Shown: piece after piece, positions 1-64,000 of the stretch
Numbering within the stretch: the stretch's first letter is position 1
Layout of the letters: every line of letters starts with the position of its first letter
NCBI GenBank assembly: GCA_913043205.1
Contig: CAJWLF010000001.1
Location: 128,032 to 192,031 of the forward strand
DNA: 64,000 bases
Direction of reading: 5' to 3'
From: an uncultured Chloroflexota bacterium
GTDB taxonomy: Bacteria > Chloroflexota > UBA11872 > VXNJ01
The notes under the pieces: generated by a model
The model's database searches: none
What the model was told of the DNA's origin: nothing
The model's input: only the letters and a program-made list of their open reading frames with translations
Translations under genes and position numbers: made by a program

Positions 1-1569
1 GGCTTCGATAGCCTTCCGGAGACGTGGCCCCTCAAGTTCGCGTCTGAAACCTGCATAGAACTGATGTCTAGTGAAATAACTTGGTGTGTGCGTGGTTGAG
101 GAGGCGATATCGAAAGGCTCGAGGTTTTTAGCACGCAGCCGAGACCTTACTTTAAGCGCGTATGAGCGAAACGCAATTACGGACGCGGTCAATGAGTTCC
201 ACGGTGCACTTTCTCCTTGCTCGATCAATCCGGCTAAATAGTCATTCATAGGTAATACATTTATGAGCCAAGCACTCTCTAATTCCGGGGAATACCGGAA
301 TTCGAATTTACCCCTATACATATACCCGGGTTGTATTTCATATACGTACATTAATGAACCAGGCTCCCCTTCAAAAACAAGGGGTTCCTCGAACATCAGT
401 TGTTTGTTGTTCGGTAACCTAAGCAAAGTTTTATTTCTGCTACGCTCAACGGAAATCTTTGTGTCAGCGGCTAAATGGGCGATAACTAATCCACCGAGTG
501 TACGTACTTGATAACGGCTATTTGATGAGATCGTAGCTCTCATATCGTCAGTATTCGCTTCACCTAATTCCATTATGGCAACCCGTATTTCCGGTGTTGT
601 ATCTCCTACTTGCACCGAATTCTTGCCTGAAGTTGAACCGATGGTAGAGAACCAGTTACCCGAGTTGACTGGGTCCCAAACCAATTCGTAGCTACCAGCG
701 GTGGTAGGGGCTGGGATGTCGACTGTTACAAGGATAGTGTCGTTGGGCTTTACGTCTTTGGAGAGTGGTATTCGGTGATTGAAATATGTTGGCTGAGGGC
801 CTATGTCCAGCAAGTTCCAATGATATGACAAAAACGTAGAATTCGGACCTGTATGCTCCCAGGTGACTGTGCCTTCATTTGTGAGTTGCACGTCTATTTT
901 GTATCTTCCTCCTGGTTGCACTTCTGAGGTGATCGGAGTACTTACAGTGGATGCGTGCCATGGACTATTCAAGCTGAGAAGTCGAGACTTACCTAAAGCC
1001 AGCGGGGTAACCTGAGTCCCGTCATACATCATTCCGCCGCGCTGGAAATATTGAACAGTTCTGTCTGAACTTGAGAGCTCTTCGCTTATTGGATAGCCCC
1101 ATAACGATGTTCCACCAACGGACTCGAATAGATTAAGGAACCCGAACCGTACTGAATGGCCAGTTTCCGGGAAGTACCGCACATTTTTTTCCGATCTAAA
1201 TGGAGATATTTTTTCGTGTTTTTCCGAGCTTTGGTCCTGTGCGCCGATGAGTCCCGGCTGTACGACATAGTTTGTGCCTTGGAATTCGGGCCAGTAATCG
1301 AGTCGGAAATTTGTGTAGTAACGTTGAAATGTTCCTTCTGCGCCGTTACTTGAAAGTACAGGGCTTATAGGCACACCTAATATGTTCTCACCACCGTGTT
1401 TCAATGCGAACGAGTCAAAAGCTTGTTCTGCTTGTGATTTGCTAACGGATGACTCCGTAGCAGCTGATGCTGTTGAGAGATACCACGCGGCCAAAAGAAT
1501 ACTGCATAGCACAGCCACACAGACCCTAAACCCTAGGGGAATAACCATATTTAAGTACGTTGGACCCAT
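1..1569 (-). CDS. Secreted SpoIID/LytB-domain protein with Chloroflexi-type repeats and an Ig-like (NBR1/FW-like) domain; 3' end beyond the window
   Basis: Translated by hand: open frame from ATG 1569 (alt ATG 1548) to base 1 with no stop. Contains a signal-peptide-like N-terminus, YFPETGH..GF..GG..WGYPISEE..VQYFQR repeat, an Ig-like segment (VQLTNEGTVTW..LSYHW..PAPTTAGSYELVWD) and SpoIID-like LINVLPMNDYLAGLIE..IAFRSYA..QFYAG..AIEA. Missing from the ORF track because it has no stop in the window. Confidence 0.8.
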   Translation of the reverse strand, partial: MGPTYLNMVIPLGFRVCVAVLCSILLAAWYLSTASAATESSVSKSQAEQAFDSFALKHGGENILGVPISPVLSSNGAEGTFQRYYTNFRLDYWPEFQGTNYVVQPGLIGAQDQSSEKHEKISPFRSEKNVRYFPETGHSVRFGFLNLFESVGGTSLWGYPISEELSSSDRTVQYFQRGGMMYDGTQVTPLALGKSRLLSLNSPWHASTVSTPITSEVQPGGRYKIDVQLTNEGTVTWEHTGPNSTFLSYHWNLLDIGPQPTYFNHRIPLSKDVKPNDTILVTVDIPAPTTAGSYELVWDPVNSGNWFSTIGSTSGKNSVQVGDTTPEIRVAIMELGEANTDDMRATISSNSRYQVRTLGGLVIAHLAADTKISVERSRNKTLLRLPNNKQLMFEEPLVFEGEPGSLMYVYEIQPGYMYRGKFEFRYSPELESAWLINVLPMNDYLAGLIEQGESAPWNSLTASVIAFRSYALKVRSRLRAKNLEPFDIASSTTHTPSYFTRHQFYAGFRRELEGPRLRKAIEA

Positions 1570-1671
1570 CGTCGGCCGACAGTAGAAGGATTGTCCTTAG
1601 TCAGCCAGTAGACCTCCCAGTCATGAATTTTTGTATCAGTACCCGTCTCTAGCAAGATTTCCGAGTCTTGC

Positions 1672-1699
1672 ATTATATCTCTAGCGGGCTCTAATAGAA
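1672..1699 (-). promoter_or_regulatory. Possible sigma70-type promoter for the SpoIID-domain gene
   Basis: Perfect TATAAT on the minus strand at 1677..1672, about 100 nt upstream of the ATG; poor -35 (TTCTAT). Confidence 0.3.
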
Positions 1700-1876
1700 G
1701 CTTTATTGTTTTCCGTTTTTTGTTGCGTCTGTACGAACTATGAGTGGTGAGGAAGTTACGAGCTACGGCGTTAAGGCTATCAGGCTATCATAAGTTTAGC
1801 TTTCGGCGATGTATTCACCGCATAAGTGACCAGGCATTAAAATGTAAGATCGAATTAAAGGGCTGATAGACGGATT

Positions 1877-2155
1877 ATGGACTTAGCAATCGAGATACTT
1901 CTTCTAGTGCCTCCGGCTGTGTATCTGGGTTTTGCGATCGCTGTCGCTACGGCATTTTTGTTTCATGTGTTTGTGGGGCATCGCAATAGAACCGGGATGT
2001 ACTATTTGCCATTTAGTATTTTTGGCTTTTTGGGTGGGGCTACGTTCGCATCCAGATTCGGGTTGAATTGGTTTGTATATGGTGATTTAGCGCTACTCGC
2101 GGGACTTACTGGCGCGATATTGGCGCTCATAATGGCCCATATGTTGGATTCTTAA
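1877..2155 (+). CDS. Small integral membrane protein of unknown function
   Basis: 92 aa, about three hydrophobic Gly-rich segments, co-oriented with alaS and directly upstream of it. Confidence 0.7.
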   Translation: MDLAIEILLLVPPAVYLGFAIAVATAFLFHVFVGHRNRTGMYYLPFSIFGFLGGATFASRFGLNWFVYGDLALLAGLTGAILALIMAHMLDS

Positions 2156-2211
2156 AATTGATTAGTAAGGTAGGTGCTTAGCATGTGGGTATCATGCATT
2201 TCGGTGCAAAT

Positions 2212-4830
2212 ATGTCAGTGACATCAGATAACGTAAGAAATTTGTTTTTGGAATATTTCCAGGAACGTGATCATCTGCTATTGCCAAGCTCTTCTCTTAT
2301 TCCGGTTGATGATCCTAGTGTTTTGTTTACTTCCGCAGGAATGCAACAATTTAAGGCCTATTATTCTGGTGACAAGCAAGCCCCTCATCCACGTATAACT
2401 ACTTCACAAAAGTGCTTTCGCACTAGCGATATAGATGAGGTTGGGGATTCTAGCCACCTGACGTTTTTTGAAATGCTTGGCAACTTTTCGTTCGGTGATT
2501 ACTTCAAACGAGAGAGTATCGAATGGGCTTGGGAATTACTCACAGAGCGTGTAGGGATAGAGGCGGATTTGTTGTGGGTTACTGTGTTTGAGGGAGATGG
2601 GGTTTTGCCGCGTGATGAAGAATCGGCGTCTCACTGGCGCAATGTTGGTGTGCCGGATGAACGAATTATTTTCAGGCCGAAGGCGGAAAATTTCTGGGGC
2701 CCAACAGGGGATAGGGGTCCTTGTGGCCCTGACACTGAGATCCACTATAGATTGTGTCCACCAGAGCAAGGTCATCAGGAAACTGGTCCAGCTGGCGATC
2801 CTGGACGGTATCTTGAATTATGGAACTTGGTATTCAATGAGTTCTACCAGGATCATGATGGCTCTTTACGGCCTCTTGAAGTTTCTGGAGTAGACACTGG
2901 TGCGGGATTTGAAAGATGGGTAGTACTCATGCAAGGTAAAAATTCCGTGTACGATACCGATCTCTATACTGGGATTGTGGGGGCTACTGTTAGCGCACTA
3001 GGACTGACGTCACAATCGGACGAGGAAAGGGCTCTTAGAATTATTTCTGAGCATATTCGTGCGGGGGTGTTCCTTGTCGCTGATGGTGTGATGCCTGGTA
3101 ATGAGGGCAGGGGATATGTGTTGAGGCGCCAACTTAGGAGGTTAATAGGGCAGGCAAGATTGATAGGCAACAAGGATCCCTTTGTTGCTACAGTGGCCGA
3201 TGCAGCGATAGAAACGATGAGTTCTGCGTATCCTGAGGTCGAGGCTCGCAGGGATCATATACTGAGTGTTTTTACTGATGAGGAGGAGAGGTTTCAGTTG
3301 ACCTTGGATCGCGGTATGACTGCATTGGATTCCGAACTAAACAATCATACTGAGGGAGAGATTCCTGGACATCTAGCGTTTATGTTTCATGATACATACG
3401 GCGTTCCGATAGATCTTGTGAAAGATATTGCTGGCAGTCGGGGTATTCCGGTTGACTCTGAGGGGTTTTTGCTAGCTATGAATGACCAGAGAGAGCGGAG
3501 CAGAGAGCAATCTAATGTCATACTTGACACTATGCCAAAGGGGCTCCCTGCTACTGAATTTGTCGGATATCAAGTTGAGGAAAAAGAGTCCTGCAAAATA
3601 GTGGCGATTTTTCAAGATGGTGATTTGGTGTCGAGTGCCGAATTAGGTGACGAGGTTTCTATAGTGCTCGACAGTACGCCATTTTACGCTGAATCGGGTG
3701 GCCAGGTAGGAGATACAGGGTGCATTATTGCCAATGAATTCCGATTTATTGTGCAAGATGCCAAAAAGAATGGTGAAGGAACATATTTCCATATCGGAAG
3801 GATAAACCGTGGATCCGTTGAAGTTGGAGAGGTAGTGTCGGCACATATAGACGGTTTGCGACGCACCCGGATACGTAGAAACCATACCGCTACCCATCTT
3901 CTGCATTCTGCCCTTCGAATAAATTGTGGTGAGCACATTAGACAGGCTGGGTCTTTTGTAGGGGATGAGTATCTACGCTTTGATTTTACTCAACCTGAAG
4001 GTTTGACCACCGATATGCTCACTTTAATCGAGAATGATGTAAATAACAGTATTTTGCAATCTAAACGTGTTGAGACTGAAATTACGGAAGTTCAGGTGGC
4101 CATTGAAGCTGGTGCTATGGCACTTTTCGGCGAAAAGTACGGCGACAGTGTTCGTATGGTAAGGATAGATGACACCTCGCTTGAGTTGTGCGGAGGTACT
4201 CATGTTGATCGTACTTCTGAGATCGGATCATTTATTGTGACCAAGGAAGAAAATATTGGATCTGGTGTTCGAAGGATAGAGGCTGTGACTGGTCATTCTG
4301 CGGTGGATGTGGCCAGATGTGCTCTTGATGTTGTTCGAGATGTGGCAGGTAGGCTTGAAACTGCTACCGATGAAGTTTTGCAGAGATTGGACAAAGTGAC
4401 TAAGGATAATGCTGACAATCGGAGATTAATCGGGGAGCTTCGGCGCCAAGTGGCCGAGCAGCAATTAGCCGTAGTTGCCTCTCATGCAGATAATGTTGAC
4501 GGGATTACGAAAGTTGTCACATCTGTCGACGTCCAAGATGCCGAGACTTTACGCAATATTTGTGAAAACATGGACGGTGTACTTTCGGATCCTTGGGTGT
4601 TTTTTCTTGGGGCCGTCGTCAATAATCGACCATTGTTTTTTTCAGGTGCTTCACCGAAGGCAGTGAGTATGGGGATCAATGCTAGTCTTTTGGTGAAGGC
4701 TGCATGCCTTGTAGCTGGAGGAGGAGGGGGTGGTAGCGCGGAGATGGCAAATGGGGGAGGGAAGCATCCCAAGCAAATCGAGGCGGCTCTTCGTGCTGTG
4801 AATGATGTGATCAATGAGCAAGTGGGATAA
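2212..4830 (+). CDS. alaS: Alanine--tRNA ligase
   Basis: LFTSAGMQQFK, HLTFFEMLGNFSFGDYFK, TPFYAESGGQVGD, editing-domain HTATH and ELCGGTHV, and Gly-rich C-Ala end. ATG 2212 chosen over GTG 2185. Confidence 0.98.
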   Translation: MSVTSDNVRNLFLEYFQERDHLLLPSSSLIPVDDPSVLFTSAGMQQFKAYYSGDKQAPHPRITTSQKCFRTSDIDEVGDSSHLTFFEMLGNFSFGDYFKRESIEWAWELLTERVGIEADLLWVTVFEGDGVLPRDEESASHWRNVGVPDERIIFRPKAENFWGPTGDRGPCGPDTEIHYRLCPPEQGHQETGPAGDPGRYLELWNLVFNEFYQDHDGSLRPLEVSGVDTGAGFERWVVLMQGKNSVYDTDLYTGIVGATVSALGLTSQSDEERALRIISEHIRAGVFLVADGVMPGNEGRGYVLRRQLRRLIGQARLIGNKDPFVATVADAAIETMSSAYPEVEARRDHILSVFTDEEERFQLTLDRGMTALDSELNNHTEGEIPGHLAFMFHDTYGVPIDLVKDIAGSRGIPVDSEGFLLAMNDQRERSREQSNVILDTMPKGLPATEFVGYQVEEKESCKIVAIFQDGDLVSSAELGDEVSIVLDSTPFYAESGGQVGDTGCIIANEFRFIVQDAKKNGEGTYFHIGRINRGSVEVGEVVSAHIDGLRRTRIRRNHTATHLLHSALRINCGEHIRQAGSFVGDEYLRFDFTQPEGLTTDMLTLIENDVNNSILQSKRVETEITEVQVAIEAGAMALFGEKYGDSVRMVRIDDTSLELCGGTHVDRTSEIGSFIVTKEENIGSGVRRIEAVTGHSAVDVARCALDVVRDVAGRLETATDEVLQRLDKVTKDNADNRRLIGELRRQVAEQQLAVVASHADNVDGITKVVTSVDVQDAETLRNICENMDGVLSDPWVFFLGAVVNNRPLFFSGASPKAVSMGINASLLVKAACLVAGGGGGGSAEMANGGGKHPKQIEAALRAVNDVINEQVG

Positions 4831-4920
4831 AAGGTTCCCTTTAAGCAGAATTGCGTGCCTTAATAAGATGAAAACTATCCAACTTCGTGGGTTGGGCTAT
4901 GGTTTGGCTGGCGATATTAC

Positions 4921-6423
4921 ATGATGGTCATTGAAGTTCCCATTGATGCTGATGCTGACTACGTGTTGAGTCTGCTTAGACACAGCAACGAGTCATCGGT
5001 CTTGCTGATTGTAGGCTCCTACGGGTCGGCAATGACGTCTAGGGTTGAGCTGAATAGGCTTAGGTGGGAAATTCAGGAGAGGCCGAGAACAATAACCATT
5101 CATTCATATGATTCTACTGTTACGGCGATGGCGAGGGACTGTGGCTTCGATGTGGTTGGCGGCAGGTCGCCATTAGATAGGTTAGTTGCATATTTGGCTA
5201 CACCATTTTTGCACAGTTACAAACTGATGGTGCCTCAAACGAGAAGTGTGCTGAATAGTCGTGGCTTGTTGCTAAGTGTAATAAAGGGTCCATTAGTGCT
5301 AGGTGTCGCAGTCGCCCTAATAATCGGACTCTATATTTCTATACTTTACCCCAGTGCGGAGATTTCAATAATGGCAAATGGGCAGGAGAAAAGCTCAGGT
5401 TTTCGGGTGATTGCAGACCCTTCCACAGAGATTATTGGCCCCCAAAGAGAGGTTATCCCGGCGCGTGTTATTGAAGTTACTCAGAGGGGCAGTCGCACTT
5501 CGGTGGCAACGGGGGAAAGAGTTGAACCTCTGACCAGGGCAACAGGGCGCGTGACATTGATAAATCCGACCGCGGCTAAGGTGTTCGTTCCGAGAGGTAC
5601 TGTGCTATCCAGTAAATCTGGGGTGCAGTTCGAGACGTCATCAGATGTGCTTGTTCCAGAGTCAAATACTGACCAATCCAACCTGGTTGTCGACGGGGAA
5701 GTCGTTGTAGCAATCGCCGCCCAGGCAAAAGGCAACGTTGGAAACTTGTCTGTGGGTGAGATTGATAAAGTGCTTGGGCCGTTGCGATTTACTTTGTCCG
5801 TAAGACAAGAACAAGATCTTCGAGGTGGAAGCCAATCTACCAGGCGCTACGTATCGGAACAGGATACGAAATCGTTGTCGGCAACTTTAATGAATGAATT
5901 ACTTGCTTTGGCTCGCAGTGATTTAGAATCCAAAATTTCTGACACAGAAATGATGCGATTTTGGCCTGATCGCATCCAGGATCCTATTTTGACCCAGGAG
6001 AAATTTGACGAAATTGGTACCGGAAGGCATTTGCATACTAGTGTGACTCAAGAAGTGATTTTGAGAGCTACTGTTATATCCATGCATGACATCGTTGAAG
6101 CGGCGATGATTAATTTGACTGACGCTGGCAGACTATCCCTGCTCTCGAATGAAATCGGATTAACTAATATAGAGCTCGGCAGTGTTATGGGAGGGCGGGT
6201 GGCTGTGCGTTTTCGTGCTTCTGGACTCGTTGGGCCAGGAATCAATGAGTCGCAAATAGCTGAATCTTTACGAGAACTATCGATTGATGAGGCCACATCC
6301 ATGCTTAATCAAATTGATGGCATCGAAATAGTCGGCTTTAATTATTGGCCTAGATTTAGCAGTAACTTGCCTCGATGGGCGTCGCGAATTACTGTGATCG
6401 TTAACAACGATGTTGCAGGATAA
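4921..6423 (+). CDS. Membrane-anchored baseplate J/gp47-like domain protein
   Basis: One TM helix (about aa 120-143), then ATGRVTLIN..VPRGTVL..GVQFET..V.A..G.VGN..I..V..LRGG, the pattern of the baseplate-J insertion domain. Confidence 0.65.
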   Translation: MMVIEVPIDADADYVLSLLRHSNESSVLLIVGSYGSAMTSRVELNRLRWEIQERPRTITIHSYDSTVTAMARDCGFDVVGGRSPLDRLVAYLATPFLHSYKLMVPQTRSVLNSRGLLLSVIKGPLVLGVAVALIIGLYISILYPSAEISIMANGQEKSSGFRVIADPSTEIIGPQREVIPARVIEVTQRGSRTSVATGERVEPLTRATGRVTLINPTAAKVFVPRGTVLSSKSGVQFETSSDVLVPESNTDQSNLVVDGEVVVAIAAQAKGNVGNLSVGEIDKVLGPLRFTLSVRQEQDLRGGSQSTRRYVSEQDTKSLSATLMNELLALARSDLESKISDTEMMRFWPDRIQDPILTQEKFDEIGTGRHLHTSVTQEVILRATVISMHDIVEAAMINLTDAGRLSLLSNEIGLTNIELGSVMGGRVAVRFRASGLVGPGINESQIAESLRELSIDEATSMLNQIDGIEIVGFNYWPRFSSNLPRWASRITVIVNNDVAG

Positions 6424-6826
6424 GTGCGTTGTGAGTGTAATACTGTCATTGGATATTGGTGAGCGACGAATAGGCGTTGCAAGATGCGATCCATTAGGCA
6501 TATTGGTTACACCCCTTGAAATAATGGTTAGGAATCATAAAGAGGCTGATTTAGGATCTATGTTGGATCTAATTGAGCGTGAAGACCCAAGTTTGATAGT
6601 GATTGGGCTGCCTTTAACCTTAACTGGTGAAGAAGGGCATCAAGCCTTAAAGGTTCGGGATGACGTTCGATTTTTGTTGAGTGGATGTAAAACGAAAATT
6701 GTGTTTTGGGATGAACGATTTACGACGGCTGAGGCTGAACGAAGATTTGGCACTTATCGAGATAACGATTCAATAGCTGCTGCGATACTTTTAGAGGATT
6801 ATTTAGCATCTAGGGGTGATATCTGA
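6410..6826 (+). CDS. ruvX: Holliday junction resolvase-like / pre-16S rRNA nuclease YqgF
   Basis: LDIGERRIGVA, IVIGLP, WDERFTT, DSIAAAILLE; alaS-ruvX-mltG synteny. Start may be GTG 6431. Confidence 0.93.
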   Translation: MLQDKCVVSVILSLDIGERRIGVARCDPLGILVTPLEIMVRNHKEADLGSMLDLIEREDPSLIVIGLPLTLTGEEGHQALKVRDDVRFLLSGCKTKIVFWDERFTTAEAERRFGTYRDNDSIAAAILLEDYLASRGDI

Positions 6827-6834
6827 AAACTGAT

Positions 6835-7860
6835 TTGATAATCAATATTGTCCTAGTGGGATTTATGTCGATAGCTGCGTTTGTGTTTTTATCTTACTCT
6901 GCCCTTAGTCATATCTCGGTCCCTCCGCAGGATGTGGCATATGAGACACAAGTGTTTAGGGTTCGTTCTGGTGCTTCAGCATCTGAGATCGCATCCGATT
7001 TACGTAAGGCAGGACTTATACGCAATGAAATGATATTCAGGCTGGCGGTGGCTCGTAGAGATGTGCAGGACAAATTGCAGCCGGGTGATTATTTGCTCAG
7101 GGCTGATATGTCGCTCAGTAAGATTGTGGATGAACTTCAAAGGGGGCGGGTTGAAGAGTTGACAGTCACTGTGATTGAGGGCTGGCGCGCTGAGGAAATT
7201 GCGAATGCCCTTTCTGCGACCGGGCTGATATCGGCCGACGAATTTATGGCAGCGATCAAGGACGAGTCGCTTTGGCTCAAGTATGATTTCCTCCCTGAGG
7301 AAGGGTCAACACGTGGAGCCGAGGGATTTCTTTTTCCTGATACCTACAGAATAGGGATGCAAACTACGGCAACAGAGTTCGTTGAGAAAATGCTGGATAG
7401 GTTTGGCGAGATCTATACGCAACCAATGCGTTTGGCTGCTCGATCTCAGGAGCTTACTAATAAGGAAGTCGTCATCCTTGCGTCAATAGTGGAACGAGAA
7501 GCCCAATTGGATGATGAGCGTCCCCGAGTGGCAGCTGTATTTTTAAATCGGCTTAAGAAGGGAATGAAACTTGAAGCTGACCCTACAGTCCAATACGCTG
7601 TTTCCGGAGAATCTAACGATGTATGGTGGAAGACAGGTTTGACGATGACTGACTTGGGTGTTGATTCTCCGTACAACACATATAAGTTTGCTGGGTTGCC
7701 CCCGGCACCTATTGCAAATCCCGGGGTTAGGTCGATAATTGCAGTGGTTCAGCCTGCTGTTACCGAGGATCTGTTTTTTGTCGCTCGTGGGGATGGCAGT
7801 CATGCTTTTTCGAAGACGCTAGAAGAACACCAAAGGAATGTTGACAGGTATGTTAAATAA
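6835..7860 (+). CDS. mltG: Endolytic transglycosylase MltG (YceG family)
   Basis: N-terminal TM, EGFLFPDTY, LASIVERE (catalytic Glu), LEADPTVQY, DSPYNTY, GLPPAPIANPG. Confidence 0.95.
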   Translation: MIINIVLVGFMSIAAFVFLSYSALSHISVPPQDVAYETQVFRVRSGASASEIASDLRKAGLIRNEMIFRLAVARRDVQDKLQPGDYLLRADMSLSKIVDELQRGRVEELTVTVIEGWRAEEIANALSATGLISADEFMAAIKDESLWLKYDFLPEEGSTRGAEGFLFPDTYRIGMQTTATEFVEKMLDRFGEIYTQPMRLAARSQELTNKEVVILASIVEREAQLDDERPRVAAVFLNRLKKGMKLEADPTVQYAVSGESNDVWWKTGLTMTDLGVDSPYNTYKFAGLPPAPIANPGVRSIIAVVQPAVTEDLFFVARGDGSHAFSKTLEEHQRNVDRYVK

Positions 7861-8917
7861 GAAGATACATCGTAGATTAGACATGCTGCGCGGACACATG
7901 ACTGAATTACATATAGAATGTGTCTTAGTAACAACGGCAGCTAACCGAAGATACTTGAGTGGGTTCACTGGCTCTGCTGGAGCATTGTTGATAACCGCAG
8001 ATAGACAAATGTTTATTACTGATGGTCGCTACAAAAGTCAGGGTTCTATTGAGGCCGTGGGCTTCGAGTTGATTATTCACTCCGGTCCGATACTTAGAGA
8101 GATAGTGGACACAATAGATCACATAGGGGTTGATCGTATTGGTGTCGATCCCGATCACATTAACGTCACTCAATATCGATTTCTTAAATCGAGCCTAAAC
8201 AAAAAGGTGACTCTGGTAGACACGTGTTCGTTGGTCGAAAATATGCGCCTAACAAAAGATGAGCATGAATTGGAGGCAATGAGGTCTGCAATAGAAATAG
8301 CTGACAATGTTATGCAGTTTGCGTTTGATCAAATTAGTCGATCGAGTTTGACGGAAAAAGAACTGGCTTTGGCTATCGATAGGGAGTTTAGATTGCATAG
8401 TGACGGACCCGCTTTTCCACTTATTGTTGCTAGTGGATTGAATTCGGCAAAACCGCATCACTTTCCCAGTGATGCTCCTATTGTTGAGGATCGGCCTCTT
8501 GTTATAGATATAGGAGCTTCGGTACAAGGTTATTGTTCGGATATTACGAGGACATTCTGCCCCGGTGGATCATCTAAGTTTGATACTGTGTACAGTGTTG
8601 TGTTGGAGGCTAATGCTGCTGGTATATCAGCAGTTAAGCATGGTGCTGATTGTCAACAGGTTGATCGTGCTGCGAGGGATATTATTGATGATGCAGGGTA
8701 TGGTGAATTCTTTGGTCATGGTTTGGGGCATGGTGTCGGGTTGGAGATTCATGAGTCACCGAGACTGTCTATGATGTCGGATGATGTTCTTTTGGAAGGA
8801 ACAGTTCACTCAATAGAACCTGGCATATACTTGCCTGATTGGGGTGGGGTCAGAATTGAAGATTTAGTGCTGGTTACAAGAAATGGATCAGAAGTACTAA
8901 CGCAGGCGATAAAATGA
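7838..8917 (+). CDS. Xaa-Pro aminopeptidase/dipeptidase (M24 family)
   Basis: RYLSGFTGS, DIGA..GYCSDITRT, HGLGHGVGLEIHE, IEPGIY, GVRIED. Confidence 0.93.
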   Translation: MLTGMLNKKIHRRLDMLRGHMTELHIECVLVTTAANRRYLSGFTGSAGALLITADRQMFITDGRYKSQGSIEAVGFELIIHSGPILREIVDTIDHIGVDRIGVDPDHINVTQYRFLKSSLNKKVTLVDTCSLVENMRLTKDEHELEAMRSAIEIADNVMQFAFDQISRSSLTEKELALAIDREFRLHSDGPAFPLIVASGLNSAKPHHFPSDAPIVEDRPLVIDIGASVQGYCSDITRTFCPGGSSKFDTVYSVVLEANAAGISAVKHGADCQQVDRAARDIIDDAGYGEFFGHGLGHGVGLEIHESPRLSMMSDDVLLEGTVHSIEPGIYLPDWGGVRIEDLVLVTRNGSEVLTQAIK

Positions 8918-8965
8918 CAGCCTGTTACACAAACCTTGCTTAAGGGTTTAAGGAGCTAATTTAAG

Positions 8966-9529
8966 GTGCTATCGGCAAATGAGGTTCGCGCTGGGATGAT
9001 TCTTGATGTAGATGGCAAAACTGTTGAGGTCCTCACTGCCCAACATCAGAAAATCGGTAGGGGAGGGGCCAAATTGAGTGTAAAGCTCAGAGATGTTGGT
9101 AGTGGTGCTTCGACTGATCAAACTTTTTCTGCCACTAAAAGATTTAAAAGGATTCCGACGAATACCCAAAAGGTACAGTATTTATACGATGACGCAGGTG
9201 GATACCATTTTATGGATATGGAAAGCTTTGACGAACTTACTCTTGCTAGAGATGTTATTGGCAAAAATAGTGCGTATTTGTCAGATGGATTAATTATTGA
9301 CCTGGTTAACGCTGGATCTCAATTGTTATCTATAAAATTACCTCCGTCAGTGGAGTTAAAAGTCGTCGAAGCAGAACCTGGCCATCGGGGGGATACGGCT
9401 GGGTCTGCGACGAAATCTGTTCGATTAAATACGGGTGTGACAATTCAGGCACCATTATTCGTTGAAGTCGGGGAAATCGTTCGTGTGAGTACAGCTACGG
9501 GCGAATATCAAGAACGGGTGTCCGGATGA
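8966..9529 (+). CDS. efp: Translation elongation factor P (Arg-type loop)
   Basis: HQKIGRGGA loop, QYLY, FMDMESFD, PGHRGDTA, APLFVEVGE; AAGGAG SD before GTG. Confidence 0.95.
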   Translation: MLSANEVRAGMILDVDGKTVEVLTAQHQKIGRGGAKLSVKLRDVGSGASTDQTFSATKRFKRIPTNTQKVQYLYDDAGGYHFMDMESFDELTLARDVIGKNSAYLSDGLIIDLVNAGSQLLSIKLPPSVELKVVEAEPGHRGDTAGSATKSVRLNTGVTIQAPLFVEVGEIVRVSTATGEYQERVSG

Positions 9530-9984
9530 ACACCGAGGTTTCTCTGGAGGACTGGCGCCAATTTCTCGATCAGTACCTAAATGAACTGATAGAAACTGCA
9601 GAAAAAGAAGGGTTGTGTGAGGTGGAGGTCAGAGTAGGTAACAAAGCCTTAGCGATCCGTATGGGACAACCTGTAGAAGATGATCTAACACTTCCTGCTG
9701 GACACGCTGAATCAACTATTATCGAAGATGAGGCAGCGAGTCTTGTGAGAGTTAAGTCTGGCCACGTAGGGACGTTTTACCGAGCGGCTGACACAAACTC
9801 GCCGCCTGCGGCTGAGGTCGGGATAGCCTTGGACAAAGGTGTAACGTTAGGTTTCGTTGAATCCTTAGACGTATGGCATCAAATCACTAGCGAATCTGCT
9901 GGGGTATTGAGACAGTTTTTGATTGAGGATGGTCAAATTGTTGAATACGGTCAAGTCATAGCGATAATCGATGCCACCGTCTAA
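9526..9984 (+). CDS. AccB/BCCP-like protein lacking the biotinylation lysine
   Basis: BCCP architecture (VKSGHVGTFYRA..IEDGQIVEYGQ) and efp-accB synteny, but ESLDV in place of EAMKM. Confidence 0.8.
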   Translation: MNTEVSLEDWRQFLDQYLNELIETAEKEGLCEVEVRVGNKALAIRMGQPVEDDLTLPAGHAESTIIEDEAASLVRVKSGHVGTFYRAADTNSPPAAEVGIALDKGVTLGFVESLDVWHQITSESAGVLRQFLIEDGQIVEYGQVIAIIDATV

Positions 9985-10907
9985 TTATTGGATCTGCGCG
10001 CATTGATTATTTTCGCTACTGAATTGGGCAGCTTCCGTTCTCTCCAGTCGTCCCAAGTGACTAGAAGTTGGCTAGCGGTAAAGATAGAAGAATATGTTCC
10101 TACTACTATTCCAATTAGTAACGCTAACACGAACTCGCGTATCGTGGGCCCGCCCAATATCAGCAGGGCGGTTAATACGAATATAGCGGTAAGCGATGTG
10201 TTCAGTGAGCGATCAAGGGTCTGGTTGAGACTGTAGTTTACTACTGCTGAAAAAGGCGCCTTGTTGTAATTCGATCTGTTTTCTCTAATTCTGTCGAATA
10301 CGACAATAGTGTCATGTACCGAGAATCCTACTACGGTAAGAACTGCAGTTACGAACATGGAATCCACAGATATACCAGCTAGAATCCCTAATAGTGAAAA
10401 GCTGCCGAGTAGGATAAGTGTGTCGTGCACTAACGCGACTATTGCTGCAATGCCAAACAGTACCGGATTGTCCACGTTGCGAAAACTCCAAGTTACGTAT
10501 AGGAGTATGGCTATTGAAGCTACTACAATTGCAAGGATAGCGTTTCTTGTTAATTCGGCTCCCACCACTGGACCGACACTACTGAAGGATAAAAGGGTAG
10601 ATTCTGGCGACAACTCCACGATTTTTTCAACTAGGGATTCCTTTTCTGCCAATTCCAGCTCAGTGGTTCTTATGAGAAAAGTGGAGTCTGCGCCTGTCTG
10701 TATTGAATACTGTTCCAAGTTCGCTTTGGCAAGAATTCTGTCTAGTGTATTGGGTTCACTGTTAGGGATGTGCATTCTCAATAGTGACCCGCTTGTGAAG
10801 TCTATTCCAAGAACTAGTCCTCTGGTAGCTAACATTAATATTGATGCTATGACTAGTGTGAAAGACAGATAAAAATATCGTTGCCTATGACTTATGATGT
10901 TAAACAT
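9981..10907 (-). CDS. secF: Protein translocase subunit SecF
   Basis: LGIDFTSG, SVGPVVG, ALVHD, GFSVHDTIVVFDRIREN, RSLNTS, GTYSSIF. Confidence 0.97.
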   Translation of the reverse strand: MFNIISHRQRYFYLSFTLVIASILMLATRGLVLGIDFTSGSLLRMHIPNSEPNTLDRILAKANLEQYSIQTGADSTFLIRTTELELAEKESLVEKIVELSPESTLLSFSSVGPVVGAELTRNAILAIVVASIAILLYVTWSFRNVDNPVLFGIAAIVALVHDTLILLGSFSLLGILAGISVDSMFVTAVLTVVGFSVHDTIVVFDRIRENRSNYNKAPFSAVVNYSLNQTLDRSLNTSLTAIFVLTALLILGGPTIREFVLALLIGIVVGTYSSIFTASQLLVTWDDWRERKLPNSVAKIINARRSNN

Positions 10908-12264
10908 CGGATTGAGTAAATTCTGACTTGGGTTTGTATTGGAAACCTAAAATATCGCGGCTGCTTCCCCTGCTCAGATGAACGATCAATAACATTATGG
11001 TGCGACTCACGGTTATCGCTGAGAACATACTTAAAAGGACCCCAATTGCAAGAGTCAAAGCGAAACCTTTTACTATCCCGGTCCCGAATTGCCAAAGAAC
11101 GAAGCAGGTGATTAGGGTCGAAATATTTGAGTCTCGGATTGAGTTCCAGGCCCGCTTGAACCCTAGGTCGACTGATCTTGCGAGGCTTTGACCGTTTCGT
11201 ATTTCCTCCTTAACTCGTTCAAAAATCAGTATATTGGCGTCTACGGCCATTCCTACAGAAAGAATAAATCCTGCTATGCCTGATAGGGTTATCGTTATTG
11301 GGATAATCTTGAACACAGCGAATACAAAAAGTGTGTATGTAACGAGAGCAATGCTAGCGACTAATCCTGGGACCCTGTAATAAAGAACCATGAATATTGC
11401 TACTAGTCCGAACCCTACAAATCCGGCCGTAATACTCTTGTCGAGAGACTCTTTCCCAAGTGTTGGTCCGACTGTAACATTTTGTATGACTTTTAGTGGT
11501 ACTGGAAGAGCCCCGTAGCGGAGCTGGATGGCTACCGCTCGTGCTTCTTCTGCACTGAAAGAACCACTAATTTGTCCTTGGTTGGATATACGCGCTTGGA
11601 TCGATGCGGTCTGTATAACAGTTCCGTCTACGGCTATGGATAGATATTTCCCTAGATTACTCCCAGTGTAATCAGCAAAACGATTAGCGGCATCAGGTTT
11701 AAGTTCAAATGCTACGATAGGATTGCCTACCTGATCAAAAGCTAAGCTGGCATCTTTGAGATCTGCTCCGGACAGTACGTCTTCTAGATCTTCTTGCCAT
11801 AGTGCCAAGGGCATACCTACTGGAATAGGCGTATTGCCTGAACCTACAATAGATAAGTGGCCCGTTTGGCGAAATAACTTGATTGCGTCATCTGGCCGGT
11901 CTATGCCGGGCAATTCCACTATTAGACGATCATCTCCTTCTCGTTGAATTACTGGTTCTGATACCCCTAATGCGTTCACCCGGTTTTCAATAATAGCTAA
12001 AGCAGCCTCCATGGATTCTGCATCTACTGTCTTACCTGGAGGCATGTCTGCTTGTAGCACTACATGAAGACCGCCCTGCAGATCTAGGCCCTGTTTGAAT
12101 TTTAGTTCGCTGAAGTCTCGTGAGCCGGATTCAACAGGGAAGCCGGGTGTGTTTGGTATGGCAATGTACAGAGCCAACATAGCAAGCGCGAATATTAGGG
12201 TTAGAGAGGTGAATAGTCTTTGTTTGCGCAGAAGGATAATCCTAGATTTGTAAGCAGTTGACAA
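10900..12264 (-). CDS. secD: Protein translocase subunit SecD
   Basis: GLDLQGG, RVNALGVSEP, LRYGALP, VGPTLG, GMAVDANILIFER, AWNSIRDSN. Exact start uncertain. Confidence 0.97.
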   Translation of the reverse strand: MSTAYKSRIILLRKQRLFTSLTLIFALAMLALYIAIPNTPGFPVESGSRDFSELKFKQGLDLQGGLHVVLQADMPPGKTVDAESMEAALAIIENRVNALGVSEPVIQREGDDRLIVELPGIDRPDDAIKLFRQTGHLSIVGSGNTPIPVGMPLALWQEDLEDVLSGADLKDASLAFDQVGNPIVAFELKPDAANRFADYTGSNLGKYLSIAVDGTVIQTASIQARISNQGQISGSFSAEEARAVAIQLRYGALPVPLKVIQNVTVGPTLGKESLDKSITAGFVGFGLVAIFMVLYYRVPGLVASIALVTYTLFVFAVFKIIPITITLSGIAGFILSVGMAVDANILIFERVKEEIRNGQSLARSVDLGFKRAWNSIRDSNISTLITCFVLWQFGTGIVKGFALTLAIGVLLSMFSAITVSRTIMLLIVHLSRGSSRDILGFQYKPKSEFTQSDV

Positions 12265-12298
12265 TACACATATTACTAAGTGTGTTCGATTGTCGATA

Positions 12299-12655
12299 TC
12301 ATGTCGTTACTAAGACTCTGCCTGCTTTTACCTTAACCTTGGCTGTGGCTACCCGTTGGGTTTCGTCAAAAACGCTATGCCCTGATTCCAGATCGAAATC
12401 CCACCCATGCCAGGGGCACTGGATAACTTCCTTGTCTCGGCGGTAAATCAAATTGCCCACTTTGCAGGAAACGGTGTTCCCAGTTAGCGTGCCAGCGGAA
12501 AGCCTTGCTCCTTGGTGAGGGCATGTATCTCTAACGGCAAAGAATCCATGATCGTTGCGGGCTATAGCATATGCGCGCCCATTTAACTCCACTCGCCGAA
12601 TACTATCTACGGGAAACTCTGCAGCGTTCCCTATGTCATGTTCGGTCGAAGTCAT
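12299..12655 (-). CDS. Rieske [2Fe-2S] ferredoxin
   Basis: CPHQG and CPWHG Rieske ligand motifs; overlaps the upstream amidohydrolase gene. Confidence 0.92.
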
Positions 12656-13736
12656 AAAAGTCCAGTGCCGTTCTGTGCATGATGTTTTCCCGCAGATCTC
12701 CTCTTATCACTGTTGGTATCGATCTGTCAGGGGAGTCAAAATCCCAATGCGGGTAATCGGTAGCGAACATAAGAAAGTCTTCACTACCGATCATTTCTAT
12801 GATTTGCAGCAAATGCTCAGGGTGTTCTGGCTCTTCCATAGGTTGGGTAGTGGCGCGGAAATGTTGACGAATGTACTCACTTGGATATTTTTTCAGCCAT
12901 GGTACTTCTTGGCGGAGCCCCCTGTAATTTTTGTCGAGCCTCCACATAAGAGGTGGCAGCCAAGCAAATCCACCTTCCACTAGGGCAACTTTCAAATCTG
13001 GTAGTGATTCAAACAGTCCTTCACAGACCATGCTGATTACTTGTGACTCAAAAGCCTGAGCCATTCCTGTGTGATCTTCAATGTAATATGATGGCCAACC
13101 TACACCAGTGATGGGAGTTCCTCCGCCTCCAAAATGAATTCCTACTGGGAGACCTACATCAACAGCCGCTTTAAAAATGGGCAAAAATTCCCGGCGTCCA
13201 TAGGGCGAATGTGATCTGACCAATAATAGTACCTGTATGAATCTAGGATCCTGTGCTGCACGCCTTATCTCATCTGCAGCTGAGTTAGGGTCTTGTATGT
13301 TTACGACAATGGAGCTTCGATATCTCGGGTCGGCGTCAAGCCACGTGGCTGCGGTCCATTCGTTTACTGCTCTAGCTAGTGCATTAGACAGGTCTATATT
13401 TCGTATCAATGAATGAAAATATAGAGAGTTCAATATTGCGAAATCGATGTTCCAAGTGTCGAGTAGTTGCTTTGAAGCAAATTCCGGGTCGGTTCCTGGT
13501 ACACCCTTTGGGGGATAGGCATCTCTTCTTGCAGCGTTGGCATACATTTTGGGGTAAATGGATCCCGGAGGGCCTGTGAAGCCGGATTGTTTGACATACT
13601 GCTTCCATCTGGAAGACATAAATGGAGTGAGGTCAAATATGCTTGCGGGGTAGTGGTGTATGTCTGCGTCTATCAACATTAAGTGGGACTTGTTAATTCC
13701 TTCAGTGCCTATATGTGGTTTTGGTGCTACTGCCAT
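12636..13736 (-). CDS. Amidohydrolase-2 fold protein, probable dinuclear-metal oxygenase
   Basis: [39 protein letters not shown]; coupled to a Rieske gene. Confidence 0.85.
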
Positions 13737-13857
13737 TTGTGAATCCTCTCACTCGTCTACTCAACAGCCATCAGCGCGATTGTTGTGTACTTTACCCTAT
13801 CTATGACCTCTGCGCTGCACCAGTATAGTTTTGCGTTTCACTGATTTGTTAACGGGG

Positions 13858-14853
13858 TTATTCGTACTGACGTACTAATGGTGGCAATCTATGAAGTAAT
13901 TCATAGGCTAGCCGGATGTTGCCTTCAGTAACATGTCCAATACAAAGCCCGAGAGGGATATTTAAGTTGTTATTGTGACAGTGATCAAATATCTGTTTTA
14001 GCATAGTTTCAATCATCTTGATGGACCGGTTACCAGTGCTACCGTCTTGCGCAAATATTGAGTCAATCATGTTATCGGGTGGACTTGCTCCTAGGGCGCT
14101 TATTACTTTTAGCGTGTGCCTTGACGCGATTGGGGCAACACTAAGGAATACTCTAACCGGTTCAATAGAGTGAGTTTCACACGTGCTACTGTAGGACTCT
14201 AATAGGTCGATCATGGTTGCGGTGTCGTAAAAAATCTGGGTTGTGAAATACTTGGCACCGGCACGTATTTTTCTGACCATTCGCATTGGCTCATCATCGT
14301 TTCCTGAAGCGCGGCGACTTGCTATCGCTATAGCTCCAGGGAAGAAGTTATATGCTTGTTTATTCAATAGGGACATGTAAGACAGAGCTTGAGTTACTGA
14401 CATACCTGGCAATCTTGAGTGTCGTGTCGAAGGGCCGACAACAACTATGTTTTGTATGTCTAAATCATTATGGGTTGATTTTAGCCAGTCTTGAGTGTCT
14501 TGCGTTGGAGTGTGTGCGAAGGGATGAGTAATTAAGGAATCCAGTTGAAACTGGTCTTTACATTCGTTTTTGACATAACTGGCAAATAGTTTTGCTCCTA
14601 CCCTTTCTGGTCGGCGGATATCTATCCCTCTTGCTGTCTCGTCGACAATCTCAGGTATATAGACTCCATGGACATCGCCATGAAACCCTTTTAGTGTGCG
14701 GGTTAATGCAGAGGCACTAGCCATTAAGGATTCCTCTGAGGTGTGTATTTCTGGAGGGATGAATTCGAATATTGTCACAGTACTGGACCGGTCCAATACC
14801 CGCGATTGAAAATCTGTGGGCATTTTATCCTTTACCTGTTCGTTGCGGATCAC
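13858..14853 (-). CDS. Methylenetetrahydrofolate reductase-like protein (divergent)
   Basis: IFEFIPP and KIRAGAKYFTTQIFYD match the MetF barrel; the LRGD motif reads VVVGP. Confidence 0.65.
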   Translation of the reverse strand: MIRNEQVKDKMPTDFQSRVLDRSSTVTIFEFIPPEIHTSEESLMASASALTRTLKGFHGDVHGVYIPEIVDETARGIDIRRPERVGAKLFASYVKNECKDQFQLDSLITHPFAHTPTQDTQDWLKSTHNDLDIQNIVVVGPSTRHSRLPGMSVTQALSYMSLLNKQAYNFFPGAIAIASRRASGNDDEPMRMVRKIRAGAKYFTTQIFYDTATMIDLLESYSSTCETHSIEPVRVFLSVAPIASRHTLKVISALGASPPDNMIDSIFAQDGSTGNRSIKMIETMLKQIFDHCHNNNLNIPLGLCIGHVTEGNIRLAYELLHRLPPLVRQYE

Positions 14854-14968
14854 AATTCATCCTTCAATAATAATTTTCCATCACCATGGATAGGTCATCA
14901 TGGGAAAGTTCAACGAGCTGTCTTTTGACGCAAAGTTGGCACATGGATGATCTGCAGAGAATAAGCGG

Positions 14969-16861
14969 TCATGTTATGGGCAGTATATGTTCGTAATCTT
15001 CGACTGATCCGCCTTGCATGCAACACTCGATTATTGCAAGGCCGATTGGGTGTAGGTCAGTACTTGCCCGGTAATCAGACAACTCTTGTTTAAAAAAGTT
15101 TTCTAGTATTTCTGCTCCCGCATCATAACCTTTGGTGCCCACTTCAGGTTGTGTGTCAACCTGGGTAAACCAGTTCGAAATCTGAGACCCTTCGATTTTC
15201 AGTTCTTTCAAAGTGTAACCCAGCAAGGGGCATCGTGATGGTATCAATTGGTCCTCTCTAAAATGGGCGCCGCTTCTTCTAGCCAGATATTCCCGTACAA
15301 GCCACTGTGCCATGAAGCCTGTTTTCCAGGCACCGATGTGCTGATTAGGAGATAGTGTAAACCGGGTTCGAGGGGTCGCCAGAATTTGTTCAAGGATTAG
15401 ATTAGCTTGATCCACACGGCGTCCGGTTGCGAAAGGCCAATAAGAACCTACCCCTTCGCTTTCCATGGTGTCATTTCCACCCAATATGCTTGGATTCGCA
15501 TGGCCTCTGGGAGCCACCATGCGCCATAGCCAACCTAAGGCAGGTGGCAAATAGTGCAGCATCCCTGCAATTCCATAGGTCGGGGTTTCAGCGGTGCATG
15601 CTGGCTGACGTATTCCGAAACTACGCACATCAATCTCTACGGATTCCTTTACGACGTTCGGCACTATGTTTCTTGGCAGTATTACGCGAGGATTAGGGCA
15701 TTTGATTCCGGGTGCATCCTCAGTTGCTTCCCAGATAAGGCAAGTCGCGTCGGGCACGGCAAAAATATTTAGAAACATTATGGGTACTGGTGGATGGGTG
15801 CATAAACTCTCAAGATATGGATCAACTCCGTAGGTGGAAATATGATCCACTCGAACAAACCAGGCATCTTCGGCATCCACTACAGCTAATTTACCAGTGC
15901 CAGTTTGGATTCCTGGATGGCATAATGCCATGTCATCGGTCACCGGTTGAAGAGTACAGGCCTGTTCCAGTGAAAGAAACTGCTGTTCTTTGGACACCGT
16001 ATTCGTACCTACCAACAACCGACCGTCGGCTTCTCGGTGCGCATATTCCAGCATTTCACTCTTACCACTACCACTGGCCCCCTCGTGCATGATTGTTAAT
16101 ACGTTATCGTATGGAGTTATTGCTTGAACGCTTGAACCATGTGCTGTAAGCCACTGTTCTTTCTCCCCGATATTGAGGAGTACAGCATAAATACCTTTCT
16201 TTGCACTAGGTCCCGGGTATAGGTTTAAGGCGAATATCTCATGCCCATCTGTTTGTCGATCATGAATAACCACTTGATTCCCTTTGCAGTGAGTATGTCT
16301 GAATGGAGGAGCTAAAAACAGAGTGGCGTAGGGACTAAAGTCTTCCGGTATGTCATTTGCCGGGATCATGTATTGTAGGTCTGCTAGGGCTGCGGCAAAA
16401 AAAGCGGCATTTGCAGGAGCCACGAGTAATGCATCATAACCAAATTCATTCCCTCCTGCTTTGAAAGCAACGACTACTAATTCGCGATTTTTGAGCCAGG
16501 TAAATACGTCTTTGCGTAGCTGATCGAAGCTGAAATCAAAATTTTCTTCGAGGCGGACCTTATCCGTTGGTAATTCGTCCGCTATGAACATGCTGTTGGG
16601 ATCTCTTCGCCGCATATACGGGTCCTCGAAATTGACCGCTATCCCATTGCGAACTCGTACAACGTTAGCCTCAGTGATATTACCTATTCCTGCGATCTCA
16701 TATGACACTTCGTATTCAGAATGTCCATCACCACCTAGTGATAATGAAATTAGGTGATCTCTGTCTCTTGCTAAAGACACTTTTGGTGATGCGTTCAGAA
16801 TATCTCGGACATGTTCTGGCAATCGTAAATTATCGTTGATTGTTGATTTGACTGAGGTCAA
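14969..16861 (-). CDS. DUF4914-like protein (PEP carboxykinase-like P-loop fold)
   Basis: YMRRRDP, NLYPGPSAKKG, HEGASGSGKSEM, VTDDMALC, CPNPR, GVGSYWPFATG. TTG 16861 after GGAG preferred over 16975. Confidence 0.75.
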   Translation of the reverse strand: MTSVKSTINDNLRLPEHVRDILNASPKVSLARDRDHLISLSLGGDGHSEYEVSYEIAGIGNITEANVVRVRNGIAVNFEDPYMRRRDPNSMFIADELPTDKVRLEENFDFSFDQLRKDVFTWLKNRELVVVAFKAGGNEFGYDALLVAPANAAFFAAALADLQYMIPANDIPEDFSPYATLFLAPPFRHTHCKGNQVVIHDRQTDGHEIFALNLYPGPSAKKGIYAVLLNIGEKEQWLTAHGSSVQAITPYDNVLTIMHEGASGSGKSEMLEYAHREADGRLLVGTNTVSKEQQFLSLEQACTLQPVTDDMALCHPGIQTGTGKLAVVDAEDAWFVRVDHISTYGVDPYLESLCTHPPVPIMFLNIFAVPDATCLIWEATEDAPGIKCPNPRVILPRNIVPNVVKESVEIDVRSFGIRQPACTAETPTYGIAGMLHYLPPALGWLWRMVAPRGHANPSILGGNDTMESEGVGSYWPFATGRRVDQANLILEQILATPRTRFTLSPNQHIGAWKTGFMAQWLVREYLARRSGAHFREDQLIPSRCPLLGYTLKELKIEGSQISNWFTQVDTQPEVGTKGYDAGAEILENFFKQELSDYRASTDLHPIGLAIIECCMQGGSVEDYEHILPIT

Positions 16862-17037
16862 ATTGACTCTCCAAGTATTTGTGTTGTGGACAATGAAATA
16901 GTGTGCGTCTCCATATTTTGACGAGGCAGATTGTGCAATTCTGGCCGTACTGTCATAACACGCCGGATAGGACAAACAGCACGCATAGCAAATCTAAGAA
17001 TACGCTAATTAATCCTTGCAAAACACCATTATTAAAT

Positions 17038-18498
17038 TTATTGATTAGTTTGGTCAGCTGTTATGGGCGGGATCCGATTCATATCTGATGCTCTTGGATC
17101 TGACCAGGATTGAGCAAAATACCTTTGATTTTCTTCAAGGCTTCTATCCAATCTGCCTAGTTGTCCAAATCCCGTTATCCCTAGATAACGTCCGTCTTTG
17201 TGTGGTTCGGCATAGTTGTCGAACCAATCTTCCAATACAGTCTTCAGGGATGCTATTTGAGCAACATGTTTTGAATCGTCGATCAAATTGTTGCGCTCAT
17301 CAGGGTCATTAATCATGTCCCATAGTTCGTTGGGTTCTCCTTCAAGCCTTTGAACATATTTCCAATCTTTAGTACGTACCATTCGAGTGCCACCAAACTC
17401 ATCAAAAACTACTACTGCTTTGGAAGCATCCAGCTCAGGCCCCACCAATGACTTGGAAAAATCCTTCCCGGGCAAGTTGGCACCAGGTGGAACTGGCAAA
17501 TCTACATACCCCAGTAGCGTTGGAAACATATCGTAGGAGCTATAAAGACCATCTAAAACTTGTCCGTTGACTATCGTGCCGGGCTGATTGAATATACAGG
17601 GCAATCGTACGGAGTATTCGTACATGTTGAACGGATACGTTCCATTACCCTTGCCCCATATACCGTGATGACCAAAATTGAATCCGTTGTCTGACGTGAA
17701 GATGATTAAAGTCTCGTCTCTGATTCCGAGTTCATCTAACCGCTGGATAATTCTTCCGACGTTTGCATCCATTGCTGTTACAGCAGCAAAATAACCCTTC
17801 AGCATTTCCTTGCCTCCCTTAAACTCTGTGGGAGATCCTGTCATCCATGGATGTGGTGTTTCTTGAGGGCAAGAGTCAAAATTACAATCGTCATATGAAT
17901 CGACTATGTCCTGGGGGTGTCCGTACCATGGGCTGTGGGGAGCTGTGTAGTGCACACTGGCGTAAAACCGCTGATCTCGGGCGGAGCAGTCATCTATAAA
18001 AGCCAGAGCGTCGTCTGTTATCAGGTCTGTAGCATAACCTTCTGGTTGTTCTAGTACCCCGTCGCGACTCATGGTTGGGTTTACATAACTTCCTCCACCG
18101 TATTGACGCATGTAGTACCTTGAGAACCCATGTTCGCCTAGTTCGCGTTCACCTAAATGCCATTTCCCTGACAGACTGCATTCCCAACCATGTGCAGCCA
18201 GGGTATCCACGTACGTTACTTCTCCATCGAGTAATGTTTCGGGCATCAGACCAGAACTGTCTTGTCTTATCCAATCATGGACACCGTGCTGTGAATTTAT
18301 TTTGCCAGTCAGATATGTAGCTCTGCTTGGCGAGCATACAGGTGAAGCACAGAAAAAGTTTTCAATACGCACACCGGTAGATGCTAAGGCATCGATATTT
18401 GGAGTGCGAATTTCCGAATTCCCGTAACATCCTGCGGCCCAAATAGCTTGGTCGTCGGTAAGGATAAATATGATGTTCGGTTTGCCCTTTGTCTTCAA
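17038..18498 (-). CDS. Sulfatase (Cys-type, formylglycine-dependent)
   Basis: NIIFILTDDQ, CSPSR, GKWHLG, APH, TSDNG. Confidence 0.95.
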   Translation of the reverse strand: MKTKGKPNIIFILTDDQAIWAAGCYGNSEIRTPNIDALASTGVRIENFFCASPVCSPSRATYLTGKINSQHGVHDWIRQDSSGLMPETLLDGEVTYVDTLAAHGWECSLSGKWHLGERELGEHGFSRYYMRQYGGGSYVNPTMSRDGVLEQPEGYATDLITDDALAFIDDCSARDQRFYASVHYTAPHSPWYGHPQDIVDSYDDCNFDSCPQETPHPWMTGSPTEFKGGKEMLKGYFAAVTAMDANVGRIIQRLDELGIRDETLIIFTSDNGFNFGHHGIWGKGNGTYPFNMYEYSVRLPCIFNQPGTIVNGQVLDGLYSSYDMFPTLLGYVDLPVPPGANLPGKDFSKSLVGPELDASKAVVVFDEFGGTRMVRTKDWKYVQRLEGEPNELWDMINDPDERNNLIDDSKHVAQIASLKTVLEDWFDNYAEPHKDGRYLGITGFGQLGRLDRSLEENQRYFAQSWSDPRASDMNRIPPITADQTNQ

Positions 18499-18568
18499 AT
18501 CAATCTCCTGTTTATCTGAGCTTAAATTTCGCGGTATTTCGCATACAAATAATCGTTACACGATACTG

Positions 18569-19990
18569 TTACTTGGAGACAATATCCTCTCTTCCAGTTG
18601 CCGAAGGCCCCACTAATGAGTGGAATACTTTGCTGTCAGGATAATTATTATCTGTTATCCGGTCTAATTGTCCTGCCCCCGTCACCCGAAACGTTTTGCC
18701 ATCGAACATGGGCTCGGAGTACTGGTTAAACCACTTTACCAGAGACTTTTTCATGGCAATGATCCTATCTCTGTGCTGTACATCATAGGCAAGATTGAAC
18801 TTTTCCTGACAGTCGTTGTGTAGATCATATAGCTCGTCTGGTCCAGTTTCATACCGATGCACGTATTTCCACCTAAGATCACGGATCATCCTTGTAGGCC
18901 CATACTCATCGTAAACGGTTACCGCCTTGCGGATGTCAATGCCATTTGTGGATAGAGCAGGGACAAAACTGTTTCCCGGCAGGTTGTCGGGCGCTGGGTG
19001 TTCCAAGTTTAAGTAGTCTAATAGCGTTGGCATAAGGTCATAGTTGCTCACTAGAGTTCGTCTGGTTTGCCCGGACGGTATTGATCCGGGTTGGCTAATA
19101 ATGAATGGTACTCGAATAGAGGATTCGTACATGTTCTGGGGATACGTTCCATTACCTTTTCCCCAAAAGCCGTGATGGCCAAGGTTAAACCCGTTGTCAC
19201 TGGTAAAAATCACCAAAGTGTCTTCTCGAATTCCCAATTTATGCAGATGAGCAATGATTCTGCCTACGTCATGATCCATAGCTGTAGTAGCGGCAAAATA
19301 TCCTTTTACTAGTTCGGCGTCTCCCATGCATGAATCAGTAAGATTGCGAGCCCATGGGTGGGTTTCACCTTGAGGGCAGGATTCAAAATTGCAGCCGTCA
19401 TATAGTTTCATATACTTTTCCGGGTGCCCTACCCAGGGTAAATGAGGAGCTGTATAGTGAATGCTTGAATAAAATGGTGTTTCTGAGTTGACGCAGTCGG
19501 TAATGAACTTAATTGCGTCATCTGTGATTGCGGTTGTGACGTAACCAGGTACTTTGGTAAGTCGTCCATTTTTGACCATGGTCGCGTTGTTGTAAGGCCC
19601 TCCACCTTTTTCATGTGTGAACCAATGGCTGAATCCATGTTGTGGGAGTTCACTATTTCCTAAATGCCATTTACCACTGATACCACAACTCCATCCATGT
19701 TTGGCTAGGATGTCTGTATAAGTGAGTTGACCTTCTAGATAACTAGTCGCATCGGGCCCTGTATTTCCGTTGCGAATCCAGTCATGCACCCCGGTTTGCG
19801 AGGCTATTCGGCCAGTAAGGAAAGTAGCGCGGCTTGGGGAGCATACGGGAGTTGAACAGAAAAAGTTTTCTATCATGACGCCTGTCGATGCCAAATGGTC
19901 TATATTTGGAGTGATGGCGTCATCGTTACCGTAACACCCAGTGGCCCATGTGGCTTGATCGTCTGTCATGATGAAAACTATGTTTGTCAC
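18569..19990 (-). CDS. Sulfatase (Cys-type), tandem paralogue of the neighbour
   Basis: NIVFIMTDDQ, CSPSR, GKWHLG, SDNG, WGKGNGTYP shared with 17038..18498. Confidence 0.95.
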   Translation of the reverse strand: MTNIVFIMTDDQATWATGCYGNDDAITPNIDHLASTGVMIENFFCSTPVCSPSRATFLTGRIASQTGVHDWIRNGNTGPDATSYLEGQLTYTDILAKHGWSCGISGKWHLGNSELPQHGFSHWFTHEKGGGPYNNATMVKNGRLTKVPGYVTTAITDDAIKFITDCVNSETPFYSSIHYTAPHLPWVGHPEKYMKLYDGCNFESCPQGETHPWARNLTDSCMGDAELVKGYFAATTAMDHDVGRIIAHLHKLGIREDTLVIFTSDNGFNLGHHGFWGKGNGTYPQNMYESSIRVPFIISQPGSIPSGQTRRTLVSNYDLMPTLLDYLNLEHPAPDNLPGNSFVPALSTNGIDIRKAVTVYDEYGPTRMIRDLRWKYVHRYETGPDELYDLHNDCQEKFNLAYDVQHRDRIIAMKKSLVKWFNQYSEPMFDGKTFRVTGAGQLDRITDNNYPDSKVFHSLVGPSATGREDIVSK

Positions 19991-20014
19991 AGCGCGTAGA
20001 AAGAGAGGCCGATA

Positions 20015-21337
20015 CTATTCAACGTAGGCTTTTGGATCATCTTTGGTGATCTCCTTTTTACGAGCTTCTATTTCAACAATGCGGGGTCCGTCTAGTCGAC
20101 GTGCAGTTAATTCCGCTGTCGGAGTGTCGACGATTTCGTTAAGTTCTGGGATTCTTCCGATCAAGTCGAGAACATATCCTGCTACCGTTTCATAGCTGCC
20201 TTCATCTAGTTGGATGCCTGTTGCCTCAGCTAACTCATCAAGTCGGGTTAAGCCAGAGACCAAATACTGATCAGAGGCTAGTTTATGTATTCGGAGTTGC
20301 GGTGATTCGTGTTCATCCGCGATCTCTCCAACTAGTTCTTCCGCTAGATCCTCTATTGTTAGTAAACCCGTGACTGATCCGTGTTCGTCTACGGCAATTA
20401 CCATTTGTGCCTTATCTTTCTGCATAGTCTGTGGAAGACCGGCTATTCGAGCAGATTCGGGTAGTACTAGGAGTGATCTCAATTTTTCTGCTGGCAGAGG
20501 ATGTTCGAGTTTTGATTCCTCTATTGAGAGTAAATCTATTGCATGGACGAATCCAACTAGGTCATCTTCCTCACTATCGAACAAAGGTATCCTGGATACA
20601 TGCCAACTAGTAAACGCCTCTTGCAAATCCTGGACTGTAGAGGAGATAGAGAGGGTGTGCATTTCTAGCCGAGGCACCATGACCTCTTTGACCCGCTTTC
20701 GTCCAAATTCCAGTGACTTACCTACCAATCTTTCTGTGCTAGGGTCGATGCTTCCTTCCTCTCGAAGGTCTTCCAAAACTAATGAGATTTCGCTTTCGGA
20801 ATAGGCTGCGACTACTTCATCGCCAGGCTGTACCCCAAAGATACGTAGCACTGGTTTTGCGAGAAGGGTTGGTAGCCAGAGTAACCAGCCTGTCACAGTA
20901 GCGTAAGCCCTGTATGGGACAGCCACTAGCATAGCTACACGTTCAGGCGTTGTTATAGCTGCGTTTTTCGGCACCATTTCTCCTAGTACTACGTGGAGAT
21001 ATGTGATTAACAAGAGTGTTAAGGGGAATGCAACGGCATGACTCGTTTCGGTTGGCAAGGAGGATAATCCAGGTAACTGTGCGATGTACTCAGCCAAGGC
21101 GCGCTCTGCTACATAACCGAGCACGAACGAAAATACTGTTATTCCTAACTGGCATCCGGATACAACTAGCCTTAGGTCTCTCATCAACGATGAAGCGACT
21201 TTGGCAGAACGTATGCCTTTGTTGGCCATTTCGTCTATCTTACTGCGATTGGCAGCTGCCAAAGATACCTCGGCAGCAATCATGAAGGCATTGCCGGCTA
21301 GAAGGGCAATTGTGATAATTAAAACCCAGATATTCAT
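20015..21337 (-). CDS. CNNM(DUF21)-CBS-CorC protein (TlyC/hemolysin family)
   Basis: CQLGIT, VLGEMVPKN, VMVPR, SRIP, VDEHG..GLLTIEDLAEELVGEI, YETVAGYV. Confidence 0.92.
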   Translation of the reverse strand: MNIWVLIITIALLAGNAFMIAAEVSLAAANRSKIDEMANKGIRSAKVASSLMRDLRLVVSGCQLGITVFSFVLGYVAERALAEYIAQLPGLSSLPTETSHAVAFPLTLLLITYLHVVLGEMVPKNAAITTPERVAMLVAVPYRAYATVTGWLLWLPTLLAKPVLRIFGVQPGDEVVAAYSESEISLVLEDLREEGSIDPSTERLVGKSLEFGRKRVKEVMVPRLEMHTLSISSTVQDLQEAFTSWHVSRIPLFDSEEDDLVGFVHAIDLLSIEESKLEHPLPAEKLRSLLVLPESARIAGLPQTMQKDKAQMVIAVDEHGSVTGLLTIEDLAEELVGEIADEHESPQLRIHKLASDQYLVSGLTRLDELAEATGIQLDEGSYETVAGYVLDLIGRIPELNEIVDTPTAELTARRLDGPRIVEIEARKKEITKDDPKAYVE

Positions 21338-22659
21338 GTTGCTTTTTCAGAAGACGGTATAGGAGGGGTCACCCTAACACTTGTAATCCTCATCTGTTCG
21401 AGGCCAACTACATCAAACGTCCATGATTCATATGTCAATCGATCACCCAGTTGAGGAATTCGTTGAAAATGGAGTAGTAGAAATCCCGCTAGGGTTTCAT
21501 ATGGTCCATCTGGAATATGAAAACCTGTCTCGTTTGCAAGATCAGACGCAACTATGAGCCCCGGCACAATTTGAGGGTGTGGATATTCGCTGGTATCGAC
21601 AGTGGTAGTTTCGTTCGATATGGGCTGATTTGTTTCGCCGATAAGCTCCTCCAATAGATCTTCCAAGGTCAATAATCCAGCGAATACCCCATGTTCGTCA
21701 GCGACCAATGCCATTTGGGCACGTCTTCGCTGCATATCGACTAACACTGATTGTAAAGTGGCTCCGGACGGTACCACTAATGGGTCCCGTGTGTGTTGTG
21801 CGATGGGTGTGGTTGGCCACATCTTGCGTGGTATTTCAAAGAGGTCTTGCGTGTGTACGACACCGAGGATCTCTTCACTTTCAGTTGATAAGACGGGATA
21901 TCTCGCAAATCCTGTTGAGAGGGTTTTGTTAACCAAGTCTTGGATAGTATCTGAGTCCATCATAGTCTCAGCTGAGGCCCTCGGAACTAGGACGTCTCTA
22001 GTAGATATAGTTGCAAAATTGATCGCCTTCCTAAGCAAATCTAATTCTACGCCGTGAAGGGATCCGGCTGATGCGGACCATCTGACGACACGCTCCAGGT
22101 CTGCTAACGAACTGATTCCTACTAGCTCGTCACTTGGTTCCATTCCTGTTAAGCGTAGGGTCCAAGTTGCTGAATTATTCAACACTACGATAATCGGACG
22201 AAAAAGGAGGTTGGATATTCTCATCAATGGTGCTAACCATAGTGCTGTTGTTAATGGTCGAGCTATTGCATGATTTTTTGGCACAACCTCTCCAAAAACA
22301 ATCTGAAACAAAGATAAAACGATAAGGGCTATACCAGCACTTGCAGCTATAACCGTTGGCTCTCCCAACCAATTGGGTATTGCCCGTAATAGCGGCCTGA
22401 ACCATGGTGCAGCGACGGGCTCGATTAGGAAACCTATAAGCAATGAGCTTACGGATATACCTAGTTGGCCTCCGGACATTTCGAAGTTCAAATCTTTAAG
22501 AACTTGAAGGGTGACTCGAGCACGCCTATTGCCTTGCTTTGCAAGGCTTTCAACCTGGTATCTGTTGACGGCAACCAAGGCAAATTCCGCACCTGCATAA
22601 ACCCCATTTGCGGCGATTAACAGTGCGATTACCAGGATGCCTACAAAGACGTCGATTAT
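21334..22659 (-). CDS. CNNM(DUF21)-CBS-CorC protein; probable non-canonical ATA start
   Basis: QLGIS, FGEVVPKN, DEHG..GLLTLEDLLEELIGE, YETLAGF. The frame extends 27 codons above TTG 22578 through a typical first TM helix to ATA 22659, preceded by GAGGAGG. Confidence 0.9.
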   Translation of the reverse strand: MIDVFVGILVIALLIAANGVYAGAEFALVAVNRYQVESLAKQGNRRARVTLQVLKDLNFEMSGGQLGISVSSLLIGFLIEPVAAPWFRPLLRAIPNWLGEPTVIAASAGIALIVLSLFQIVFGEVVPKNHAIARPLTTALWLAPLMRISNLLFRPIIVVLNNSATWTLRLTGMEPSDELVGISSLADLERVVRWSASAGSLHGVELDLLRKAINFATISTRDVLVPRASAETMMDSDTIQDLVNKTLSTGFARYPVLSTESEEILGVVHTQDLFEIPRKMWPTTPIAQHTRDPLVVPSGATLQSVLVDMQRRRAQMALVADEHGVFAGLLTLEDLLEELIGETNQPISNETTTVDTSEYPHPQIVPGLIVASDLANETGFHIPDGPYETLAGFLLLHFQRIPQLGDRLTYESWTFDVVGLEQMRITSVRVTPPIPSSEKAT

Positions 22660-22857
22660 CCATTCCTCCTCATAAATTAAAACAACTTCTAACTACTAAA
22701 TTGTATTTGCGCGAAACAAGTTAAGCTAGTTCTGCCGAATTACCTGAGTCCTTGTATACAATATATCGCAGGGTAGATGTTGCCCTACTGTTAGTTACGT
22801 AAGTTGGATTTTAGTCGTGTCTGTTTATGCAGGGACTGGCTTTCCGAAAGAGGAGCA

Positions 22858-24330
22858 ATGATGGGTCGCCCCAATATTTTGTGGTACTGCAGTGACCAAC
22901 AGCGATTTGATACGATCCAAGGATTGAACAATCCTCATATTCATACGCCTCGGATCAACGAGTTTATGGACAGCGCTGTTACTTTCACACACGCTTTTTG
23001 TCAGACTCAAATATGCACCCCGAGCCGTTCCAGTTTTTTAACAAGTCAATACCCCAGTGCGGTCGGTGTTATGGGAAATGGCAATGCATTTTTCCCAGAT
23101 TCACAAGCGAGTAGACTTATTACACGACGACTTTCAGATTCCGGTTATGACGTCGGCAATGTAGGCAAATTGCATCTCGCTGGGGCAGCTGGAGGACAAG
23201 AGCCACGTGTGAACGACGGATATCGCTATTTTGAATACAGCCACTCTAGCAAAGGTCCAGAGCAAGCCCATCATGACTATGTCGATTGGCTGCGTCGTCA
23301 GGATGTTGATCCATTTTCATTGATGGAGAAGTCCGATCCTAGTACTTATCGGGCAGGGGCTAATGTTCGTAGTTTTGGTGGGTTATATGAGCCCACTGAA
23401 GATCAAGACAACATTCCTCCTCATTTACATCAAACGCATTGGTGCACAGAGATGGCCATAGAATTTTTGAATACTGTACGAAAAGAGGATGAACCATGGT
23501 TTTTGACTATTAACCCATTTGATCCTCATGCTGCATTCGATGCGCCCTGGGAGTATTACCGTAGATATAATCCGGATTCATTACCCGGTGCTCATTTTGC
23601 TGAGAGTGACTTGGAACACCAGCAGCAGTTGGTAGAGGCGGGCGTTGATTTTCAGTCTAGACCTATGCACCCGGAGCAGCGTGAACATCGTAAAATTCAG
23701 GCGTCGTATTATGCGATGATTGAACAAATCGACCACGAATTTGGGCGTTTAATTGACTATTTAGATGCTACAAACCAACGTGAAAATACAATAATAATTT
23801 TTATGAGTGATCACGGAGAAGCCTTATGTGATCACGGCCTCATACTTAAGGGGTGCAGGTTTTTTGAAGGTCTGGTGAGGGTGCCTCTGATGATATCGTG
23901 GCCTAAGCAGTATCTTAAGGGCGAGATTAGTGACGCTTTGGTTGAACTTATTGACATAACGCCTACGCTCTATGAAGCTTGTGATGAGGAAATACCCTAT
24001 TGGGTGCAAGGCAAATCGCTTGCGTCAATTTTGAATGGCAATTCTACCGGTGCCGATCATCGAGAGTTTGTACGGACGGAGTTTTTTGGAGCTATCGATC
24101 ATGCAGACAACACCCATGCGACCATGTATCGCGACCGGCACTGGAAGCTTGTTTCCTACCATGGAAAGGATCTGTTTGAATTGTATGACTTGCAGCAAGA
24201 CCCTTGGGAACACAATAATTTGGCCGCGAACGATAGCTACGCTTCCAAACTCAATGAACTCATAAGAAAGAGCTTTGATGCACAGGTTTATTCGCATCAA
24301 GCGAGTCCACCACGAACGTCACCGTATTAG
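22858..24330 (+). CDS. Sulfatase (Cys-type)
   Basis: PNILWYCSDQQR, CTPSR, GKLH, PH, SDHGE; AGGAG SD before ATGATG. Confidence 0.93.
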   Translation: MMGRPNILWYCSDQQRFDTIQGLNNPHIHTPRINEFMDSAVTFTHAFCQTQICTPSRSSFLTSQYPSAVGVMGNGNAFFPDSQASRLITRRLSDSGYDVGNVGKLHLAGAAGGQEPRVNDGYRYFEYSHSSKGPEQAHHDYVDWLRRQDVDPFSLMEKSDPSTYRAGANVRSFGGLYEPTEDQDNIPPHLHQTHWCTEMAIEFLNTVRKEDEPWFLTINPFDPHAAFDAPWEYYRRYNPDSLPGAHFAESDLEHQQQLVEAGVDFQSRPMHPEQREHRKIQASYYAMIEQIDHEFGRLIDYLDATNQRENTIIIFMSDHGEALCDHGLILKGCRFFEGLVRVPLMISWPKQYLKGEISDALVELIDITPTLYEACDEEIPYWVQGKSLASILNGNSTGADHREFVRTEFFGAIDHADNTHATMYRDRHWKLVSYHGKDLFELYDLQQDPWEHNNLAANDSYASKLNELIRKSFDAQVYSHQASPPRTSPY

Positions 24331-24345
24331 TTTTTGCTAATCTAA

Positions 24346-25608
24346 TTAATTGGTCAGCTGGACTAGTTCTCCAGTATTTGAAAAACTGAACGGCTCGCCA
24401 TCTCCTTCCTTTATAGCTGATCCGTTTTCTTCAAGTTCGGTGACAACAGGCGGGCTTGCCCAGAAATGTTCTAGCAACATGGTATTCTTGATTCGTATCA
24501 TCCGAGGGACACTGCGCCCAGCGATACGACTAGCTGCTGTATAAGCTGCTTCTAAAGTTGTTTCGTCACTAGTTAAGTGGAGCGGTATTTTAGACGCGGC
24601 GATTCCCAATGACGTTAACCCATTCATATAAGTTTTTTCGTAGTCTATTGATGCAACTAGGTTAGGTGACACGAAATCTGCGATCCCCACTCCAGTTGCG
24701 TTGCCACCCGACTCTTCCGTCAGTCGAAGGGTAGCTAGGTATTGAAAGTCTGGATCCTTCGGGCCATGGCTTAACAGCCTCCAAAAACCTACTATGTTGG
24801 TATCCATTCCTGCGCCAGAGATGTTTTTGCCCATCTCGTCTACGACCAAAAGGTGAAGGTGGTTTACTGGGAGGCGTGGAAGTATGTCCTTAGCTTTTAT
24901 CAGTAATTCTCTATCCGTCTGATGAAATTTAGCGGCCTCAACTACTCTGCAGTGAACCGGTTCGTCATACGCGTTTTCGACTAGAGCAATCCCCATGAGT
25001 ATTTTGTTTGTATCGATAGCTACCTGTGCTCCTTCAGGCACCATCTCGGCTAATCCCATTTCGTGGATTCTTTCTGCTCCAACTTGTTTGCCTAATCCAA
25101 CCGACGTCATTTTGCAGAGTCCACTCTCAATGTCTGACCTAAAATCTGTGTGTGGTTTGACCCGGCCTATCACGACGATGTGGTCGGCATGATAAGCGAT
25201 GGCATCCCCAAAAAAGGTTTGGCCACTTGGTCCGCTTCCCAATTCAATCACTTCCATTGTCGCCCGTACTTCAGCCCTCACCACAGATTGGACAATGTCA
25301 TATTCGGCTAAGACTGCCTTTTGACCGTCTGCAGTAGCCCCACCGTGACTGCCCATAGCAGGAACTATGAATGGTTTTAGCCCAGCAGACTTTAACTCGC
25401 TTACTATTGTCGATACTACCTGTACCAGCGGCGTTATGCCGCGGCTGCCCACACCGACAGCAACACTATCCCCTGTACTGAATTTGGCCGAGTTCAGCCT
25501 TGTTCTTATGCCGGCTCGTAACGTGCTCTCTAAATCGTCGATGCGTGTTCGGTCCAACTTTTGTTTCATTGGTACCATAATGGGCCATTCCACAGATATA
25601 CTCCTCAC
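24346..25608 (-). CDS. Lactate racemase (LarA)/DUF362-like domain protein
   Basis: GVGSRGI, PAMGSHGGAT, RVKPHTDF, ESGLCKM, GLGK, MGKNISGAGMDTN, GNATGVG. Confidence 0.75.
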   Translation of the reverse strand: MRSISVEWPIMVPMKQKLDRTRIDDLESTLRAGIRTRLNSAKFSTGDSVAVGVGSRGITPLVQVVSTIVSELKSAGLKPFIVPAMGSHGGATADGQKAVLAEYDIVQSVVRAEVRATMEVIELGSGPSGQTFFGDAIAYHADHIVVIGRVKPHTDFRSDIESGLCKMTSVGLGKQVGAERIHEMGLAEMVPEGAQVAIDTNKILMGIALVENAYDEPVHCRVVEAAKFHQTDRELLIKAKDILPRLPVNHLHLLVVDEMGKNISGAGMDTNIVGFWRLLSHGPKDPDFQYLATLRLTEESGGNATGVGIADFVSPNLVASIDYEKTYMNGLTSLGIAASKIPLHLTSDETTLEAAYTAASRIAGRSVPRMIRIKNTMLLEHFWASPPVVTELEENGSAIKEGDGEPFSFSNTGELVQLTN

Positions 25609-25754
25609 AGGTGCAGTTGATCGTATTTATTGTTCACAACTGTATTCTTCTACTACAAAAATATTGGCAATTGATCCTTTTGCTTTAGCTTCAACACGGT
25701 CTCGTAGAGGACTATGGTTTTGTTTGTGTTGCTTGAATTTGCTAACGTAATCTC

Positions 25755-26969
25755 CTATCTTGAATCAGCGTGGTGTGGCTTGTTTTCGATAAATAGTTGC
25801 ACATCCCTTATGGATTCTGCTGCAAACGAACCTGAACATGCCGACAGGTAAAAATCCCACATCCGAATGAATGTGTTGTCAAATCCTATCCGTCTCACAT
25901 CCTCAATTCGGTTCCAAAATCTGCGTCTCCACTCGTTGAGTGTCAGCACATAGTGTTGGCTTATATCCCGCTCGTTGGAAATACACATGTTGCCTCCTGT
26001 TTGATCCAAGCAATCTCGAATTTCGGCAACGGCGGGTAGGACCCCTCCTGGAAAAATATATTTACTTATCCAACCGGAAGCTCTCATCGGTATATGACGA
26101 TCTTTGTCTTGTATTGCAATTGTCTGAAGTAGCATAGTCCCTTCTGGTACAAGTAGCTGGCTGCATATTTCAAAAAATTGCCCCCAATATTCACGCCCTA
26201 CTGCTTCAAACATTTCGATCGAAACTATGTGGTCAAAAGTGCCTTTAATGTCTCTGTAATCGGCATACTGTATCGACACCATGTCGCCTAATTTTTCATC
26301 TTCGACCCGTTTGGTAGCGAGTGTGTGCTGTTCTTTGGAGATAGTTATACCGGTCACGTGGCATCCGAAGTTTTTCGCTGCGTAAACAGCGAAGCCTCCC
26401 CATCCACAACCGATTTCAAGTACTCGGGATCCGGGTTTCAAATCTAACCTTCTACAAATTACGTCGAATTTACGTATTTGAGCATCTGCCAAATTTCCGG
26501 ATCCGTCGGGGCCAAATATGGCACAGGAGTAGGCGAGAGTTGTGTTATCTAGGAATAGCTGAAAAAATTCATTGCTCAGGTCGTAATGAGCATGGATGTT
26601 TTGCTCTGATCCAGAACGACTATTGGATTTCCGAGAATGAGATAAGTTATCAACGATTCGTTTGATGGTCGATAACGGCCCTCCAAGCTTTAGGGCCTTT
26701 GCGTTATGCACTGCTGCACCCAGGAATGTTGGTAGATCGTCAGCACTCCATTCCCCTGCCATATAGGATTCTCCTATACCGGTTTCGCCTTCGAACAACA
26801 GCCGGCGGTAGACATTGTTACTATTTACCGTAACTAGATGTTGTTGATCGCTTCGAGGGCCGAAACAACGTTCTGTCTTATTCACATCTACTATACGTAA
26901 CCGACTGTCTTTCCAGCTTCGGAGAGATGCCATCACAACCATCTTCGATATCAGATTTAAGGCCCTCAT
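25755..26969 (-). CDS. cfa: Cyclopropane-fatty-acyl-phospholipid synthase family methyltransferase
   Basis: GESYM, NIHAHYDLSNEFF, YSCA, LEIGCGWG, SIEMFEAVG, KYIFPGG, RMWDFYL. Confidence 0.9.
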   Translation of the reverse strand: MRALNLISKMVVMASLRSWKDSRLRIVDVNKTERCFGPRSDQQHLVTVNSNNVYRRLLFEGETGIGESYMAGEWSADDLPTFLGAAVHNAKALKLGGPLSTIKRIVDNLSHSRKSNSRSGSEQNIHAHYDLSNEFFQLFLDNTTLAYSCAIFGPDGSGNLADAQIRKFDVICRRLDLKPGSRVLEIGCGWGGFAVYAAKNFGCHVTGITISKEQHTLATKRVEDEKLGDMVSIQYADYRDIKGTFDHIVSIEMFEAVGREYWGQFFEICSQLLVPEGTMLLQTIAIQDKDRHIPMRASGWISKYIFPGGVLPAVAEIRDCLDQTGGNMCISNERDISQHYVLTLNEWRRRFWNRIEDVRRIGFDNTFIRMWDFYLSACSGSFAAESIRDVQLFIENKPHHADSR

Positions 26970-27057
26970 TATGAATTATGTCTCCATATTTAAGGTGGCG
27001 TATAACGTTTGTAATTTGTCTATAGTGTACACAGTAGCTACTGCCCGTCCAGTGCTG

Positions 27058-28572
27058 TTATTCGCTAGGAATTGTATATAGGGTGCGATATTTCTTTGAA
27101 AGGTATTGTATGTACGGTGTTGGATCTATTTGTGATGATAGTTCTTGTTCGGCGAGTTGAAGTGCAGACCACTTAGAACCATGGTTGTGTACGTGCTTTC
27201 TCATCCAGGCTAGCAACGAATCGGATCGACCAGCTCGCATTTCAGATGTGATTTCCGGGTAATCGGAGATAGCTTTTTCAAATAGTTGCTGGGATAGAAT
27301 GGTTCCAAGAGTATACGTTGGGAAGTAGCCGAAATATCCACTCGCCCAGTGGACGTCTTGCAGTACGCCTGATGAGTCTGTGGCTGGGCTCAAGCCCAAC
27401 AAAGCTTTCATGAGAGACCACCATCGATCAGGGAGGTCATCTACTTCTAATGCTCCCTCGATCAGTTCTTTCTCTATCTGGAAGCGAAGGATAATGTGTA
27501 GGCCGTACGTCACCTCGTCGGCGTTAACCCGAATATATCCTGGCTCGACCTTATTAGAAGCCAAATACAGTTCTTTAGGCGTTACATCTGCGAATCGTTC
27601 AGGGAAATGAGATTGCAGATGATGGAGCAGGTGTGGAGCGACTATTTCAGACCTACCAAATAGATTCTCCCATAGTCTAGATTGTGACTCTGCAATTGAT
27701 AAAGACTCACATCCGGATAGAGGCGATCTTGATAACTCCTTTGGGATGCCTTGGTCGTGTATTGCGTGTCCTCCTTCGTGCAATGCTGCAAAAATGACCT
27801 CGCTTAAGGTTTCTGGTTTAGTACGTATGGTGATTCGTGCATCGCCTCTACCTATTCGTGTTGAGAACGGGTGCGCGGAACGGTCCAGTCTTCCGCCTGA
27901 CATGTCATAGCCAATCCATTGAACAAGTGTATCTGCTAAATCCATCTGTTTTGTTGGGCAAAACGTACCTTTCAGTAGGCTGTCATCAATGTCAGCCCCC
28001 TTGGTGTGGATCTCCTGCAACAGTTCCACTATTCCGGTGCGCATATGACCAAAAATGCGGTCAGTTATAGATGATGTCAGTCCGGGCTCGTATAGATCTA
28101 GCAATGCATCGTAAGGACTTTCGTCATACCCTAGGGCTTCTGCTTGTCTACGCTGAAGACATATTTGTCTTTTTAGGTATGGCTTGAATTGACCGAAATC
28201 ATCGGCGGCGCGAGCTTTAATCCATGCGTCAAAAGCCTCTGATGCGCAACTAGCAATTTGTGTTACAAGCTCCGAAGGTACTTTCAACGCCCGCCGATAA
28301 TGACGGTCGGTTATGCGCCATAGTGACGCGTTCTTGCTATTCGGATCTAGACGGCAAGCTTCATGCCGTAAATTTTTCAATAGTGAACCGATTGCTGAGT
28401 CTGTTAGTAGTTTGTGGGATATATGTTCGATGGTCGCTAGTTTCTGAGATCGTGCGGTTGCACCATTTGGAGGCATCATTGTCTGTTGGTCCCACGCAAG
28501 AAGAGACGCAGTTTCTTTCAAGTCAGATATCAGATTCAATTTATGAAGTAGTTGGTCCCAATTACTGGACAT
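27058..28572 (-). CDS. Carboxypeptidase M32
   Basis: LLAWDQ, YDALLDLYEPG, HPF, HEGGH, ESQS, IRVNADE, QDVHW, GYFPTYTLG. Start trimmed to ATG 28572. Confidence 0.93.
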   Translation of the reverse strand: MSSNWDQLLHKLNLISDLKETASLLAWDQQTMMPPNGATARSQKLATIEHISHKLLTDSAIGSLLKNLRHEACRLDPNSKNASLWRITDRHYRRALKVPSELVTQIASCASEAFDAWIKARAADDFGQFKPYLKRQICLQRRQAEALGYDESPYDALLDLYEPGLTSSITDRIFGHMRTGIVELLQEIHTKGADIDDSLLKGTFCPTKQMDLADTLVQWIGYDMSGGRLDRSAHPFSTRIGRGDARITIRTKPETLSEVIFAALHEGGHAIHDQGIPKELSRSPLSGCESLSIAESQSRLWENLFGRSEIVAPHLLHHLQSHFPERFADVTPKELYLASNKVEPGYIRVNADEVTYGLHIILRFQIEKELIEGALEVDDLPDRWWSLMKALLGLSPATDSSGVLQDVHWASGYFGYFPTYTLGTILSQQLFEKAISDYPEITSEMRAGRSDSLLAWMRKHVHNHGSKWSALQLAEQELSSQIDPTPYIQYLSKKYRTLYTIPSE

Positions 28573-28577
28573 GTTTT

Positions 28578-29528
28578 TTATTCCGTATTCCTTGGGTTTT
28601 GCATTACTTGATATATCGATTCTTGATTGACTCCTAACGGACCGGCTGAATTGCTGGCTGACACTGCTCCTGCTGCGCACGCAAATTCGCATGCATATTC
28701 GATATCTTTTCCATTAGTCCAAGCTGCCATAAAGCCTCCTCCAAATGAGTCACCTGCACCGATAGGGTTGATTTCATCTACTTTGAACCCCGGTATGTGG
28801 ACGGGTCTACTTTTGTTATAACGATCTAGATAGATACCATTTCGCCCTCGTTTTACTATGACGTGGCCCGGGTATTCTGCAAGGAGTTGTTTGCGAGCAG
28901 CCGTGTAGGACCTGCCCATAACGAGCTCATACTCGTATTCGCTACCTATCAATACGTCGATAGTGTCATCAAGAACAATAATTTCTTCGAAGTTGAGCAT
29001 TTCTGGTCCTGCCTGCCCTATGTCCAATACAGTGGTCTGCCCCCCTAGCTTGGCAGTTTTAGCTAATTGTTTTAGTGGTTCAACTATAGGTCTATCCATT
29101 ACCAGAGATAACCCACTGAAATAGAGAGGTCTGTCTTTGCAAGCTTCGATGAATGTGTCTAACTTCAATCGAGAACCTGGGAAAAAGTAGGATTGTCGGC
29201 GTCCGTCTAATCCATTTGCAATTGTATGTGTGGCGGTTTGACTATTGTCTAGGGACAAAGTTGATATTCCTAATTCTTCGAAATACTGTGTTAAGTATGC
29301 TCCCATAGAATCTTTACCGATAACCCCAGCTAATGTGCACTCTCCTCGTAAAGTGGCAAAAACGATTGCTGAACTACCGGCAGTTCCTGCTGGTAAGAGC
29401 CTGGCAGGTTGGTCATGCCATATGTCGCTAGACGTCGTGAATTCAAAGTCTGGTTCTGGAAAAGCGGCCAAGTTCGAGATGCTTATATCTAGAACTATCG
29501 ATCCGACGAAGACAGCCCTGCTAGCCAT
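28578..29528 (-). CDS. PfkB-family carbohydrate kinase
   Basis: GVIGKDSMG, VKRGRNG, GAGDSFGGGF. Confidence 0.88.
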   Translation of the reverse strand: MASRAVFVGSIVLDISISNLAAFPEPDFEFTTSSDIWHDQPARLLPAGTAGSSAIVFATLRGECTLAGVIGKDSMGAYLTQYFEELGISTLSLDNSQTATHTIANGLDGRRQSYFFPGSRLKLDTFIEACKDRPLYFSGLSLVMDRPIVEPLKQLAKTAKLGGQTTVLDIGQAGPEMLNFEEIIVLDDTIDVLIGSEYEYELVMGRSYTAARKQLLAEYPGHVIVKRGRNGIYLDRYNKSRPVHIPGFKVDEINPIGAGDSFGGGFMAAWTNGKDIEYACEFACAAGAVSASNSAGPLGVNQESIYQVMQNPRNTE

Positions 29529-29582
29529 TGGAGTGATAGTTACTCAGCCGCTGGTTGGTTAAGGGATTGGGTGCCAGGATTT

Positions 29583-30986
29583 TCATGAATCGTCAGATCT
29601 GATGCCTGCTTCGGTCATCGGTGCTGGGTCGAGAGCCTCATTTAGTTCATCATCTTGGATGTCGGTTAATCGTCTAGCTACTTCAGGTACACTTTCACCT
29701 GTTTTCACCGCCTCCTTAGCAATTTCAGCTGCACGCGCATATCCGATTCGAGGGGCCAGAGCTGTTGCTAACATAGTATTCCTGTCGAGCCAGAATTTAA
29801 TCATGCGCTCATCTGCCTCTAGGCCACTTACGCAATGTTCTGCAAAGCTTCGGGTGCCATTCCCTAGTATTTCAATCGACTGACATAAATTGAAGCCAAT
29901 TATCGGCATCATAACGTTGAGTTGAAGCTGGCCTGCTTCTGCAGCGTGCGAAATGGTGACGTCATTCCCTGATATTTGAAGGCAAATCATGTTCATGCAT
30001 TCAGCTAAAACAGGGTTCACTTTTCCGGGCATTATTGATGAACCGGGTTGTATTGCGGGCAATAGAATTTCTGCGAAGCCTGTTCTTGGCCCTGATCCTA
30101 ATAGGCGAAAGTCGTTGGCTATTCGCATAAGGTCTGTCGATAACGTTCTGAGCGACCCTGAAAGGTTAGCGAATCGTGACATGCTTTGCATAGAATAAAA
30201 TAGATTTTCAGAGCGTTTCACCGGTAATGCTCCGGATTCGCGAATAACCTCGATTATACGAGTCTGATATTTGGGTTCTGCGTTCAATCCGGTTCCCACA
30301 GCTGTTCCTCCAACGCTGAGTTCGCGGATCGGCATCTCGGCAGCTTGGATGATAGCCTTGTCTCTCCTGATCGCTTCGGCATATGCACCAAATTCTTGTC
30401 CAAGTCGTAGAGGGGTGGCATCTTGAAGATGTGTTCTCCCGGTCTTAATTATGTGATCCCATGATTTAGACTTATCCTCAAGTTCTTTTGCTAGTGTGTC
30501 TAAACCGTCATACAGTGTGGGCAATAAGCGAAGTGCCCCCAAAGCGATCGCAGTAGGAATGACGTCATTGGTCGACTGAGACATGTTGACATGATCGTTG
30601 GGATGCACCGGAGTGTATTCCCCTCTTGTGCCTCCCAGCGATTCATTAGCCATATTTGCCAGCAATTCGTTTGCATTCATGTTGTGGGAAGTACCGGCCC
30701 CGGCTTGGAATATATCAACTACGAATTGGTCATGATGCATTCCAGACAGGATTTGATCGGCTGCCGAGATGATTGCATCAGCTACCCTTGGGTCTAGTCG
30801 CTGATGCTCTTTATGAGTTACGGCGGCTGCTCTCTTAATTAAGACGGTTCCCCAAACAAAAGCCGAGTGAGGGCGAATTCCACTAATCGGAAAATTATGG
30901 ATGGCTCTCTGCGTCTGTACCCCGTACAGTGCTTCAGAGGGTACTTGTAATTCTCCTAGAGGGTCTTTTTCTGTTCTATAGCTCAT
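29583..30986 (-). CDS. Aspartate ammonia-lyase / class II fumarate hydratase
   Basis: YGVQTQRA, HPNDHVNMSQSTND, GRTHLQDA, GSSIMPGKVNP. QAGAGTS and EAGQLQLNV are AspA-like, so the substrate is ambiguous. Confidence 0.9.
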   Translation of the reverse strand: MSYRTEKDPLGELQVPSEALYGVQTQRAIHNFPISGIRPHSAFVWGTVLIKRAAAVTHKEHQRLDPRVADAIISAADQILSGMHHDQFVVDIFQAGAGTSHNMNANELLANMANESLGGTRGEYTPVHPNDHVNMSQSTNDVIPTAIALGALRLLPTLYDGLDTLAKELEDKSKSWDHIIKTGRTHLQDATPLRLGQEFGAYAEAIRRDKAIIQAAEMPIRELSVGGTAVGTGLNAEPKYQTRIIEVIRESGALPVKRSENLFYSMQSMSRFANLSGSLRTLSTDLMRIANDFRLLGSGPRTGFAEILLPAIQPGSSIMPGKVNPVLAECMNMICLQISGNDVTISHAAEAGQLQLNVMMPIIGFNLCQSIEILGNGTRSFAEHCVSGLEADERMIKFWLDRNTMLATALAPRIGYARAAEIAKEAVKTGESVPEVARRLTDIQDDELNEALDPAPMTEAGIRSDDS

Positions 30987-31080
30987 TGTTTGTCCTTGGT
31001 GCGTCCTGTTACGTATTTTGATTTCATGTACTTGTACAAGTACCAGTACGGCCTAGCCATTAAGATGTCGTGTATAGACC

Positions 31081-31157
31081 TGGTCGGGGCGACTGGATTT
31101 GAACCAGCGACCTCTTCAACCCCATTGAAGTGCGCTTCCGGACTGCGCCACGCCCCG
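31081..31157 (-). tRNA. tRNA-Pro(GGG)
   Basis: Reverse complement CGGGGCGTGGCGCAGTCCGGAAGCGCACTTCAATGGGGTTGAAGAGGTCGCTGGTTCAAATCCAGTCGCCCCGACCA; anticodon stem CTTCA/TGAAG, anticodon GGG, encoded CCA. Confidence 0.96.
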
Positions 31158-31197
31158 ATTTCACGATTATGTTACCAAAACAACCGACTCAGATTCG

Positions 31198-32196
31198 TCA
31201 GGTGGGTGGCATTTTTAGGACAGTAGATAGTGTTCTGTATCTGCGAAATAATGTCCAAGGTGTTTGTATTGGTTGCATTAAACTCCTGACCTGAGTCCAA
31301 TTAAGCGTGGCATTCGACTGAACAGATGACCTTTTAGACATAATTGACCTCATGTCCTTTATCGCGGATATTCGACCTCTAACTCCGGACAAGTCCCGTT
31401 GTGAGAGAATTGTGTATGGAAGTGATCCTAAGTCAAAGAACAATATTGCTGGCATGTATAGCAACAATAATTCGATGGGATAGTTTTTTGCGATAGTCCA
31501 GATCTTGTTCCTACCCAAATGGAAATTTTTGAATGGTGACCCTTCGAATGCTGTTGCTGAATGCTCATGCATGACGACGGCATCTGATATGTAAAGGCAT
31601 CGCCAGCCTTTTGACTGGGCTCTCCAAGCTAAATCGACGTCTTCCAAATAAGCGAAAAACTGTTCGTCAAATACCCCAATATCTTCAAATAACTTTCGGC
31701 GATAAAGTGCTGCCCCGCCGCACGGACCAAACACTTCGGCGTTGGGCCCAATCGTACGACTGCAGGAGTCTCGGTCCCAGGCAATTCCTGCTCGATCTAT
31801 TTCTATTCCGGTGGAGTTAACTATTTCGGGGCGATGAGCGAACATCATGCGGGAGGCAAACATACCGATATTTGGATGAGTGTTGGCGCTTGTTACTAGT
31901 GTTTTTAGCCATAAAGGGTCGGGACATGCATCGTTGTTTAACAAAGCTATCAAGTTTGATTTTGCTGCTACTATGCCAGCGTTTACTGCGGCTGAAAAAC
32001 CTTTATTTGCCGGCAGGGAAATTAATCGGACTTTGGGAAAGGAGGATTTCAATAACTCCGTGCTTCGATCTGCCGATGCATTATCTACAACAATTACTTC
32101 ATAGTTAATGCCTTGCTGGCTGGTGACCGATGGCAAATACTTCTCTAGGAGATTGGCCCCATTAAAATTGGCGATGATTATCGAGGCCTCAGTCAT
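31198..32196 (-). CDS. Glycosyltransferase family 2
   Basis: VVDNASAD, GFSAAVNAG, LLNND, FDEQFFAYLEDVDL. Confidence 0.92.
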   Translation of the reverse strand: MTEASIIIANFNGANLLEKYLPSVTSQQGINYEVIVVDNASADRSTELLKSSFPKVRLISLPANKGFSAAVNAGIVAAKSNLIALLNNDACPDPLWLKTLVTSANTHPNIGMFASRMMFAHRPEIVNSTGIEIDRAGIAWDRDSCSRTIGPNAEVFGPCGGAALYRRKLFEDIGVFDEQFFAYLEDVDLAWRAQSKGWRCLYISDAVVMHEHSATAFEGSPFKNFHLGRNKIWTIAKNYPIELLLLYMPAILFFDLGSLPYTILSQRDLSGVRGRISAIKDMRSIMSKRSSVQSNATLNWTQVRSLMQPIQTPWTLFRRYRTLSTVLKMPPT

Positions 32197-32287
32197 TTGT
32201 TATCCATTATGCACCCCTTAACCAGACTGGTGAGGTGCAAGTCGTCTTGATCCGGATAATGCGTAGGCATCTAGGTTATGAATTTCA

Positions 32288-32509
32288 TTATCCGGACAGT
32301 TTTACTGCTACGACTGAAAACAAGAAGAATAGGATTGAAATCGAAATTGTGAAGTTAAAAAGTAAACGGTCTAAGCCACGCCGGGTACTGTGAAAGGAAT
32401 CGCTCTGCCCGAATGCCCCACCCATGGAGGCATTTGAGCTTTGAAGTAGTACTCCACCGATCAATGTGACCGCAAGAATTACCTGCATTGACTCTACAAA
32501 AGTTTCCAA
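32288..32509 (-). CDS. secG: Preprotein translocase subunit SecG
   Basis: Two TMs, VLLQ, GGAFG loop, RRGLDRLL. TTG 32509 after GAGAGG. Confidence 0.88.
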   Translation of the reverse strand: METFVESMQVILAVTLIGGVLLQSSNASMGGAFGQSDSFHSTRRGLDRLLFNFTISISILFFLFSVVAVKLSG

Positions 32510-32559
32510 AAAAGCCTCTCTTTGTAAGTGTATCTCTGATTGTAACGTCAACAATGACC

Positions 32560-33777
32560 CTAGTGACGAGATTGAAGCCATTTAACTCCGTTAATTAATG
32601 CCTTATGCGAACCGAAACCGCCTGCTTTTGTAACGACAGGGATGTTGTCTGGGTCGCTGTTGAGAGTGACTCCACCGGGAATTCCTGGCTCCACGGGTGA
32701 AACTATTTTGATAGCTGAGGGCCTAACTGCCTTCATAACCAAATTTGCCGTTTCTCCACCGGTAAGTAACAAGCCTGGATTAGGAGCGTGTTGACATAAG
32801 TATTTTGTTGTTGCGACGATCCATTCTTCCAATTCCTGGACTGTGTCAGGTGTAATTAATTTCCTGCTGTGCCCGGGATAAGCTAGCCATAGACCGGTTT
32901 TCTCTAATGATTGTAGCGCTGATTCGATAGCTAAATCTGGAGTTCTATAATCTTCTAATGTAGGTGTGAAAGGCGTCAGTCCATATTCAGAAGCGATCGT
33001 GGCCACTTGTAGCCGAGTAGTTAATGTAAATGAACCGGCAACTATCACTATATTTTCTGCGGGATGGTAGTGGTTACTTTCTACCTCTTTCGAGTCTCCT
33101 AGTTTTGCTAGAGCTGTGGCTAATCCGGCCGATCCTGAGGCTAGTATGTTTTGTCCAGACTGTGATATCGCTAACGCGATGTTAGCCAGATCTGATTCTG
33201 TTTCAGCGTCGCAGATCGTGACGCGTGCACCAGTGGCTGACGCCGTTAGAATGGCATTCAATAGAGTTTTAGGATCGGATCGAATGGTTTTGAGTGGAAT
33301 CAACTCGGCACTTAATGCTGATGTGGACTCGATAAGGCGTACAACATTAGAGTCGGTTACAGGGAATTGAGGGTCTCGACTTGACTCTGTCTGAGTGACA
33401 GGAATCCCGTCTACATACAAAATACCACCTTTCATGGTTCTCTCCTGTGCTGGGTAAGCAGGTGCTAAAACGGCATTGTCTGACCCGAGAGTATTCATAA
33501 TGCTTTCTAGCTCTACGGCTACGTTCCCTCGAAGTGTCGAATCTATTTTTTTATAGAAATACATACATCTAGGCTTCATGGATTCAGCTAATTTACTGCT
33601 CAAAATTGCCGCATCCTTTGAAGTCATATGTCTACTGTTACTGCTGACGATTATCGCGTCACACTCCATGGTGGCGTTTGAGAGTCCGTACAGTGTTCGT
33701 TTGCCTGATCGAGCGAATTGCAATCCAGCGTCCATCGCTCCTGTAAAATCGTCTGCTAATACACACCATTCAATCAT
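32560..33777 (-). CDS. Four-carbon acid sugar kinase (DUF1537 family)
   Basis: ADDFTGAMD, KKIDSTLRGN, GSAGLA, TGGETA, VTKAGGFG. Confidence 0.9.
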   Translation of the reverse strand: MIEWCVLADDFTGAMDAGLQFARSGKRTLYGLSNATMECDAIIVSSNSRHMTSKDAAILSSKLAESMKPRCMYFYKKIDSTLRGNVAVELESIMNTLGSDNAVLAPAYPAQERTMKGGILYVDGIPVTQTESSRDPQFPVTDSNVVRLIESTSALSAELIPLKTIRSDPKTLLNAILTASATGARVTICDAETESDLANIALAISQSGQNILASGSAGLATALAKLGDSKEVESNHYHPAENIVIVAGSFTLTTRLQVATIASEYGLTPFTPTLEDYRTPDLAIESALQSLEKTGLWLAYPGHSRKLITPDTVQELEEWIVATTKYLCQHAPNPGLLLTGGETANLVMKAVRPSAIKIVSPVEPGIPGGVTLNSDPDNIPVVTKAGGFGSHKALINGVKWLQSRH

Positions 33778-33829
33778 CAGTCTTAAATCCTGTCTGATCT
33801 AAATGATCCAATGTGGAGTCCAGGTGGAA

Positions 33830-34600
33830 TTAGGCGGAGGCCACGGGATTCTGCAGCGTACCTATCCCTTCTACCTCCACCTCTACCAGATCTCCATGAT
33901 GGATCGGCCCGACTCCAGATGGAGTTCCTGTAACGATGATGTCTCCTGGCAAAAGCGTCATTATCGCACTGAGCTCAGATATAAGTTGGTCGACTGGAAA
34001 AATCAAGTCTGAAGTAGAAGAAGACTGTTTGACTTCGCCATTTACCCGAGTAGATAACTGGACTTGGGTGGGGTCTAAATTTGTTTGTATACATGGTCCG
34101 AGTGGCAAAAAAGTATCAAAACCTTTGCCTCTTACCCATTGCGTTTCCCTTTTTTGCCAATCCCTAGCGCTGATGTCGTTACCACATGTGTACCCGAAAA
34201 TGTACTTTAACGCCGTATCTACCGATACTTTGCTGCAGCGCTCTCCCATCACTACCGCTAGCTCACATTCATGCTCCACATGGTCTGAAGTCTCTGGCAG
34301 AATGATGGTCTCTTTTGGTCCGATAACACTAGTTGGAGGCTTGTAAAAAAACATTGGGAATTCGGGAAGAGCCATTCCCACTTCCTCCGCATGAAGTTTA
34401 TAGTTCAGTCCGACAGCGATGATCTTGGAAGGTGTTACGGGTGAACAAAGGTCTATATCTTGGATGTTTCCTACAATGGGTCCGACCTCGATGTTCGCAT
34501 AAGGGTTTCCATGCAAAAGAGCTACTGTGTCATCCTCTTGGTGTAGACCATAGTTTATCTCGTCGGCTCGGTCTTGGAATCTAACTATTTTCATAATCAA
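33830..34600 (-). CDS. Fumarylacetoacetate hydrolase family protein
   Basis: KIIAVGLNY..H, ECELAVV, NDISARD, GKGFDTF, TGTPSGVG. Confidence 0.92.
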   Translation of the reverse strand: MIMKIVRFQDRADEINYGLHQEDDTVALLHGNPYANIEVGPIVGNIQDIDLCSPVTPSKIIAVGLNYKLHAEEVGMALPEFPMFFYKPPTSVIGPKETIILPETSDHVEHECELAVVMGERCSKVSVDTALKYIFGYTCGNDISARDWQKRETQWVRGKGFDTFLPLGPCIQTNLDPTQVQLSTRVNGEVKQSSSTSDLIFPVDQLISELSAIMTLLPGDIIVTGTPSGVGPIHHGDLVEVEVEGIGTLQNPVASA

Positions 34601-34627
34601 AACCTTTTTGCAGTTGACGCCTAGTAA

Positions 34628-35452
34628 TCACCAGGCGTTTAGTAATTCGAGTGCTGATTCAAGGTAATCGTCTGGGCACTCTAAAACGGGGCACAAAGTT
34701 GGTTTAGGGGTCTCAGCGATATCACAATCGTCGATCATAAATTTCAGCTTGTCTGGATAATCATGTGATAAGTCATCGGGTCCTTTGACTACTCGGGTCT
34801 TAGCCGTGATCTCTGGAAGTAGCTGGCTAAGCACTGGCCAAGCCATTGACCGGGACCAGTTTGCGCTCGCCCCTCGATGGCAGTTCATTGCGATCGAAAT
34901 CAGGGCATCTTTCTGTTCCGGATTTGGTTCCCTGGCCAGATCTTTCATCACGATCGGTAGTAGTTCATCGAGGTTCCATCCGGTAGCTAAAGGAGTGGAG
35001 GATATTGGATGCAAAGAAACCTCTTCGGCAGTGCTTTGGAGGCCACAGTCTTTCTGGTATTCCTGAATTGATGCACCGATTTGATTAAAAGAGAACGGTC
35101 CTGACATTACCAATTTGTAGATCAGGGATGGGTATCTGGCTGCTAAACTAATTGCTACACCACATCCGGCCGCAGATGCCATCACACTACATCTAACTAC
35201 GCTTAGTTTATGCAATGCTTGCCGGATATCGTCTGCATGCCCATGAATGTCTGCCCCATCCGCTCGTTTTTCTGAACTACCGAATCCCCGCAAGTCGAAG
35301 GCAAGTGCTCGAAACTCCTCGGGCATTTTAGTTAATACAGGCGACCATATCTGTGATGATTGATGGTTGCCATGAATTAGTACAACTACGTGCAGGCCAT
35401 CACCGACTTCTTGGTACGAAAGCGATGTCTCCCGTACACTTATATTTGGCAT
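34628..35452 (-). CDS. Alpha/beta-hydrolase fold protein with degenerate catalytic triad
   Basis: LIHG and DLRGFGSS are present; ASAAG replaces GHSMG and the C-terminal His is absent. Confidence 0.8.
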   Translation of the reverse strand: MPNISVRETSLSYQEVGDGLHVVVLIHGNHQSSQIWSPVLTKMPEEFRALAFDLRGFGSSEKRADGADIHGHADDIRQALHKLSVVRCSVMASAAGCGVAISLAARYPSLIYKLVMSGPFSFNQIGASIQEYQKDCGLQSTAEEVSLHPISSTPLATGWNLDELLPIVMKDLAREPNPEQKDALISIAMNCHRGASANWSRSMAWPVLSQLLPEITAKTRVVKGPDDLSHDYPDKLKFMIDDCDIAETPKPTLCPVLECPDDYLESALELLNAW

Positions 35453-35453
35453 A

Positions 35454-36005
35454 TCAAATACCTCCGTCTTTTAGTACGGATATGGATGGCATATTTCTGT
35501 ACTGATGCTGGAAATCTAAGCCGTAACCGACCACATATCCTTCGAGTAATTCGAATCCTACATAGTCTAGGTGTACTTCTGTCTTCCTTTGCCTTTGCTT
35601 ACTAATAAGTGAGCAAAACTTCAGGGAAGCCGGGTTCTGTTTTGATAAGTGATCGACAAGATAGGTGGCTGTTGTCCCCGTATCCACAATGTCCTCAACC
35701 AGTACAACATGTCTATCACTGACTGTGCTTTCAAGGTCTCGCAGCATAGTTACCTGTCCGGTGGATTTGTTTCCGTGATAACTGGATATGGCAAGATACG
35801 CAATTTCTAATGGGAACTGGAGTTTTCTCATCAAGTCAGCGAGGAACGGGACGGATCCATTCAGAACTCCCACGAGTATTGGGTTTGCATTACTAAGATC
35901 TAGAGAAATTTCTTGTGCCAAGCGATCAACTACCGAAGCTATATGGTTCGCCGAGTAAAGTTCGTCCATTTCCGGAAACCCTAATGTCTGTGTTGCTGTT
36001 TTCAC
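35454..36005 (-). CDS. hpt: Hypoxanthine phosphoribosyltransferase
   Basis: VLNGS, ISSY, VEDIVDTG, VVGYGLD, YRN. Confidence 0.95.
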   Translation of the reverse strand: MKTATQTLGFPEMDELYSANHIASVVDRLAQEISLDLSNANPILVGVLNGSVPFLADLMRKLQFPLEIAYLAISSYHGNKSTGQVTMLRDLESTVSDRHVVLVEDIVDTGTTATYLVDHLSKQNPASLKFCSLISKQRQRKTEVHLDYVGFELLEGYVVGYGLDFQHQYRNMPSISVLKDGGI

Positions 36006-36014
36006 GCTCGCTCC

Positions 36015-36302
36015 CTACTTTGTTTTCCGTGATGATGTTGTTTCGGTGGTTGTGGATATCAACCAGTCACGCACTTTGTCAATTTGATCTATTGGGTTGG
36101 TTATCCATTTGCCTATGAGTGCCTCAATGTTGACGTGCACGCTCTCTGATTTCCGGGACGTCTTGCGTAAAGCCCGCCTTGTTATGGCTGTGGTTTCGAC
36201 AATCGTTATGCAAGCTAGAAATAATCCTATTGCGATACCTAGTAATGCCAGTACCGATAAAAACATCATAATAATTAACAGTGCACTTGATAGATCGGAC
36301 AT
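36015..36302 (-). CDS. Small single-pass membrane protein
   Basis: Long N-terminal hydrophobic stretch; packed tightly in the operon upstream of hpt. Confidence 0.55.
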   Translation of the reverse strand: MSDLSSALLIIMMFLSVLALLGIAIGLFLACITIVETTAITRRALRKTSRKSESVHVNIEALIGKWITNPIDQIDKVRDWLISTTTETTSSRKTK

Positions 36303-36304
36303 GG

Positions 36305-36568
36305 TTAGGAATGTCGCCTTTTTCGGTTCCGGCCACGTCTGCCTCGTCTTCGGTTTCGGCCTCTACCCCGGCCCCGACGGATAGTCTTGTCCTCATTGAA
36401 TTTTTCCGCTTTGGCAGCAGAACTGAGTATGCGATGTTCTATTCCTGAGGTCGCAGATAATAGTTTCCTGTATCCGATAATGCATCCAACGATGTTCCCG
36501 ATAGCTATGGCTATGCAACCTACTACAATCAATAATTGCCATGATTGATCGCTGTTCATTTGGTCCAC
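36305..36568 (-). CDS. Small membrane protein with Arg-rich C-terminal tail
   Basis: TM helix followed by RRGRGRGRNRRRGRRGRNRKRR; overlaps the upstream gene. Confidence 0.55.
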   Translation of the reverse strand: MDQMNSDQSWQLLIVVGCIAIAIGNIVGCIIGYRKLLSATSGIEHRILSSAAKAEKFNEDKTIRRGRGRGRNRRRGRRGRNRKRRHS

Positions 36569-36837
36569 CTGAACAGCAATGAAATAAGTTTTCTTACTGG
36601 GTTATTAGAGACGTATCTTGCCAAATCAAAAATCGTGGAGTCAGAAGCCGAGTCTGCGGCAGATTTGATTGTAGTTGCTGTGTCTGACATTGTTCGGATG
36701 ATCGGCCGTATTTCTTCTCTCACCATTGAAAGAAATCTCCATACGAAAAATGCGGTAATCGTCCCTATAACCAGGGTGAATAGGGATACGATGGCTAAAA
36801 CCACCACTGCCATGTCTCGAGCTTCTGAGACTGACAA
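36556..36837 (-). CDS. Small membrane protein (TM plus helical tail, DUF948-like)
   Basis: AAGGA SD before TTG; one TM then an amphipathic helix. Confidence 0.6.
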   Translation of the reverse strand: MSVSEARDMAVVVLAIVSLFTLVIGTITAFFVWRFLSMVREEIRPIIRTMSDTATTIKSAADSASDSTIFDLARYVSNNPVRKLISLLFRWTK

Positions 36838-37054
36838 ATCTAAATCCTTTTAACAATTTCTAGCATTCGATCTTCTGACTTTACTGTTACACGTCTAATG
36901 CTAGCGGCAATTCAAACCGAAACCGTCTTTAGATAGATAAGTCCAGATATCCGCTCGTGCCTAGCATTACCGGCCACTTATTCTAGCTATTGTACCCGGA
37001 CAACTAACCTATCGGACTGTTTTGGCAAAAATGTTTTACGGACCTATCGGCAAT

Positions 37055-37546
37055 TTAGACATGGTGTAGCATGGCTACCTCATCGCACCGGTCATACTTT
37101 GGGCACTTATAGCACTCAGACCATACTTTCTGGGTTAGTGTTTCGCGTGGCACTCGGACAAATCCATGCTGAGAGAAAAAGTCTTCTTCCAATGTTAGGG
37201 TGAAAACGCTGGGTATGCCTAAACGGCGGGCTTCATTTATACAGATTTGTACTAAAGTGCTACCTATGCCTTGGCTTTGATGTGATGGATGGACAGCTAG
37301 AGCGCGTAATTCCGCAATTTTTGGGGACATTATGTGAAGAGCTGTACAGCCCACTAAACGGCTGCTACTTTTGCAGACTTGATAATCCCGTATGTTTTCA
37401 AATAGCTCAGACTCTGTCCTAGGTAGCATTATGTCTGCTGAAGCAAATGGGGCGATCAAATTTTTGATAGCAGCAACATCGTATAGCGTAGCGGCCGTAT
37501 AGAGATATGATTCGGAAGGCATGGGTTTGTCTATGTTCTGGTCCAT
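37055..37546 (-). CDS. argA: Short GNAT-type N-acetylglutamate synthase
   Basis: MLPR..LFENIRDY, AELRALAV, QGIG, VFTLT, KVWSECYKCPKY..CDE. Confidence 0.8.
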   Translation of the reverse strand: MDQNIDKPMPSESYLYTAATLYDVAAIKNLIAPFASADIMLPRTESELFENIRDYQVCKSSSRLVGCTALHIMSPKIAELRALAVHPSHQSQGIGSTLVQICINEARRLGIPSVFTLTLEEDFFSQHGFVRVPRETLTQKVWSECYKCPKYDRCDEVAMLHHV

Positions 37547-37606
37547 TGGTTGATGCTAGCATAGAAAATATTTGGGGCTGTCATTTTTACTGACCTTTTT
37601 GCTTAG

Positions 37607-39841
37607 GTGAAAGATTATGTCAGTCCCTTAGAATTAACACTGTACAATCAACGACTTTGGTATGGGCCGATATTGTCAAGTAGCGTAATAGATCCGGATT
37701 CACTCAACGCCCCACAATGGGAGGCTGTGAAACACACCAACGGCCCTTTGCTTATTCTGGCAGGGGCGGGTTCCGGCAAGACCAGGGTGATAACGTTTCG
37801 GGTGGCACAACTGATTCACCATCATTCGGTGAGTCCAGGCAACATACTGTCTGTCACGTTCACCAATAAAGCGGCTGATGAGATGAAGGCGAGAATTGCT
37901 GAGATTGTTGGTCTGAAAGCTTCCGGTTTGCAATTGGGCACGTTCCACGGATTTTGCGTGAATCTGTTGCGAAGATTTCGCTCTGAGGCCTACCTGCCGA
38001 ATGGCTTTACGATTTTTGATGGGGATGATCAACTGCAAGTAATCAAGTCATGCATGAAGGAATTGGGTGTCCCTAGGGACCAAGTGTCACCGGTAGCGGT
38101 TCGTAATGAGATTTCTCGCGCCAAAGACGAACTTAGGACTAGTCACCAATATGCTGAATTCTGTGAGGGGTTTTTTCAAGAGGTTACATCCAAAATTTAC
38201 TCTAGTTACCAGAATGTCCTTAGTAATGCCCATGGACTCGACTTTGGTGATTTGATTATGTCCTCCGTTCGGTTATTGAGAGAGTCTTCTCACGCCCTTG
38301 ATTTCTGTCATGAACGATACCGCTATATTCAAGTTGATGAGTACCAAGATACTAATCGTGCACAGTACGCCTTGATAAGAGAGTTGGCCTCTGCTCGGCG
38401 AAATTTAGCGGTGGTTGGTGATGATGATCAAAGCATTTATGGATGGAGGGGTGCAGACATTCGCAACCTACTTGATTTTGAAGCAGAATACCCGGACTCC
38501 CGAGTAATTAAGCTAGAACAGAACTATAGGTCTACGCAAATGATTCTAGATGCAGCCCACCACGTTGTTAGTCGATTACCTGAACGTAAAGAGAAGCATT
38601 TATGGACTGATAGGTCTGATGGATCACTCATCAAAGTCATTGAAACGTACGATGAGGAAGATGAGGCGATCAGAGTTCTAACTGAAATACAAAATTTGAT
38701 TGCCGCAGAAGGTTGTCTTCGTGGTGATTTCGCCATTATGTATCGAACGAACGCACAGTCTAGGCCGTTGGAGGAGTGCTTTGTCAAAGCAGGACTTCCG
38801 TATCAATTGGTCGGAGGAACTGAGTTTTACTCCCGTAGAGAAATTAAAGACCTTTTGGCATATTTGCGAGTGGTCAGTAATCCGCAAGATGATGTAAGTC
38901 TCGAGCGTGTTGTAAATGTGCCTAGTCGAGGTATAGGAGAAAAGACTCTCAATTGGTTAAAGGAGTGGGCAGCAAGCCGTGGTGTGTCGGCGAGTTCAGG
39001 GCTTAGGATGTTAGCTTCCGACAAATCGTCTGTGCCAATCGATGATGTGCCTTCACGTGCACTCAAAGTTTTGGGCCCCGTTGCGGACCTGCTGGTGGAA
39101 TTTGATGACTTGGCTCGCAGGTCTAGTCTTCCATATTTGATTGAACAAATATTTGAGAGAAGTGGTTATAAGAATATGTTGGAGTTAGATCGTGATGCAG
39201 GGGCAGATCGTATAGAGAATGTTATGGAGTTGATTGCTGCTACGGCTCGATATGCCGATGGTGACCCATTGGAATCTCTCATCAGATATTTACAAGAAGT
39301 AGCATTGGTCTCGGACGTTGACCGTATGCGTGTTGATGCAGATTCTATAACGCTAATAACGTTACATGCAGCAAAAGGCTTGGAATTTAAAAATGTGTTT
39401 CTTGTCGGGTTCGAAGAAGAGTATTGTCCTCATTTCCGGTCATTCCACGATCCGCTTCAAATGGAAGAGGAAAGACGGTTGGCCTATGTTGGGATTACTC
39501 GAGCGATTGACAGACTATATTTAACTTATGCTCGCTTTCGCGGTGGATGGGGTAGTAGAGCCCGTCTTCCATCGCGCTTTATACAGGACATCCCAGATGA
39601 TCTCCTAGAGACAATTGGCCGTACGGAACGTGTAAGTTCCTCCCCTAGTACTGCCAAAATCGATTTATCCACTGAGAGGTCTTATTCGGATGGGCAAAAG
39701 GTGTGTCACCCCGTATTCGGTAAAGGGATCGTGATATCTGGCAAAATCGGGCCGAGCGGGGATGAAGAAGTTCAAGTGGCTTTCGCTGATGGAGGTATAA
39801 AATTGTTGAGTGTTAGTTTCGCAAATCTTGAACGAATGTAG
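37607..39841 (+). CDS. pcrA: ATP-dependent DNA helicase PcrA/UvrD
   Basis: LAGAGSGKT, TFTNKAA, VDEYQDTN, GDDDQSIYGWRGA, LEQNYRS, TLHAAKGLEF, EERRLAYVGITRA. True start probably about 20 codons downstream. Confidence 0.96.
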   Translation: MKDYVSPLELTLYNQRLWYGPILSSSVIDPDSLNAPQWEAVKHTNGPLLILAGAGSGKTRVITFRVAQLIHHHSVSPGNILSVTFTNKAADEMKARIAEIVGLKASGLQLGTFHGFCVNLLRRFRSEAYLPNGFTIFDGDDQLQVIKSCMKELGVPRDQVSPVAVRNEISRAKDELRTSHQYAEFCEGFFQEVTSKIYSSYQNVLSNAHGLDFGDLIMSSVRLLRESSHALDFCHERYRYIQVDEYQDTNRAQYALIRELASARRNLAVVGDDDQSIYGWRGADIRNLLDFEAEYPDSRVIKLEQNYRSTQMILDAAHHVVSRLPERKEKHLWTDRSDGSLIKVIETYDEEDEAIRVLTEIQNLIAAEGCLRGDFAIMYRTNAQSRPLEECFVKAGLPYQLVGGTEFYSRREIKDLLAYLRVVSNPQDDVSLERVVNVPSRGIGEKTLNWLKEWAASRGVSASSGLRMLASDKSSVPIDDVPSRALKVLGPVADLLVEFDDLARRSSLPYLIEQIFERSGYKNMLELDRDAGADRIENVMELIAATARYADGDPLESLIRYLQEVALVSDVDRMRVDADSITLITLHAAKGLEFKNVFLVGFEEEYCPHFRSFHDPLQMEEERRLAYVGITRAIDRLYLTYARFRGGWGSRARLPSRFIQDIPDDLLETIGRTERVSSSPSTAKIDLSTERSYSDGQKVCHPVFGKGIVISGKIGPSGDEEVQVAFADGGIKLLSVSFANLERM

Positions 39842-39848
39842 TGGTGCA

Positions 39849-40508
39849 ATGGCTCGCAAAGTGTTTGTGGATTTTGATGGTACTATCGCTTCTCATGACG
39901 TCGGTAATCAGATATTGCAGGTTTTTGGCAACGAAGAGGTCATGAGAATCGATCAGTTGTGGATCAATGGAGACATATCTACACGTGAACGGGCTGAGGC
40001 TCAGTTTGCTCATATTGACGTTTCCGAATATGAGCTGAAGAGATTTGTGGACTCATTCCATGTCGAGCCTGATTTCATTGAATTTGTTGATTGGTGTCGT
40101 TCTAAGGATGTTGAATTAGAGATTCTCAGTGACGGGTTTGATTTTTACATTGATCGAATGCTGGCAGCTGTTGGGTTGACGGCATTGCCTCGACGGGCAA
40201 ATAGTCTGGCTTTTGAGGAAGACAAAATTATTTTGAGGTTTCCTTACGAAAATGATGGAAATCGCATGTTTGGAGTATGCAAGGATGTGTACCTACGGTC
40301 TGCAGCAAATTGTTATGAATCTATTGCTTTTATCGGAGACTCGAATTCAGACATTCCTGCCGCACCAATTGCCGATATTCTATTCGCACGCGAAGGCTTA
40401 ATTCTTGCTCGTTACTGCAAGCTTAATGAAATTCCAGTGTTCGAATTCTCTCGGTTTGTGGAGGTCAGTACTGTTTTACATGCCAAATGGTTTGACGAAG
40501 GGATCTGA
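39849..40508 (+). CDS. MtnX-like HAD-IB phosphatase
   Basis: DFDGT, LSDG, CK, IGDSNSD. Confidence 0.85.
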   Translation: MARKVFVDFDGTIASHDVGNQILQVFGNEEVMRIDQLWINGDISTRERAEAQFAHIDVSEYELKRFVDSFHVEPDFIEFVDWCRSKDVELEILSDGFDFYIDRMLAAVGLTALPRRANSLAFEEDKIILRFPYENDGNRMFGVCKDVYLRSAANCYESIAFIGDSNSDIPAAPIADILFAREGLILARYCKLNEIPVFEFSRFVEVSTVLHAKWFDEGI

Positions 40509-40522
40509 TGTAGGAAACAGGT

Positions 40523-42265
40523 ATGAAATTTTCTGAATTAGTTGAGGCCTTTGAGAGAATTGAAAATGTGAGTTCTAGAACTGAAATGACAGCTATCCTT
40601 GGCCAAGTGTTTCAACAGTGCTCCTCTTATGAAGCCCGGCTTATTGCTTACCTTATACAAGGTCGGGTCTCACCTGCCTTCGTGGCTCTTGAGTTCGGTG
40701 TTGGTGAGAAACTATTGCTTGAGGCTATTGCCCAGGCTTGCGACGTTGACAAATCCGTTGTTGAAAGCGCTGTGCATAATCATGGTGATTTTGGTTTGGC
40801 GGCTGAGGTACTCGTCGACAATGCCAGTGAGTGTTTGACAATAGCTCAGGTGTTTTCAGGACTTCTACAGGTGGCGCGGATATCTGGTGATGATTCCCAG
40901 CAGGCTAAAATTCAGTCCATATCAGAAATGATTAGTGCTATGAGCCCACGCGAGGTGCGCTACCTGGTTCGAATACCACTAGATCGGTTGCGTCTCGGTG
41001 TGAGAGACCCAACAGTTCTTGATGCCCTATCGGTGGGTCGTGTTGGAAATAAGTCCGACCGAAAGCAAATTGAAAGGGCTTATAACTTGGTCAGCGATTT
41101 GGGATTGGTTTCCGAACTATATACTAGAGATGGTTTAGAACCACTGTGCGAGATTAACGTTGAGGTGGGCAATCCCGTGCGTCCAGCTCAAGCGGCTAGA
41201 CTGTCTTCCGGTGATGAGATAGTTGCCAAAATCGGGGAGTGTGCAGTCGAACCAAAATTCGACGGATTCCGGCTTCAAGTACATCGCAATGGTCATCAAG
41301 TGTATATCTACTCAAGGAACCTTGAGGACATGACGGGAATGTTCCCTGAGATTGCCGAGGCGGCTAGGACGCGTCTCAGTTGTGACAATGTAATTTTTGA
41401 AGGTGAAGCGATGGCTTACGATCCCGATACTCTTGAGTTTCGTCCTTTTCAGGTTACTGTGTCGCGTCGTCGTAAACACGATATCGATCGATTGTCTACG
41501 GACAACCCTCTCAAGTTGATTTGCTTTGATGTGCTTTGTGTTAATGGTGAAGATGTTACCACTTATGGCTACCGTGAAAGGCGAGAAAAACTGTTGCAGA
41601 TCGTGCAACCTAACGAATCTATAGGCGTTGCTGAAAGTATTGTGACCGGCATCGGTTCCAAGATCGACTCATTTTTCGCCGAGGAAGTGGAATCTGGATT
41701 GGAGGGAGTGATTGCGAAAAAGTTGGATGCCCCTTATCAGGCGGGCAAACGCGGATTTAACTGGATCAAACTAAAGCGCAGTTATAGTGTCGAATTAAGC
41801 GACACAATTGACTGTACAGTAATAGGTTACTGGTATGGACGTGGAAAGCGGGCGCAATGGGGCATTGGCGCGATACTTGCTGCTGTATGGGATTCCAACG
41901 AAGGTATGCTTAAAACGATTGCTCGAGTTGGGACTGGGTTTTCTGATGAGGAATGGGTTGCTATAAGGCATCTGCTCGATAAGAATCGTTCGGAGACTTG
42001 TCCACCAGAAGTAGATTCTTCCATAATCCCCGATGTATGGGTGCATCCGATTCACGTTGTTGAGGTGCTAGCTGACGAGTTGACTAAGAGTCCCAATCAC
42101 ACGGCTGGCAAGGGAAATGATAACTCTGGGCATGCCCTAAGGTTTCCGCGAGTCCTCGGTATGCCTCGTATGGACAAATCCCCTCAAGACTCTACAACCG
42201 TCGATGAGATAGAGAAAATGTTTCAAGCTCAGAACACTGGTAGTGCTGCTGAGGCTCAAGCTTGA
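40523..42265 (+). CDS. lig: ATP-dependent DNA ligase (archaeal/LigB type with N-terminal DNA-binding domain)
   Basis: EPKFDGFR (KxDG), FEGE, FDVL, EGVIAK, WIKLK, RVGTG, LRFPR. Confidence 0.95.
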   Translation: MKFSELVEAFERIENVSSRTEMTAILGQVFQQCSSYEARLIAYLIQGRVSPAFVALEFGVGEKLLLEAIAQACDVDKSVVESAVHNHGDFGLAAEVLVDNASECLTIAQVFSGLLQVARISGDDSQQAKIQSISEMISAMSPREVRYLVRIPLDRLRLGVRDPTVLDALSVGRVGNKSDRKQIERAYNLVSDLGLVSELYTRDGLEPLCEINVEVGNPVRPAQAARLSSGDEIVAKIGECAVEPKFDGFRLQVHRNGHQVYIYSRNLEDMTGMFPEIAEAARTRLSCDNVIFEGEAMAYDPDTLEFRPFQVTVSRRRKHDIDRLSTDNPLKLICFDVLCVNGEDVTTYGYRERREKLLQIVQPNESIGVAESIVTGIGSKIDSFFAEEVESGLEGVIAKKLDAPYQAGKRGFNWIKLKRSYSVELSDTIDCTVIGYWYGRGKRAQWGIGAILAAVWDSNEGMLKTIARVGTGFSDEEWVAIRHLLDKNRSETCPPEVDSSIIPDVWVHPIHVVEVLADELTKSPNHTAGKGNDNSGHALRFPRVLGMPRMDKSPQDSTTVDEIEKMFQAQNTGSAAEAQA

Positions 42266-42284
42266 CTATTATTGGAGTGTAGAT

Positions 42285-43199
42285 ATGACATCAAAATTCA
42301 TTGAAATAATCGACGCTAAGATGGCAACTCTTGTAGACAGCGAGGTTGAGATCGAATGCATTGCTTCTGGATTCGGATTCATTGAGGGTCCGGTTTGGAT
42401 AAAGGGAGGCTTGGTTTTTAGTGACATACCAAATAACCGTCTCATTCGATGGACTGAAGATAAATATGGTCCGTCTGTAGTGACCTATCGTGCTCCTAGT
42501 GGAATGTCTAATGGGAATACATTGGATCTCAATGACGAACTCATCACTTGCGAACATAAGGGGCGAAGAGTGTCGCGGGGTGAATCTGGTGGTGATGTTG
42601 TTACAGTCGTTGACTCATACAATGGAAAACGACTGAATAGTCCAAATGACGTGGTGTGCCGCTCAGACGGATCTCTTTACTTTACAGATCCGCCGTATGG
42701 ATTGATTCATCCAAGTAATCCGGCTCCAATTCCTAGTGAGCTTGGATTTAATGGGGTTTTTCGAATTGATCCCGCTGGTAATCTTGAATTGATGTGTGAG
42801 GATTTTGATCGGCCTAATGGTCTAGCGTTTAGTCCTGACGAGCAAATTCTATACATAGATGACAGTGCTAGAGGTCACATACGTAAATTCCAGGTGGAAG
42901 ATAGTGGGGGGTTATCCGATGGCGAGGTGTTTTTCGATTATATGTCGGCTGATGGAATGGGAGTTCCGGACGGAATGAAAGTGGATTCTCTAGGCAATAT
43001 TTGGAGCACTGGGCCTGGTTCTGTATGGGTTATCGATCCAGACGGATCCGCCATTGGAAGAGTATATGTCCCTGAAAGCCCTGCAAACCTAGCCTTTGGT
43101 GGTAGTGATCTCTGCACCATGTATTTCACCGCTCGGAACGGACTGTATCGGATGTCTTTGTTAGTCCCAGGTTTACCAGTCGGGCGTGCTAAGCGTTAA
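42285..43199 (+). CDS. SMP-30/gluconolactonase family protein
   Basis: EGPVW, SNG, LNSPND, FTDPPYG, PNGLAFSPD, PDGMKVD. Confidence 0.92.
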   Translation: MTSKFIEIIDAKMATLVDSEVEIECIASGFGFIEGPVWIKGGLVFSDIPNNRLIRWTEDKYGPSVVTYRAPSGMSNGNTLDLNDELITCEHKGRRVSRGESGGDVVTVVDSYNGKRLNSPNDVVCRSDGSLYFTDPPYGLIHPSNPAPIPSELGFNGVFRIDPAGNLELMCEDFDRPNGLAFSPDEQILYIDDSARGHIRKFQVEDSGGLSDGEVFFDYMSADGMGVPDGMKVDSLGNIWSTGPGSVWVIDPDGSAIGRVYVPESPANLAFGGSDLCTMYFTARNGLYRMSLLVPGLPVGRAKR

Positions 43200-44430
43200 C
43201 TGGATGCTGCTAGGGTTAAGATCTCTTAGTTGGTTACTTGCAGCATCGTTATTATGTGTTGGGTTATGGTCCTGTAAAATTGGGCTTGATGGATATTTTC
43301 ATATTGAACCTCTCCAGCCTGATCGAAATGCGGTAACTTTTGCACTGGTCGCCAGAGATTTTGACCAACCTGTATTTATCACCAGTTCCCCTGAGGGATC
43401 CGCTGATTTGTTTGTAGCGGAACGAGGTGGTCGCATTTATCGTTTCGATTCTGACAGTGGGATTCGGAGCATTTTTCTCGATTTGTCAGATATTGTTTCG
43501 ACATCGGGTCTTGAACAAGGACTGCTAGGAATGGCATTTCACCCAAACTATCCTGAAGATGAACGCCTGTTTGTGAATTTTGTTGATTCTGATTGGGATA
43601 CTACCGTTGCATCAATCCGTGCAACGAGTAATGGTACGAACAGTATTCGCCGTGATTTTATGACGGTCATTCTGTCTATCCCACAGCCATTTAACAACCA
43701 TAATGGGGGTATGGTGACTTTTGGCCCTGATGGCCATCTGTACATAGGCACCGGAGATGGAGGCAGTCGAAATGACCCGTATGGCCATGGACAAGACCTT
43801 AATAGTCTGCTGGGCAAAATACTGCGGGTTGATGTGGATGAGTCTGGGGCCCAACCATATGCTATTCCCGATACGAACCCTTTTGTCGGCAGCGAGAATA
43901 AGCGCCCTGAAATTTTTAGTTACGGACTCCGCAATCCGTGGAGATTTTCCTTCGATGTGCAAACTGGCGATTTATGGATCGGAGATGTGGGGCAGAACCG
44001 ATATGAGGAGATTAATTATATAGCCGGAAATTCTCATGGCGGTCACAACTTTGGATGGAGTGATACAGAGGGTCCTGAATGTTTTAACAACCCTGGATGC
44101 CAGCCTGAGGTATACACTCTTCCAATAAGTCATTACGACACAAAAGATGGTTGTGCCATTACCGGGGGGTACGTTTACAGAGGCGATTCGAATCCTTCTC
44201 TTTACGGCACTTATGTTTTTGCTGACTATTGCAACGGCAAATTGTTCGGTGTTTCAAAGGCCAATGGGCGATGGGTAAAAGAATTGTTGATTGACAGTGA
44301 CTTGCACATCAGCTCATTAGGGCAAGACGCCAACAAAGAGCTGTATGTTGCTGATTTCAAATCCGGCAGTATATACCAACTTATGGAAGTTGAATCTCAA
44401 CATGGCTCAAGTTCTGGCGTTGGAATGTGA
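43186..44430 (+). CDS. PQQ-dependent sugar dehydrogenase (GSDH/YliI family), exported
   Basis: N-terminal hydrophobic segment, EQGLLGMAFHP, NHNGG, GDGG, GKILR, GLRNPWR, DVGQN..EE. Confidence 0.9.
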   Translation: MLSVNWMLLGLRSLSWLLAASLLCVGLWSCKIGLDGYFHIEPLQPDRNAVTFALVARDFDQPVFITSSPEGSADLFVAERGGRIYRFDSDSGIRSIFLDLSDIVSTSGLEQGLLGMAFHPNYPEDERLFVNFVDSDWDTTVASIRATSNGTNSIRRDFMTVILSIPQPFNNHNGGMVTFGPDGHLYIGTGDGGSRNDPYGHGQDLNSLLGKILRVDVDESGAQPYAIPDTNPFVGSENKRPEIFSYGLRNPWRFSFDVQTGDLWIGDVGQNRYEEINYIAGNSHGGHNFGWSDTEGPECFNNPGCQPEVYTLPISHYDTKDGCAITGGYVYRGDSNPSLYGTYVFADYCNGKLFGVSKANGRWVKELLIDSDLHISSLGQDANKELYVADFKSGSIYQLMEVESQHGSSSGVGM

Positions 44431-44450
44431 AAATCTATACTAGGATCGTG

Positions 44451-45062
44451 TTATACGGCAGCAGAATGTCGGTCGTTTATCATTTTTGCTACTGCTTCTT
44501 TTGCTTTTCCAATCAGAGGTGGTCCATGACCTGGCAAAAGGTTGTCAAAATCTATTTCCAACAACTTGGACAGGCTTTTCCAAGGTCGAGGATGTCCAAC
44601 AGGGTGCCCGCCAACAAGAAGTCCGCCCTTGACCCATTTGTCACTTGTTCCTAACGAGTCACCCACCACAAGAGTACCGTTGTGAACAGGGGAAAAAAGT
44701 GCGTATTCGTCGCTGGAGGCGGTGGCAATTCTTATCGCAGTGAAGTCCCCTGGCAATAGGTCTCCATCAGAGAATTCGATGTAATCACTGATGGTTTCGA
44801 GTTTCTTCGAATGATTGTTTGGCACATATATGTTTGTGCCGGTTCTCTTGGCGAACAGATGCGCTTGCCGTTCATGGCTGCTGTTGGTAAGTATTATCCC
44901 TGACACCTTACCTGATTCTTCTATCTCGTCGATTCCACTATATTCCAGCGGGTCAACGAGCACGCCCTCATCCGTAGTAGTTTTGATCCAATAGGATTCT
45001 AACCTGAAATAGCCAGGCCAATTCACCGTCCAGTGTTTGATGCCAGGAAGTATTTCTCTCAT
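44451..45062 (-). CDS. Metallo-beta-lactamase fold protein (atypical metal motif)
   Basis: VLVDP, LTNSSHER in place of HxHxDH, VGD, LPGHG. Confidence 0.7.
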   Translation of the reverse strand: MREILPGIKHWTVNWPGYFRLESYWIKTTTDEGVLVDPLEYSGIDEIEESGKVSGIILTNSSHERQAHLFAKRTGTNIYVPNNHSKKLETISDYIEFSDGDLLPGDFTAIRIATASSDEYALFSPVHNGTLVVGDSLGTSDKWVKGGLLVGGHPVGHPRPWKSLSKLLEIDFDNLLPGHGPPLIGKAKEAVAKMINDRHSAAV

Positions 45063-45080
45063 GTGATATGCATGTATTTT

Positions 45081-47378
45081 CTACTCGGACGCTCGAGATT
45101 GTCGGATAACGTTAATTGCTGAGCCAGCCCAGAACCATTCAATCTGATCTTTGTTTAGCGTATGGGACAAAGATATTAAATCAGTTGAGCCATTTGAGTG
45201 CCTGATTGAGGCTTGGAGTGATGTGTTTGGATTTATCTTACCTATGTCGCATATGGTTATGCGGTCATCTTTTCGTATCAAATTATAGTCATCGGAACTA
45301 TCAAAGGTGAGAGGCAAGATGCCCTGTTTTTTAAGATTTGATTCGGCAATCCTCGCAAAACTTCGAGCTATTATGGCGGCCGCTCCCAATAGCCTTGGCG
45401 ACATAGCGGCATGTTCCCTGCTGCTACCTTCACCATAGTTGTCATCACCTATTGCTACCCAGCTGCGAGACTTGTTTTTCCATGAACGTGCAATCTTAGG
45501 AATTGATATATCTTCTTCTCCAGTAATGGAGTTGAACCCATGTCCTGGAGAGGTTGCAAAACAATTATTCGCCCCAAGAAACATGTTGTCACTGATGTTG
45601 TTTAGATGCCCTCGGTATCGAAGCCACGGCCCGGCTGCTGATATGTGGTCTGTGGTACAAGGCCCGTCCGCTTTTAGGAGTACTGGCATATTCAGGTATT
45701 CATCTGGATGACGCTCTTCAAACGGTTTAAGACGTTCAAGCCTTTTGCTGTGGCTAGCGATTTTGACCATAACTTTTTCATCTGAATTCGGTGAAATATG
45801 ACCGTGGCCCCTACCAATATAGCCATTTTCTGGGATATCTTTGGCTTGGGATGGTGGCTTTAAGGTGAATGGTCCATTCGTTCCTTCTAACGCGTCTATG
45901 ACAGGATTGAAAGACAATTTGCCGCCTAGCGCAAACGCCACAGCTATCTCAGGGCTTACAATAAAAGCTAGGGTGTCAGGATTACCATCGTTTCTACGTG
46001 GGAAATTGCGATTGTAAGACGTGACGATTGAGTTTTGTGCGCCAGTTCTACTATCCGGTTGGTTGCTGGGTGCGAAGTCGTCTCTTTGCCACTGTCCGAT
46101 ACAGGGTCCACATGCATTTGCCAGCACCGTCCCCCCCACTTTCTCCAGGGTGCCCAATTGTCCATCTCTTTCGATAGTTGCACGAATCATTTCCGATCCT
46201 GGGGTAACTAAAAATGGGACACGACTGGTGGTTTCATTGCTGATAGCCTGCTCGGCTACAGCCGCGGCACGGGTAATGTCCTGATAGCTGGAATTTGTGC
46301 AGCTGCCTATTAGGCTAGCCGACAATTGATCCGGGTAACCGTGTTCAACAACGTCTTTTTGGAATTCGGACAATGGCCTGGCTAAATCTGGCCTATGAGG
46401 CCCTACCACATGCGGTTCTAGAGATGACAAGTCGATTTCGACAATTTGATCAAAAAATTCTTCAGGACTGTCGAGAACTTCTTGGTCGGCGGTCAATAAA
46501 TCGAGAGATGAGTCAGCTAGGTTTGCAATATCGGATCGATTTGTTGACCTAAGGTATCGGCCCATAGCTTTGTCGTAAGGGAATATGGATGTGGTGGCAC
46601 CAAGTTCCGCCCCCATGTTCGTTATCGTCCCTTTGCCAGTGGCAGCAATCGAAGTTGTCCCTGGTCCAAAATATTCGACTATGTGGTTTGTTCCTCCTTT
46701 GGCTGACAGTATCCCGGCTACCTTTAGAATTACGTCTTTTGGTGACGCCCACCCATCTAGATTACCAGTTAAACGAATGCCGATTAGTTTTGGTGCTAAT
46801 ACTTCCCACGGAAATCCCACCATCACGTCGGCAGCGTCTGCACCACCAACTCCTATAGCAAGCATGCCTAATCCACCAGCGTTTGGAGTATGGCTGTCGG
46901 TTCCTATAAGAAGCCCTCCTGGAAAGGCATAGTTTTCAAACAGCACCTGATGGATAATTCCAGATCCAGGTGACCAAAACCCCATACCATAACGCTGCGA
47001 AACCGATCTTAAAAACTTGTATACCTCGTCATTCTCTTGCTTGGCAGCCTTTAGATCACTGTCTGCTCCAATATGTGCACGAATTAAATGGTCACAATGA
47101 ATGGTTGTTGGAACCGATACCTCGTCCTTATCAGCCAGCATGAATTGCAGAGCTGCCATTTGTGCTGTGGCATCTTGCATAGCCACCCGGTCTGGTGTTA
47201 GTTGTAGATAGCTAACTCCCGGCACTAAGTCTTGTTTGGTATCGACAAGATGGCCGTACAAAAGTTTTTCTGACAGTGTTAAAGGCCGAGATACAGTGCT
47301 TCGCATCCCATCTAACCTCGACCGCATATTGGCGTAAACTTGTGCCACAAAATCCCTTGTCGAATCGATGCTGCTCAT
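45081..47378 (-). CDS. acn: Aconitate hydratase (mitochondrial-like type)
   Basis: DRVAMQDATAQMA, HCDH, DSHT, GSCTNSS, ACGPCIG, YNRNF, TTDHIS, GEGSSRE. Confidence 0.96.
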   Translation of the reverse strand: MSSIDSTRDFVAQVYANMRSRLDGMRSTVSRPLTLSEKLLYGHLVDTKQDLVPGVSYLQLTPDRVAMQDATAQMAALQFMLADKDEVSVPTTIHCDHLIRAHIGADSDLKAAKQENDEVYKFLRSVSQRYGMGFWSPGSGIIHQVLFENYAFPGGLLIGTDSHTPNAGGLGMLAIGVGGADAADVMVGFPWEVLAPKLIGIRLTGNLDGWASPKDVILKVAGILSAKGGTNHIVEYFGPGTTSIAATGKGTITNMGAELGATTSIFPYDKAMGRYLRSTNRSDIANLADSSLDLLTADQEVLDSPEEFFDQIVEIDLSSLEPHVVGPHRPDLARPLSEFQKDVVEHGYPDQLSASLIGSCTNSSYQDITRAAAVAEQAISNETTSRVPFLVTPGSEMIRATIERDGQLGTLEKVGGTVLANACGPCIGQWQRDDFAPSNQPDSRTGAQNSIVTSYNRNFPRRNDGNPDTLAFIVSPEIAVAFALGGKLSFNPVIDALEGTNGPFTLKPPSQAKDIPENGYIGRGHGHISPNSDEKVMVKIASHSKRLERLKPFEERHPDEYLNMPVLLKADGPCTTDHISAAGPWLRYRGHLNNISDNMFLGANNCFATSPGHGFNSITGEEDISIPKIARSWKNKSRSWVAIGDDNYGEGSSREHAAMSPRLLGAAAIIARSFARIAESNLKKQGILPLTFDSSDDYNLIRKDDRITICDIGKINPNTSLQASIRHSNGSTDLISLSHTLNKDQIEWFWAGSAINVIRQSRASE

Positions 47379-47572
47379 AACGTTGTCTCATTTGATGGTT
47401 TCATATTTGTCAATTTGTTGAGTTGAAATTAAAGTTCCTCAGGAGCCCCTGTTGTATATGTTACCTGTAATGGATTTGCTGTGCGAGAGGGCAGCGGGCG
47501 CACCTTAATTGTGGCAGCCCGATTTTTCTGTGGCGTCTTCACGATAACCACGATAAGGACGGAGGCTAGATA

Positions 47573-48703
47573 TTGAAACTTCATGAGCATCAAGCTCGCA
47601 AGCTGTTGTCTGAATTCTCCATACCGGTGCCTCGTGGGATAGTGGCTTCCTCAGTAGATGAGGCGATTTCGGCTTTTCACGAACTAGGAGGCCCGGTAGT
47701 GGTGAAGGCACAAGTCTTGTCTGGTGGGAGGGGAAAGGCTGGAGGGGTGGTATTAGCCAATAACGAGGCTGCCGTAGAATCCGCTGCAAAAAACATACTG
47801 CGTCTTGAGATAGGTGGATATTCTGTGAAGCGTCTTTTAATCACTGATGCTTGCGAAATTTCAAAGGAAATATATTTATCCGCTTTGATCGACAGAAACG
47901 CAGGGGCGATTGCTGTGATGGCTAGCTCCAAAGGCGGTATGGATATTGAAGAAGTGGCTCTGCAGTCGCCCGAATTGATAATGCGTAGACATGTTGATTA
48001 TGCCACGGGTCTCCCTCAATTTATGGCTCGAGAGTTGGGCTTTGAACTCGGTTTGGATTGGGATCAAGTGAAAGAGTTTCAGAGCATAGCGTCTAACCTA
48101 GTAGAGCTGCTGAAACAAGTCGATGCTTCACTTGTTGAGATTAACCCTTTGATTGTAGATGGTGAGGGCCATTGTCGGGCGATAGATGCAAAGATTGATT
48201 TAGATGACAATGCCATGGGCCGTCATCCTGAGCTGGAAAATCTTCGTAACCCGGAGGAGTATACCCGCGAGGAGATTGAGGCGCGAAACGCCGGCATTAG
48301 CTATATAAAATTGGATGGGAACATAGGGTGTATGGTCAATGGAGCAGGTTTGGCTATGGCTCTTCTTGATGTAATCAAAGGTGAGGGCGGAGAGCCAGCC
48401 AATTTTCTCGATGTCGGGGGTGGTGCTGATTCTGTACAGGTCCGAACAGCCATGAACATAATCCTGTCTGATCCAACTGTACGGGTTATCTTGATCAATA
48501 TTTTTGGAGGTATCACTAGATGTGACGAGGTTGCGAACGGTGTAATTGAAGCACTTGGGTCGATTTCCAAAGATGTTGATCTCGTAGTTCGCTTGGTTGG
48601 TACTAATGAGGATGAAGGGTTGTCGCTTTTGAAAACCGCTGGCATTTCAGCTCATTCGTCCATGGTTGAGGCGGTCAAACAGGCTGTTGAGCTGGCGTCA
48701 TGA
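47573..48703 (+). CDS. sucC: Succinyl-CoA synthetase beta subunit
   Basis: LHEHQA, KAQVLSGGRGKAGG, EINP, NGAGLAM, PANFLDVGGG, NIFGGITRCD. Confidence 0.97.
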   Translation: MKLHEHQARKLLSEFSIPVPRGIVASSVDEAISAFHELGGPVVVKAQVLSGGRGKAGGVVLANNEAAVESAAKNILRLEIGGYSVKRLLITDACEISKEIYLSALIDRNAGAIAVMASSKGGMDIEEVALQSPELIMRRHVDYATGLPQFMARELGFELGLDWDQVKEFQSIASNLVELLKQVDASLVEINPLIVDGEGHCRAIDAKIDLDDNAMGRHPELENLRNPEEYTREEIEARNAGISYIKLDGNIGCMVNGAGLAMALLDVIKGEGGEPANFLDVGGGADSVQVRTAMNIILSDPTVRVILINIFGGITRCDEVANGVIEALGSISKDVDLVVRLVGTNEDEGLSLLKTAGISAHSSMVEAVKQAVELAS

Positions 48704-49566
48704 GCATTCTGATCAATGAAAACACTAAAGTTATGGTTCAGGGAATTACCGGTAATCAAGGTTCATTTCACACCAACCTAATGCAGCAATATGGCACGAA
48801 CGTCATCAGTGGTGTCGTGCCCGGGAAAGGTGGCGAATCAGTCTTCGGCGTACCAGTTTTTGACACCGTCATTCAGGCTGTTGAGTTCGATAGACCAGAT
48901 TGTGCAGTGGTATTTGTTCCGGCCGCTGTTGCGGCTGATGCAATACTTGAGGAGGTGGCTTGCGGCATTCCATTAATTATTTGCATTACTGAGGGTATTC
49001 CGGTGCTTGATGTAACAAGAGTTATGCAGGCAGTAAATGCTTCCGGTGTCCGGCTGATTGGACCCAATTGCCCCGGTCTTATAAGCCCTGGTCGAAGCAA
49101 GGTTGGGATTATGCCGAGTCATATTCATATGCCGGGACCTGTAGGCGTCGTCAGCCGTAGTGGAACTCTCACTTATGAAGTCGTACAGGCTTTAACTGAT
49201 GCCGGCATCGGTCAAACTACATGTGTTGGGATTGGTGGGGACCCCATAATTGGCACATCTTTTGTTGAGGCCGTAAAAATGTTTCAAGAAGACGATGAAA
49301 CACGAGGTATTGTGGTCATAGGGGAGATTGGAGGGGAGGGTGAAGAACAATGTGCAGAGTATATAGGCAAATACGTAGACAAGCCGGTCGTAGGATTCAT
49401 TTCCGGTAGGTCAGCGCCCGCTGAAAAACGTATGGGGCACGCCGGTGCGATTGTCTCAGGTAGTACAGGGTCAGCTGATGCAAAAATTTCGGCCTTCGAA
49501 GAAGTCGGTGTTTCAGTCGCAAGGATTCCAACTGACATTGCCGCGTTAATTTCTGATTTATTGTGA
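48700..49566 (+). CDS. sucD: Succinyl-CoA synthetase alpha subunit
   Basis: QGITG, GPNCPG, SRSGTLTYE, GIGGD, GEIGG, MGHAGA. Confidence 0.97.
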   Translation: MSILINENTKVMVQGITGNQGSFHTNLMQQYGTNVISGVVPGKGGESVFGVPVFDTVIQAVEFDRPDCAVVFVPAAVAADAILEEVACGIPLIICITEGIPVLDVTRVMQAVNASGVRLIGPNCPGLISPGRSKVGIMPSHIHMPGPVGVVSRSGTLTYEVVQALTDAGIGQTTCVGIGGDPIIGTSFVEAVKMFQEDDETRGIVVIGEIGGEGEEQCAEYIGKYVDKPVVGFISGRSAPAEKRMGHAGAIVSGSTGSADAKISAFEEVGVSVARIPTDIAALISDLL

Positions 49567-49689
49567 TGTTTTGTTATGCATGATCGTGTGCGCAGACGGA
49601 TAACTGTGTAGGATATACGTTCAGGTGTTAATTAGAGTTATTACTTTGACGGGTTGTACAAGCAATCTGGGAAAGGCAAAAGCATAACT

Positions 49690-51333
49690 GTGATCCAGCA
49701 CGATGTAATCGTGGTTGGTGGTGGTGTTGCAGGCCTTAGTGCGGCTATAGCTGCAGCTGACAGAGGGTCTGTGGCTCTTATTTCAAAGAGCCACCCGCTG
49801 CGCTCAATGTCGGCAAGTATTCGTGAAGGTATTAATTGTTGTGATGATGATTTGTTCCCTTCATTGGTGGCGGATACGATCCACGCCGGCGAATATCTTA
49901 ATGATGTTAATGCTACAGAGGCATTGATCAAAAATTCCTCACAAATGGTCTCAAAGTTGGAGGAGTATGGGGTTGCCTTTACCCGAGATTCTGCAGGGTT
50001 GGCTGCAACGGCTAAATTACAAGGGGCTTCTCGTTCATATACTCGGTACTGTTCCGACCATACAGGAAGGGCGGTAGTTAATGCTTTGTGGAGCCAAGTG
50101 GTTAAGGCTGGCGTATCTGTATACGACGAATGGATGGCTACTAAATTACTTGTAGACGAGTCGACAGTGTGCGGTGTTGTTGCACTGGATATACGGTCTG
50201 GTCGTGTACATTCTTTTTCTGGTCGCTCTGTAGTCATTTGCTCGGGGGGGTATGGGGGTATATTTGCTGATAGTGCTGCGGGGTCCTATGTTTGCGGTGA
50301 TGGATTGGCGATGGCCTATCGAATTGGCGCCACCCTTAAGAATATGGAATTTGTGGATTTTCACCCTGCTGGACTTAGAACGGTTGATGGGATGCCATCA
50401 GATGGGGCAGCTATCGGTGATATGGCCATAGCCCTAGGGGCGCGATTCGTGAATTCTGATGGAGATGAGATAGACGTTGGGTTGAATAATGGGGTGCTTC
50501 CACCGGACCACATAATGTCAAACGCTCTCAGTAATGTGGCTGGTGATGTGGCATTAGATTTCACCACAATCGATAATGAGTTGATGGCTGAGATTATTCC
50601 TTCTTGTTTACCTCTTTTGCGTTCTATCACCACTACTTCATCTGATGGTATTAGAGTTTCAGTTAAGCCGGTTGTTAGGCGGGTAATCGGCGGTATAAAC
50701 ATAAATAGTGTCGGTGCGACTAATGTGTCAGGGCTATACGCTGCTGGTGAGGCTGCCTGCTCAGGGGTTCATGGAGCGGGGTTGCTAGCAGGGAATTCAA
50801 TGCTCGATGATTTTGTATCCGGATGGAATGCTGGCGTGGAAGGCAGTCGGGTTGAAGGTGGCTTTAGGACCATCAATGAAGGTGACGCGCATGATGAGCA
50901 GAATCGAATAGAGAGCATATTACGTAGAGATGAGGGGAACTCGGCGGCGGCAATTTCAAGTTCTCTAAGGCGCGCTATGTCCGATGGTTTTGGAGTCCTT
51001 AGATCACCGGATGGTATGGAAATTGCTTCTCAAGTGCTATTTGATTGTCGCGAATCCCTCAATGGTGTCGCCATTTACGATGGGCGAAGCCGCTATAATC
51101 AAGAATTAGTTAAAGTGCTTGAATTGCAGAATATGATAGAGGTTGCAGGTGCGCTGGTTACGTCTGCAATGGCACGAAAGGAATCACGGGGTAGTCATAA
51201 ACGTACTGATTTTATTGAGGTTGATGACGAGAGATATCAAAAACATTCTGAAATCACATTTCACCCCAATGGTTCTGAAGTATCTTTTGTGTCTTTTCCG
51301 GCAATTCGCTCCTCCCGACAGGAGGCTCAGTGA
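49690..51333 (+). CDS. SdhA/FrdA-like flavoprotein with a degenerate active site
   Basis: Collinear with SdhA ([36 protein letters not shown]) but most catalytic residues are substituted. GTG 49690 aligns with the FrdA start. Confidence 0.88.
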   Translation: MIQHDVIVVGGGVAGLSAAIAAADRGSVALISKSHPLRSMSASIREGINCCDDDLFPSLVADTIHAGEYLNDVNATEALIKNSSQMVSKLEEYGVAFTRDSAGLAATAKLQGASRSYTRYCSDHTGRAVVNALWSQVVKAGVSVYDEWMATKLLVDESTVCGVVALDIRSGRVHSFSGRSVVICSGGYGGIFADSAAGSYVCGDGLAMAYRIGATLKNMEFVDFHPAGLRTVDGMPSDGAAIGDMAIALGARFVNSDGDEIDVGLNNGVLPPDHIMSNALSNVAGDVALDFTTIDNELMAEIIPSCLPLLRSITTTSSDGIRVSVKPVVRRVIGGININSVGATNVSGLYAAGEAACSGVHGAGLLAGNSMLDDFVSGWNAGVEGSRVEGGFRTINEGDAHDEQNRIESILRRDEGNSAAAISSSLRRAMSDGFGVLRSPDGMEIASQVLFDCRESLNGVAIYDGRSRYNQELVKVLELQNMIEVAGALVTSAMARKESRGSHKRTDFIEVDDERYQKHSEITFHPNGSEVSFVSFPAIRSSRQEAQ

Positions 51334-52043
51334 TGGATAATGTTGAATTAGTTGTAACTAGATACGATCCAGAAATAGACGATTTTCATCGAAGTCAAAC
51401 ATTCTCTGTTAGGGCGGTGCCAGGCATGACTGTTCTTGATGCACTAGTTCAGGTCCGTGACGAACAGGATGGATCACTTCGTTTCAGAGAGTCGGAACCT
51501 GGTGGTTGGAGCGGTTCATGCGCGGTCACGGTTAATGACGTGCCGTGTCTGGCTTCCCGGACGCTTCTGGCTAGAGTTATATTAAATAATTCAGCTGTGA
51601 TAGGTCCTTTGAAGAATTTTCCGGTAATATGTGATCTGGTTGTTGACAACCCCATATATCTGGCAAAAATTGAAGCTTTGGAGCCTTGGGTAGATAACGC
51701 AAAAGAGCAACCTGCATCAATGACCCGTGAAGAGTATTTTAGATTGCGACGAACTGATGGGTGTGCCCTTTGTGGTATTTGTGATGCTAATTCGGATGAG
51801 TACCTGACTGATCCAATGTTTATTGGAGCAGCGTCATTACTGTGGACCTATCGTTTGACATCCGATTCGCGTGACTCGTTTGACCGAGAGCGCATGGAGG
51901 CTGTGCTTGGTAGCGGAGGGTTATGGGCCTTTTCTGGTGATACTTCCAGTGAGGATTTATGTCCTTATGCTATCGACCCAGTAAATCAAATTATGAGATT
52001 ACGAAATGCAGCCTCACAGAATGGATATGTTCCTACTGAATAG
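51330..52043 (+). CDS. SdhB/FrdB-like Fe-S protein missing most cluster cysteines
   Basis: RYDP, TVLDAL, DGSL.FR, PLKNFPVICDLVVD, CALCGIC, FIGAA, DSRD, LCP; translationally coupled to the upstream gene. Confidence 0.88.
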   Translation: MMDNVELVVTRYDPEIDDFHRSQTFSVRAVPGMTVLDALVQVRDEQDGSLRFRESEPGGWSGSCAVTVNDVPCLASRTLLARVILNNSAVIGPLKNFPVICDLVVDNPIYLAKIEALEPWVDNAKEQPASMTREEYFRLRRTDGCALCGICDANSDEYLTDPMFIGAASLLWTYRLTSDSRDSFDRERMEAVLGSGGLWAFSGDTSSEDLCPYAIDPVNQIMRLRNAASQNGYVPTE

Positions 52044-52091
52044 AGATGGTTTGGTGATAATGGGTCACCATTCATAAGGAGGTTTTGAATA

Positions 52092-53018
52092 ATGCGGCCT
52101 AAAGTGACTGTTGTCGGAGCTGGTGCGACAGGCGGATCTACCGCGAGAAGGGTAGCCGCTCGCGGATATGCTGACGTGGTGCTACTGGACATAATGGCAG
52201 ACTTTGCTGCCGGCAAAGCCCTGGATTTAAATCAGGCAGGCTCTTTGGTCGGGTATCCGCCGAATATAGTTGGAACCGGGTCTTATGAAGATACTCGCGG
52301 ATCTTCTGTTTGCGTAATAACCTCTGGGTTTCCTCGGAAGCCTGGAATGTCTCGAGATGATCTATTGCTTGGCAACAAGGAAATTATTGAAATCGTTGTC
52401 GAAAAGCTTTTAGACGAGTCTCCTGACACCATTTTGGTAATCCTAACGAATCCTATGGACGCGATGGCTCAATTAGCTCTCCACGTGTCTGGATTACCAC
52501 GCCAAAAAGTTATAGGACAAGGTGGGATACTTGATACTGCTAGATATCGGACATTCATTGCATGGGAGCTCGGTGTAGCGGCTGATGATGTATCTGGTTT
52601 CGTTCTTGGTGGTCATGGAGATACGATGGTACCAGTACCCAGTTATACATCGGTAGCAGGCATTCCTGTAACGGAACTTATTGATGCTGATCGATTGGAA
52701 GAAATTGTTCAGCGTGCACGTGATGGTGGGGCCGAAGTTGGAGGTCTGATGAAAGTCGCTAGTGCATTTGAGGCGCCTGGAGAGGCCTGTGCAATGATGG
52801 TTGATTCCATAATGCTTGATCAGAAACGAATATTTCCCTGCGCTGTACAGCTGGAAGGTGAGTTTGATATTGATGGGACCTTCGTCGGTGTTCCAGTTAA
52901 GTTGGGTAGCGGTGGAGTGGAACAGATAATGCCGCTGAAATTGTCGTCTACTGAAATATCAGATCTAAAAAAGTCAGCTGATGCAGTAGTTGAACTGGTT
53001 AAAATTATGGGTATCTAG
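52092..53018 (+). CDS. mdh: Malate dehydrogenase (LDH-like)
   Basis: GAGATG, GKALD, PRKPGMSRDDL, NPMD, LDTAR, LGGHGD; AAGGAGG SD. Confidence 0.96.
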   Translation: MRPKVTVVGAGATGGSTARRVAARGYADVVLLDIMADFAAGKALDLNQAGSLVGYPPNIVGTGSYEDTRGSSVCVITSGFPRKPGMSRDDLLLGNKEIIEIVVEKLLDESPDTILVILTNPMDAMAQLALHVSGLPRQKVIGQGGILDTARYRTFIAWELGVAADDVSGFVLGGHGDTMVPVPSYTSVAGIPVTELIDADRLEEIVQRARDGGAEVGGLMKVASAFEAPGEACAMMVDSIMLDQKRIFPCAVQLEGEFDIDGTFVGVPVKLGSGGVEQIMPLKLSSTEISDLKKSADAVVELVKIMGI

Positions 53019-53100
53019 GCATACGAATACATCGGACTTGTAATTGTCCTATTGAGTCGTCGCATCTGTCTGCGAGGTGTGGCTGCCGATGATGAGTGTT

Positions 53101-53457
53101 TTAGAGCCCTGCAAGTAATAATGCAGCTAGCCCGGAAGCCCCAAGGGCGCTTAGATAACATAGTGTTGCCGCTATTGGATCTGGTATTGGAATACGAGTG
53201 TCATGTATCGTATGGCGTATCCGATGAGCGGCGTGCATTAACGATGCTCCTATAACGGCTAATACGACGATGCGTACGATCCAGTTGCTAAGCAGTGAGT
53301 ATATTCGATCATACGAAAAGGCCACTTGGGCCTCTTCTATTCCAAATCCACCTAAAATAGTAGATGCAATTAATGAAGGTATTAGCATTGCTGACACGAC
53401 TCCACCACCACTAAATATTAGCCAGAACAATGCTTCGTTCGATCCACGAGGCTTCAT
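53101..53457 (-). CDS. frdD: Fumarate reductase subunit D (membrane anchor)
   Basis: SNEALFWLIFSGGG and HAAHRIRHTIHD match enterobacterial-type FrdD; start trimmed to ATG 53457. Confidence 0.9.
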   Translation of the reverse strand: MKPRGSNEALFWLIFSGGGVVSAMLIPSLIASTILGGFGIEEAQVAFSYDRIYSLLSNWIVRIVVLAVIGASLMHAAHRIRHTIHDTRIPIPDPIAATLCYLSALGASGLAALLLAGL

Positions 53458-53915
53458 GAAAATATCATCCATAGAACAATAGAGCTTACTCCCAACCACA
53501 CTATGTAAAGGGGAGTGATTAAAAATAGTGGCGATATCGGAGATTCTCCTTTAAGTATCCGTACCGCTTTCGGCGTCAGATTAAACCAAGTTACCGTATG
53601 AAATAACGCAAAGAGCAAGGTAAATACTTGAATTACCGTTAATGGTGGCGACCATAGCAACTCCATATAGTCGTTGTATGCTTCTGCTCCGATATACAAA
53701 GCCGCTATCAACCCTATAAACAGTATGAGGTATAAAGCGATAAAGACTGAGGTTAGCTCTCTAATAAATACGAAGAAATAAGACGATCCCCGTAGCCACC
53801 ACGTTGCCCCTAAATCTGGACGTGGGCGAGTATCACGCTGTCTGTATCTCGTGTGATTAAGCCACCAATTTGAGTGCAAGTTATGGGAAGGACGGCGTTT
53901 TTCGGGGTCAGTCAT
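53454..53915 (-). CDS. frdC: Fumarate reductase subunit C (membrane anchor)
   Basis: TWWL...Y..FIRELTS and HTVTWFNLTPKA; start trimmed to ATG 53915. Confidence 0.9.
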   Translation of the reverse strand: MTDPEKRRPSHNLHSNWWLNHTRYRQRDTRPRPDLGATWWLRGSSYFFVFIRELTSVFIALYLILFIGLIAALYIGAEAYNDYMELLWSPPLTVIQVFTLLFALFHTVTWFNLTPKAVRILKGESPISPLFLITPLYIVWLGVSSIVLWMIFS

Positions 53916-54661
53916 TTGTTCCCTTTTGGCATAATCAATGATTTGGCATAGGCCAGGGCACTTTCGAGCTTGGCTTGTTGTATCGCGGCTGCCGGATCTA
54001 CTCCTTTTGGGCATACATTTGAACACTCTCCCACGAAGGTACAGTCCCAAACACCCTCATTGGCCATAAGAACATCTAGTCTTTGCTCTTTTCCTGAGTC
54101 GCGAGAGTCCAAGTTATATCGCTGGGCTAGCGCTATGGCTGCAGGTCCAACGAATTCAGGTTCGTTGCTGGCCACGGGGCACGCAGAGTAACACAGGGTG
54201 CAGTTAATACACATGCTGTATTGCTTGTATTTTGCCAGTTGAGCAGGTGTTTGTTTGTATTCTCGGTTCGCGGGAGGGACCGAGTCTCCTTCAATTAACC
54301 AGGGCTTCACGGAGTCTAGTTTGTGGATAAAGTCATCCATATCCACTATAAGATCTCGTTCAACTCTGAAATTGGCCAATGGTTCAACAACGATAGGGTC
54401 TGGGTAGTATTCTGAGAGAAACGCGGAACATGTGAGCTTGGGTTTGCCGTTAATCATCATCCCGCAACTGCCGCACACTCCCATTCGGCACGACCATCGA
54501 TAAGCTAGCGATCCGTCAACGTAATCTTTTATGTAATTAAGCGCATCAAGAACAACCCAATCTTCGTTGTACGGAACCATGTATTCATCATAGCCGTCCG
54601 TGGTCTGCCCTTCGGTGTATCTGGATATTTTTAGGGGTATTCTGTCAGTATCCACGGTCAT
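53912..54661 (-). CDS. frdB: Fumarate reductase/succinate dehydrogenase Fe-S subunit
   Basis: All clusters intact: [37 protein letters not shown]. Confidence 0.96.
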
Positions 54662-56418
54662 TTTCCTCCTCCGTATATACGTTTAGCTGGCGGGAGGTTA
54701 GTGATGACAACATCCTTGTGCTCGATTCGCGGTGCGTCATCGGTGTTGTACGCAAGAGAATGTTTTAGGAACTCGTCATCATCTCGCTCTGGGAAATCAG
54801 TTCGCTGGTGAGATCCACGAGATTCTTTTCGGCGGAGCGCAGAGAACGTGACTGTCTCTGCAATATCAAGCATGAAGTCTAGCTCTATTGCAGAAGTTAA
54901 TTCTGTATTGTAGGACAGGCTAGTGTCATCTAGTTTAAGGTTTTTGGATCGTTTGCGTAGCTCTGTGATCGTTGTACAGGCCTTTTGCATTCCTTCCGCA
55001 TTTCGGTATATTCCTGCTCCTTCTTCAAGCGCGGATGTCATTATATTTCTGAGATCCGCTATTTTTTCATCCCCGGCTCGATTTCCGAGCAGCTCCGAAA
55101 TCCTATTAATCTCGTCTTGAGTCTGGGAGAGCAGGTCGTTTTCCCCAGATATGCCGTGCTGTTGGGCGAATATGGCTGCATTTCTGCCGGCTTGCGCCCC
55201 AAAAACTAGCAGTTCAGTTAGCGAATTGGAGCCTAGTCTATTTGCACCATTAATGCTTACGCATGCGCATTCTCCGGCTGCGTATAGTCCCGGTAGGGTA
55301 GTCGCGGCTTCAATATCCGTATCTATGCCGCCCATCATGTAATGCACCACAGGACGCACGGGGATAGGTTCGTGTACAGGGTCTACCCCACCATAGTTGT
55401 TAGACAACTCCCTTACGAAAGGTATCTTTTTCTCAATATATGATTCACCCAAATGTCTTACGTCTAAATGAACGTAAGTACCATGAGGGCCTTCAAAGAC
55501 ATTACCTTTGGTTTGTTCGTGTATGAACGCCTGCGACAAACGATCTCGGGGACCTAGTTCCATTGTTCGGTTTTTCGGATGATCATGATGATCTATAGGG
55601 AGAGGCTTGCCTAGATCATAGTCGCTGAGGTAACGATGTCCTTTGTTATTGACAAGGATCCCTCCCTCTCCTCGGGCTGCTTCGGTAATTAGAATACCGG
55701 TTCCTGGTAGTCCTGTTGGGTGGTATTGAACAAATTCCATGTCTTTCAATGCAACCCCTGCCCTGTAGGCTAGAGCCATTCCATCTCCGGTCTTGATTGC
55801 AGCATTCGTAGTAAATGGGAACACTCTTCCGCCTCCGCCTGTGCACATAATTACTGCCTTCGCAAGTATCGGTACGATCCGTCCTGTGCGCAACTCCATT
55901 GCAGCTACCCCTTGGCACCTACCATCGTGGGTTAACAGCCTAAGCGCCATCCATTCGTCATACCGTTGCAAGCTCCTATATTTGAGAGTTGTTTGGAACA
56001 GTGAGTGAAGTACATGGAACCCAGTTTTGTCCGCTGCAAACCATGTACGTTCAATCTGCATTCCGCCAAATGGGCGAACTGCAACGCTGCCGTCTGATTC
56101 GCGGCTCCAGGGACACCCCCAGTGTTCGAGTTGAATCAACTCCGACGGTGCTGTTCTCACGAAAAATTCAACAGCGTCCTGGTCCGCTAGCCAGTCTGAT
56201 CCGCTCACCGTGTCATAGATGTGATCCTCAAAACTGTCATTGGGCTTGATGACGGCTGCCATGCCACCTTCTGCAGCCACCGTATGGCTGCGCATTGGGT
56301 AGACCTTGGAAACTACAGCCACGTCCAAATCTGGGTTCTCTTGAGACACCGCAATAGCAGCCCTAAGCCCTGCCCCTCCACCTCCAATAATTAGAATGTC
56401 GTGTTTGATAGAGCGCAT
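54658..56418 (-). CDS. frdA: Fumarate reductase/succinate dehydrogenase flavoprotein
   Basis: [43 protein letters not shown] all intact. Confidence 0.97.
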
Positions 56419-56611
56419 AGCCGTTAAGTGTGCGTTAGATTCTTTCTGCCTAATGACTGGAACGCTAGTTTAGTGCCGCGCACGTATACAGGTATCCAAA
56501 CTAGAGCCAACAAAGTATTCATGACTCTGAGTAGTGTACTGTTATTTTCATCAGTAGTGCTAGGCGAATTGAAAAGATTCTCCTATTCATGCAAACGCAG
56601 TAACATAACCT

Positions 56612-57688
56612 ATGGATATAGGACTATTTTTGATGCCCCTGCATCCGCCAGAGAAACCCCCGTCCATGTCGATAGCTGAGGATCTGGAACTGATCGTACA
56701 CGCTGACAAATTGGGTTTCAGTGAGGCTTGGGTTGGGGAGCATATGACTGCTAAGTGGGAAATTATAGGATCACCTGATCTGTTTTTGTCTCATGCCTTT
56801 GCCATGACCAAAGATATTCGACTTGGGACGGGAGTGTATTTATTGGCCGTACATCACCCGTCTGATGTCGCCACTAGAGCAGCTTTGTTGGACCAAATCT
56901 CTAAAGGTCGATTCAATTTTGGTGTCGGGACAGGCAGCGTCCCTAGCGATCGTCCTTTTAAGAACGTTGTGGACGATGCCAAGGTCATGAATGGACGGTT
57001 TACGGAGAGCCTTGAGATTATTTTAGGCATATGGCAGGCAGAGCCACCCTGGAAATATGAGGGTGAATATTGGACGGTGGAATTGACTGATCAATGGGCG
57101 GATCTAGATATGGGTTTCCCACTAAAACCCTTTACCAAACCTCATCCCCCTATCGCGATACCTGGGTTTTCTCGCGATTCTGGGTCAATCTTTGAAGCTG
57201 GGAAGAGGGGTTGGGGGGCTCTGTCAACGAACCTTGCGAGTAATGACATTATTGGAACTCACCAATCACGCTACAAGCAAGGCATGGAATTGGACGGAGG
57301 GGTTTTTCGGCCACAGGGCTGGCGAGTGGCCCGAGAAGTACACGTTGCTGATACTGATCAAGAAGCTATGGAGTATGCGATCAATGGCCCGATGGGCGAG
57401 GCATTTCGCAGGTACATGCTGCCTTTGTGTAAGAAGAATATTCCTGACGGGCTTGGTATTTTTAAGGATGATCCCAGCATCCCTGACAGTGATGTGACAG
57501 TGGAGTACCTAGCAGAAAATGTATGGTTGGTCGGTAGTCCGGATACTGTTGCAGATAAAATCAATCAATTTATGGGTAGTTACGGCGAATTTGGGACACT
57601 GCTGGTTGTAGCCCATGATTGGGTTGATGCAGCCCCAGTGCTTCATAGCATGGAATTGTTAGCAGGTGAGGTGCGGCCTGCAATTTAA
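56612..57688 (+). CDS. Luciferase-like (LLM class) flavin-dependent oxidoreductase
   Basis: GLFLMPLHP, LGFSEAWVGEH, IRLGTGV, LDQISKGRFNFGVG, PHPPI, VGSPDTV. Confidence 0.92.
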   Translation: MDIGLFLMPLHPPEKPPSMSIAEDLELIVHADKLGFSEAWVGEHMTAKWEIIGSPDLFLSHAFAMTKDIRLGTGVYLLAVHHPSDVATRAALLDQISKGRFNFGVGTGSVPSDRPFKNVVDDAKVMNGRFTESLEIILGIWQAEPPWKYEGEYWTVELTDQWADLDMGFPLKPFTKPHPPIAIPGFSRDSGSIFEAGKRGWGALSTNLASNDIIGTHQSRYKQGMELDGGVFRPQGWRVAREVHVADTDQEAMEYAINGPMGEAFRRYMLPLCKKNIPDGLGIFKDDPSIPDSDVTVEYLAENVWLVGSPDTVADKINQFMGSYGEFGTLLVVAHDWVDAAPVLHSMELLAGEVRPAI

Positions 57689-57716
57689 CCTGGTTAGTGG
57701 ATTCTTATGGATTGGT

Positions 57717-58712
57717 TTAAGGGTTTAAGTTCCTAGCGATGTGGAGGAGCCAACACACTCGTTCTAGAGTTGTGTCCAGAGTCACATGGATCGGCTGATC
57801 CTCAATTTTCGATATGGTTGGTCTCCTGAGCCAAACGCCGTCAGGTGTTTGGGTATCGATGAGCATAGTGGCCACCTGCTCGGCAGCTACCTTGAAGTTC
57901 AGTTGCTGGGTTGCCAGAAACAATTCAGAGCAACCCCAGCCAACCTTTGCTGCTGTTAGATCATTGAAGGCTCCGGGAGCACATTTGTTAGCCCAGTCGA
58001 ATAATATGTCGCATGTAGTTAAAAACGACGAGTCTTGAGTTGTTTGGAATAGTCTCGCCAATGCTGCCATACATATGCCAAGAGGCCAATAAATCTGGTG
58101 TGCAGCGCCTAAGTCTAGTTTGTATCTGGATTTGTCAGATTTGGCATAGGTATCTATCCAATTCCCATCCCATGATTGGCGAAATAATACGTACTCAGTA
58201 GGATCTGGTTGCGTCGCAATCATTCTCTGTACTAGATGTTCTCCGGCCAAAATGGCTTGATTTGTCATGCCAAGTTCAAGCATTCCTAGGAGGGTAGCAG
58301 AGGTTGTCGCAAGGTCGATCTCACGCTTTTCGTTTGCAATTGGTTTCCGTGCTAATACCCCCCCGGTTTCAGGATTTTGCATCGAGTTTAGATGTGCAGC
58401 TAACGAAGGTCGCAAGTTGTCGTTGTCGTCTGGCGTAGTTCCCACAGATAACATTGCATTTCGAAAAGTAGCAACGTTAGATCCAGTATCGTTGGTCCCT
58501 TTATTAATGTCGCCATCTCTCACCATAGTCCGCTTTACATAACTCAACGCCGCTTCTGCTAAGTCAGGAAAGCCTGACATCCTAAATGCGAGTGGTGCTA
58601 AGTAATACGCTCCCACCTCATGACTTGCATCGCGGAAGGATCCGTCGCCCTTGAGTAACGATCTTGCCCATGTCATGGCTGATTGGGCTGAATCTTGGTA
58701 AACACTGATCAT
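57717..58712 (-). CDS. Hypothetical protein, probable alpha/alpha barrel
   Basis: 331 aa helical ORF with QNPETGG and QTPDGVW motifs resembling QW repeats. Confidence 0.65.
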   Translation of the reverse strand: MISVYQDSAQSAMTWARSLLKGDGSFRDASHEVGAYYLAPLAFRMSGFPDLAEAALSYVKRTMVRDGDINKGTNDTGSNVATFRNAMLSVGTTPDDNDNLRPSLAAHLNSMQNPETGGVLARKPIANEKREIDLATTSATLLGMLELGMTNQAILAGEHLVQRMIATQPDPTEYVLFRQSWDGNWIDTYAKSDKSRYKLDLGAAHQIYWPLGICMAALARLFQTTQDSSFLTTCDILFDWANKCAPGAFNDLTAAKVGWGCSELFLATQQLNFKVAAEQVATMLIDTQTPDGVWLRRPTISKIEDQPIHVTLDTTLERVCWLLHIARNLNP

Positions 58713-58733
58713 GAAATTGGTTTGTCGACTAGG

Positions 58734-58949
58734 TTACCGAGCGTTTTTGGGGGCATGTTTTGGCATAACCTTTCCGCAATTTGCCCTACCTTTTAAGTGG
58801 TGTGAGTTTCCTTTACGTATCACCGGTGTCGTATGTGATCGAATTTCACCTATGCTTGTCTTTAACTGCTGCATTTCAACTATTGTCCAGAGTGAAATAC
58901 TTAAAGCGATAGATGCCAAGATAGCTATCAGCCAGTAGGGAATATATAT
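58734..58949 (-). CDS. Possible small single-pass membrane protein
   Basis: Hydrophobic IPYWLIAILASIALSISLWTIV followed by a basic tail; start unclear (ATA 58949 or TTG 58919). Confidence 0.35.
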   Translation of the reverse strand: MYIPYWLIAILASIALSISLWTIVEMQQLKTSIGEIRSHTTPVIRKGNSHHLKGRANCGKVMPKHAPKNAR

Positions 58950-59109
58950 TCACAAATCCTTACTCCAAGTCACATTCAGATGTGGATGGCTCTAATGCCC
59001 CCTAAGCAATGTTGGCATAATATCTCCCTATTCGTAAACTTAGCCGGAAAGCGTGGTAGTCGAATATTGGCAAGTTGGTGATCTGAACGCTATATCGGAG
59101 GAGGGTTCT

Positions 59110-60510
59110 ATGCAACAACCTAACGTGGTGATGATTGTTGCTGATGACATGGGGTACGGGGATTTCGGAATGTTCAACCAAGGTCCTGCTCGTACTCCAA
59201 CGATAGATGAGTTGGCGCGTGAAGGGATATGTCTCACGCAACATTATTCCGGTTCTTGCGTGTGCGCTCCTGCCCGCGCGGCTCTGTTAACGGGTCGATA
59301 TCCACATAGGACCGGGACCATCGACACTCTAGAAGGACTTGGACTGGATAGATTAGGGATTGAAGAAGTCACGATTGCGGATCGGCTTAGGGGGGCGGGA
59401 TACCGGACTGGACTAATCGGTAAATGGCATTTGGGAGCTCTGGATGAACGCTATCATCCTAATGCGCGAGGATTTGATGAGTTTGTTGGATTTCGTGGGG
59501 GTTGGTCGGACTACTATCAGTGGAGGCTCGATCGCAATGGTGCAATCGAAGAAGGGGATGGGAGCTATTTAACTGATGTTTTGGCCGCTGAGGCCAGTAT
59601 GTTTATAAGACGTAATTCTGAAATGCCTTTTTTTGTTCACGTGGCCTTCAATGCGCCACATACCCCTTTGCAAGCACCTGAAGAGTTTGTGCAAAGATAT
59701 AGGGAGTCCGGGATGGAGGGTGGAGTTGAATATATTTATGCCATGAACGAGTGTATGGATAAAGGTGTCGGACAAATTCTAAGTACTTTGGATGAGGTAG
59801 GTTGCACAGACAATACGATTGTTATGTTTACGAGCGACAATGGGCCACAAATGAACGTGGGATATTCATATATCGATGGCAGGAACATAGATACCCGTAG
59901 ATTCAATTGTGGATTTAATGGGGCAAAGGGAAACGTCTATGAGGGTGGTATACGAGTGCCTATGATCCTGAAATGGCCAGGCCGACTGCCTGTAAACACC
60001 CATTCAGATGCATTTGTGCATTATGTTGACTGGGTGCCCACATTACTTGACTTTATAGGAATAGAGTATCAGTTGGATCTTCCGTTGGATGGAACAAGTC
60101 TTGCAACCGTTTTGAGCGGCAAACTCCAGCAAGAACAGCCCGTTCGGTTTTGGCAGTGGAACAGGTATTCACCGGTAATGGAAAGCAACGCCGCTGTACG
60201 TGATGGCAGGTGGAAGCTTATTCGTCCGAGAATCGATGAGTATATGCAGGTAAAGGCAGAGCACTCTCAGATGGATAGAGATCTCAGATATAGTCCTGAA
60301 TTGCATACGGCAGCGCATATAGGGGACGAGCCAATTCGCGACATTCCTAAAGCGGCAGCGATAGAGTTATACGATTTGAGACAAGATCCATCTGAAACTA
60401 CTAATTTGGCGAATGCTCATCCAGAGAAGGCGGAGGAATTAATGTCAAAGCTCGCGCTTTGGTTTGATGAAGTGGAGTCTGAAAGAATTCGCAAAGTCGA
60501 CTTCGCATAG
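59110..60510 (+). CDS. Arylsulfatase (Cys-type)
   Basis: PNVVMIVADDMGYGD, CAPARAALLTGR, GKWHLG, APH, SDNG, YEGGIRVP; GGAGG SD before ATG 59110. Confidence 0.95.
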   Translation: MQQPNVVMIVADDMGYGDFGMFNQGPARTPTIDELAREGICLTQHYSGSCVCAPARAALLTGRYPHRTGTIDTLEGLGLDRLGIEEVTIADRLRGAGYRTGLIGKWHLGALDERYHPNARGFDEFVGFRGGWSDYYQWRLDRNGAIEEGDGSYLTDVLAAEASMFIRRNSEMPFFVHVAFNAPHTPLQAPEEFVQRYRESGMEGGVEYIYAMNECMDKGVGQILSTLDEVGCTDNTIVMFTSDNGPQMNVGYSYIDGRNIDTRRFNCGFNGAKGNVYEGGIRVPMILKWPGRLPVNTHSDAFVHYVDWVPTLLDFIGIEYQLDLPLDGTSLATVLSGKLQQEQPVRFWQWNRYSPVMESNAAVRDGRWKLIRPRIDEYMQVKAEHSQMDRDLRYSPELHTAAHIGDEPIRDIPKAAAIELYDLRQDPSETTNLANAHPEKAEELMSKLALWFDEVESERIRKVDFA

Positions 60511-60577
60511 CTTGTGTGTTTGTAAAACGAACCGGTAATAGTGTTGGTGTGACAGCTACCTGTTGTATATGGCCCGA

Positions 60578-61282
60578 TTAAGGTGGTGGGTGTTTCTCTG
60601 TGCCAAAGGCCCGGTCACCCGCGTCGCCTAGTCCAGGGATGATATAGCAATTGTCGTCTAGCCCTTCGTCTAGACTTGCGGCATAAACATGGACGTCTGG
60701 GTGTGTGGTGGCCATGGCCGATACGCCTTCGGGAGCTGCTACCAGACATAAAAGTCTGATTGATATACAGTTCCTGTAATAGTGATCCTTGATGACTCTT
60801 ATTGCTTCTATCGCCGATCCGCCAGTTGCAAGCATTGGATCGACTACGATGTGATAGGAATCGCAAGATTCGGGTAGTCGTGTCAAATAACGTACTGGCT
60901 TATGTGTATTCGGATCTCTGCGTATGCCTACGTGTGCCGTTGCGGATTTAGGAATTAATTCGCATACGGCATCGGCCATGACAAGTCCTGCTCGAAGAAT
61001 GGGAGTGACTACGATCTGAGAGTCGTTGGTTCTAGCGGCGTTGGTTGTTGCTAATGGAGTGTTGACTGACTCCCATGTGATGGATAAGTCTTCTGTGGCA
61101 GCTGGGAGTAACAACACTGTTAACTGCCTAGAAGCTTCTTTGAAGTCATTATTTCTGGTTGACATGTCTCGTAAAGTTCGCATTCGATCTGCGATCAGTG
61201 GATGTTTAACAACCGTTAGGGTATTGAACGTAGTAGGGTTATTGGAAGTATTGGTTTTTTGAGTTGGCATTGTGTTTTTCAC
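60578..61282 (-). CDS. upp: Uracil phosphoribosyltransferase
   Basis: HPLI, PILRAGL, DPMLATGGS, APEG, YIIPGLGDAGDR. Confidence 0.96.
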   Translation of the reverse strand: MKNTMPTQKTNTSNNPTTFNTLTVVKHPLIADRMRTLRDMSTRNNDFKEASRQLTVLLLPAATEDLSITWESVNTPLATTNAARTNDSQIVVTPILRAGLVMADAVCELIPKSATAHVGIRRDPNTHKPVRYLTRLPESCDSYHIVVDPMLATGGSAIEAIRVIKDHYYRNCISIRLLCLVAAPEGVSAMATTHPDVHVYAASLDEGLDDNCYIIPGLGDAGDRAFGTEKHPPP

Positions 61283-61432
61283 TTTAGTCTCAAACTACGT
61301 CAATTCAAAATTGCAGTTGTTCTTGTTTGCGATATGGGTTAGTAAATTTTAGGGTGGATCGTTGGAATGCAGCTAGGACGCTTGAAGGCTAAACTACGGC
61401 GGAGATAGAGTCATGGTAATGGATGACGAAAC

Positions 61433-61537
61433 GTGGATTTATTTACATTTATACTGCTTGCACTGTTTGTTTTTGCAATGATATGGACCGGTGTAAAAGT
61501 AGCGATTTGGGTCAATAAATTGGGTTCATGGAAGTGA
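61433..61537 (+). CDS. Putative 34-aa single-pass membrane peptide
   Basis: GTG..TGA gives MDLFTFILLALFVFAMIWTGVKVAIWVNKLGSWK; below the ORF-track cutoff; weak SD. Confidence 0.4.
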   Translation: MDLFTFILLALFVFAMIWTGVKVAIWVNKLGSWK

Positions 61538-61657
61538 TTCTTAGGTTGTAGTACTGAATTGCCATAGCTATGGCTGTCAACGGTACCATTTATTCTGCAG
61601 CTACCAGTATTGGGACTGATGGCAGATTGGGGTATGCCGTATGTACAATGCACATCT

Positions 61658-61733
61658 GCCCCCGTAGCTCAGTGGACAGAGCAACTGCCTTCTAAGCAGT
61701 GGGTCGTCCGTTCGAATCGGACCGGGGGTACCA
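61658..61733 (+). tRNA. tRNA-Arg(TCT)
   Basis: GCCCCCGTAGCTCAGTGGACAGAGCAACTGCCTTCTAAGCAGTGGGTCGTCCGTTCGAATCGGACCGGGGGTACCA; stem ACTGC/GCAGT, anticodon TCT, CCA end; TACAAT 8 nt upstream. Confidence 0.96.
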
Positions 61734-61770
61734 TTACAATGTATTGTTCAGAAGCTTGAATGGCGGACTC

Positions 61771-61789
61771 CAATAACTGCGAGTTATTG
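61771..61789. terminator. Hairpin between convergent tRNA-Arg and TIM-barrel gene
   Basis: CAATAACT-GCG-AGTTATTG perfect stem; no U-tract, so the function is uncertain. Confidence 0.3.
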
Positions 61790-61908
61790 AGGCAATCCTA
61801 TTGGTGCTCGCTGTGGTATTTGCGTTGACTCGGTAGTAAACACAAACGTCATACAGCTGCACGTTTTGGATAATTACGATGAGTTGTTGAGTGAGCCTGG
61901 GTGTGGTT

Positions 61909-62781
61909 TCAAAATACCTGATTTACAAGCTTCTGCATCTCATCCACTCCCGACCACAGGTCGCGGGATTCTCGGTATTGTACTCCTGGTAGCCCTCCTA
62001 AGTACATAATAGGTCCATCAAAATTGTTGTCTCGGGCGATTTGCAGACAACGGATAAAATCGGTGGAATTGATTGAGTTATCTGAGTTTAATTCAACCCA
62101 AGCATGGACGGATGTTGCGTGGGGTATCAATTGGGTTAAAGTCTCAAATTTGTTGGGTCCCGACGCGTTCCCGAAGTCGGCTATGAGACCGTATTTGCGA
62201 TTGGATGTTTTTATGATGTGGAGCAAATCCTCCGGATTATCCGTCATACGCTTCCAGTTTTCCGTGGCTGGCGCAAGTTTTAGTGAATTGGCATAGTCTG
62301 CTAAATCAGTGAAAGCGGCAGCACTTATGGCAATTGTTTCTGCTGTCGGCGATCTATCTCCAGGGACATAACGGACACCGGTGGCTCCTAAGTGAGAGGC
62401 GATTTCCATCCATCTCTTTGTGGTAGACATGCTTTGGGATTGCTCCGTCTTATCGATGCTGCATACGTTACCGACGTCAATCAGTACTTGAAATAACTCG
62501 ACCTTATTGCTCTCGAACTCTGATCGGAGTTCATCCAGGTAAGTTTTTTGAATGCTAGGGATATGCTGGTTGCATAGATCTACCGTGTGTATTCCATTGT
62601 GGTTTAACGCCTTTGGAAGTTCAATTAGTGGCAATAAAGGATTTTTCTCAAAGGTTTGTACTGAACTGTAAGGGTTCGGCCCAAGCTCAACGTCGTTAGC
62701 GTCTTCAGTTAATTGATACCATGGGTTTCCTAAAAGATCGGACAAATGTATCGATGCTGTTGATAATGCTGGCCTGAACAT
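61909..62781 (-). CDS. Sugar phosphate isomerase/epimerase (xylose isomerase-like TIM barrel)
   Basis: WMEIASHLGATGVR, ATEN, DFGN, SVHA pattern. Confidence 0.75.
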   Translation of the reverse strand: MFRPALSTASIHLSDLLGNPWYQLTEDANDVELGPNPYSSVQTFEKNPLLPLIELPKALNHNGIHTVDLCNQHIPSIQKTYLDELRSEFESNKVELFQVLIDVGNVCSIDKTEQSQSMSTTKRWMEIASHLGATGVRYVPGDRSPTAETIAISAAAFTDLADYANSLKLAPATENWKRMTDNPEDLLHIIKTSNRKYGLIADFGNASGPNKFETLTQLIPHATSVHAWVELNSDNSINSTDFIRCLQIARDNNFDGPIMYLGGLPGVQYRESRDLWSGVDEMQKLVNQVF

Positions 62782-62902
62782 AACTTGTCTCCGGTGCGGT
62801 GGGTTGGGGAATGGTTTACGATTACTTAAATATATTACTATTTTCTATGACGACCCGGATTTATTGGTGGATCCTTCAAGTTATCTAAGGAGCGTTTTGT
62901 AA

Positions 62903-63343
62903 ATGGCAATTGATGATAATGCGGCCGAGCAGGCAGTGGCGTCTATGCGAAGGTGGCAGGATGCGTTTAATTCCCGGGATCCGTCACTTCAGGTTGCTGA
63001 AATGCATTTTCCTCACCATAGACTTGCCGGGTCAGTGCTGAACACTTGGGTTACGGCTGACGAGTGGATTGCCGGACAACTGGCAGTAGATCATCAACTC
63101 AGGAATGAAGGTTGGCAGTACACCAAAATTGAGTCAATTAATGCCATTCAAGGTAACCCAGAAAAGATTCATTTAGTTATACGAATGTCTAGACGTGATG
63201 ACAACGATGCCGAATATATTGGTTTTGATACGCTGTGGATATTCACCAAAGTCGATGGTCGCTGGGGGGCAAAATTACGATCATCCTATTTGGCGTCTTC
63301 AAATCAACTTGCCGGCACTTTTCAAGATGATCAGAATTCGTGA
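62903..63343 (+). CDS. NTF2/SnoaL-like protein
   Basis: WQDAFNSRD, HFPH, LWIFTKVDGRWG..RSS; AAGGAG SD. Confidence 0.7.
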   Translation: MAIDDNAAEQAVASMRRWQDAFNSRDPSLQVAEMHFPHHRLAGSVLNTWVTADEWIAGQLAVDHQLRNEGWQYTKIESINAIQGNPEKIHLVIRMSRRDDNDAEYIGFDTLWIFTKVDGRWGAKLRSSYLASSNQLAGTFQDDQNS

Positions 63344-63378
63344 TAGAAGAAGTCATAGACTGTTAAGGTGGTTGGTTG

Positions 63379-64000
63379 ATGGAATACAGGCGATTGGGAA
63401 GAACTGAGCTTGATGTTTCCGTAATCTCACAGGGATGTGGAGGGCCTAGTCGATTAGGTCAAAATACCGGTGTTGATCAGTATGGCATTAATGAACTCGT
63501 AAGGTGTGGGATTGAATCAGGCATCAATCTGTTTGATACAGCAGCTGCTTATGGAAGCAGTGAGGAGATATTGGGATCGGCTTTAAAGCCCTTTCCCAGG
63601 GATGACTTCCTTTTAGCTACTAAGTTTTCTTACAATGATAAAGGTGGCCTTCCGAACGATATTGTTGGTGTGGATCAGGTTCGTAAATCTCTCGACCAGA
63701 GTCTTAAAAAACTGCAAACCGACTATATTGATGTGTATCAAATACATGGGCTTCAATTGGCACATGTTGACGTGGTGTGTAATCAACTTGTTCCAGAGCT
63801 TGAAAGACAGAAGCAGGCAGGAAAAATTCGCTTTATTGGGGTCACTGAGTTATGGGGTCGTGATGGTGACCATAGAGCCTTGCTTAACTGTATACCCTGC
63901 GGTCGTTTTGATACGGCTATGGTGGGATATAACCTACTTAATTCTTCTGCTGATGATGCCCTATTTGATATGTGTATAGAACATGACCTCGGTGTGCTTA
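63379..64000 (+). CDS. Aldo/keto reductase (3' end beyond the window)
   Basis: Translated by hand: MEYRRLGRTELDVS, GINLFDTAAAYGSSEEILG, LATK, SLKKLQTDYIDVYQIHG; missing from the ORF track. Confidence 0.92.
   Translation, partial: MEYRRLGRTELDVSVISQGCGGPSRLGQNTGVDQYGINELVRCGIESGINLFDTAAAYGSSEEILGSALKPFPRDDFLLATKFSYNDKGGLPNDIVGVDQVRKSLDQSLKKLQTDYIDVYQIHGLQLAHVDVVCNQLVPELERQKQAGKIRFIGVTELWGRDGDHRALLNCIPCGRFDTAMVGYNLLNSSADDALFDMCIEHDLGVL

Follow-up and report, generated by a model that had tools for sequence, protein, structure and literature searches.

What retains a second, altered pair of complex II subunit genes in the citric acid cycle operon of a bacterium that also encodes an intact quinol:fumarate reductase? 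The question is raised by a 64,000-nt stretch of contig CAJWLF010000001.1 of an uncultured Chloroflexota bacterium (hereafter, the window), in which two genes, here called A' and B', lie between those for succinate-CoA ligase and malate dehydrogenase. The operon runs on the plus strand from sucC (47573-48703; beta subunit of the ligase, NF001913, 469 bits, cut-off 370) through sucD (48700-49566; alpha subunit, NF004230, 414 bits, cut-off 336), A' (49690-51333) and B' (51330-52043) to mdh (52092-53018; malate dehydrogenase of the LDH-like type, TIGR01763, 382.5, cut-off 351.85). It converges on the minus-strand genes frdD (53101-53499; anchor subunit, PF02313), frdC (anchor subunit, PF02300; ORF listed as 53454-54050), frdB (53912-54661; canonical iron-sulfur subunit with 11 cluster cysteines, NF009051, 342.8, cut-off 333) and frdA (54658-56418; canonical quinol:fumarate reductase flavoprotein, NF006686, 912.6, cut-off 854). 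SucC, SucD, Mdh, FrdA and FrdB were assigned by scores above the cut-offs of these NCBIfam models; the family match in FrdC spans residues 80-197, so that its true start is probably later than that of the listed ORF. A gene for aconitate hydratase (45081-47378, minus strand) is divergent from sucC, an arrangement conserved in relatives.

This gene order agrees with that given by a first-pass annotation, which had also pointed out a GTGATG overlap between A' and B'. At this junction (51320-51335, plus strand), the stop codon of A' (TGA, 51331-51333) overlaps the start of B' (GTG at 51330 or ATG at 51333), preceded by a strong Shine-Dalgarno sequence, AGGAGG, at 51320-51325. AGGAGG occurs again at 52077-52082, in the 48 nt of downstream context between the B' stop and mdh. 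The frame of A' is open from a TTG at 49654, and B' could encode 236 or 237 residues; as identical database proteins count 547 and 236 residues, the likely start codons are GTG 49690 for A' and ATG 51333 for B'.

A' is a divergent SdhA/FrdA-like flavoprotein with FAD_binding_2 and Succ_DH_flav_C domains, which scores 359 bits with TIGR01812 against a cut-off of 567.3. In an alignment, nine checked positions that canonically read H-H-T-T-E-R-R-H-R were M-H-A-G-D-I-D-R-L in A'. The histidine that binds FAD covalently is replaced by methionine, and five of the six substrate and catalytic positions are lost, the sole survivor being the histidine of HPxG; the proton-shuttle arginine, the Thr-Glu-Arg hinge, and the second histidine are gone in A' of the window's genus (g1). 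In FrdA, R287 is the catalytic arginine, and R390 forms a hydrogen bond with the carboxyl group of the substrate and aids flavinylation (PMC9557727, available in part). All nine positions were canonical in the window's FrdA, in the four FrdA proteins of the order that were checked, in the two complex II flavoproteins checked from another genus (g4), and in 104 of 122 sequences, comprising the best 120 database matches and 2 references. A' of g1 retains 77 of the 126 columns whose conservation across 114 canonical sequences reaches 97% or more, among them GLYAAGE, the GxGxxG region at the N terminus, and RxESRGxHxRxD at the C terminus. The preserved glycine motifs suggest that A' still binds FAD.

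B' is an SdhB-like protein. Its only profile match is Fer2_3, and no Fer4 model matched it in the profile search. The four cysteines of the [4Fe-4S] site (C145, C148, C151, and C211) are all kept, so B' would be expected to carry this cluster, and RFRESEPGGWSGS stands in place of the [2Fe-2S] loop. While 133 of the 153 sequences compared with B' contained all 11 cluster cysteines, only three (P0002, P0126, and P0129) lacked both the [2Fe-2S] and the [3Fe-4S] ligands. No B' in the family retains the [3Fe-4S] ligands, and g1 and g4 have lost those of [2Fe-2S] as well. A replacement motif, RFRE[SA]EPGG[FW]SG, is conserved between genera; the segment substituted for the region that holds [3Fe-4S] and faces the anchor varies by genus, with an acidic, hydrophilic sequence in g1 (SGDTSSED) and in g2 (DPDxSWDD). 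As the first-pass annotation had stated for the locus, A'B' have no anchor genes of their own: none were found in the whole genome (93.6% complete), where the weak Sdh_cyt-type matches were frdC, frdD, and an 88-residue frame with a stop. Besides FrdA and A', the only full-length FAD_binding_2 protein of the genome is a NadB-like one of 521 residues, and FrdB and B' are the only ones with Fer2_3. Judged by these residues, the description of A'B' as a catalytically dead pair appears apt for the window, in that neither canonical succinate/fumarate chemistry nor electron transfer to quinone would be expected without the covalent histidine, five of six substrate and catalytic residues, and the [2Fe-2S] and [3Fe-4S] ligands.

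The pair is not a recent duplicate of frdAB. A' and B' are 34% and 28% identical to the FrdA and FrdB of the window, and the motif differences reported earlier are present (CSDHTG and GVHGAG in A', ADKTG and SINGAN in FrdA). In a tree in which these rows had long branches and drew composition warnings, the A' proteins of four genera formed one clade (SH-aLRT 96) outside the FrdA clade of the order, divided into g1 with g4 (SH-aLRT 99) and g2 with g3 (SH-aLRT 100); this topology is compatible with that of a SucC, SucD, and Mdh tree. A' is thus a separate, long-branched lineage, a small monophyletic offshoot that, among everything searched, occurs in one marine Chloroflexota family only. The proposal that an enterobacterial-type Frd displaced a native Sdh is not supported. 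An Escherichia coli-type frdABCD was present at all 10 loci of relatives examined, which span the two families of the order, and FrdA there shared 68-74% identity with that of the window; this Frd is therefore the complex II native to the order. In one genus of the family that has A'B', the genes read sucCD-mdh-frdABCD and A'B' is absent (L043).

Across the family, sucD-A'-B'-mdh was found at the same place in 13 of 19 genomes, the 13 belonging to four genera, and the complete order from sucC to mdh in each of the 12 full loci covered (L013-L019, L046, L048, L051, the window, and the fragmented L036). Both frames (approximately 1.64 and 0.71 kb) stay open in each of the 13 carrier genomes and in the sister contig L051, with matches free of internal stops. 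Pairwise dN/dS ranged from 0.06 to 0.19 overall, similar to sucC and sucD and not near 1. Between the window and L051, where dS is near saturation (approximately 1-1.6), A' and B' gave dN/dS values of 0.138 and 0.060, compared with 0.121 for SucC, 0.126 for FrdC, and 0.046 for Mdh; within g4, among pairs with dS of 0.34-0.61, it was 0.14-0.17 for A', 0.10-0.12 for B', and 0.11-0.19 for sucC. A'B' is therefore maintained under purifying selection as strong as that on sucC. Contigs assembled from metatranscriptomes (two runs, from two studies) cover both genes, one of them bridging B' into mdh (51886-52127); as the runs were chosen for holding these genes and DNA carry-over is possible, they are weak evidence of the expression that the first-pass annotation had proposed to look for.

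The same annotation had suggested testing orthologs for the losses seen in the window, which they share in part. The covalent-FAD histidine and the substrate-carboxylate arginine of A' are lost in every member, as are the [3Fe-4S] ligands of B', but the other losses vary by genus and form a graded series. Two genera, g2 and g3, keep most catalytic residues (T244, E245, R248, R287, and H355) together with the [2Fe-2S] and [4Fe-4S] ligands, while g1 and g4 have lost the [2Fe-2S] site and retain a single old catalytic residue, H232 and H355, respectively. In g4, approximately 45 residues of the capping domain of A' are deleted, including the Arg287 region. Seven derived states of A' are fixed in g1 and g4 alike, and new motifs (GA.IGD.A.A.GAR and HGAGLLAGN) are conserved across genera.

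Structure prediction gave confident models of both proteins: pLDDT 91.7 and pTM 0.93 for A', with a TM-score of 0.92 to E. coli FrdA (1kf6_A), and pLDDT 90.3 for B', with TM-scores of 0.92-0.94 to SdhB clusters. The multimer prediction that had been suggested for the pair scored 0.94 against 0.00 for the best of three controls, although, as complex II structures are already solved, this may reflect only the likeness to known complex II. Among solved complexes, 58 of 80 attain the mark applied, as against 2 of 110 among mismatched pairs; these counts are approximate here because our own alignments were used. Runs agreed in at least 93% of contacts, with partner pLDDT of at least 86, and placed A' residues 34-43 and 228-241 against B' residues 53-63, the remodeled loops. 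In our reading, translational coupling and the predicted complex point to a soluble, anchor-less heterodimer.

Since the pair is kept by selection despite the loss of these residues and most iron-sulfur sites, it probably has another job. We found no description of such a pair in the literature searched. Arguing by elimination, we tentatively favor, at slightly less than even chances, a cofactor-bearing pseudoenzyme: a soluble, complex II-derived heterodimer acting as a structural or regulatory partner. In this view, A' derives from the complex II flavoprotein and B' from its iron-sulfur subunit, and both would be made together with SucCD and Mdh. Going by distances in solved complex II structures, rather than in the A'B' model, [2Fe-2S] would be needed to bridge the gap between FAD and [4Fe-4S]. 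With neither this relay nor [3Fe-4S] or an anchor, electrons would not be expected to pass between the flavin and the one cluster left, or from either to quinone, and a succinate/fumarate-type oxidoreductase would not be expected; the cluster, the flavin, or both may instead serve folding or the sensing of redox state, O2, or iron.

The main alternative, unlikely in our judgment but to be taken seriously, is a neofunctionalized flavin-dependent enzyme, whose rebuilt pocket is a new active site for a less polar or non-dicarboxylate substrate, and in which B' would be a structural subunit or the point where electrons enter from or leave to a soluble carrier. The motifs GA[AV]IGD.A.A.GAR[FY], [NS]IR[DE]G[IL]N, and HGAGLLAGN line the old site, are conserved while A' of g1 and g4 are only 31-33% identical overall, and might just as well outline a pocket for a new substrate; this would speak for the alternative, as do the seven shared derived states and the retained FAD-binding motifs. 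Soluble SdhA homologs with other substrates are known (PMC10238741, available in part). In addition, g2 and g3, which retain the proton-shuttle arginine, one histidine, the hinge, and two clusters, have the look of soluble oxidoreductases of changed specificity; they could be working enzymes, so that not every member of the family need be dead. However, the retained residues differ between g1, g4, and g2/g3, more like a released constraint than one shared chemistry, the capping domain of g4 is truncated, g1 and g4 lack the [2Fe-2S] cluster to take electrons off the flavin, and no conserved donor or acceptor gene was found beside A'B' in relatives' loci.

The roles put forward in the first-pass annotation, namely decoy, assembly factor, partner in a hetero-oligomer, and flavin-[4Fe-4S] sensor, are conjectural. 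It is improbable that A'B' is a decoy, competing for the FrdCD anchors or pairing as A'-FrdB and FrdA-B' to adjust how much complex II activity there is, or which way it runs. A complex II operon adjoins the pair in g1 and g4, the predicted SdhA-SdhB type interface appears preserved, and A' retains the C-terminal RxESRG motif. That A'B' faces frdABCD holds for the window, but not as a constant of the system: frdABCD lies at a distance of approximately 100 kb in g2 and 165 kb in g3, and in g4 the pair faces a different, canonical, non-orthologous complex II. This inconstancy weakens the decoy idea, and the acidic segment of B' better fits exposure to solvent than contact with a membrane anchor. 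A still-working succinate dehydrogenase or fumarate reductase, using other residues and a soluble redox partner, has even less in its favor. The pair stands where pathway order would expect such an enzyme, between succinyl-CoA ligase and malate dehydrogenase, the HPxG histidine is retained, and g1 has an arginine at the H355 position; against this, the altered positions include the catalytic and carboxyl-binding arginines (PMC9557727, in part), B' has neither [2Fe-2S] nor [3Fe-4S], and FrdABCD is already present. Ordinary decay of redundant Sdh relics still open by chance is very improbable. It would fit the fast evolution of A' (SucC and Mdh of g1 and g4 are 57% and 71% identical), its long stems, and the differing losses among genera, but is contradicted by open frames, low dN/dS, conserved replacement motifs, the Shine-Dalgarno sequence and start/stop overlap at B', and confident folds.

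A Chloroflexota family thus keeps a copy of the complex II soluble subunits in its citric acid cycle operon, with residues of the parent enzyme lost and selection retained. Compared with E. coli FrdAB/SdhAB, the pair is alike in both predicted folds, A-then-B gene order, translational coupling, predicted heterodimer interface, and [4Fe-4S] ligands; it differs in the flavoprotein residues, the two lost clusters, the missing anchor, and a score under the family cut-off. SdhA/SdhB-type pairs without classical transmembrane anchors also occur as SdhABE/MFR in epsilonproteobacteria and TfrAB in methanogens. Those enzymes are active, are not known to have lost any cluster or catalytic residue, and carry a further subunit or domain rich in cysteine; no gene for a subunit of this kind adjoins A'B' in the window or relatives' loci, and the partial NCBIfam matches (TfrA 265 bits, TfrB 99.9, MFR SdhA 219) are far under the cut-offs of 718, 385, and 1100. 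FAD is bound non-covalently in L-aspartate oxidase (NadB), flavocytochrome c fumarate reductases, and yeast Osm1. These keep the catalytic Arg/His set and act alone or with a haem domain, whereas A' has lost the set and has an SdhB-like partner; A' scores 268.7 with the NadB model (cut-off 452.75), and the genome has a separate NadB-like gene. All three are soluble SdhA homologs without quinone chemistry (PMC10238741, in part). The same partial source describes the Tim18-Sdh3 module of the yeast TIM22 translocase, in which a haem-less paralog of a complex II subunit is non-respiratory and non-catalytic and keeps its partner interface. Tim18-Sdh3 consists of eukaryotic membrane subunits and A'B' of bacterial soluble ones; the module is not a relative, but it offers an analogy for how A'B' might work.

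The divergent gene pair that we call A' (SdhA/FrdA-like) and B' (SdhB-like) lies in a plus-strand operon between sucD and mdh. The genes sucC (47573-48703) and sucD (48700-49566) are followed by the A' ORF (49654-51333), the B' gene (51330-52043), and mdh (52092-53018), and this series converges on frdD, frdC, frdB, and frdA, which occupy 53101-56418 on the minus strand. The products of sucC, sucD, mdh, frdA, and frdB all pass their NCBIfam cut-offs, FrdC and FrdD match Pfam families, A' carries the two Pfam domains of complex II flavoproteins, and B' has a Fer2_3 match. On these gene calls and family matches, the gene order, strands, motifs, and overlap described in the first-pass annotation were correct. 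Identical database proteins have 547 (A') and 236 (B') residues, and the likely starts are therefore GTG at 49690 and ATG at 51333. An AGGAGG box is found at 51320-51325, and the A' stop codon (TGA, 51331-51333) overlaps the B' start; a second AGGAGG is located 5' of mdh. A scan for promoters and terminators gave counts no higher than those in shuffled sequence. No membrane anchor gene was found in the sucCD-A'-B'-mdh operon at any locus examined, and genome-wide the only weak Sdh_cyt matches were frdC and frdD themselves. Horizontal import was also considered from composition, which gave no signal either way, as the GC content of A'B' (0.46-0.49) equals that of the neighboring genes.

Relatives are referred to below by genus (g1 to g5, all of one marine Chloroflexota family, with the window in g1) and by locus (L numbers). 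Upstream of the operon, and divergent from it, lies an aconitase gene (acn, 45081-47378, minus strand), the product of which scores 985.5 bits on the "mitochondrial-type" equivalog TIGR01340 (cut-off 825.35), which is unusual in Chloroflexota. Its identity is 88% to the copy at the g1 sister contig L051 and 62-63% to those of g2, g3, and g5. The flanking stretches at 37607-44430 and 56612-60510 encode a PcrA-type helicase, an ATP-dependent DNA ligase, a PQQ-dehydrogenase-like protein, an LLM luciferase-like oxidoreductase, and an arylsulfatase-like protein, none of which is kept beside the operon in the other genera examined. GC skew across the operon is about +0.2 to +0.26, and a 198-aa antisense ORF inside A' (49641-50237, minus strand) probably arose by chance in this G-rich coding region.

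A' has kept the fold of a complex II flavoprotein. Matches to PF00890 (2.8e-53) and PF02910 (2.2e-26) give the typical two-domain architecture, and the predicted model (pLDDT 91.7, pTM 0.93) superimposes on E. coli FrdA (1kf6_A) with a TM-score of 0.92. At the same time, A' falls below the cut-off of every SdhA, FrdA, and NadB model tested, with 359 bits on TIGR01812 (cut-off 567.3), on which the neighboring FrdA scores 753.6. Identification as the L-aspartate oxidase NadB was rejected, since A' reaches 268.7 bits on TIGR00551 against a cut-off of 452.75, the genome contains a separate NadB-like gene, and A' is coupled to B', whereas NadB stands alone without an SdhB-like partner.

A' was aligned to the canonical FrdA of the window and to its relatives, and residues are given in E. 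coli FrdA numbering. We take position 44 to be the covalent-FAD histidine (His44), and H232, T244, E245, and H355 to be substrate or catalytic positions; positions 234 and 248 were also compared. At position 44, A' has Met in place of His (RSMSAS, against RSHTVA in FrdA), and the relatives have Gly or Ala (g2/g3) or, in a changed context, His or Pro (g4). His232 is kept, and the other canonical residues are replaced: Thr234 by Ala, Thr244 by Gly, Glu245 by Asp, Arg248 by Ile, Arg287 by Asp, His355 by Arg, and Arg390 by Leu. In the substrate and catalytic set 232, 244, 245, 287, 355, and 390, which thus reads H, G, D, D, R, L, only H232 remains. In PMC9557727, R287 is described as the catalytic arginine of FrdA, and R390 as hydrogen-bonding the substrate carboxyl and supporting flavinylation; R390 is absent from all 11 members of the A' clade examined. 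Of 122 sequences (the best 120 database hits and 2 references), 104 have the canonical residue at every one of the nine positions.

Elsewhere, the g1 A' keeps 77 of the 126 columns that are at least 97% conserved among 114 canonical flavoproteins. Among the kept columns are the glycines that bind the dinucleotide near the N-terminus, GLYAAGE, and RxESRGxHxRxD at the C-terminal end. The first two of these suggest that A' still binds FAD, and together with the C-terminal motif they point to probable retention of both flavin binding and the subunit interface. The flavinylation factor SdhE/Sdh5 (PF03937) was not found in the genome (93.6% complete), though FrdA keeps its covalent-FAD histidine.

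Non-canonical active sites were also seen among other SdhA-like database matches. Four of these (P0009, P0013, P0018, and P0116) have T234>L, R248>L, and R390>A/G in common, and in P0011 and P0111 Gln takes the place of the covalent His; together, these six proteins form a clade of their own (SH-aLRT 89). P0045 has a non-canonical pattern as well. All of these may be additional cases, from other lineages, of complex II flavoproteins put to a new use.

B' is recognizably an iron-sulfur subunit: it scores 148.6 bits on TIGR00384, above the cut-off of 88, and its predicted model (pLDDT 90.3) matches canonical SdhB clusters in the ESM Atlas, and only those, with TM-scores of 0.92-0.94. Only one of its three cluster sites is left. 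The four cysteines of the [4Fe-4S] site (C145, C148, C151, and C211; CxxCxxC ... CP) are kept and invariant in 15 of 15 aligned sequences. At the [2Fe-2S] site, three of four cysteines are gone (aligned residues E, S, C, S; the former loop reads RFRESEPGGWSGSC), and at the [3Fe-4S] site, beside the quinone site, all three are gone (S, F, S). Of the Pfam models, only the N-terminal Fer2_3 matches B', and none of the Fer4 type does. All eleven cluster cysteines are present in 133 of 153 SdhB-type sequences (the best 150 profile-search hits and 3 references). The SdhB-like representatives P0248, P0296, P0255, and P0312, from outside the family, lack the [3Fe-4S] ligands and keep the other two clusters; some of these may be fragments or alignment artefacts.

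Modeled as a complex, A'B' scored 0.94, with the best control at 0.00; 58 of 80 solved complexes and 2 of 110 mismatched pairs score this high, a calibration that is rough here because our own alignments were used. At least 93% of contacts agreed between runs, and the partner pLDDT was at least 86. Because complex II structures have already been solved, the pass reflects likeness to these rather than binding. In the predicted interface, two segments of A' lie against B' 53-63 (RESEPGGWSGS): residues 34-43 (SHPLRSMSAS), the loop that once carried the covalent His, and residues 228-241, an insertion found only in the A' clade, so that the remodeled loops of the two proteins are predicted to face each other.

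Transcription was surveyed in two metatranscriptome runs from two studies, X4 and X10, which were chosen for holding these genes and in which DNA carry-over is possible. Contigs from X4 lie on A' (50355-50507, 50731-50929, and 51026-51190), on B' (51551-51717), across the B'/mdh junction (51886-52127), and over parts of mdh, frdA, and acn, and one X10 contig lies on A' (51069-51293). As assembled contigs, these data carry no readable level, strand, or transcript ends, and stretches that X4 does not cover (for example sucC, sucD, and frdB-D) are uninformative, so they are only a weak sign of A'B' transcription.

The pair has a narrow distribution. A search of 1.84 billion cluster representatives with a profile built from B' and its closest relatives retrieved three family clusters at 453, 386, and 324 bits, followed by canonical SdhB at 211 bits. 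Across the 57 species genomes of the order, B' was detected at 273 bits or more in 13 of 19 genomes of one family and in 0 of 38 of the other, with every remaining match at 166 bits or less; an additional g4 genome (80% complete) has part of a B' family gene where a contig ends. Among 401 genomes sampled evenly across the phylum (82 families), the pair was found in 9, all of them from that same family. A peptide-pattern scan of 185,579 species genomes returned 8 family loci, all from Chloroflexota, and 18 others, which were canonical FrdB/SdhB except for two too fragmentary to judge. The relatives carrying the pair are Chloroflexota MAGs, and the sequencing runs containing the stretch are labeled marine or seawater metagenomes.

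In every readable locus (the window and L051 in g1, L013-L017 in g4, L018, L019, and L048 in g2, and L046 in g3), the pair is situated between sucD and mdh. The g5 locus L043 (G013:C4, approximately 3173-9632) has a divergent acn, followed by sucC-sucD-mdh-frdA-frdB-frdC-frdD, all of one orientation, without A'B'. A tree of SucC, SucD, and Mdh (11 rows, 971 columns, all branches starred, L015 left out) gave the topology g4 / g1 / (g5,(g3,g2)), which is compatible with vertical descent of the pair with its operon. On this unrooted tree, the absence in g5 may reflect either loss or an ancestral state that preceded a later gain of the pair.

The four genera with the pair form a graded series. In g2/g3, the flavoprotein has Gly or Ala for the covalent His, Asn for H232, and Pro or Ser for R390, and keeps T244, E245, R248, R287, and H355; the iron-sulfur protein keeps the [2Fe-2S] and [4Fe-4S] ligands and has lost those of [3Fe-4S]. 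In g4, only H355 is kept, about 45 residues of the capping domain are deleted, and B has lost the [2Fe-2S] site as well as the [3Fe-4S] site. The g1 form keeps only H232, and its B resembles that of g4. Losses of the [3Fe-4S] site, the covalent His, and R390 are thus common to all members, and the others are lineage specific. The A' proteins of g1 and g4 are only 31-33% identical, yet they have conserved replacement motifs in common (GA[AV]IGD.A.A.GAR[FY], [NS]IR[DE]G[IL]N, and HGAGLLAGN), as do the B' proteins (LRFRE[SA]EPGG[FW]SG). At seven positions that hardly vary in other sequences, both genera are fixed for a derived state.

A tree of 45 flavoproteins, built in a quick IQ-TREE run and rooted on the NadB-like protein of the same genome (20 of the 120 database hits included, L015 left out), placed A' of the four genera in one clade (SH-aLRT 96; g1+g4 99, g2+g3 100). 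This clade lies outside the FrdA clade of the order, which joins the FrdA of Acidobacteriota, Myxococcota, and Opitutales (100). Long-branch and composition warnings fell on exactly the A' rows, making the deeper placement of their clade uncertain. A recent duplication of frdAB was rejected on this tree position and on identities of 34% (A'/FrdA) and 28% (B'/FrdB), in agreement with the first-pass annotation, which had argued that the pair is no recent duplicate of the neighboring Frd. Its further proposal, that a native Sdh was displaced by an imported Frd, is not supported: E. coli-type frdABCD was present in all ten relatives' loci examined (L039-L045, L047, L049, and L050), from both families, with FrdA 68-74% identical to that of the window, and is therefore native to the order. 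The arrangement in which A'B' faces frdABCD holds in the window and L051 and breaks down in g4, which lacks an E. coli-type Frd and has another canonical complex II opposite the operon; it is thus no fixed feature of the system. The g4 complex II (L014:9727-13121, also in L013 and L015-L017) occupies the same convergent position 3' of mdh and comprises canonical SdhA-like (674-aa ORF) and SdhB-like genes, only 31-35% identical to FrdAB of the window. A 276-aa ORF upstream of it, without a Pfam match, might be an anchor.

Selection on the pair was estimated as dN/dS by the Nei-Gojobori method (own script, gap-free columns only). Between the window and L051, where gene order is identical including the facing frdDCBA and dS is near saturation (about 1-1.6), values were 0.138 for A' and 0.060 for B', alongside 0.121 for SucC, 0.043 for SucD, 0.046 for Mdh, 0.042 for FrdA, 0.047 for FrdB, 0.126 for FrdC, and 0.122 for FrdD. 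Three pairs within g4 (dS 0.34-0.61) gave 0.14-0.17 for A' and 0.10-0.12 for B', with 0.11-0.19 for sucC, 0.10-0.13 for sucD, and 0.06-0.08 for mdh.

These results establish A'B' as a maintained, anchor-less candidate for an SdhAB-like dimer that no longer has the defining catalytic residues or two of the three clusters. In complex II, the distance from the flavin to the [4Fe-4S] cluster is too large for electron transfer without the [2Fe-2S] cluster. With the latter gone, the remaining cofactors of A'B' would be too far apart for electron transfer, and without a [3Fe-4S] cluster or anchors there would be no route to quinone. The different catalytic residues kept in each lineage suggest that catalysis had already been given up in the common ancestor. 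If both routes are gone and catalysis was abandoned, a pseudoenzyme is favored: A'B' would bear cofactors and work by binding to the co-expressed citric-acid-cycle enzymes, in a structural or regulatory capacity, a reading to which we give a little short of an even chance.

Chief among the alternatives is that a rebuilt pocket houses a new catalytic activity. This would account for the conserved derived residues just as well, and is more plausible in the case of g2/g3; overall, we hold it to be possible, if on the unlikely side. A doubtful but specific form of the pseudoenzyme reading is that of a bacterial regulator derived from complex II. Its [4Fe-4S] cluster, perhaps together with a flavin bound non-covalently, would act as a sensor of oxygen, iron, or redox state, and the dimer would bind and gate either fumarate reductase or a citric-acid-cycle enzyme encoded on its own transcript (SucCD or Mdh). 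If so, the four genera would be a stepwise record of a respiratory module becoming a sensor, with [3Fe-4S], covalent FAD, and one arginine lost first, and [2Fe-2S] and the remaining catalytic residues later. A'B' belong to the complex II superfamily by fold and ancestry, and lack the features that define working SdhA/FrdA and SdhB/FrdB. A role as a decoy for complex II is improbable, and an unusual yet working Sdh/Frd quite improbable. Plain decay, for which the first-pass annotation had looked to broken copies or dN/dS near 1, is highly improbable, as neither occurred: there were no stop codons inside 13 genomic matches, and dN/dS was 0.06-0.19.

A role as a fumarase substitute was also rejected. 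No class I fumarase domains were found in the genome (93.6% complete), and its only fumarase candidate is a class II lyase of the AspA/FumC family (29583-30986, minus strand), which lies above the aspartate ammonia-lyase subfamily cut-off (599 against 510) and below that of the fumC equivalog (497 against 665). An orthologue directly after mdh in g2/g3 (L046 and L048) suggests that this lyase is the fumarase of the cycle, leaving no gap for A'B' to fill.

The A'B' genes are annotated by homology as "succinate dehydrogenase / fumarate reductase subunit", so that a metabolic reconstruction for these marine Chloroflexota would include a second Sdh/Frd, which almost certainly does not exist. Complex II is among the best-studied respiratory enzymes, and a form of its two soluble subunits that has shed the catalytic residues and two of three clusters, yet is still held by purifying selection in four genera, would be surprising to specialists, and would be a clear bacterial example, from uncultured hosts, of a respiratory-enzyme module turned into something else. 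As natural intermediates, the graded genera could show which parts of the fold depend on the [4Fe-4S] cluster and how much change the A-B interface can absorb. A full-text search of the main body of articles found no published account of a catalytically degenerate SdhAB-like pair. The nearest documented functional analogy, described in PMC10238741, comes from yeast: the Tim18/Sdh3 module, a complex II paralogue without a cofactor that has been reused in a protein translocase.

Follow-up and report, generated by a model that had tools for sequence, protein, structure and literature searches.

A paralog of the complex II head without its dicarboxylate site, encoded between sucCD and mdh in marine Chloroflexota

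Few respiratory enzymes have been studied as thoroughly as complex II, whose flavoprotein/iron-sulfur head is generally regarded as invariant. The stretch of 64,000 nucleotides from an uncultured Chloroflexota bacterium analyzed here (the window) raises the question of what such a head may do once its substrate site and most of its cluster ligands are gone. Within the apparent operon sucC-sucD-sdhA'-sdhB'-mdh, beside a complete complex II, lies a second SdhA/SdhB-like pair (SdhA' and SdhB'), which the genome keeps in spite of its small size (1.87 Mb). The initial annotation had dealt with SdhA' on its own as a flavoprotein unable to interconvert succinate and fumarate, though possibly still binding FAD non-covalently. 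That reading was supported by our analysis but was incomplete: it had the substitutions right, and it missed the Fe-S partner, the conserved operon, the selection acting on both genes, and a graded series of relatives. SdhA'B' is a paralog of the soluble complex II head, encoded inside sucC-sucD-sdhA'-sdhB'-mdh (Table 1).

Table 1 Coordinates of the genes and codons discussed, numbered from the first nucleotide of the window
Feature	Position	Strand	Basis or description
AspA/FumC-family protein	29583-30986		NF008909, 599 bits (cut-off 510)
Aconitate hydratase, divergent, upstream of sucC	45081..47378	-	TIGR01340, 985.5 bits (cut-off 825)
sucC, succinate-CoA ligase beta, first operon gene	47573..48703	+	NF001913, 469 bits (cut-off 370)
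sucD, succinate-CoA ligase alpha	48700..49566	+	NF004230, 414 bits (cut-off 336)
sdhA'	49690..51333	+	547-aa SdhA/FrdA-like flavoprotein; GTG start
M40 codon, FrdA H44 position	49807..49809	+	Sequence reading and alignments
R45 codon, gained clade-invariant Arg at FrdA E49/SdhA Q50 position	49822..49824	+	Alignment and complex prediction
G243 and D244 codons, former active-site loop T244/E245	50416..50421	+	Alignments
R330 codon, FrdA H355 position	50677..50679	+	Alignments
L365 codon, FrdA R390 position (a substrate residue also involved in flavinylation)	50782..50784	+	Alignments
sdhB'	51330..52043	+	237-aa SdhB/FrdB-like; Pfam Fer2_3 only; 28% identity to FrdB
Rebuilt former [2Fe-2S] loop of SdhB' (E54-S-E-P-G-G-W-S-G-S-C64)	51489..51521	+	3 of 4 Cys ligands replaced
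mdh, malate dehydrogenase, last operon gene	52092..53018	+	TIGR01763, 382.5 bits (cut-off 351.85)
frdABCD, complete quinol:fumarate reductase-type complex II	53101..56418	-	NF006686, 912.6 (cut-off 854); NF009051, 342.8 (cut-off 333); FrdC and FrdD matches

The flavoprotein subunit and its altered sites

The sdhA' frame proved to be a real open frame for a full complex II flavoprotein fold, as had been annotated. A possible alternative in-frame TTG start lies at 49654 (ORF 49654-51333, plus strand); the GTG start agrees with all 13 orthologs examined. Pfam detected FAD_binding_2 (2.7e-53, 182 bits) and Succ_DH_flav_C (2.1e-26, 93 bits), and BLAST gave 31% identity (E 1e-79) to the FrdA of the same window (54658-56418, minus strand). 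The AlphaFold2 model (pLDDT 94.8) adopted the complex II flavoprotein fold, with Foldseek TMq values of 0.91-0.92 to 1kf6_A and 6awf_A (E. coli QFR 0.92), and the four-domain architecture and FAD-fold motifs were all retained. The best PDB sequence matches were FrdA/SdhA entries (E 1e-59 to 1e-61), and the ESM Atlas, searched for a functional lead, offered none, its clusters being generic ones of the SdhA, NadB, and FAD-binding kinds.

Sites were numbered as in E. coli FrdA and read from BLAST and MAFFT alignments against the window FrdA and other sequences. All five motif changes listed in the initial annotation were recovered. RSHT to RSMS places M40 at the histidyl FAD ligand H44, a codon that was read directly in the sequence; LITE to AIGD leaves G243 and D244 in place of T244 and E245; VHYMMGG to VRRVIGG puts R330 at H355; and GANRLG to GAGLLA puts L365 at R390. 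For GPRD to LPPD, the position equivalent to the proton donor R287 was a gap in BLAST and P272 in MAFFT, but residues 253-310 of SdhA' contain no Arg or Lys, and the loss of R287 is therefore independent of the alignment. GxGxxG, GDG, FHP (H225, equivalent to FrdA H232), AAGE, and ESRGSH are kept, also as described. According to the available portion of PMC5773532, fumarate is aligned by H232, H355, and R390, twisted by T244, and protonated by R287; SdhA' retains H232 alone of this set, with 4 of 5 residues gone. The same substitutions recur in a homolog that is 76% identical (P0004), indicating that they are more than chance.

Among 80 columns conserved in at least 90% of 46 canonical sequences, 53 were retained by SdhA', including 10/10 in the helical domain, 39/54 in the FAD domain, and only 3/15 in the substrate-capping domain. 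Other residues appear to have been gained. R45 is Arg in 8/8 fully stripped sequences and Q or E in canonical ones, G243 is found in 8/8 members of the stripped subclade, D244 in 7/8, and L365 is Leu in 8/8, all among sequences that are only ∼32% identical overall. The positions of the His ligand, H232, and R287 differ among the stripped members.

SdhA' scored below every NCBIfam cut-off, including those of all curated SdhA, FrdA, NadB, and TfrA models. The best curated model was TIGR01812 (sdhA_frdA_Gneg; 358.7 bits, cut-off 567.3); the others included TIGR01176 (302.9, cut-off 932.7), TIGR01816 (299, cut-off 727), the nadB model TIGR00551 (268.9, cut-off 452.75), and the soluble fumarate reductase model TIGR01813 of flavocytochrome c3/Osm1 type (90.6, cut-off 285.45). 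A functional SdhA/FrdA was rejected as an identification; the fold and domains are there, whereas the score lies below the cut-off and the His ligand, the catalytic set, a three-cluster partner, and a co-encoded anchor are all lacking. NadB was likewise set aside, both for its cut-off and because the seven sites read M-H-G-D-x-R-L in SdhA' versus N-H-S-E-R-H-R in the NadB-like protein of the same genome, which also bears out the annotated statement that NadB keeps the Arg/His set. A soluble fumarate reductase was not accepted, as SdhA' lacks the Arg/His set, carries Succ_DH_flav_C at its C terminus, and comes with an SdhB-like partner. The match to AprA (APS/PAPS reductase alpha; 8a8o_A, E 5.6e-19) was weaker than those to FrdA/SdhA, and the partner is of the Fer2_3 SdhB type, whereas the AprA partner AprB is of the ferredoxin type. 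No characterized family with these substitutions, which would have contradicted the annotation, was found among the curated family models and the literature. The literature search, with supplements outside its reach, brought up no account of an SdhAB pair depleted of clusters or stripped of its catalytic residues. The available part of the review PMC10238741 describes six membrane-anchor classes and the soluble homologs flavocytochrome c, Osm1, and NadB, and that part contains nothing like SdhA'B'.

Compared with the E. coli-type FrdAB/SdhAB head (1KF6, 6AWF, 1NEK), SdhA'B' shares the four-domain fold, the Fer2_3 partner, the adjacent coupled genes, and the predicted dimer type, but it has no histidyl FAD ligand, has T244, E245, R287, H355, and R390 replaced, has the ligands of a single cluster where that head has those of three, lacks anchors, and scores far below the cut-offs. 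NadB (TIGR00551; 1CHU, 1KNP; match E 8e-40) resembles SdhA' in being a soluble SdhA homolog of similar length with no covalent His; unlike SdhA', it keeps H232, E245, R287, H355, and R390, and it is not known to have an Fe-S partner. E. coli FrdA mutants in which H44 is substituted are alike in lacking the histidyl ligand and in allowing only non-covalent FAD. Those mutants reportedly keep the whole dicarboxylate site and three clusters, whereas SdhA'B' has also lost that site and two clusters. In the available portion of PMC5773532, H44S FrdA served as the non-flavinylated control. The sites that SdhA' has lost exclude succinate dehydrogenase, fumarate reductase, and aspartate oxidase as its activity, and the best inference from its sequence is that it may bind FAD non-covalently and would not interconvert succinate and fumarate.

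The iron-sulfur partner and the predicted heterodimer

The start of sdhB' overlaps the stop of sdhA' by 4 nt, as it does in 13/13 genomes examined, and the two genes are translationally coupled. The only cluster ligand set retained by SdhB' is that of the [4Fe-4S] cluster (C145, C148, C151, and C211); C145, C148, C151, and the C211-P212 pair are invariant in 33/33 aligned sequences. One of four [2Fe-2S] Cys residues and none of three [3Fe-4S] Cys residues are left in the protein of the window. Loss of [2Fe-2S] Cys residues extends to 9/9 stripped-type SdhB' sequences (3/4 in this genus, 4/4 in genus g4), in all of which the rebuilt loop carries invariant E54, E56, P57, G58, and S61. The [3Fe-4S] region, which faces the membrane anchor in complex II, has been rewritten. 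No anchor gene belonging to the pair was found, its direct flanks being sucD and mdh; the nearby FrdC and FrdD belong to frdABCD.

Prediction of the SdhA'-SdhB' complex yielded an ipSAE of 0.93 versus 0.00 for the best control, a mark that was also reached by 58/80 solved complexes and 2/110 mismatched pairs. The runs agreed in at least 96% of contacts with a partner pLDDT of at least 87, and the complex prediction supports an SdhA'-SdhB' heterodimer. SdhA'-SdhB' is a textbook pair, and its resemblance to solved complex II structures may account for the pass. On the SdhA' side, the predicted interface includes R45, R127, and N131, all of them gained invariants; on the SdhB' side, it includes the rebuilt loop (residues 54-63) with its invariant positions. 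In this model, such placement is consistent with selection acting on the dimer and not on a substrate site; the enrichment of clade-specific invariant residues at the interface was not significant for SdhA' (4/22, p = 0.34) or SdhB' (13/34, p = 0.06).

Operon, relatives, and selection

No terminator-like site was found when sought from sucC to the end of mdh. The frdABCD genes lie 1 kb downstream of the pair on the opposite strand, an arrangement shared with the metagenome contig L104, and the position of the aconitate hydratase gene is conserved in L104 and in the g4 loci. The window FrdA has all seven catalytic residues (HHTERHR) and FrdB has all cluster cysteines; frdABCD is the real complex II enzyme of this genome. 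Because complete FrdABCD and an intact NadB-like protein are present, neither activity needs SdhA'B'. A class I fumarase was not found in the genome, and the idea of SdhA'B' as a stand-in for it was dropped, as an AspA/FumC-family protein is encoded. Metatranscriptome contigs from one run matched sdhA', sdhB', and mdh with 0-4 differences; no RNA contig covered sucC, sucD, or the 5' third of sdhA', which is uninformative either way. These contigs provide a weak hint of expression, since DNA can occur in such libraries.

The sucC-sucD-sdhA'-sdhB'-mdh synteny was found in four genera (g1, the present genus, and g2, g3, and g4) of one marine Chloroflexota family (f1), and SdhA' fits the SdhA'B' clade of this family by its slot between sucCD and mdh, the 4-nt overlap, the losses of H44, R390, and the [3Fe-4S] ligands, and monophyly. 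The relatives form a graded series. The clade alignment comprises 14 SdhA' sequences. In the tree, the partly stripped g2/g3 forms fall in the same clade as SdhA', and the stripped forms occupy long branches. The g2/g3 pairs (represented by P0196 and P0005) have the same operon slot and the same losses but are less stripped: they retain T244, E245, R287, H355, four [2Fe-2S] Cys residues, and the [4Fe-4S] ligands, carry N at H232, and keep 70/80 canonical columns versus 53/80 in SdhA'. These pairs may still be functional enzymes whose site has been altered. Their frd genes lie ∼100 kb from the pair, and the g4 operon is adjoined by a complex II of a different type. The pairs of this genus and g4 are fully stripped; their capping domains are 28% identical, with g4 deletions covering the R287 region, and g4 is also without canonical FAD-domain residues, among them K38 (now R), D130 (now W), and the GDG residue D212. 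In genus g5, which belongs to the same family, the order is sucD-mdh-frdABCD without the pair, and a clade-type SdhB' occurs in 0/5 genomes; the pair is thus dispensable in some relatives.

The frames were open, constant in length, and free of stops in 13 genomes from the four genera. Versus L104, dN/dS was 0.137 for sdhA' and 0.060 for sdhB', compared with 0.121 for sucC and 0.062 for frdA; the g4 pairs gave 0.19-0.30 for sdhA', and the overall range was 0.06-0.30 at dS values of 0.5-1.7. Every SdhA' domain was under purifying selection, the capping domain among them (within-genus omega 0.11-0.22), and given this selection (dN/dS 0.14 and 0.06), sdhA' and sdhB' are not pseudogenes. A scan of a genome collection, using a mixed alignment with generic patterns, retained 80 loci of at least 600 matches, all of them SdhA/FrdA-type relatives of 28-36% identity from many phyla and none informative on the clade. 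The metagenome scan contained one true relative (L104) among 152 pattern matches; L105, an unrelated 28% match, was left out.

Possible roles of the pair

We favor, at a probability of roughly 45%, a soluble, non-catalytic (pseudoenzyme) heterodimer with a structural or regulatory role. SdhA' and SdhB' would form a soluble dimer that perhaps carries one [4Fe-4S] cluster and FAD bound non-covalently. Since the central part of the electron wire is missing, the distance from flavin to cluster is probably too large for useful electron transfer, and a dimer with an interrupted wire would no longer carry out succinate/fumarate redox chemistry. It may instead act by protein-protein contacts as a partner of the co-expressed TCA enzymes, with its cofactors as structural elements or, possibly, with the exposed cluster as a sensor. 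This role was reached by exclusion, because no partner or target of the dimer was found. Several observations speak against it: the gained invariant sites are not significantly enriched in the predicted interface, the invariant former active-site positions and the capping-domain selection are equally expected of a remodeled catalytic pocket, the retained [4Fe-4S] ligands and FAD motifs equally allow redox chemistry with an external donor or acceptor, and g5 lacks the pair altogether.

The main rival, which we consider somewhat less likely, is a neofunctionalized flavoenzyme in which non-covalent FAD and a remodeled pocket (R45, G243-D244, and L365) would serve a substrate other than a C4-dicarboxylate, with electrons handed straight to O2 or to a soluble carrier, or else relayed through the lone [4Fe-4S] cluster to a ferredoxin-like partner. 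New invariant residues at former active-site positions in sequences so divergent overall would be consistent with such an enzyme, as would selection on all domains, the retained cofactor motifs, and g2/g3 relatives that resemble functional enzymes in which the site has changed. Yet this genus and g4 have no capping sequence in common, several former site positions vary among stripped members, g4 has given up canonical FAD-domain residues, R45 sits in the predicted subunit interface and not clearly in the pocket, and no co-conserved gene points to a substrate. Improbable, in our judgment, is a decoy or regulatory head that docks on FrdCD instead of FrdAB and modulates the activity or assembly of complex II: the rewritten SdhB' region is the anchor-facing one, the frd genes are remote in g2 and g3, and the different type of complex II in g4 makes one conserved docking surface unlikely, even if the neighboring frdABCD here and in L104, the adjoining complex II in g4, and the absence of anchor genes for the pair suit this idea. 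Still less credible is a decaying relic, a second head becoming functionless pseudogenes. The stepwise disappearance of cofactor ligands between g2/g3 and g1/g4, the long branches, and the absence from g5 resemble decay, but intact frames in 13 genomes, low dN/dS at considerable dS, retention in a small genome, and newly arisen invariant residues do not. We regard as most remote the reading in which the pair continues to act as a succinate dehydrogenase or fumarate reductase through an unusual active site; the slot between sucCD and mdh is where such an enzyme belongs, and the fold and H232 are retained, but T244, R287, H355, and R390 are gone with no basic residue in 253-310, the electron wire is broken, and complete FrdABCD is encoded next door.

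A tentative and rather doubtful extension of the favored heterodimer reading is that a redox head was turned stepwise into a cofactor-bearing signaling or scaffold module that senses redox state, iron, or oxygen and tunes SucCD, Mdh, or complex II, or else came to catalyze an entirely new flavin reaction. In a first step, still represented by g2 and g3, the [3Fe-4S] cluster would have been lost together with R390 and the covalent flavin link, and the [2Fe-2S] cluster would then have been replaced by a conserved acidic loop pairing with the new SdhA' Arg (this genus, g4, and P0230). The end state would be a soluble FAD/[4Fe-4S] heterodimer with its cluster now exposed.

The pair is a paralogous head minus its substrate site, covalent flavin link, and two of three clusters that purifying selection nevertheless maintains within the core TCA operon of a marine genome that is itself streamlined. 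The intermediate stage in related genera provides a series in which a multi-cofactor redox enzyme can be followed as it is taken apart and put to other use, and it bears on the non-respiratory roles open to complex II subunits. Automatic annotation will label the pair succinate dehydrogenase, and the TCA and respiratory capacity of these abundant uncultured bacteria will be misstated as a result.

Residues lost from the flavoprotein

The SdhA/FrdA-like flavoprotein (SdhA') has a degenerate SdhB-like partner (SdhB'), and both are conserved and under selection. Direct reading of the sequence and alignment with the window's FrdA bore out the change of RSHT to RSMS described in the initial annotation, with M40 at codon 49807. 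The alignments agreed equally with its substitutions of LITE by AIGD, VHYMMGG by VRRVIGG, GANRLG by GAGLLA and GPRD by LPPD, the column of R287 (E. coli FrdA numbering for this and the catalytic sites below) being itself alignment-dependent. Residues 253-310 of SdhA' contain neither Arg nor Lys. The motifs listed as retained (GxGxxG, GDG, FHP, AAGE and ESRGSH) were indeed found in both the sequence and the alignments. According to PMC5773532, three residues (H232, H355 and R390) align the fumarate, which T244 twists; R287 donates the proton, and H44 serves as histidyl FAD ligand. Of these six residues, SdhA' retains one, H232. The genome's own NadB-like protein, encoded on contig 2, reads N-H-S-E-R-H-R at H44, H232, T244, E245, R287, H355 and R390 and therefore keeps the Arg/His set, as had been stated for NadB.

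Pfam recognized two domains in SdhA', FAD_binding_2 (E = 2.7e-53) and, at the C-terminus, that of the fumarate reductase flavoprotein (E = 2.1e-26); the protein is 31% identical to the window's FrdA. All NCBIfam SdhA, FrdA, NadB and TfrA models were matched, each far under its curated cut-off (top model TIGR01812, 358.7 bits vs 567.3); none of these characterized families accepts the protein. SdhA' can be filed neither as SdhA, FrdA or NadB nor as a soluble fumarate reductase.

Gene setting and the SdhB' partner

Features in and around the sdhA'B' locus, in local gene order, followed by other features of the window
Feature	Position	Strand	Remark
aconitase		-	first in local gene order
sucC-sucD-sdhA'-sdhB'-mdh		+	between aconitase and frdDCBA
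alternative in-frame TTG of sdhA' frame	49654	+	sequence read
sdhA' ORF	49690-51333	+	547 codons from GTG
sdhB'	51330-52043	+	237 aa; start overlaps sdhA' stop by 4 nt
frdDCBA		-	complete canonical complex II, after mdh
frdC	53454-54050	-	longest frame, 198 aa
frdA (true FrdA)	54658-56418	-	passes equivalog NF006686, 912.6 bits vs 854
34-nt piece within frdA	55712-55745
AspA/FumC-family protein	29583-30986	-	genome's sole fumarase candidate
UvrD-type helicase, HAD phosphatase, three-domain ATP-dependent DNA ligase (580 aa)	37607-42265	+	in a row

A weak consensus scan found a promoter-like site upstream of sucC and no terminator-like site from sucC to the end of mdh. The superfamily has just three members in the genome assembly (1.87 Mb, 93.6% complete): sdhA', the nadB-like gene and frdA. 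NCBI assigns the name Chloroflexota to an Mdh relative that is 68% identical, and the window's DNA was found in marine metagenome runs.

Several further observations concern the surroundings. The longest frdC frame overlaps frdB by ~140 nt and its Pfam match begins at residue 80; the real start probably lies downstream of the one in this frame. Complex II always occupies the slot beside mdh, in differing types (window; loci L091 and L092 of genus g5 and L096-L100 of genus g4, both of the same family of marine Chloroflexota): E. coli-like frdABCD in the window's genus and in g5, where sucD-mdh-frdABCD all lie on one strand without sdhA'B', and in g4 a different FrdB together with a longer flavoprotein, which has an open frame of ~620-710 aa and shares 35% identity with the window's FrdA. 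The AspA/FumC-family protein scored above the cut-off of the subfamily model for aspartate ammonia-lyase (599 bits vs 510) and below that of the class II fumarase equivalog (497 vs 665); the assembly, at 93.6% completeness, yielded no class I fumarase. Across the window, GC skew is ~+0.2 at plus-strand genes and near 0 at minus-strand genes, and cumulative skew climbs throughout, as expected for additive replication-strand and coding-strand biases on a leading strand.

SdhB' shares 28% identity with the window's FrdB and has a single Pfam domain, the SdhB-type Fer2_3. When SdhB' was aligned with 32 relatives, C145, C148, C151 and C211-P212 were invariant (33 of 33), and these four cysteines align with the [4Fe-4S] ligands of canonical subunits. 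At three of the four [2Fe-2S] positions and all three [3Fe-4S] positions, the alignment shows another residue in place of cysteine; the cluster served by each cysteine is assumed from E. coli FrdB. The former [2Fe-2S] loop reads R51-F-R-E54-S-E56-P-G-G-W-S61-G, with R51, E54, E56, P57, G58 and S61 invariant in all nine SdhB' sequences of the stripped type; the loop sequence is non-random.

Distribution and graded losses

Among 5.8 billion protein clusters, the sole close homologue of SdhA' was P0004 (76% identity), followed by P0005 (38%); SdhB' proteins of this kind form ~10 clusters, all nameless in every source. When 1.84 billion representatives were searched by profile, three clade representatives scored 860, 776 and 668 bits, the next score being 524. 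The clade profile also caught nine other SdhA-like proteins (P0207, P0218, P0219, P0227, P0251, P0200, P0223, P0243 and P0250), which are rare, mostly singletons from other sources, and in a fast alignment lack several of the seven FAD-ligand or catalytic residues; to judge from these sequences, degenerate SdhA paralogues may have originated repeatedly.

Clade-type SdhB' (39-52% identity) was confined to the window's own family among 98 genomes of the class, being present in the window's genus, 5/5 genomes of g2, 1/1 of g3, 6/7 of g4 and 0/5 of g5. The operon slot is identical in the window's genus, g2, g3 and g4; in g5, sucD is directly followed by mdh and frdABCD. On the metagenome contig carrying P0004 (L104), ten genes follow one another in the order seen in the window.

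In g2, g3 and P0005, H44 is replaced by G/A, H232 by N and R390 by S/P, and two of three [3Fe-4S] cysteines, C158 and C210, are lost (six of seven retain the remaining one, C204), while T244, E245, R287, H355 and the [2Fe-2S] and [4Fe-4S] cysteines remain. The T244-E245 loop and R287 are additionally lost in the window's genus, g4 and the singleton P0230, and the partners in the window's genus and g4 have also lost the [2Fe-2S] ligands. In a FastTree phylogeny (162 sequences, midpoint root), P0230 was sister to the window's genus plus g4, that group was sister to g2/g3, and the stripped forms lay on long branches. A set of 46 canonical sequences has 80 columns conserved to at least 90%, of which g2/g3 retain 70, SdhA' 53 and g4 45; the loss in SdhA' is concentrated in the capping domain (3/15 kept), with the helical domain intact (10/10).

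Predicted heterodimer, selection and possible roles

The AlphaFold2 model of SdhA' (110-row alignment; pLDDT 94.8, pTM 0.95) had low confidence in two loops only, and flavoproteins of complex II topped its PDB matches, E. coli QFR among them (TMq 0.92). Prediction of the SdhA'-SdhB' complex, with FAD and [4Fe-4S] riding along, scored 0.93 vs 0.00 for the best control, with at least 96% contact agreement between runs and SdhB' pLDDT of at least 87. Among solved complexes, 58 of 80 attain this score mark, as do 2 of 110 mismatched pairs. The prediction supports binding, and the pass may stem from likeness because complex II structures are solved. The predicted interface takes in the clade-specific invariants R45, R127 and N131 of SdhA', along with the rebuilt SdhB' loop 54-63; R45, which corresponds to FrdA E49, is an Arg throughout the eight stripped sequences. 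This arrangement suggests that protein contacts took the place of the lost [2Fe-2S] cluster. Gained sites overall, however, were not significantly enriched in the predicted interface (p = 0.34 for SdhA', 0.06 for SdhB'), and the joint occurrence of R45 and the acidic loop goes back to one single evolutionary event.

Nei-Gojobori dN/dS between the window and L104 was 0.137 for sdhA' (dS 1.04) and 0.060 for sdhB', with 0.121, 0.047 and 0.062 for the neighbors sucC, mdh and frdA; pairs within g4 gave 0.19-0.30 (sdhA') and 0.10-0.37 (sdhB'). All these estimates come from frames running from stop to stop, which include a few upstream codons, and dS is near saturation in the deepest pairs. Omega of the capping domain was 0.22 against L104 and 0.11-0.16 in close g4 pairs. 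The two genes are functioning genes rather than relics, and a relic without function is very improbable. In one metatranscriptome run, short contigs with 0-4 differences matched sdhA' (three pieces), sdhB', the sdhB'-mdh junction, mdh and frdA, a mere hint of expression because DNA may occur in such libraries. Separately, contig depth over the 34-nt piece of frdA was 22 to 121 vs ~5 elsewhere in all four runs; this is presumably a stretch conserved among frdA/sdhA genes of many organisms.

We infer from sequence that SdhA' binds FAD non-covalently, since the window's genus retains the motifs of the FAD domain, the Rossmann motif among them; g4 SdhA' is without several of these motifs and residues. 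The main alternative, a remodelled pocket with a new flavoenzyme activity, is possible if somewhat unlikely. Electron transfer between too widely spaced cofactors is not useful. By this rule, the loss of [2Fe-2S] should leave too long a distance from the flavin to the one remaining cluster, and SdhA'B' would thus no longer carry electrons from dicarboxylate to quinone; a still active succinate dehydrogenase or fumarate reductase is hardly credible, for all the likeness of fold. That the pair serves as a decoy head for FrdCD, whose genes lie in the neighboring frdDCBA, is improbable. Literature searches, which covered a review from 2023 on non-canonical complex II (PMC10238741), turned up no SdhAB pair combining depleted clusters with a stripped site. 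The reading that we tentatively favor, at a probability of roughly 0.45, is that SdhA'B' would be a soluble heterodimer without catalytic function that plays a structural or regulatory part in the TCA module.

Follow-up and report, generated by a model that had tools for sequence, protein, structure and literature searches.

What becomes of an electron wire when most of its relay stations are taken out? Complex II is the textbook example of such a wire, and its B subunit is generally treated as an indivisible module of three clusters. In the 64,000-nucleotide stretch of chloroflexotan DNA analysed here (the window), the gene at 51330..52043 (+), here called sdhB', encodes a 237-aa protein with the SdhB/FrdB fold in which only the [4Fe-4S] set of cysteines is complete. 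Is this a gene on its way out, or a protein that has been kept for something other than carrying electrons to a quinone?

The protein is recognizably, if distantly, an SdhB. Translation starts at GTG 51330 or, more likely, at ATG 51333, with an AGGAGG Shine–Dalgarno (SD) sequence (51319-51324) 8 nt ahead of the ATG, and the gene overlaps the stop codon of the preceding sdhA' by 4 nt (1 nt if the ATG is used). SdhB' is 28% identical in alignment to the canonical FrdB encoded nearby in the window. Its sole Pfam match is the N-terminal Fer2_3 (PF13085, 70.4 bits); no Fer4 model matches it, whereas the canonical FrdB matches 12 further Pfam models (11 of Fer4 type, plus Fer2). Against TIGR00384 it scores 148.6 bits, above the cut-off of 88, and it falls under every NCBIfam equivalog cut-off. 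The AF2 model (pLDDT 92, pTM 0.87) finds its best Foldseek matches in E. coli FrdB (6awf/1kf6), with a TM-score of 0.90, an rmsd of 1.9-2.0 Å over 235 columns and 30% identity, and it has the familiar two-domain architecture, with a plant-ferredoxin-like N domain and a helical dicluster C domain. The ESM Atlas, in which small families cannot appear, returned canonical SdhB clusters only.

Cysteine positions were read from alignments to the window FrdB and to E. coli FrdB (1kf6_B) and from a multiple alignment. At the four [2Fe-2S] positions of the window FrdB (58, 63, 66 and 78), SdhB' has E, S, C and S; at 151, 154, 157 and 161 it has C, C, C and S; and at 207, 213 and 217 it has F, S and C. 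The former [2Fe-2S] loop (residues 55-76, SEPGGWSGSC..LAS, 51492..51557, +) thus carries E56, S61, C64 and S76 at its ligand sites, with one cysteine of four remaining where SdhB/FrdB proteins have four cysteines or three and an Asp. In canonical proteins motif 2 is CxxCxxCxxxCP and motif 3 is CxxxxxCxxxCP; three of the [4Fe-4S] ligands are the leading cysteines of the one, and the fourth is the final cysteine of the other. Motif 2 (residues 145-155, CALCGICDANS, 51762..51794, +) keeps C145, C148 and C151, with S155 replacing a [3Fe-4S] cysteine, and motif 3 (residues 201-212, FSGDTSSEDLCP, 51930..51965, +) keeps C211-P212, with F201 and S207 replacing the other two [3Fe-4S] ligands. The tally is four of four [4Fe-4S] ligands, none of three [3Fe-4S] ligands and one of four [2Fe-2S] ligands. 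This is what the original prediction had claimed from the letters of the window for what is a real reading frame: three motif strings that match the residues just given, three of the four [2Fe-2S] cysteines lost, every [4Fe-4S] ligand kept and every [3Fe-4S] ligand gone. The alignments to FrdB proteins and orthologues bear it out on each point. The prediction's assignment of ligands to clusters also agrees with the structure of Wolinella succinogenes FrdB as described in PMC10739449, where the [4Fe-4S] cluster is held by Cys151/154/157/218, the [3Fe-4S] cluster by Cys161/208/214 and the [2Fe-2S] cluster by Cys57/62/65/77, and where the portion of FrdB in contact with FrdC holds the [3Fe-4S] ligands.

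SdhB' has seven cysteines in all, including the non-ligand residues C73 and C101. C73 (in VPCLAS) is a second cysteine of the N domain, three residues ahead of the lost fourth [2Fe-2S] ligand, and both it and C64 recur in the protein of the window organism's congener, so that a residual metal site may persist there. If five of the eleven ligand cysteines were kept at random, the four [4Fe-4S] ligands would all be among them with a probability of 7/462 (0.015), and exactly the four cysteines kept by the orthologues of the related genus g4 (four of eleven) would be drawn once in 330 times. The pattern exceeds chance.

Orthologues make the same point. Fourteen were aligned, from four genera (g1 to g4) of one Chloroflexota family: the window protein and its congener (locus L044, protein P0002) from g1, six proteins from g4, five from g2 and one from g3, with identities to the window protein from 83% down to 38%. 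All 14 keep the four [4Fe-4S] cysteines and the Cys-Pro at the last of these ligands, and all 14 have lost the [3Fe-4S] ligands at positions 161 and 213 (FrdB numbering); at 207 a cysteine persists in all five proteins from g2, in one from g4 and in no others. The [2Fe-2S] set, on the other hand, is complete in all six g2/g3 proteins, absent (0/4) from the six g4 proteins and reduced to one of four in the two g1 proteins, where, as in g4, the former [2Fe-2S] loop bears the motif RE[SA]E[PA]GG[FW]SG (with A for P in the g4 locus L039). Since the [2Fe-2S] cysteines are whole in two genera and gone in two, loss proceeded stepwise, cluster by cluster, and the single-cluster state is the end of this series. 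A family alignment of 10 sequences has 61 invariant columns out of 237, and these include all four [4Fe-4S] cysteines and none of the other seven ligand positions; the four are also invariant in a 72-sequence alignment that includes canonical SdhBs. The orthologues could have shown cysteines lost at random; the losses are cluster-wise instead. The notion of a wire cut at both ends holds for g1 and g4, but not for g2 and g3, which retain their [2Fe-2S] ligands.

How unusual is this state? A table of 219 SdhB homologues was compiled from 220 sequences, the remaining one being a false match: P0101, with 3006 aa and 16 matched stretches, was rejected as a Cys-rich HYR_4C/cadherin repeat protein. 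All 11 cysteines are present in 182 of the 219, and only nine, all members of the g1/g4 branch, lack the [2Fe-2S] and [3Fe-4S] ligands yet keep the four [4Fe-4S] cysteines. SdhB-like proteins from other lineages (six aligned, nine tabulated), among them one from Syntrophobacter fumaroxidans, have lost the [3Fe-4S] ligands and kept the four [4Fe-4S] cysteines, and the order in which the [3Fe-4S] site goes first is therefore a recurrent one.

Both genes of the pair are under purifying selection. Among six g4 pairs (dS 0.36-1.13), dN/dS is 0.09-0.13 for sdhB' and 0.14-0.20 for sdhA', and between the window and L044 it is 0.058 and 0.138, respectively; the ratios are approximate, several dS values exceeding 1 and thus being near saturation. 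The range for sdhB' resembles that of canonical sdhB (0.08-0.11) and mdh (0.05-0.10), and neighbouring housekeeping genes lie at 0.04-0.27. (The comparison of the window with L044 covers seven of 11 genes, with values for all except frdC, frdB, frdA and llm.) Neither reading frame is broken in any of the 13 complete loci or in L044. That selection rather than random decay lies behind the pattern, as had been proposed, is thus supported by cysteines that are invariant in 14 orthologues and by dN/dS values of 0.06-0.13.

The partner has changed as well. sdhA' (49654..51333, +, as the longest reading frame from TTG 49654, with a probable start at GTG 49690 in agreement with database entry P0221, 547 aa) encodes an SdhA/FrdA-like flavoprotein that matches PF00890 (182 bits) and PF02910 (92.8 bits) and lies under all NCBIfam cut-offs, including TIGR01812 (359 bits against 567.3). 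The His that binds FAD covalently is Met in the window protein. H232, T244, E245, R287, H355 and R390 (E. coli FrdA numbering) we take to be the dicarboxylate catalytic set; the window SdhA' keeps H232 and has lost the equivalents of T244, E245, R248, R287, H355 and R390, with G, D, D, R and L at T244, E245, R287, H355 and R390. In g2 and g3 only the covalent His, H232 and R390 are lost, and T244, E245, R248, R287 and H355 are kept. The flavin-binding Rossmann core has fared better: of 176 columns conserved at 90% or more in 45 canonical SdhAs, 56 are kept in all eight g1 and g4 proteins, including the motifs GxGxxG, GxxAAGE and RxESRG. GxGxxG, GxxAAGE and related motifs make up the FAD-binding core of SdhA/FrdA, and since SdhA' keeps this core, the pair is probably still a flavoprotein. 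Clade-specific invariant substitutions (for example, [IVL]-R-[ED]-G just past the position of the lost His, and Y where canonical proteins always have R), together with the FAD core, hint at a remodelled active site. Judging from these residues, the whole pair, and not just its electron wire, has left succinate:quinone chemistry and is unable to act as a normal succinate dehydrogenase.

Next to the sdhA'B' operon, on the opposite strand, lies a complete canonical complex II of the frdABCD type (53101..56418, −), consisting of frdA (54658-56418), frdB (53912-54661, with all 11 cysteines, and hence an internal control) and frdC and frdD (53101-54050), which belong to frdABCD and not to the sdhA'B' operon. 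This is the genome's working succinate dehydrogenase/fumarate reductase. The genome is 1.9 Mb in size and has this complete set beside the A'B' pair. The pair itself sits between sucC (47573-48703, +) and sucD (48700-49566, +), which lie upstream in the same operon, and mdh (an LDH-type malate dehydrogenase gene, 52092..53018, +), which begins 48 nt beyond the end of sdhB'. All 13 loci, and L044 too, have the order acn / sucC-sucD-sdhA'-sdhB'-mdh, and none of the 13 has a membrane-anchor gene in the sucC-sucD-sdhA'-sdhB'-mdh operon. A scan of 47300-53200 gave five promoter-like sites (9.8 in shuffled sequence) and no terminators (5.1 in shuffles); it is uninformative, and nothing in it speaks against a single transcription unit. 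Transcription is hinted at by small Logan contigs that match sdhA', sdhB' and mdh in two metatranscriptome runs from two studies: run X4 yielded pieces of acn, sdhA', sdhB', the sdhB'-mdh junction (51886-52127), mdh and frdA, and run X10 a single 225-nt piece within sdhA'. Both runs were found with this very stretch, and the parts that they leave uncovered (sucCD and frdBCD in X4) carry no meaning; the contigs are short and DNA can be carried over into RNA libraries, so the hint is a weak one. The sequencing runs that contain the stretch, the small-share DNA runs X5-X17 being set aside, point to a surface or marine host.

Two other accounts of the locus were considered and rejected. GC content runs at 0.45-0.49 through 44000-58000 with no step at sdhA'B', and so gives no sign of a horizontal island. 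Nor does the pair substitute for a missing fumarase, an idea prompted by its position between sucCD and mdh and by the [4Fe-4S] cluster that class I fumarases use: the window encodes a class II fumarase C-terminal domain (about 29610-29771, −), and the four-Cys ligation is not of the hydratase type. A search of the genome (93.6% complete) for a class I fumarase came up empty.

Why, then, keep one cluster and discard the other two? The reading that we prefer, and to which we give roughly even chances of being right, is that SdhB' and SdhA' form a non-respiratory heterodimer without an anchor, SdhB' being its small subunit, in which the lone [4Fe-4S] cluster is structural and takes part in no relay. 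SdhB' would then retain the whole two-domain fold with the [4Fe-4S] site alone. The cluster would no longer pass electrons on, its neighbours being gone on both sides and the flavin presumably too distant: in E. coli complex II the gap between flavin and [4Fe-4S] exceeds 20 Å, beyond the tunnelling limit of about 14 Å, a distance that belongs to that complex and not to this protein's own geometry. The [3Fe-4S] site, which faces the anchor in a real complex II, would have been the first to become dispensable, once the anchor was lost or if it had never been present; the [2Fe-2S] site would have followed later, along with the succinate/fumarate catalytic residues of SdhA'. The W60 of g1, or the F of g4, plausibly fills the former [2Fe-2S] cavity with an aromatic side chain. 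The [4Fe-4S] cluster, on the other hand, may have been kept because its ligand loops (C145-x2-C148-x2-C151 and C211-P212) would tie the C-terminal domain together and make up part of the contact surface for SdhA'. The pair as a whole would have either a new activity independent of the relay or a non-catalytic role.

A predicted SdhA'-SdhB' complex is consistent with such an arrangement. Its ipSAE is 0.94, against 0.00 for the best control, a mark that 58 of 80 solved complexes attain, as do two of 110 mismatched pairs; runs share at least 93% of contacts, and the partner's pLDDT is at least 86. Since SdhA-SdhB complexes have already been solved, the predictor may have passed by reproducing them, and the result shows no more than likeness. 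On the SdhB' side, the predicted contacts involve residues 53-63 (the former [2Fe-2S] loop) and both [4Fe-4S] ligand loops (143-147 and 212-214), and the former [3Fe-4S] positions 155, 201 and 207 lie outside the interface. The argument from the interface is thus an argument from a model that may do little more than echo solved structures.

By itself, a purely structural cluster leaves it unexplained why a 1.9-Mb genome with frdABCD should retain both proteins. The substitutions in SdhA' hint at a remodelled active site, and for that reason the lone cluster could still have a redox or regulatory job. It is conceivable, though we think it unlikely, that A'B' is a new kind of soluble protein with a rebuilt flavoprotein site, encoded within the TCA-cycle operon of these marine Chloroflexota, in which the lone [4Fe-4S] cluster would be a switch that responds to redox state, oxygen or iron, or else the cofactor for a new reaction. 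If this were true, four genera would preserve the steps by which a wire is dismantled, from three clusters to two to one.

A related and unlikely idea, drawn by analogy with cluster-based switches such as FNR and aconitase/IRP1, is that the cluster is a sensor, whose oxidation, loss or nitrosylation would make SdhA'B' more or less stable or shift its conformation, and would hence affect TCA flux or neighbouring enzymes, the trigger being O2, reactive oxygen species, iron limitation or NO. An isolated cluster without relay partners would suit this role, as would a place, the same in 13 of 13 loci, inside a TCA operon with aconitase, sucCD and mdh for neighbours, purifying selection on a pair that has lost catalysis and a surface or marine host. 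However, the pair has no DNA- or RNA-binding domain and the locus no regulator-like partner, there is no sign of solvent exposure or lability of the cluster, and a literature search of limited coverage turned up no precedent in the complex II family.

Could SdhA'B' instead be a neofunctionalised redox enzyme, its [4Fe-4S] cluster redox-active and served by an external carrier (such as a ferredoxin) at the former anchor site, or by the flavin through a rearranged geometry or a hop via W60? The conserved FAD core would fit, as would substrate residues remodelled with clade-specific invariant replacements. The g2 and g3 proteins resemble a working two-cluster soluble enzyme, with [2Fe-2S] and [4Fe-4S] ligands and T244, E245, R248, R287 and H355, and anchor-less SdhAB sets with reduced clusters have been annotated in S. 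fumaroxidans, according to PMC3570798. Yet the [2Fe-2S] ligands are gone in g1 and g4, and with a canonical fold and a canonical predicted A'-B' geometry the flavin and the cluster should stay too far apart; moreover, the six g4 proteins all have Phe, which is no hopping relay, in place of W60. We find this reading rather improbable.

It is quite improbable, too, that there is no Fe-S cluster at all and that the four cysteines bind Zn, form disulfides or are conserved for some other reason. Cluster occupancy is read from ligand positions, and Pfam Fer4 models do not recognise the region; the cysteines nevertheless align exactly with the [4Fe-4S] ligands of FrdB, whose structure the model matches with an rmsd of 1.9 Å, and all 14 orthologues retain the Cys-Pro at the last ligand. 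The cytoplasm is an unlikely place for disulfides, and the spacing of sulfurs around a cubane is too wide for tetrahedral Zn. The weakest account is that sdhA'B' is a decaying duplicate and its cysteine pattern an accident of residues not yet mutated: very long stems lead to the g1 and g4 SdhA' clades (1.74 and 3.94 changes per site in a quick tree to which long-branch warnings apply and from which no donor or root is drawn), many family-wide conserved residues are lost from SdhA', and a fifth genus of the family (g5) has sucCD-mdh with no A'B' in between, but the account is contradicted by the intact frames in 13 complete loci and L044, a dN/dS of 0.06-0.20 for the pair and four cysteines invariant through four genera, and also runs against the SD sequence, the overlapping coupled genes and a GC content the same as that of the surroundings, so that we regard it as highly improbable and, given the purifying selection and the orthologues' cysteine pattern, take random decay to be excluded.

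How does the structural, anchor-less pair that we favour compare with known systems? SdhB' shares with canonical SdhB/FrdB (E. coli 1KF6/6AWF chain B; W. succinogenes 2BS2) the fold, an SdhA-like gene in front and the [4Fe-4S] columns; it differs in having no [3Fe-4S] ligands, one of four [2Fe-2S] ligands, no Fer4 match in Pfam, no membrane anchor in its operon and a partner without catalytic residues. Type E SdhB and the thiol:fumarate reductase subunit TfrB, which have a second [4Fe-4S] cluster in place of [3Fe-4S], likewise have non-classical cluster complements and use no classical haem/quinone anchor, but they gain or keep clusters and stay electron wires, whereas SdhB' loses two of three (the TfrB model NF004898 gives it 99.9 bits against a cut-off of 385). 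Lone [4Fe-4S] clusters outside any relay are known from endonuclease III/MutY and glutamine PRPP amidotransferase, which resemble SdhB' in a possible mode (a four-Cys cubane with no near redox partner, holding a loop or reporting redox state); these belong to unrelated folds and families, and the likeness is one of cysteine pattern.

The nearest published precedent, within the literature coverage searched, is an annotation-level note on S. fumaroxidans; no published account of an SdhB of the present form was found in that search. In that source (PMC3570798), frdABEF and sdhAB-1 are reduced-cluster sets with no transmembrane subunit, and thus, like SdhB', lack the full set of three clusters and a membrane subunit; the SdhA of these sets reportedly retains its catalytic residues, and the SdhB of sdhAB-1 is stated to lack the [4Fe-4S] motif. 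The S. fumaroxidans SdhB-like protein aligned here (cluster P0161), which is not equated with the sdhAB-1 locus, has cysteines at all four [4Fe-4S] columns, keeps [2Fe-2S] and lacks the [3Fe-4S] ligands, the same state as in the g2 and g3 relatives of SdhB'. The S. fumaroxidans proteins thus differ from SdhB' in keeping [2Fe-2S], and none is down to [4Fe-4S] alone. A parallel of another kind is Tim18, a paralogue of SDHD in the yeast TIM22 complex, where, as described in PMC10238741, the SDHC-Tim18 dimer binds no haem; here, too, a complex II subunit paralogue serves a non-respiratory complex and has lost its cofactor, but Tim18 is a eukaryotic membrane subunit and SdhA'B' is the A/B catalytic pair.

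The family offers a natural series, from the canonical 11 cysteines through the [2Fe-2S] and [4Fe-4S] sets of g2 and g3 to [4Fe-4S] only in g1 and g4, with selection ongoing. This suggests that, of the three cluster sites, it may be the [4Fe-4S] site that the SdhB fold cannot structurally do without, and that non-respiratory roles are open to SdhAB-like pairs. Since SdhB' passes TIGR00384, annotation pipelines would label it a succinate dehydrogenase iron-sulfur subunit, and counts of sdhAB genes in metagenomes (for example, from marine Chloroflexota) may accordingly over-count functional succinate dehydrogenases. As a small and tractable protein, SdhB' lends itself to asking what job a lone cubane does in a protein that was once part of a relay.

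The SdhB-like gene, sdhB', has 237 codons in an open frame on the forward strand (51330-52043) and overlaps the stop codon of its upstream, SdhA-like partner, sdhA'. Its start is more probably ATG 51333 than GTG 51330; the ATG lies 8 nt behind an AGGAGG (51319-51324) and is also the start of an identical database entry, P0001. Cysteine columns were read from alignments to the window's canonical FrdB and to E. coli FrdB (1kf6_B), and from multiple alignments. In window-FrdB numbering, SdhB' has E, S, C and S at the canonical [2Fe-2S] columns 58, 63, 66 and 78; C, C, C and S at columns 151, 154, 157 and 161; and F, S and C at columns 207, 213 and 217. The three motif strings quoted in the original prediction correspond to SdhB' residues 55-76, 145-155 and 201-212, and the alignment agrees with the pattern drawn from them, in which all [4Fe-4S] ligands are kept (4/4), all [3Fe-4S] ligands are lost (0/3) and a single [2Fe-2S] cysteine is left (1/4). 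The underlying assignment of ligands to the [4Fe-4S] and [3Fe-4S] clusters matches the Wolinella succinogenes structure as given in PMC10739449, with Cys151/154/157/218 for [4Fe-4S], Cys161/208/214 for [3Fe-4S] and Cys57/62/65/77 for [2Fe-2S].

In Pfam, the N-terminal Fer2_3 model (PF13085, 70.4 bits) is the only match of SdhB', and no 4Fe-4S dicluster model recognizes it, while the window's canonical FrdB (53912-54661, reverse strand) hits 12 others (11 Fer4-type plus Fer2) in addition to PF13085. Among NCBIfam models, SdhB' passes only TIGR00384, a broad subfamily model (148.6 bits, cut-off 88), and falls far short of every equivalog. From a 72-row alignment, AlphaFold2 gave a confident model (pLDDT 92, pTM 0.87) that superimposes on E. 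coli FrdB over 235 columns with a TM score of 0.90 and an rmsd of 1.9-2.0 Å, indicating that the entire SdhB fold is present. Both its fold and the broad model place SdhB' in the SdhB superfamily.

How were the cysteines lost? At the 11 cysteine positions, 14 orthologues from the window's own genus (g1) and three others (g2, g3 and g4) show loss cluster by cluster, as the original prediction would have it, and all 14 retain the [4Fe-4S] cysteines. Columns 161 and 213 have cysteine in none of the 14, and column 207 only in five g2 sequences and one from g4. The [2Fe-2S] columns are all cysteine in g2 and g3 (six sequences), none is in g4 (six), and one of four is in g1 (two). The loss was thus stepwise: first the [3Fe-4S] site, in the common ancestor of the four genera, and later the [2Fe-2S] site, on the branch shared by g4 and g1, whereas the [4Fe-4S] site was never lost. 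In a 10-row family alignment, 61 of the 237 columns are invariant, including the four [4Fe-4S] cysteines and none of the other seven positions (0/7).

Among 219 SdhB homologues tabulated, 182 have all 11 cysteines and 213 have all four [4Fe-4S] cysteines. Nine from outside the family (P0161, P0098, P0094, P0137, P0145, P0219, P0174, P0159 and P0111) have lost at least two [3Fe-4S] ligands and keep the [2Fe-2S] and [4Fe-4S] sets. P0161 represents a cluster that includes a Syntrophobacter fumaroxidans protein, and the genome paper of that organism describes sdhAB/frdAB sets that have no anchor and fewer cluster motifs (PMC3570798). Together, the nine outsiders and these sets show that loss of the anchor-proximal cluster first is a recurrent route. 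Both outer sites are lost only in nine g1/g4-type proteins, and the middle cluster alone remaining would, judging by the ligand residues, be unique to the SdhB' family among the homologues sampled. (In the genome paper, the sdhAB-1 SdhB is said to be without the [4Fe-4S] motif (PMC3570798); P0161, only putatively that protein, has cysteine at all four [4Fe-4S] ligand columns.) Two other homologues, P0138 and P0141, show the opposite pattern, most [2Fe-2S] cysteines being replaced by Asp, Ser or Thr and the other seven kept; Fer4 Pfam models still match them.

The partner, SdhA', retains its FAD-binding domains (PF00890, 182 bits; PF02910, 92.8 bits) but scores under all NCBIfam cut-offs. With the catalytic columns named by E. 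coli FrdA numbers, the g2/g3 proteins keep T244, E245, R248, R287 and H355 and have lost the covalent-FAD His (to G or A), H232 (to N) and R390 (to P or S). In g4 and g1 nearly all catalytic residues are gone: the window protein retains H232 but has M in place of the covalent-FAD His, and its T244, E245, R248, R287, H355 and R390 equivalents are G, D, I, D, R and L. Of 176 columns at least 90% conserved across 45 canonical SdhAs, all ten g2/g3-type proteins retain 107, while the number retained by all eight g1/g4 proteins falls to 56. These 56 include the AAGE motif, the RxESRG motif near the C-terminus and the glycines that bind the dinucleotide. Replacements invariant in g1 and g4 include [IVL]-R-[ED]-G following the position of the lost His, Leu at R390 and Tyr where canonical proteins have an invariant Arg. 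In a quick maximum-likelihood tree, to which long-branch warnings apply, a branch with SH-aLRT 97 sets apart the SdhA' of g1 and g4, which sit on very long stems (1.74 and 3.94); with the g2/g3 type they form a set of 18 rows (95).

Co-folding of SdhA' with SdhB' scored 0.94, compared with 0.00 for the best of three controls, a mark reached by 58/80 solved complexes and 2/110 mismatched pairs; contact agreement between runs was at least 93% and partner pLDDT at least 86. Since SdhA-SdhB complexes have already been solved, this pass speaks for likeness, not for binding. On the SdhB' side, the predicted interface would take in residues 53-63, the former [2Fe-2S] loop, as well as the two [4Fe-4S] ligand loops at 143-147 and 212-214, and the former [3Fe-4S] positions would lie outside it.

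In the window, sdhB' is the fourth gene of a forward-strand block of five, comprising sucC (47573-48703), sucD (48700-49566), sdhA' (49654-51333, probable start GTG 49690), sdhB' and mdh (52092-53018), with an aconitase gene (acn) divergent upstream. GC content is even across the region, and no terminator-like site was found in 47300-53200. Directly downstream of mdh, on the reverse strand, is a complete frdABCD-type complex II (53101-56418) with FrdC and FrdD Pfam domains, 11 cysteines in FrdB and every catalytic residue in FrdA; identity between the paralogues in the window is 31% for the A and 28% for the B subunits. The longest frdC frame (53454-54050, reverse) overlaps frdB by 139 nt, and an in-frame stop in the matching upstream extension of L044, a congeneric metagenome contig collinear with the window over 11 genes, shows that the true start must be further downstream. 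A luciferase-like monooxygenase gene (56612-57688, forward; PF00296, 137 bits) directly adjoins frdA and, at 94% identity between window and L044, is among the most conserved of the locus.

A word-indexed search of 5.8 billion proteins gave 10 clusters with PF13085 only, then a gap, then ordinary SdhBs, and scanning 1.84 billion representatives exhaustively with HMMER gave only three family representatives (E 4e-132, 7e-56 and 4e-44) before falling to 3e-32, where canonical proteins begin. (P0101, a protein of 3006 aa that matched the query in 16 stretches with phmmer at E 7e-26, combines HYR_4C/cadherin/Big_9 repeats with a type IX secretion signal and was rejected as a cysteine-rich false positive.) The paralogue type is present in 14/14 genomes of the four genera, which belong to one family (in one genome the match, at a contig end, is partial), and was not found in five genomes (77-96% complete) of a fifth genus of that family, g5, nor in 22 of the sister family, each of which has one canonical match or none. 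Sequencing runs containing the window DNA are marine metagenomes.

The order acn / sucC-sucD-sdhA'-sdhB'-mdh holds at 13/13 loci examined and in L044. In g5 the block reads sucC-sucD-mdh-frdABCD, with no gene between sucD and mdh, and the only complex II in the sister family also belongs to the frdABCD type, with 67-71% identity to the window FrdA; the regular enzyme of the lineage is thus frdABCD, and SdhA'B' is an extra pair peculiar to the four genera. The g5 enzyme lies on the same strand as mdh (L048:5429-9581), so that the g1 arrangement implies an inversion in addition to the presence of sdhA'B'. In g4 the operon has no adjoining frdABCD-type enzyme, and another type of complex II occurs (L014:9727-12516, reverse; also L013, L015-L017 and L039), whose SdhB has 13 cysteines and passes the equivalog NF009052 (371 bits) and which shares only 31-35% identity with the window FrdAB; the regular complex II seems to have been exchanged in this genus. 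The aconitase of L015 (1841-4125, reverse), in two overlapping frames of 571 and 358 aa, is probably split by a frameshift or assembly error.

Is the pair under selection? Within g4, for pairs with dS of 0.36-1.13, dN/dS is 0.09-0.13 for sdhB' and 0.14-0.20 for sdhA', compared with 0.08-0.11 for canonical sdhB, 0.06-0.10 for mdh, 0.10-0.13 for sucD and 0.15-0.27 for sucC. Between the window and L044 the values are 0.058 (dS 1.57) for sdhB', 0.138 for sdhA', 0.046 for mdh, 0.043 for sucD, 0.115 for sucC and 0.064 for acn. Although some dS values are close to saturation, both genes are clearly constrained to the level of their housekeeping neighbours. Together with the cluster-wise loss of cysteines, this bears out the original claim of selection rather than random decay. 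Short contigs matching the region at 92-100% identity occur in two metatranscriptome runs from two studies, one (X4) covering sdhA' (three contigs), sdhB' (51551-51717), the sdhB'-mdh junction (51886-52127), mdh, acn and frdA, and the other (X10) a single piece on sdhA'. These hint at transcription, but only hint, since the runs were found with the window itself and the contigs may be DNA carry-over.

What, then, does the pair do? Two of the three cluster sites and the anchor are missing on the SdhB' side and the catalytic features on the SdhA' side, and the pair was therefore not filed as succinate dehydrogenase or fumarate reductase. It cannot be a succinate:quinone oxidoreductase, since it is without anchor, quinone-proximal cluster, covalent flavin and dicarboxylate site and, in g1/g4, without the flavin-proximal cluster as well. 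The nearest described systems are the reduced-cluster, anchor-less S. fumaroxidans sets (PMC3570798), which, unlike SdhB' in g1/g4, keep [2Fe-2S]. Similar in spirit is Tim18, a complex II paralogue that was recruited to another complex and lost its cofactor (PMC10238741). The part of the literature searched gave no description of an SdhB with [4Fe-4S] alone. A role as fumarase replacement was dropped, because a class II fumarase is encoded in the window at about 29610-29771 on the reverse strand, some 18 kb before the TCA operon (FumC C-terminal domain, 69.9 bits); the genome, 93.6% complete, yielded no class I fumarase.

Of the alternatives, a cluster-based sensor is unlikely, though the least so. 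It is rather improbable that the cluster is still redox-active and serves a new enzyme. That SdhB' binds no cluster at all is slightly less probable again. Ongoing decay can hardly be credited, being contradicted by the intact frames (13/13 loci), the [4Fe-4S] cysteines (14/14) and the low dN/dS.

The pair is maintained by selection, and the reading we favor, at about even confidence, is a soluble SdhA'B' heterodimer whose [4Fe-4S] cluster is kept as a structural keystone. In E. coli complex II the flavin is about 11-12 Å from [2Fe-2S], which is about 9-10 Å from [4Fe-4S], and if SdhA'B' has the same spacing its cluster would be unable to exchange electrons with the flavin. The cluster would hold together the C-terminal domain of SdhB' and would also be the keystone of its contact with SdhA', and the flavoprotein may have gained a new, relay-independent activity or may serve a non-catalytic role.
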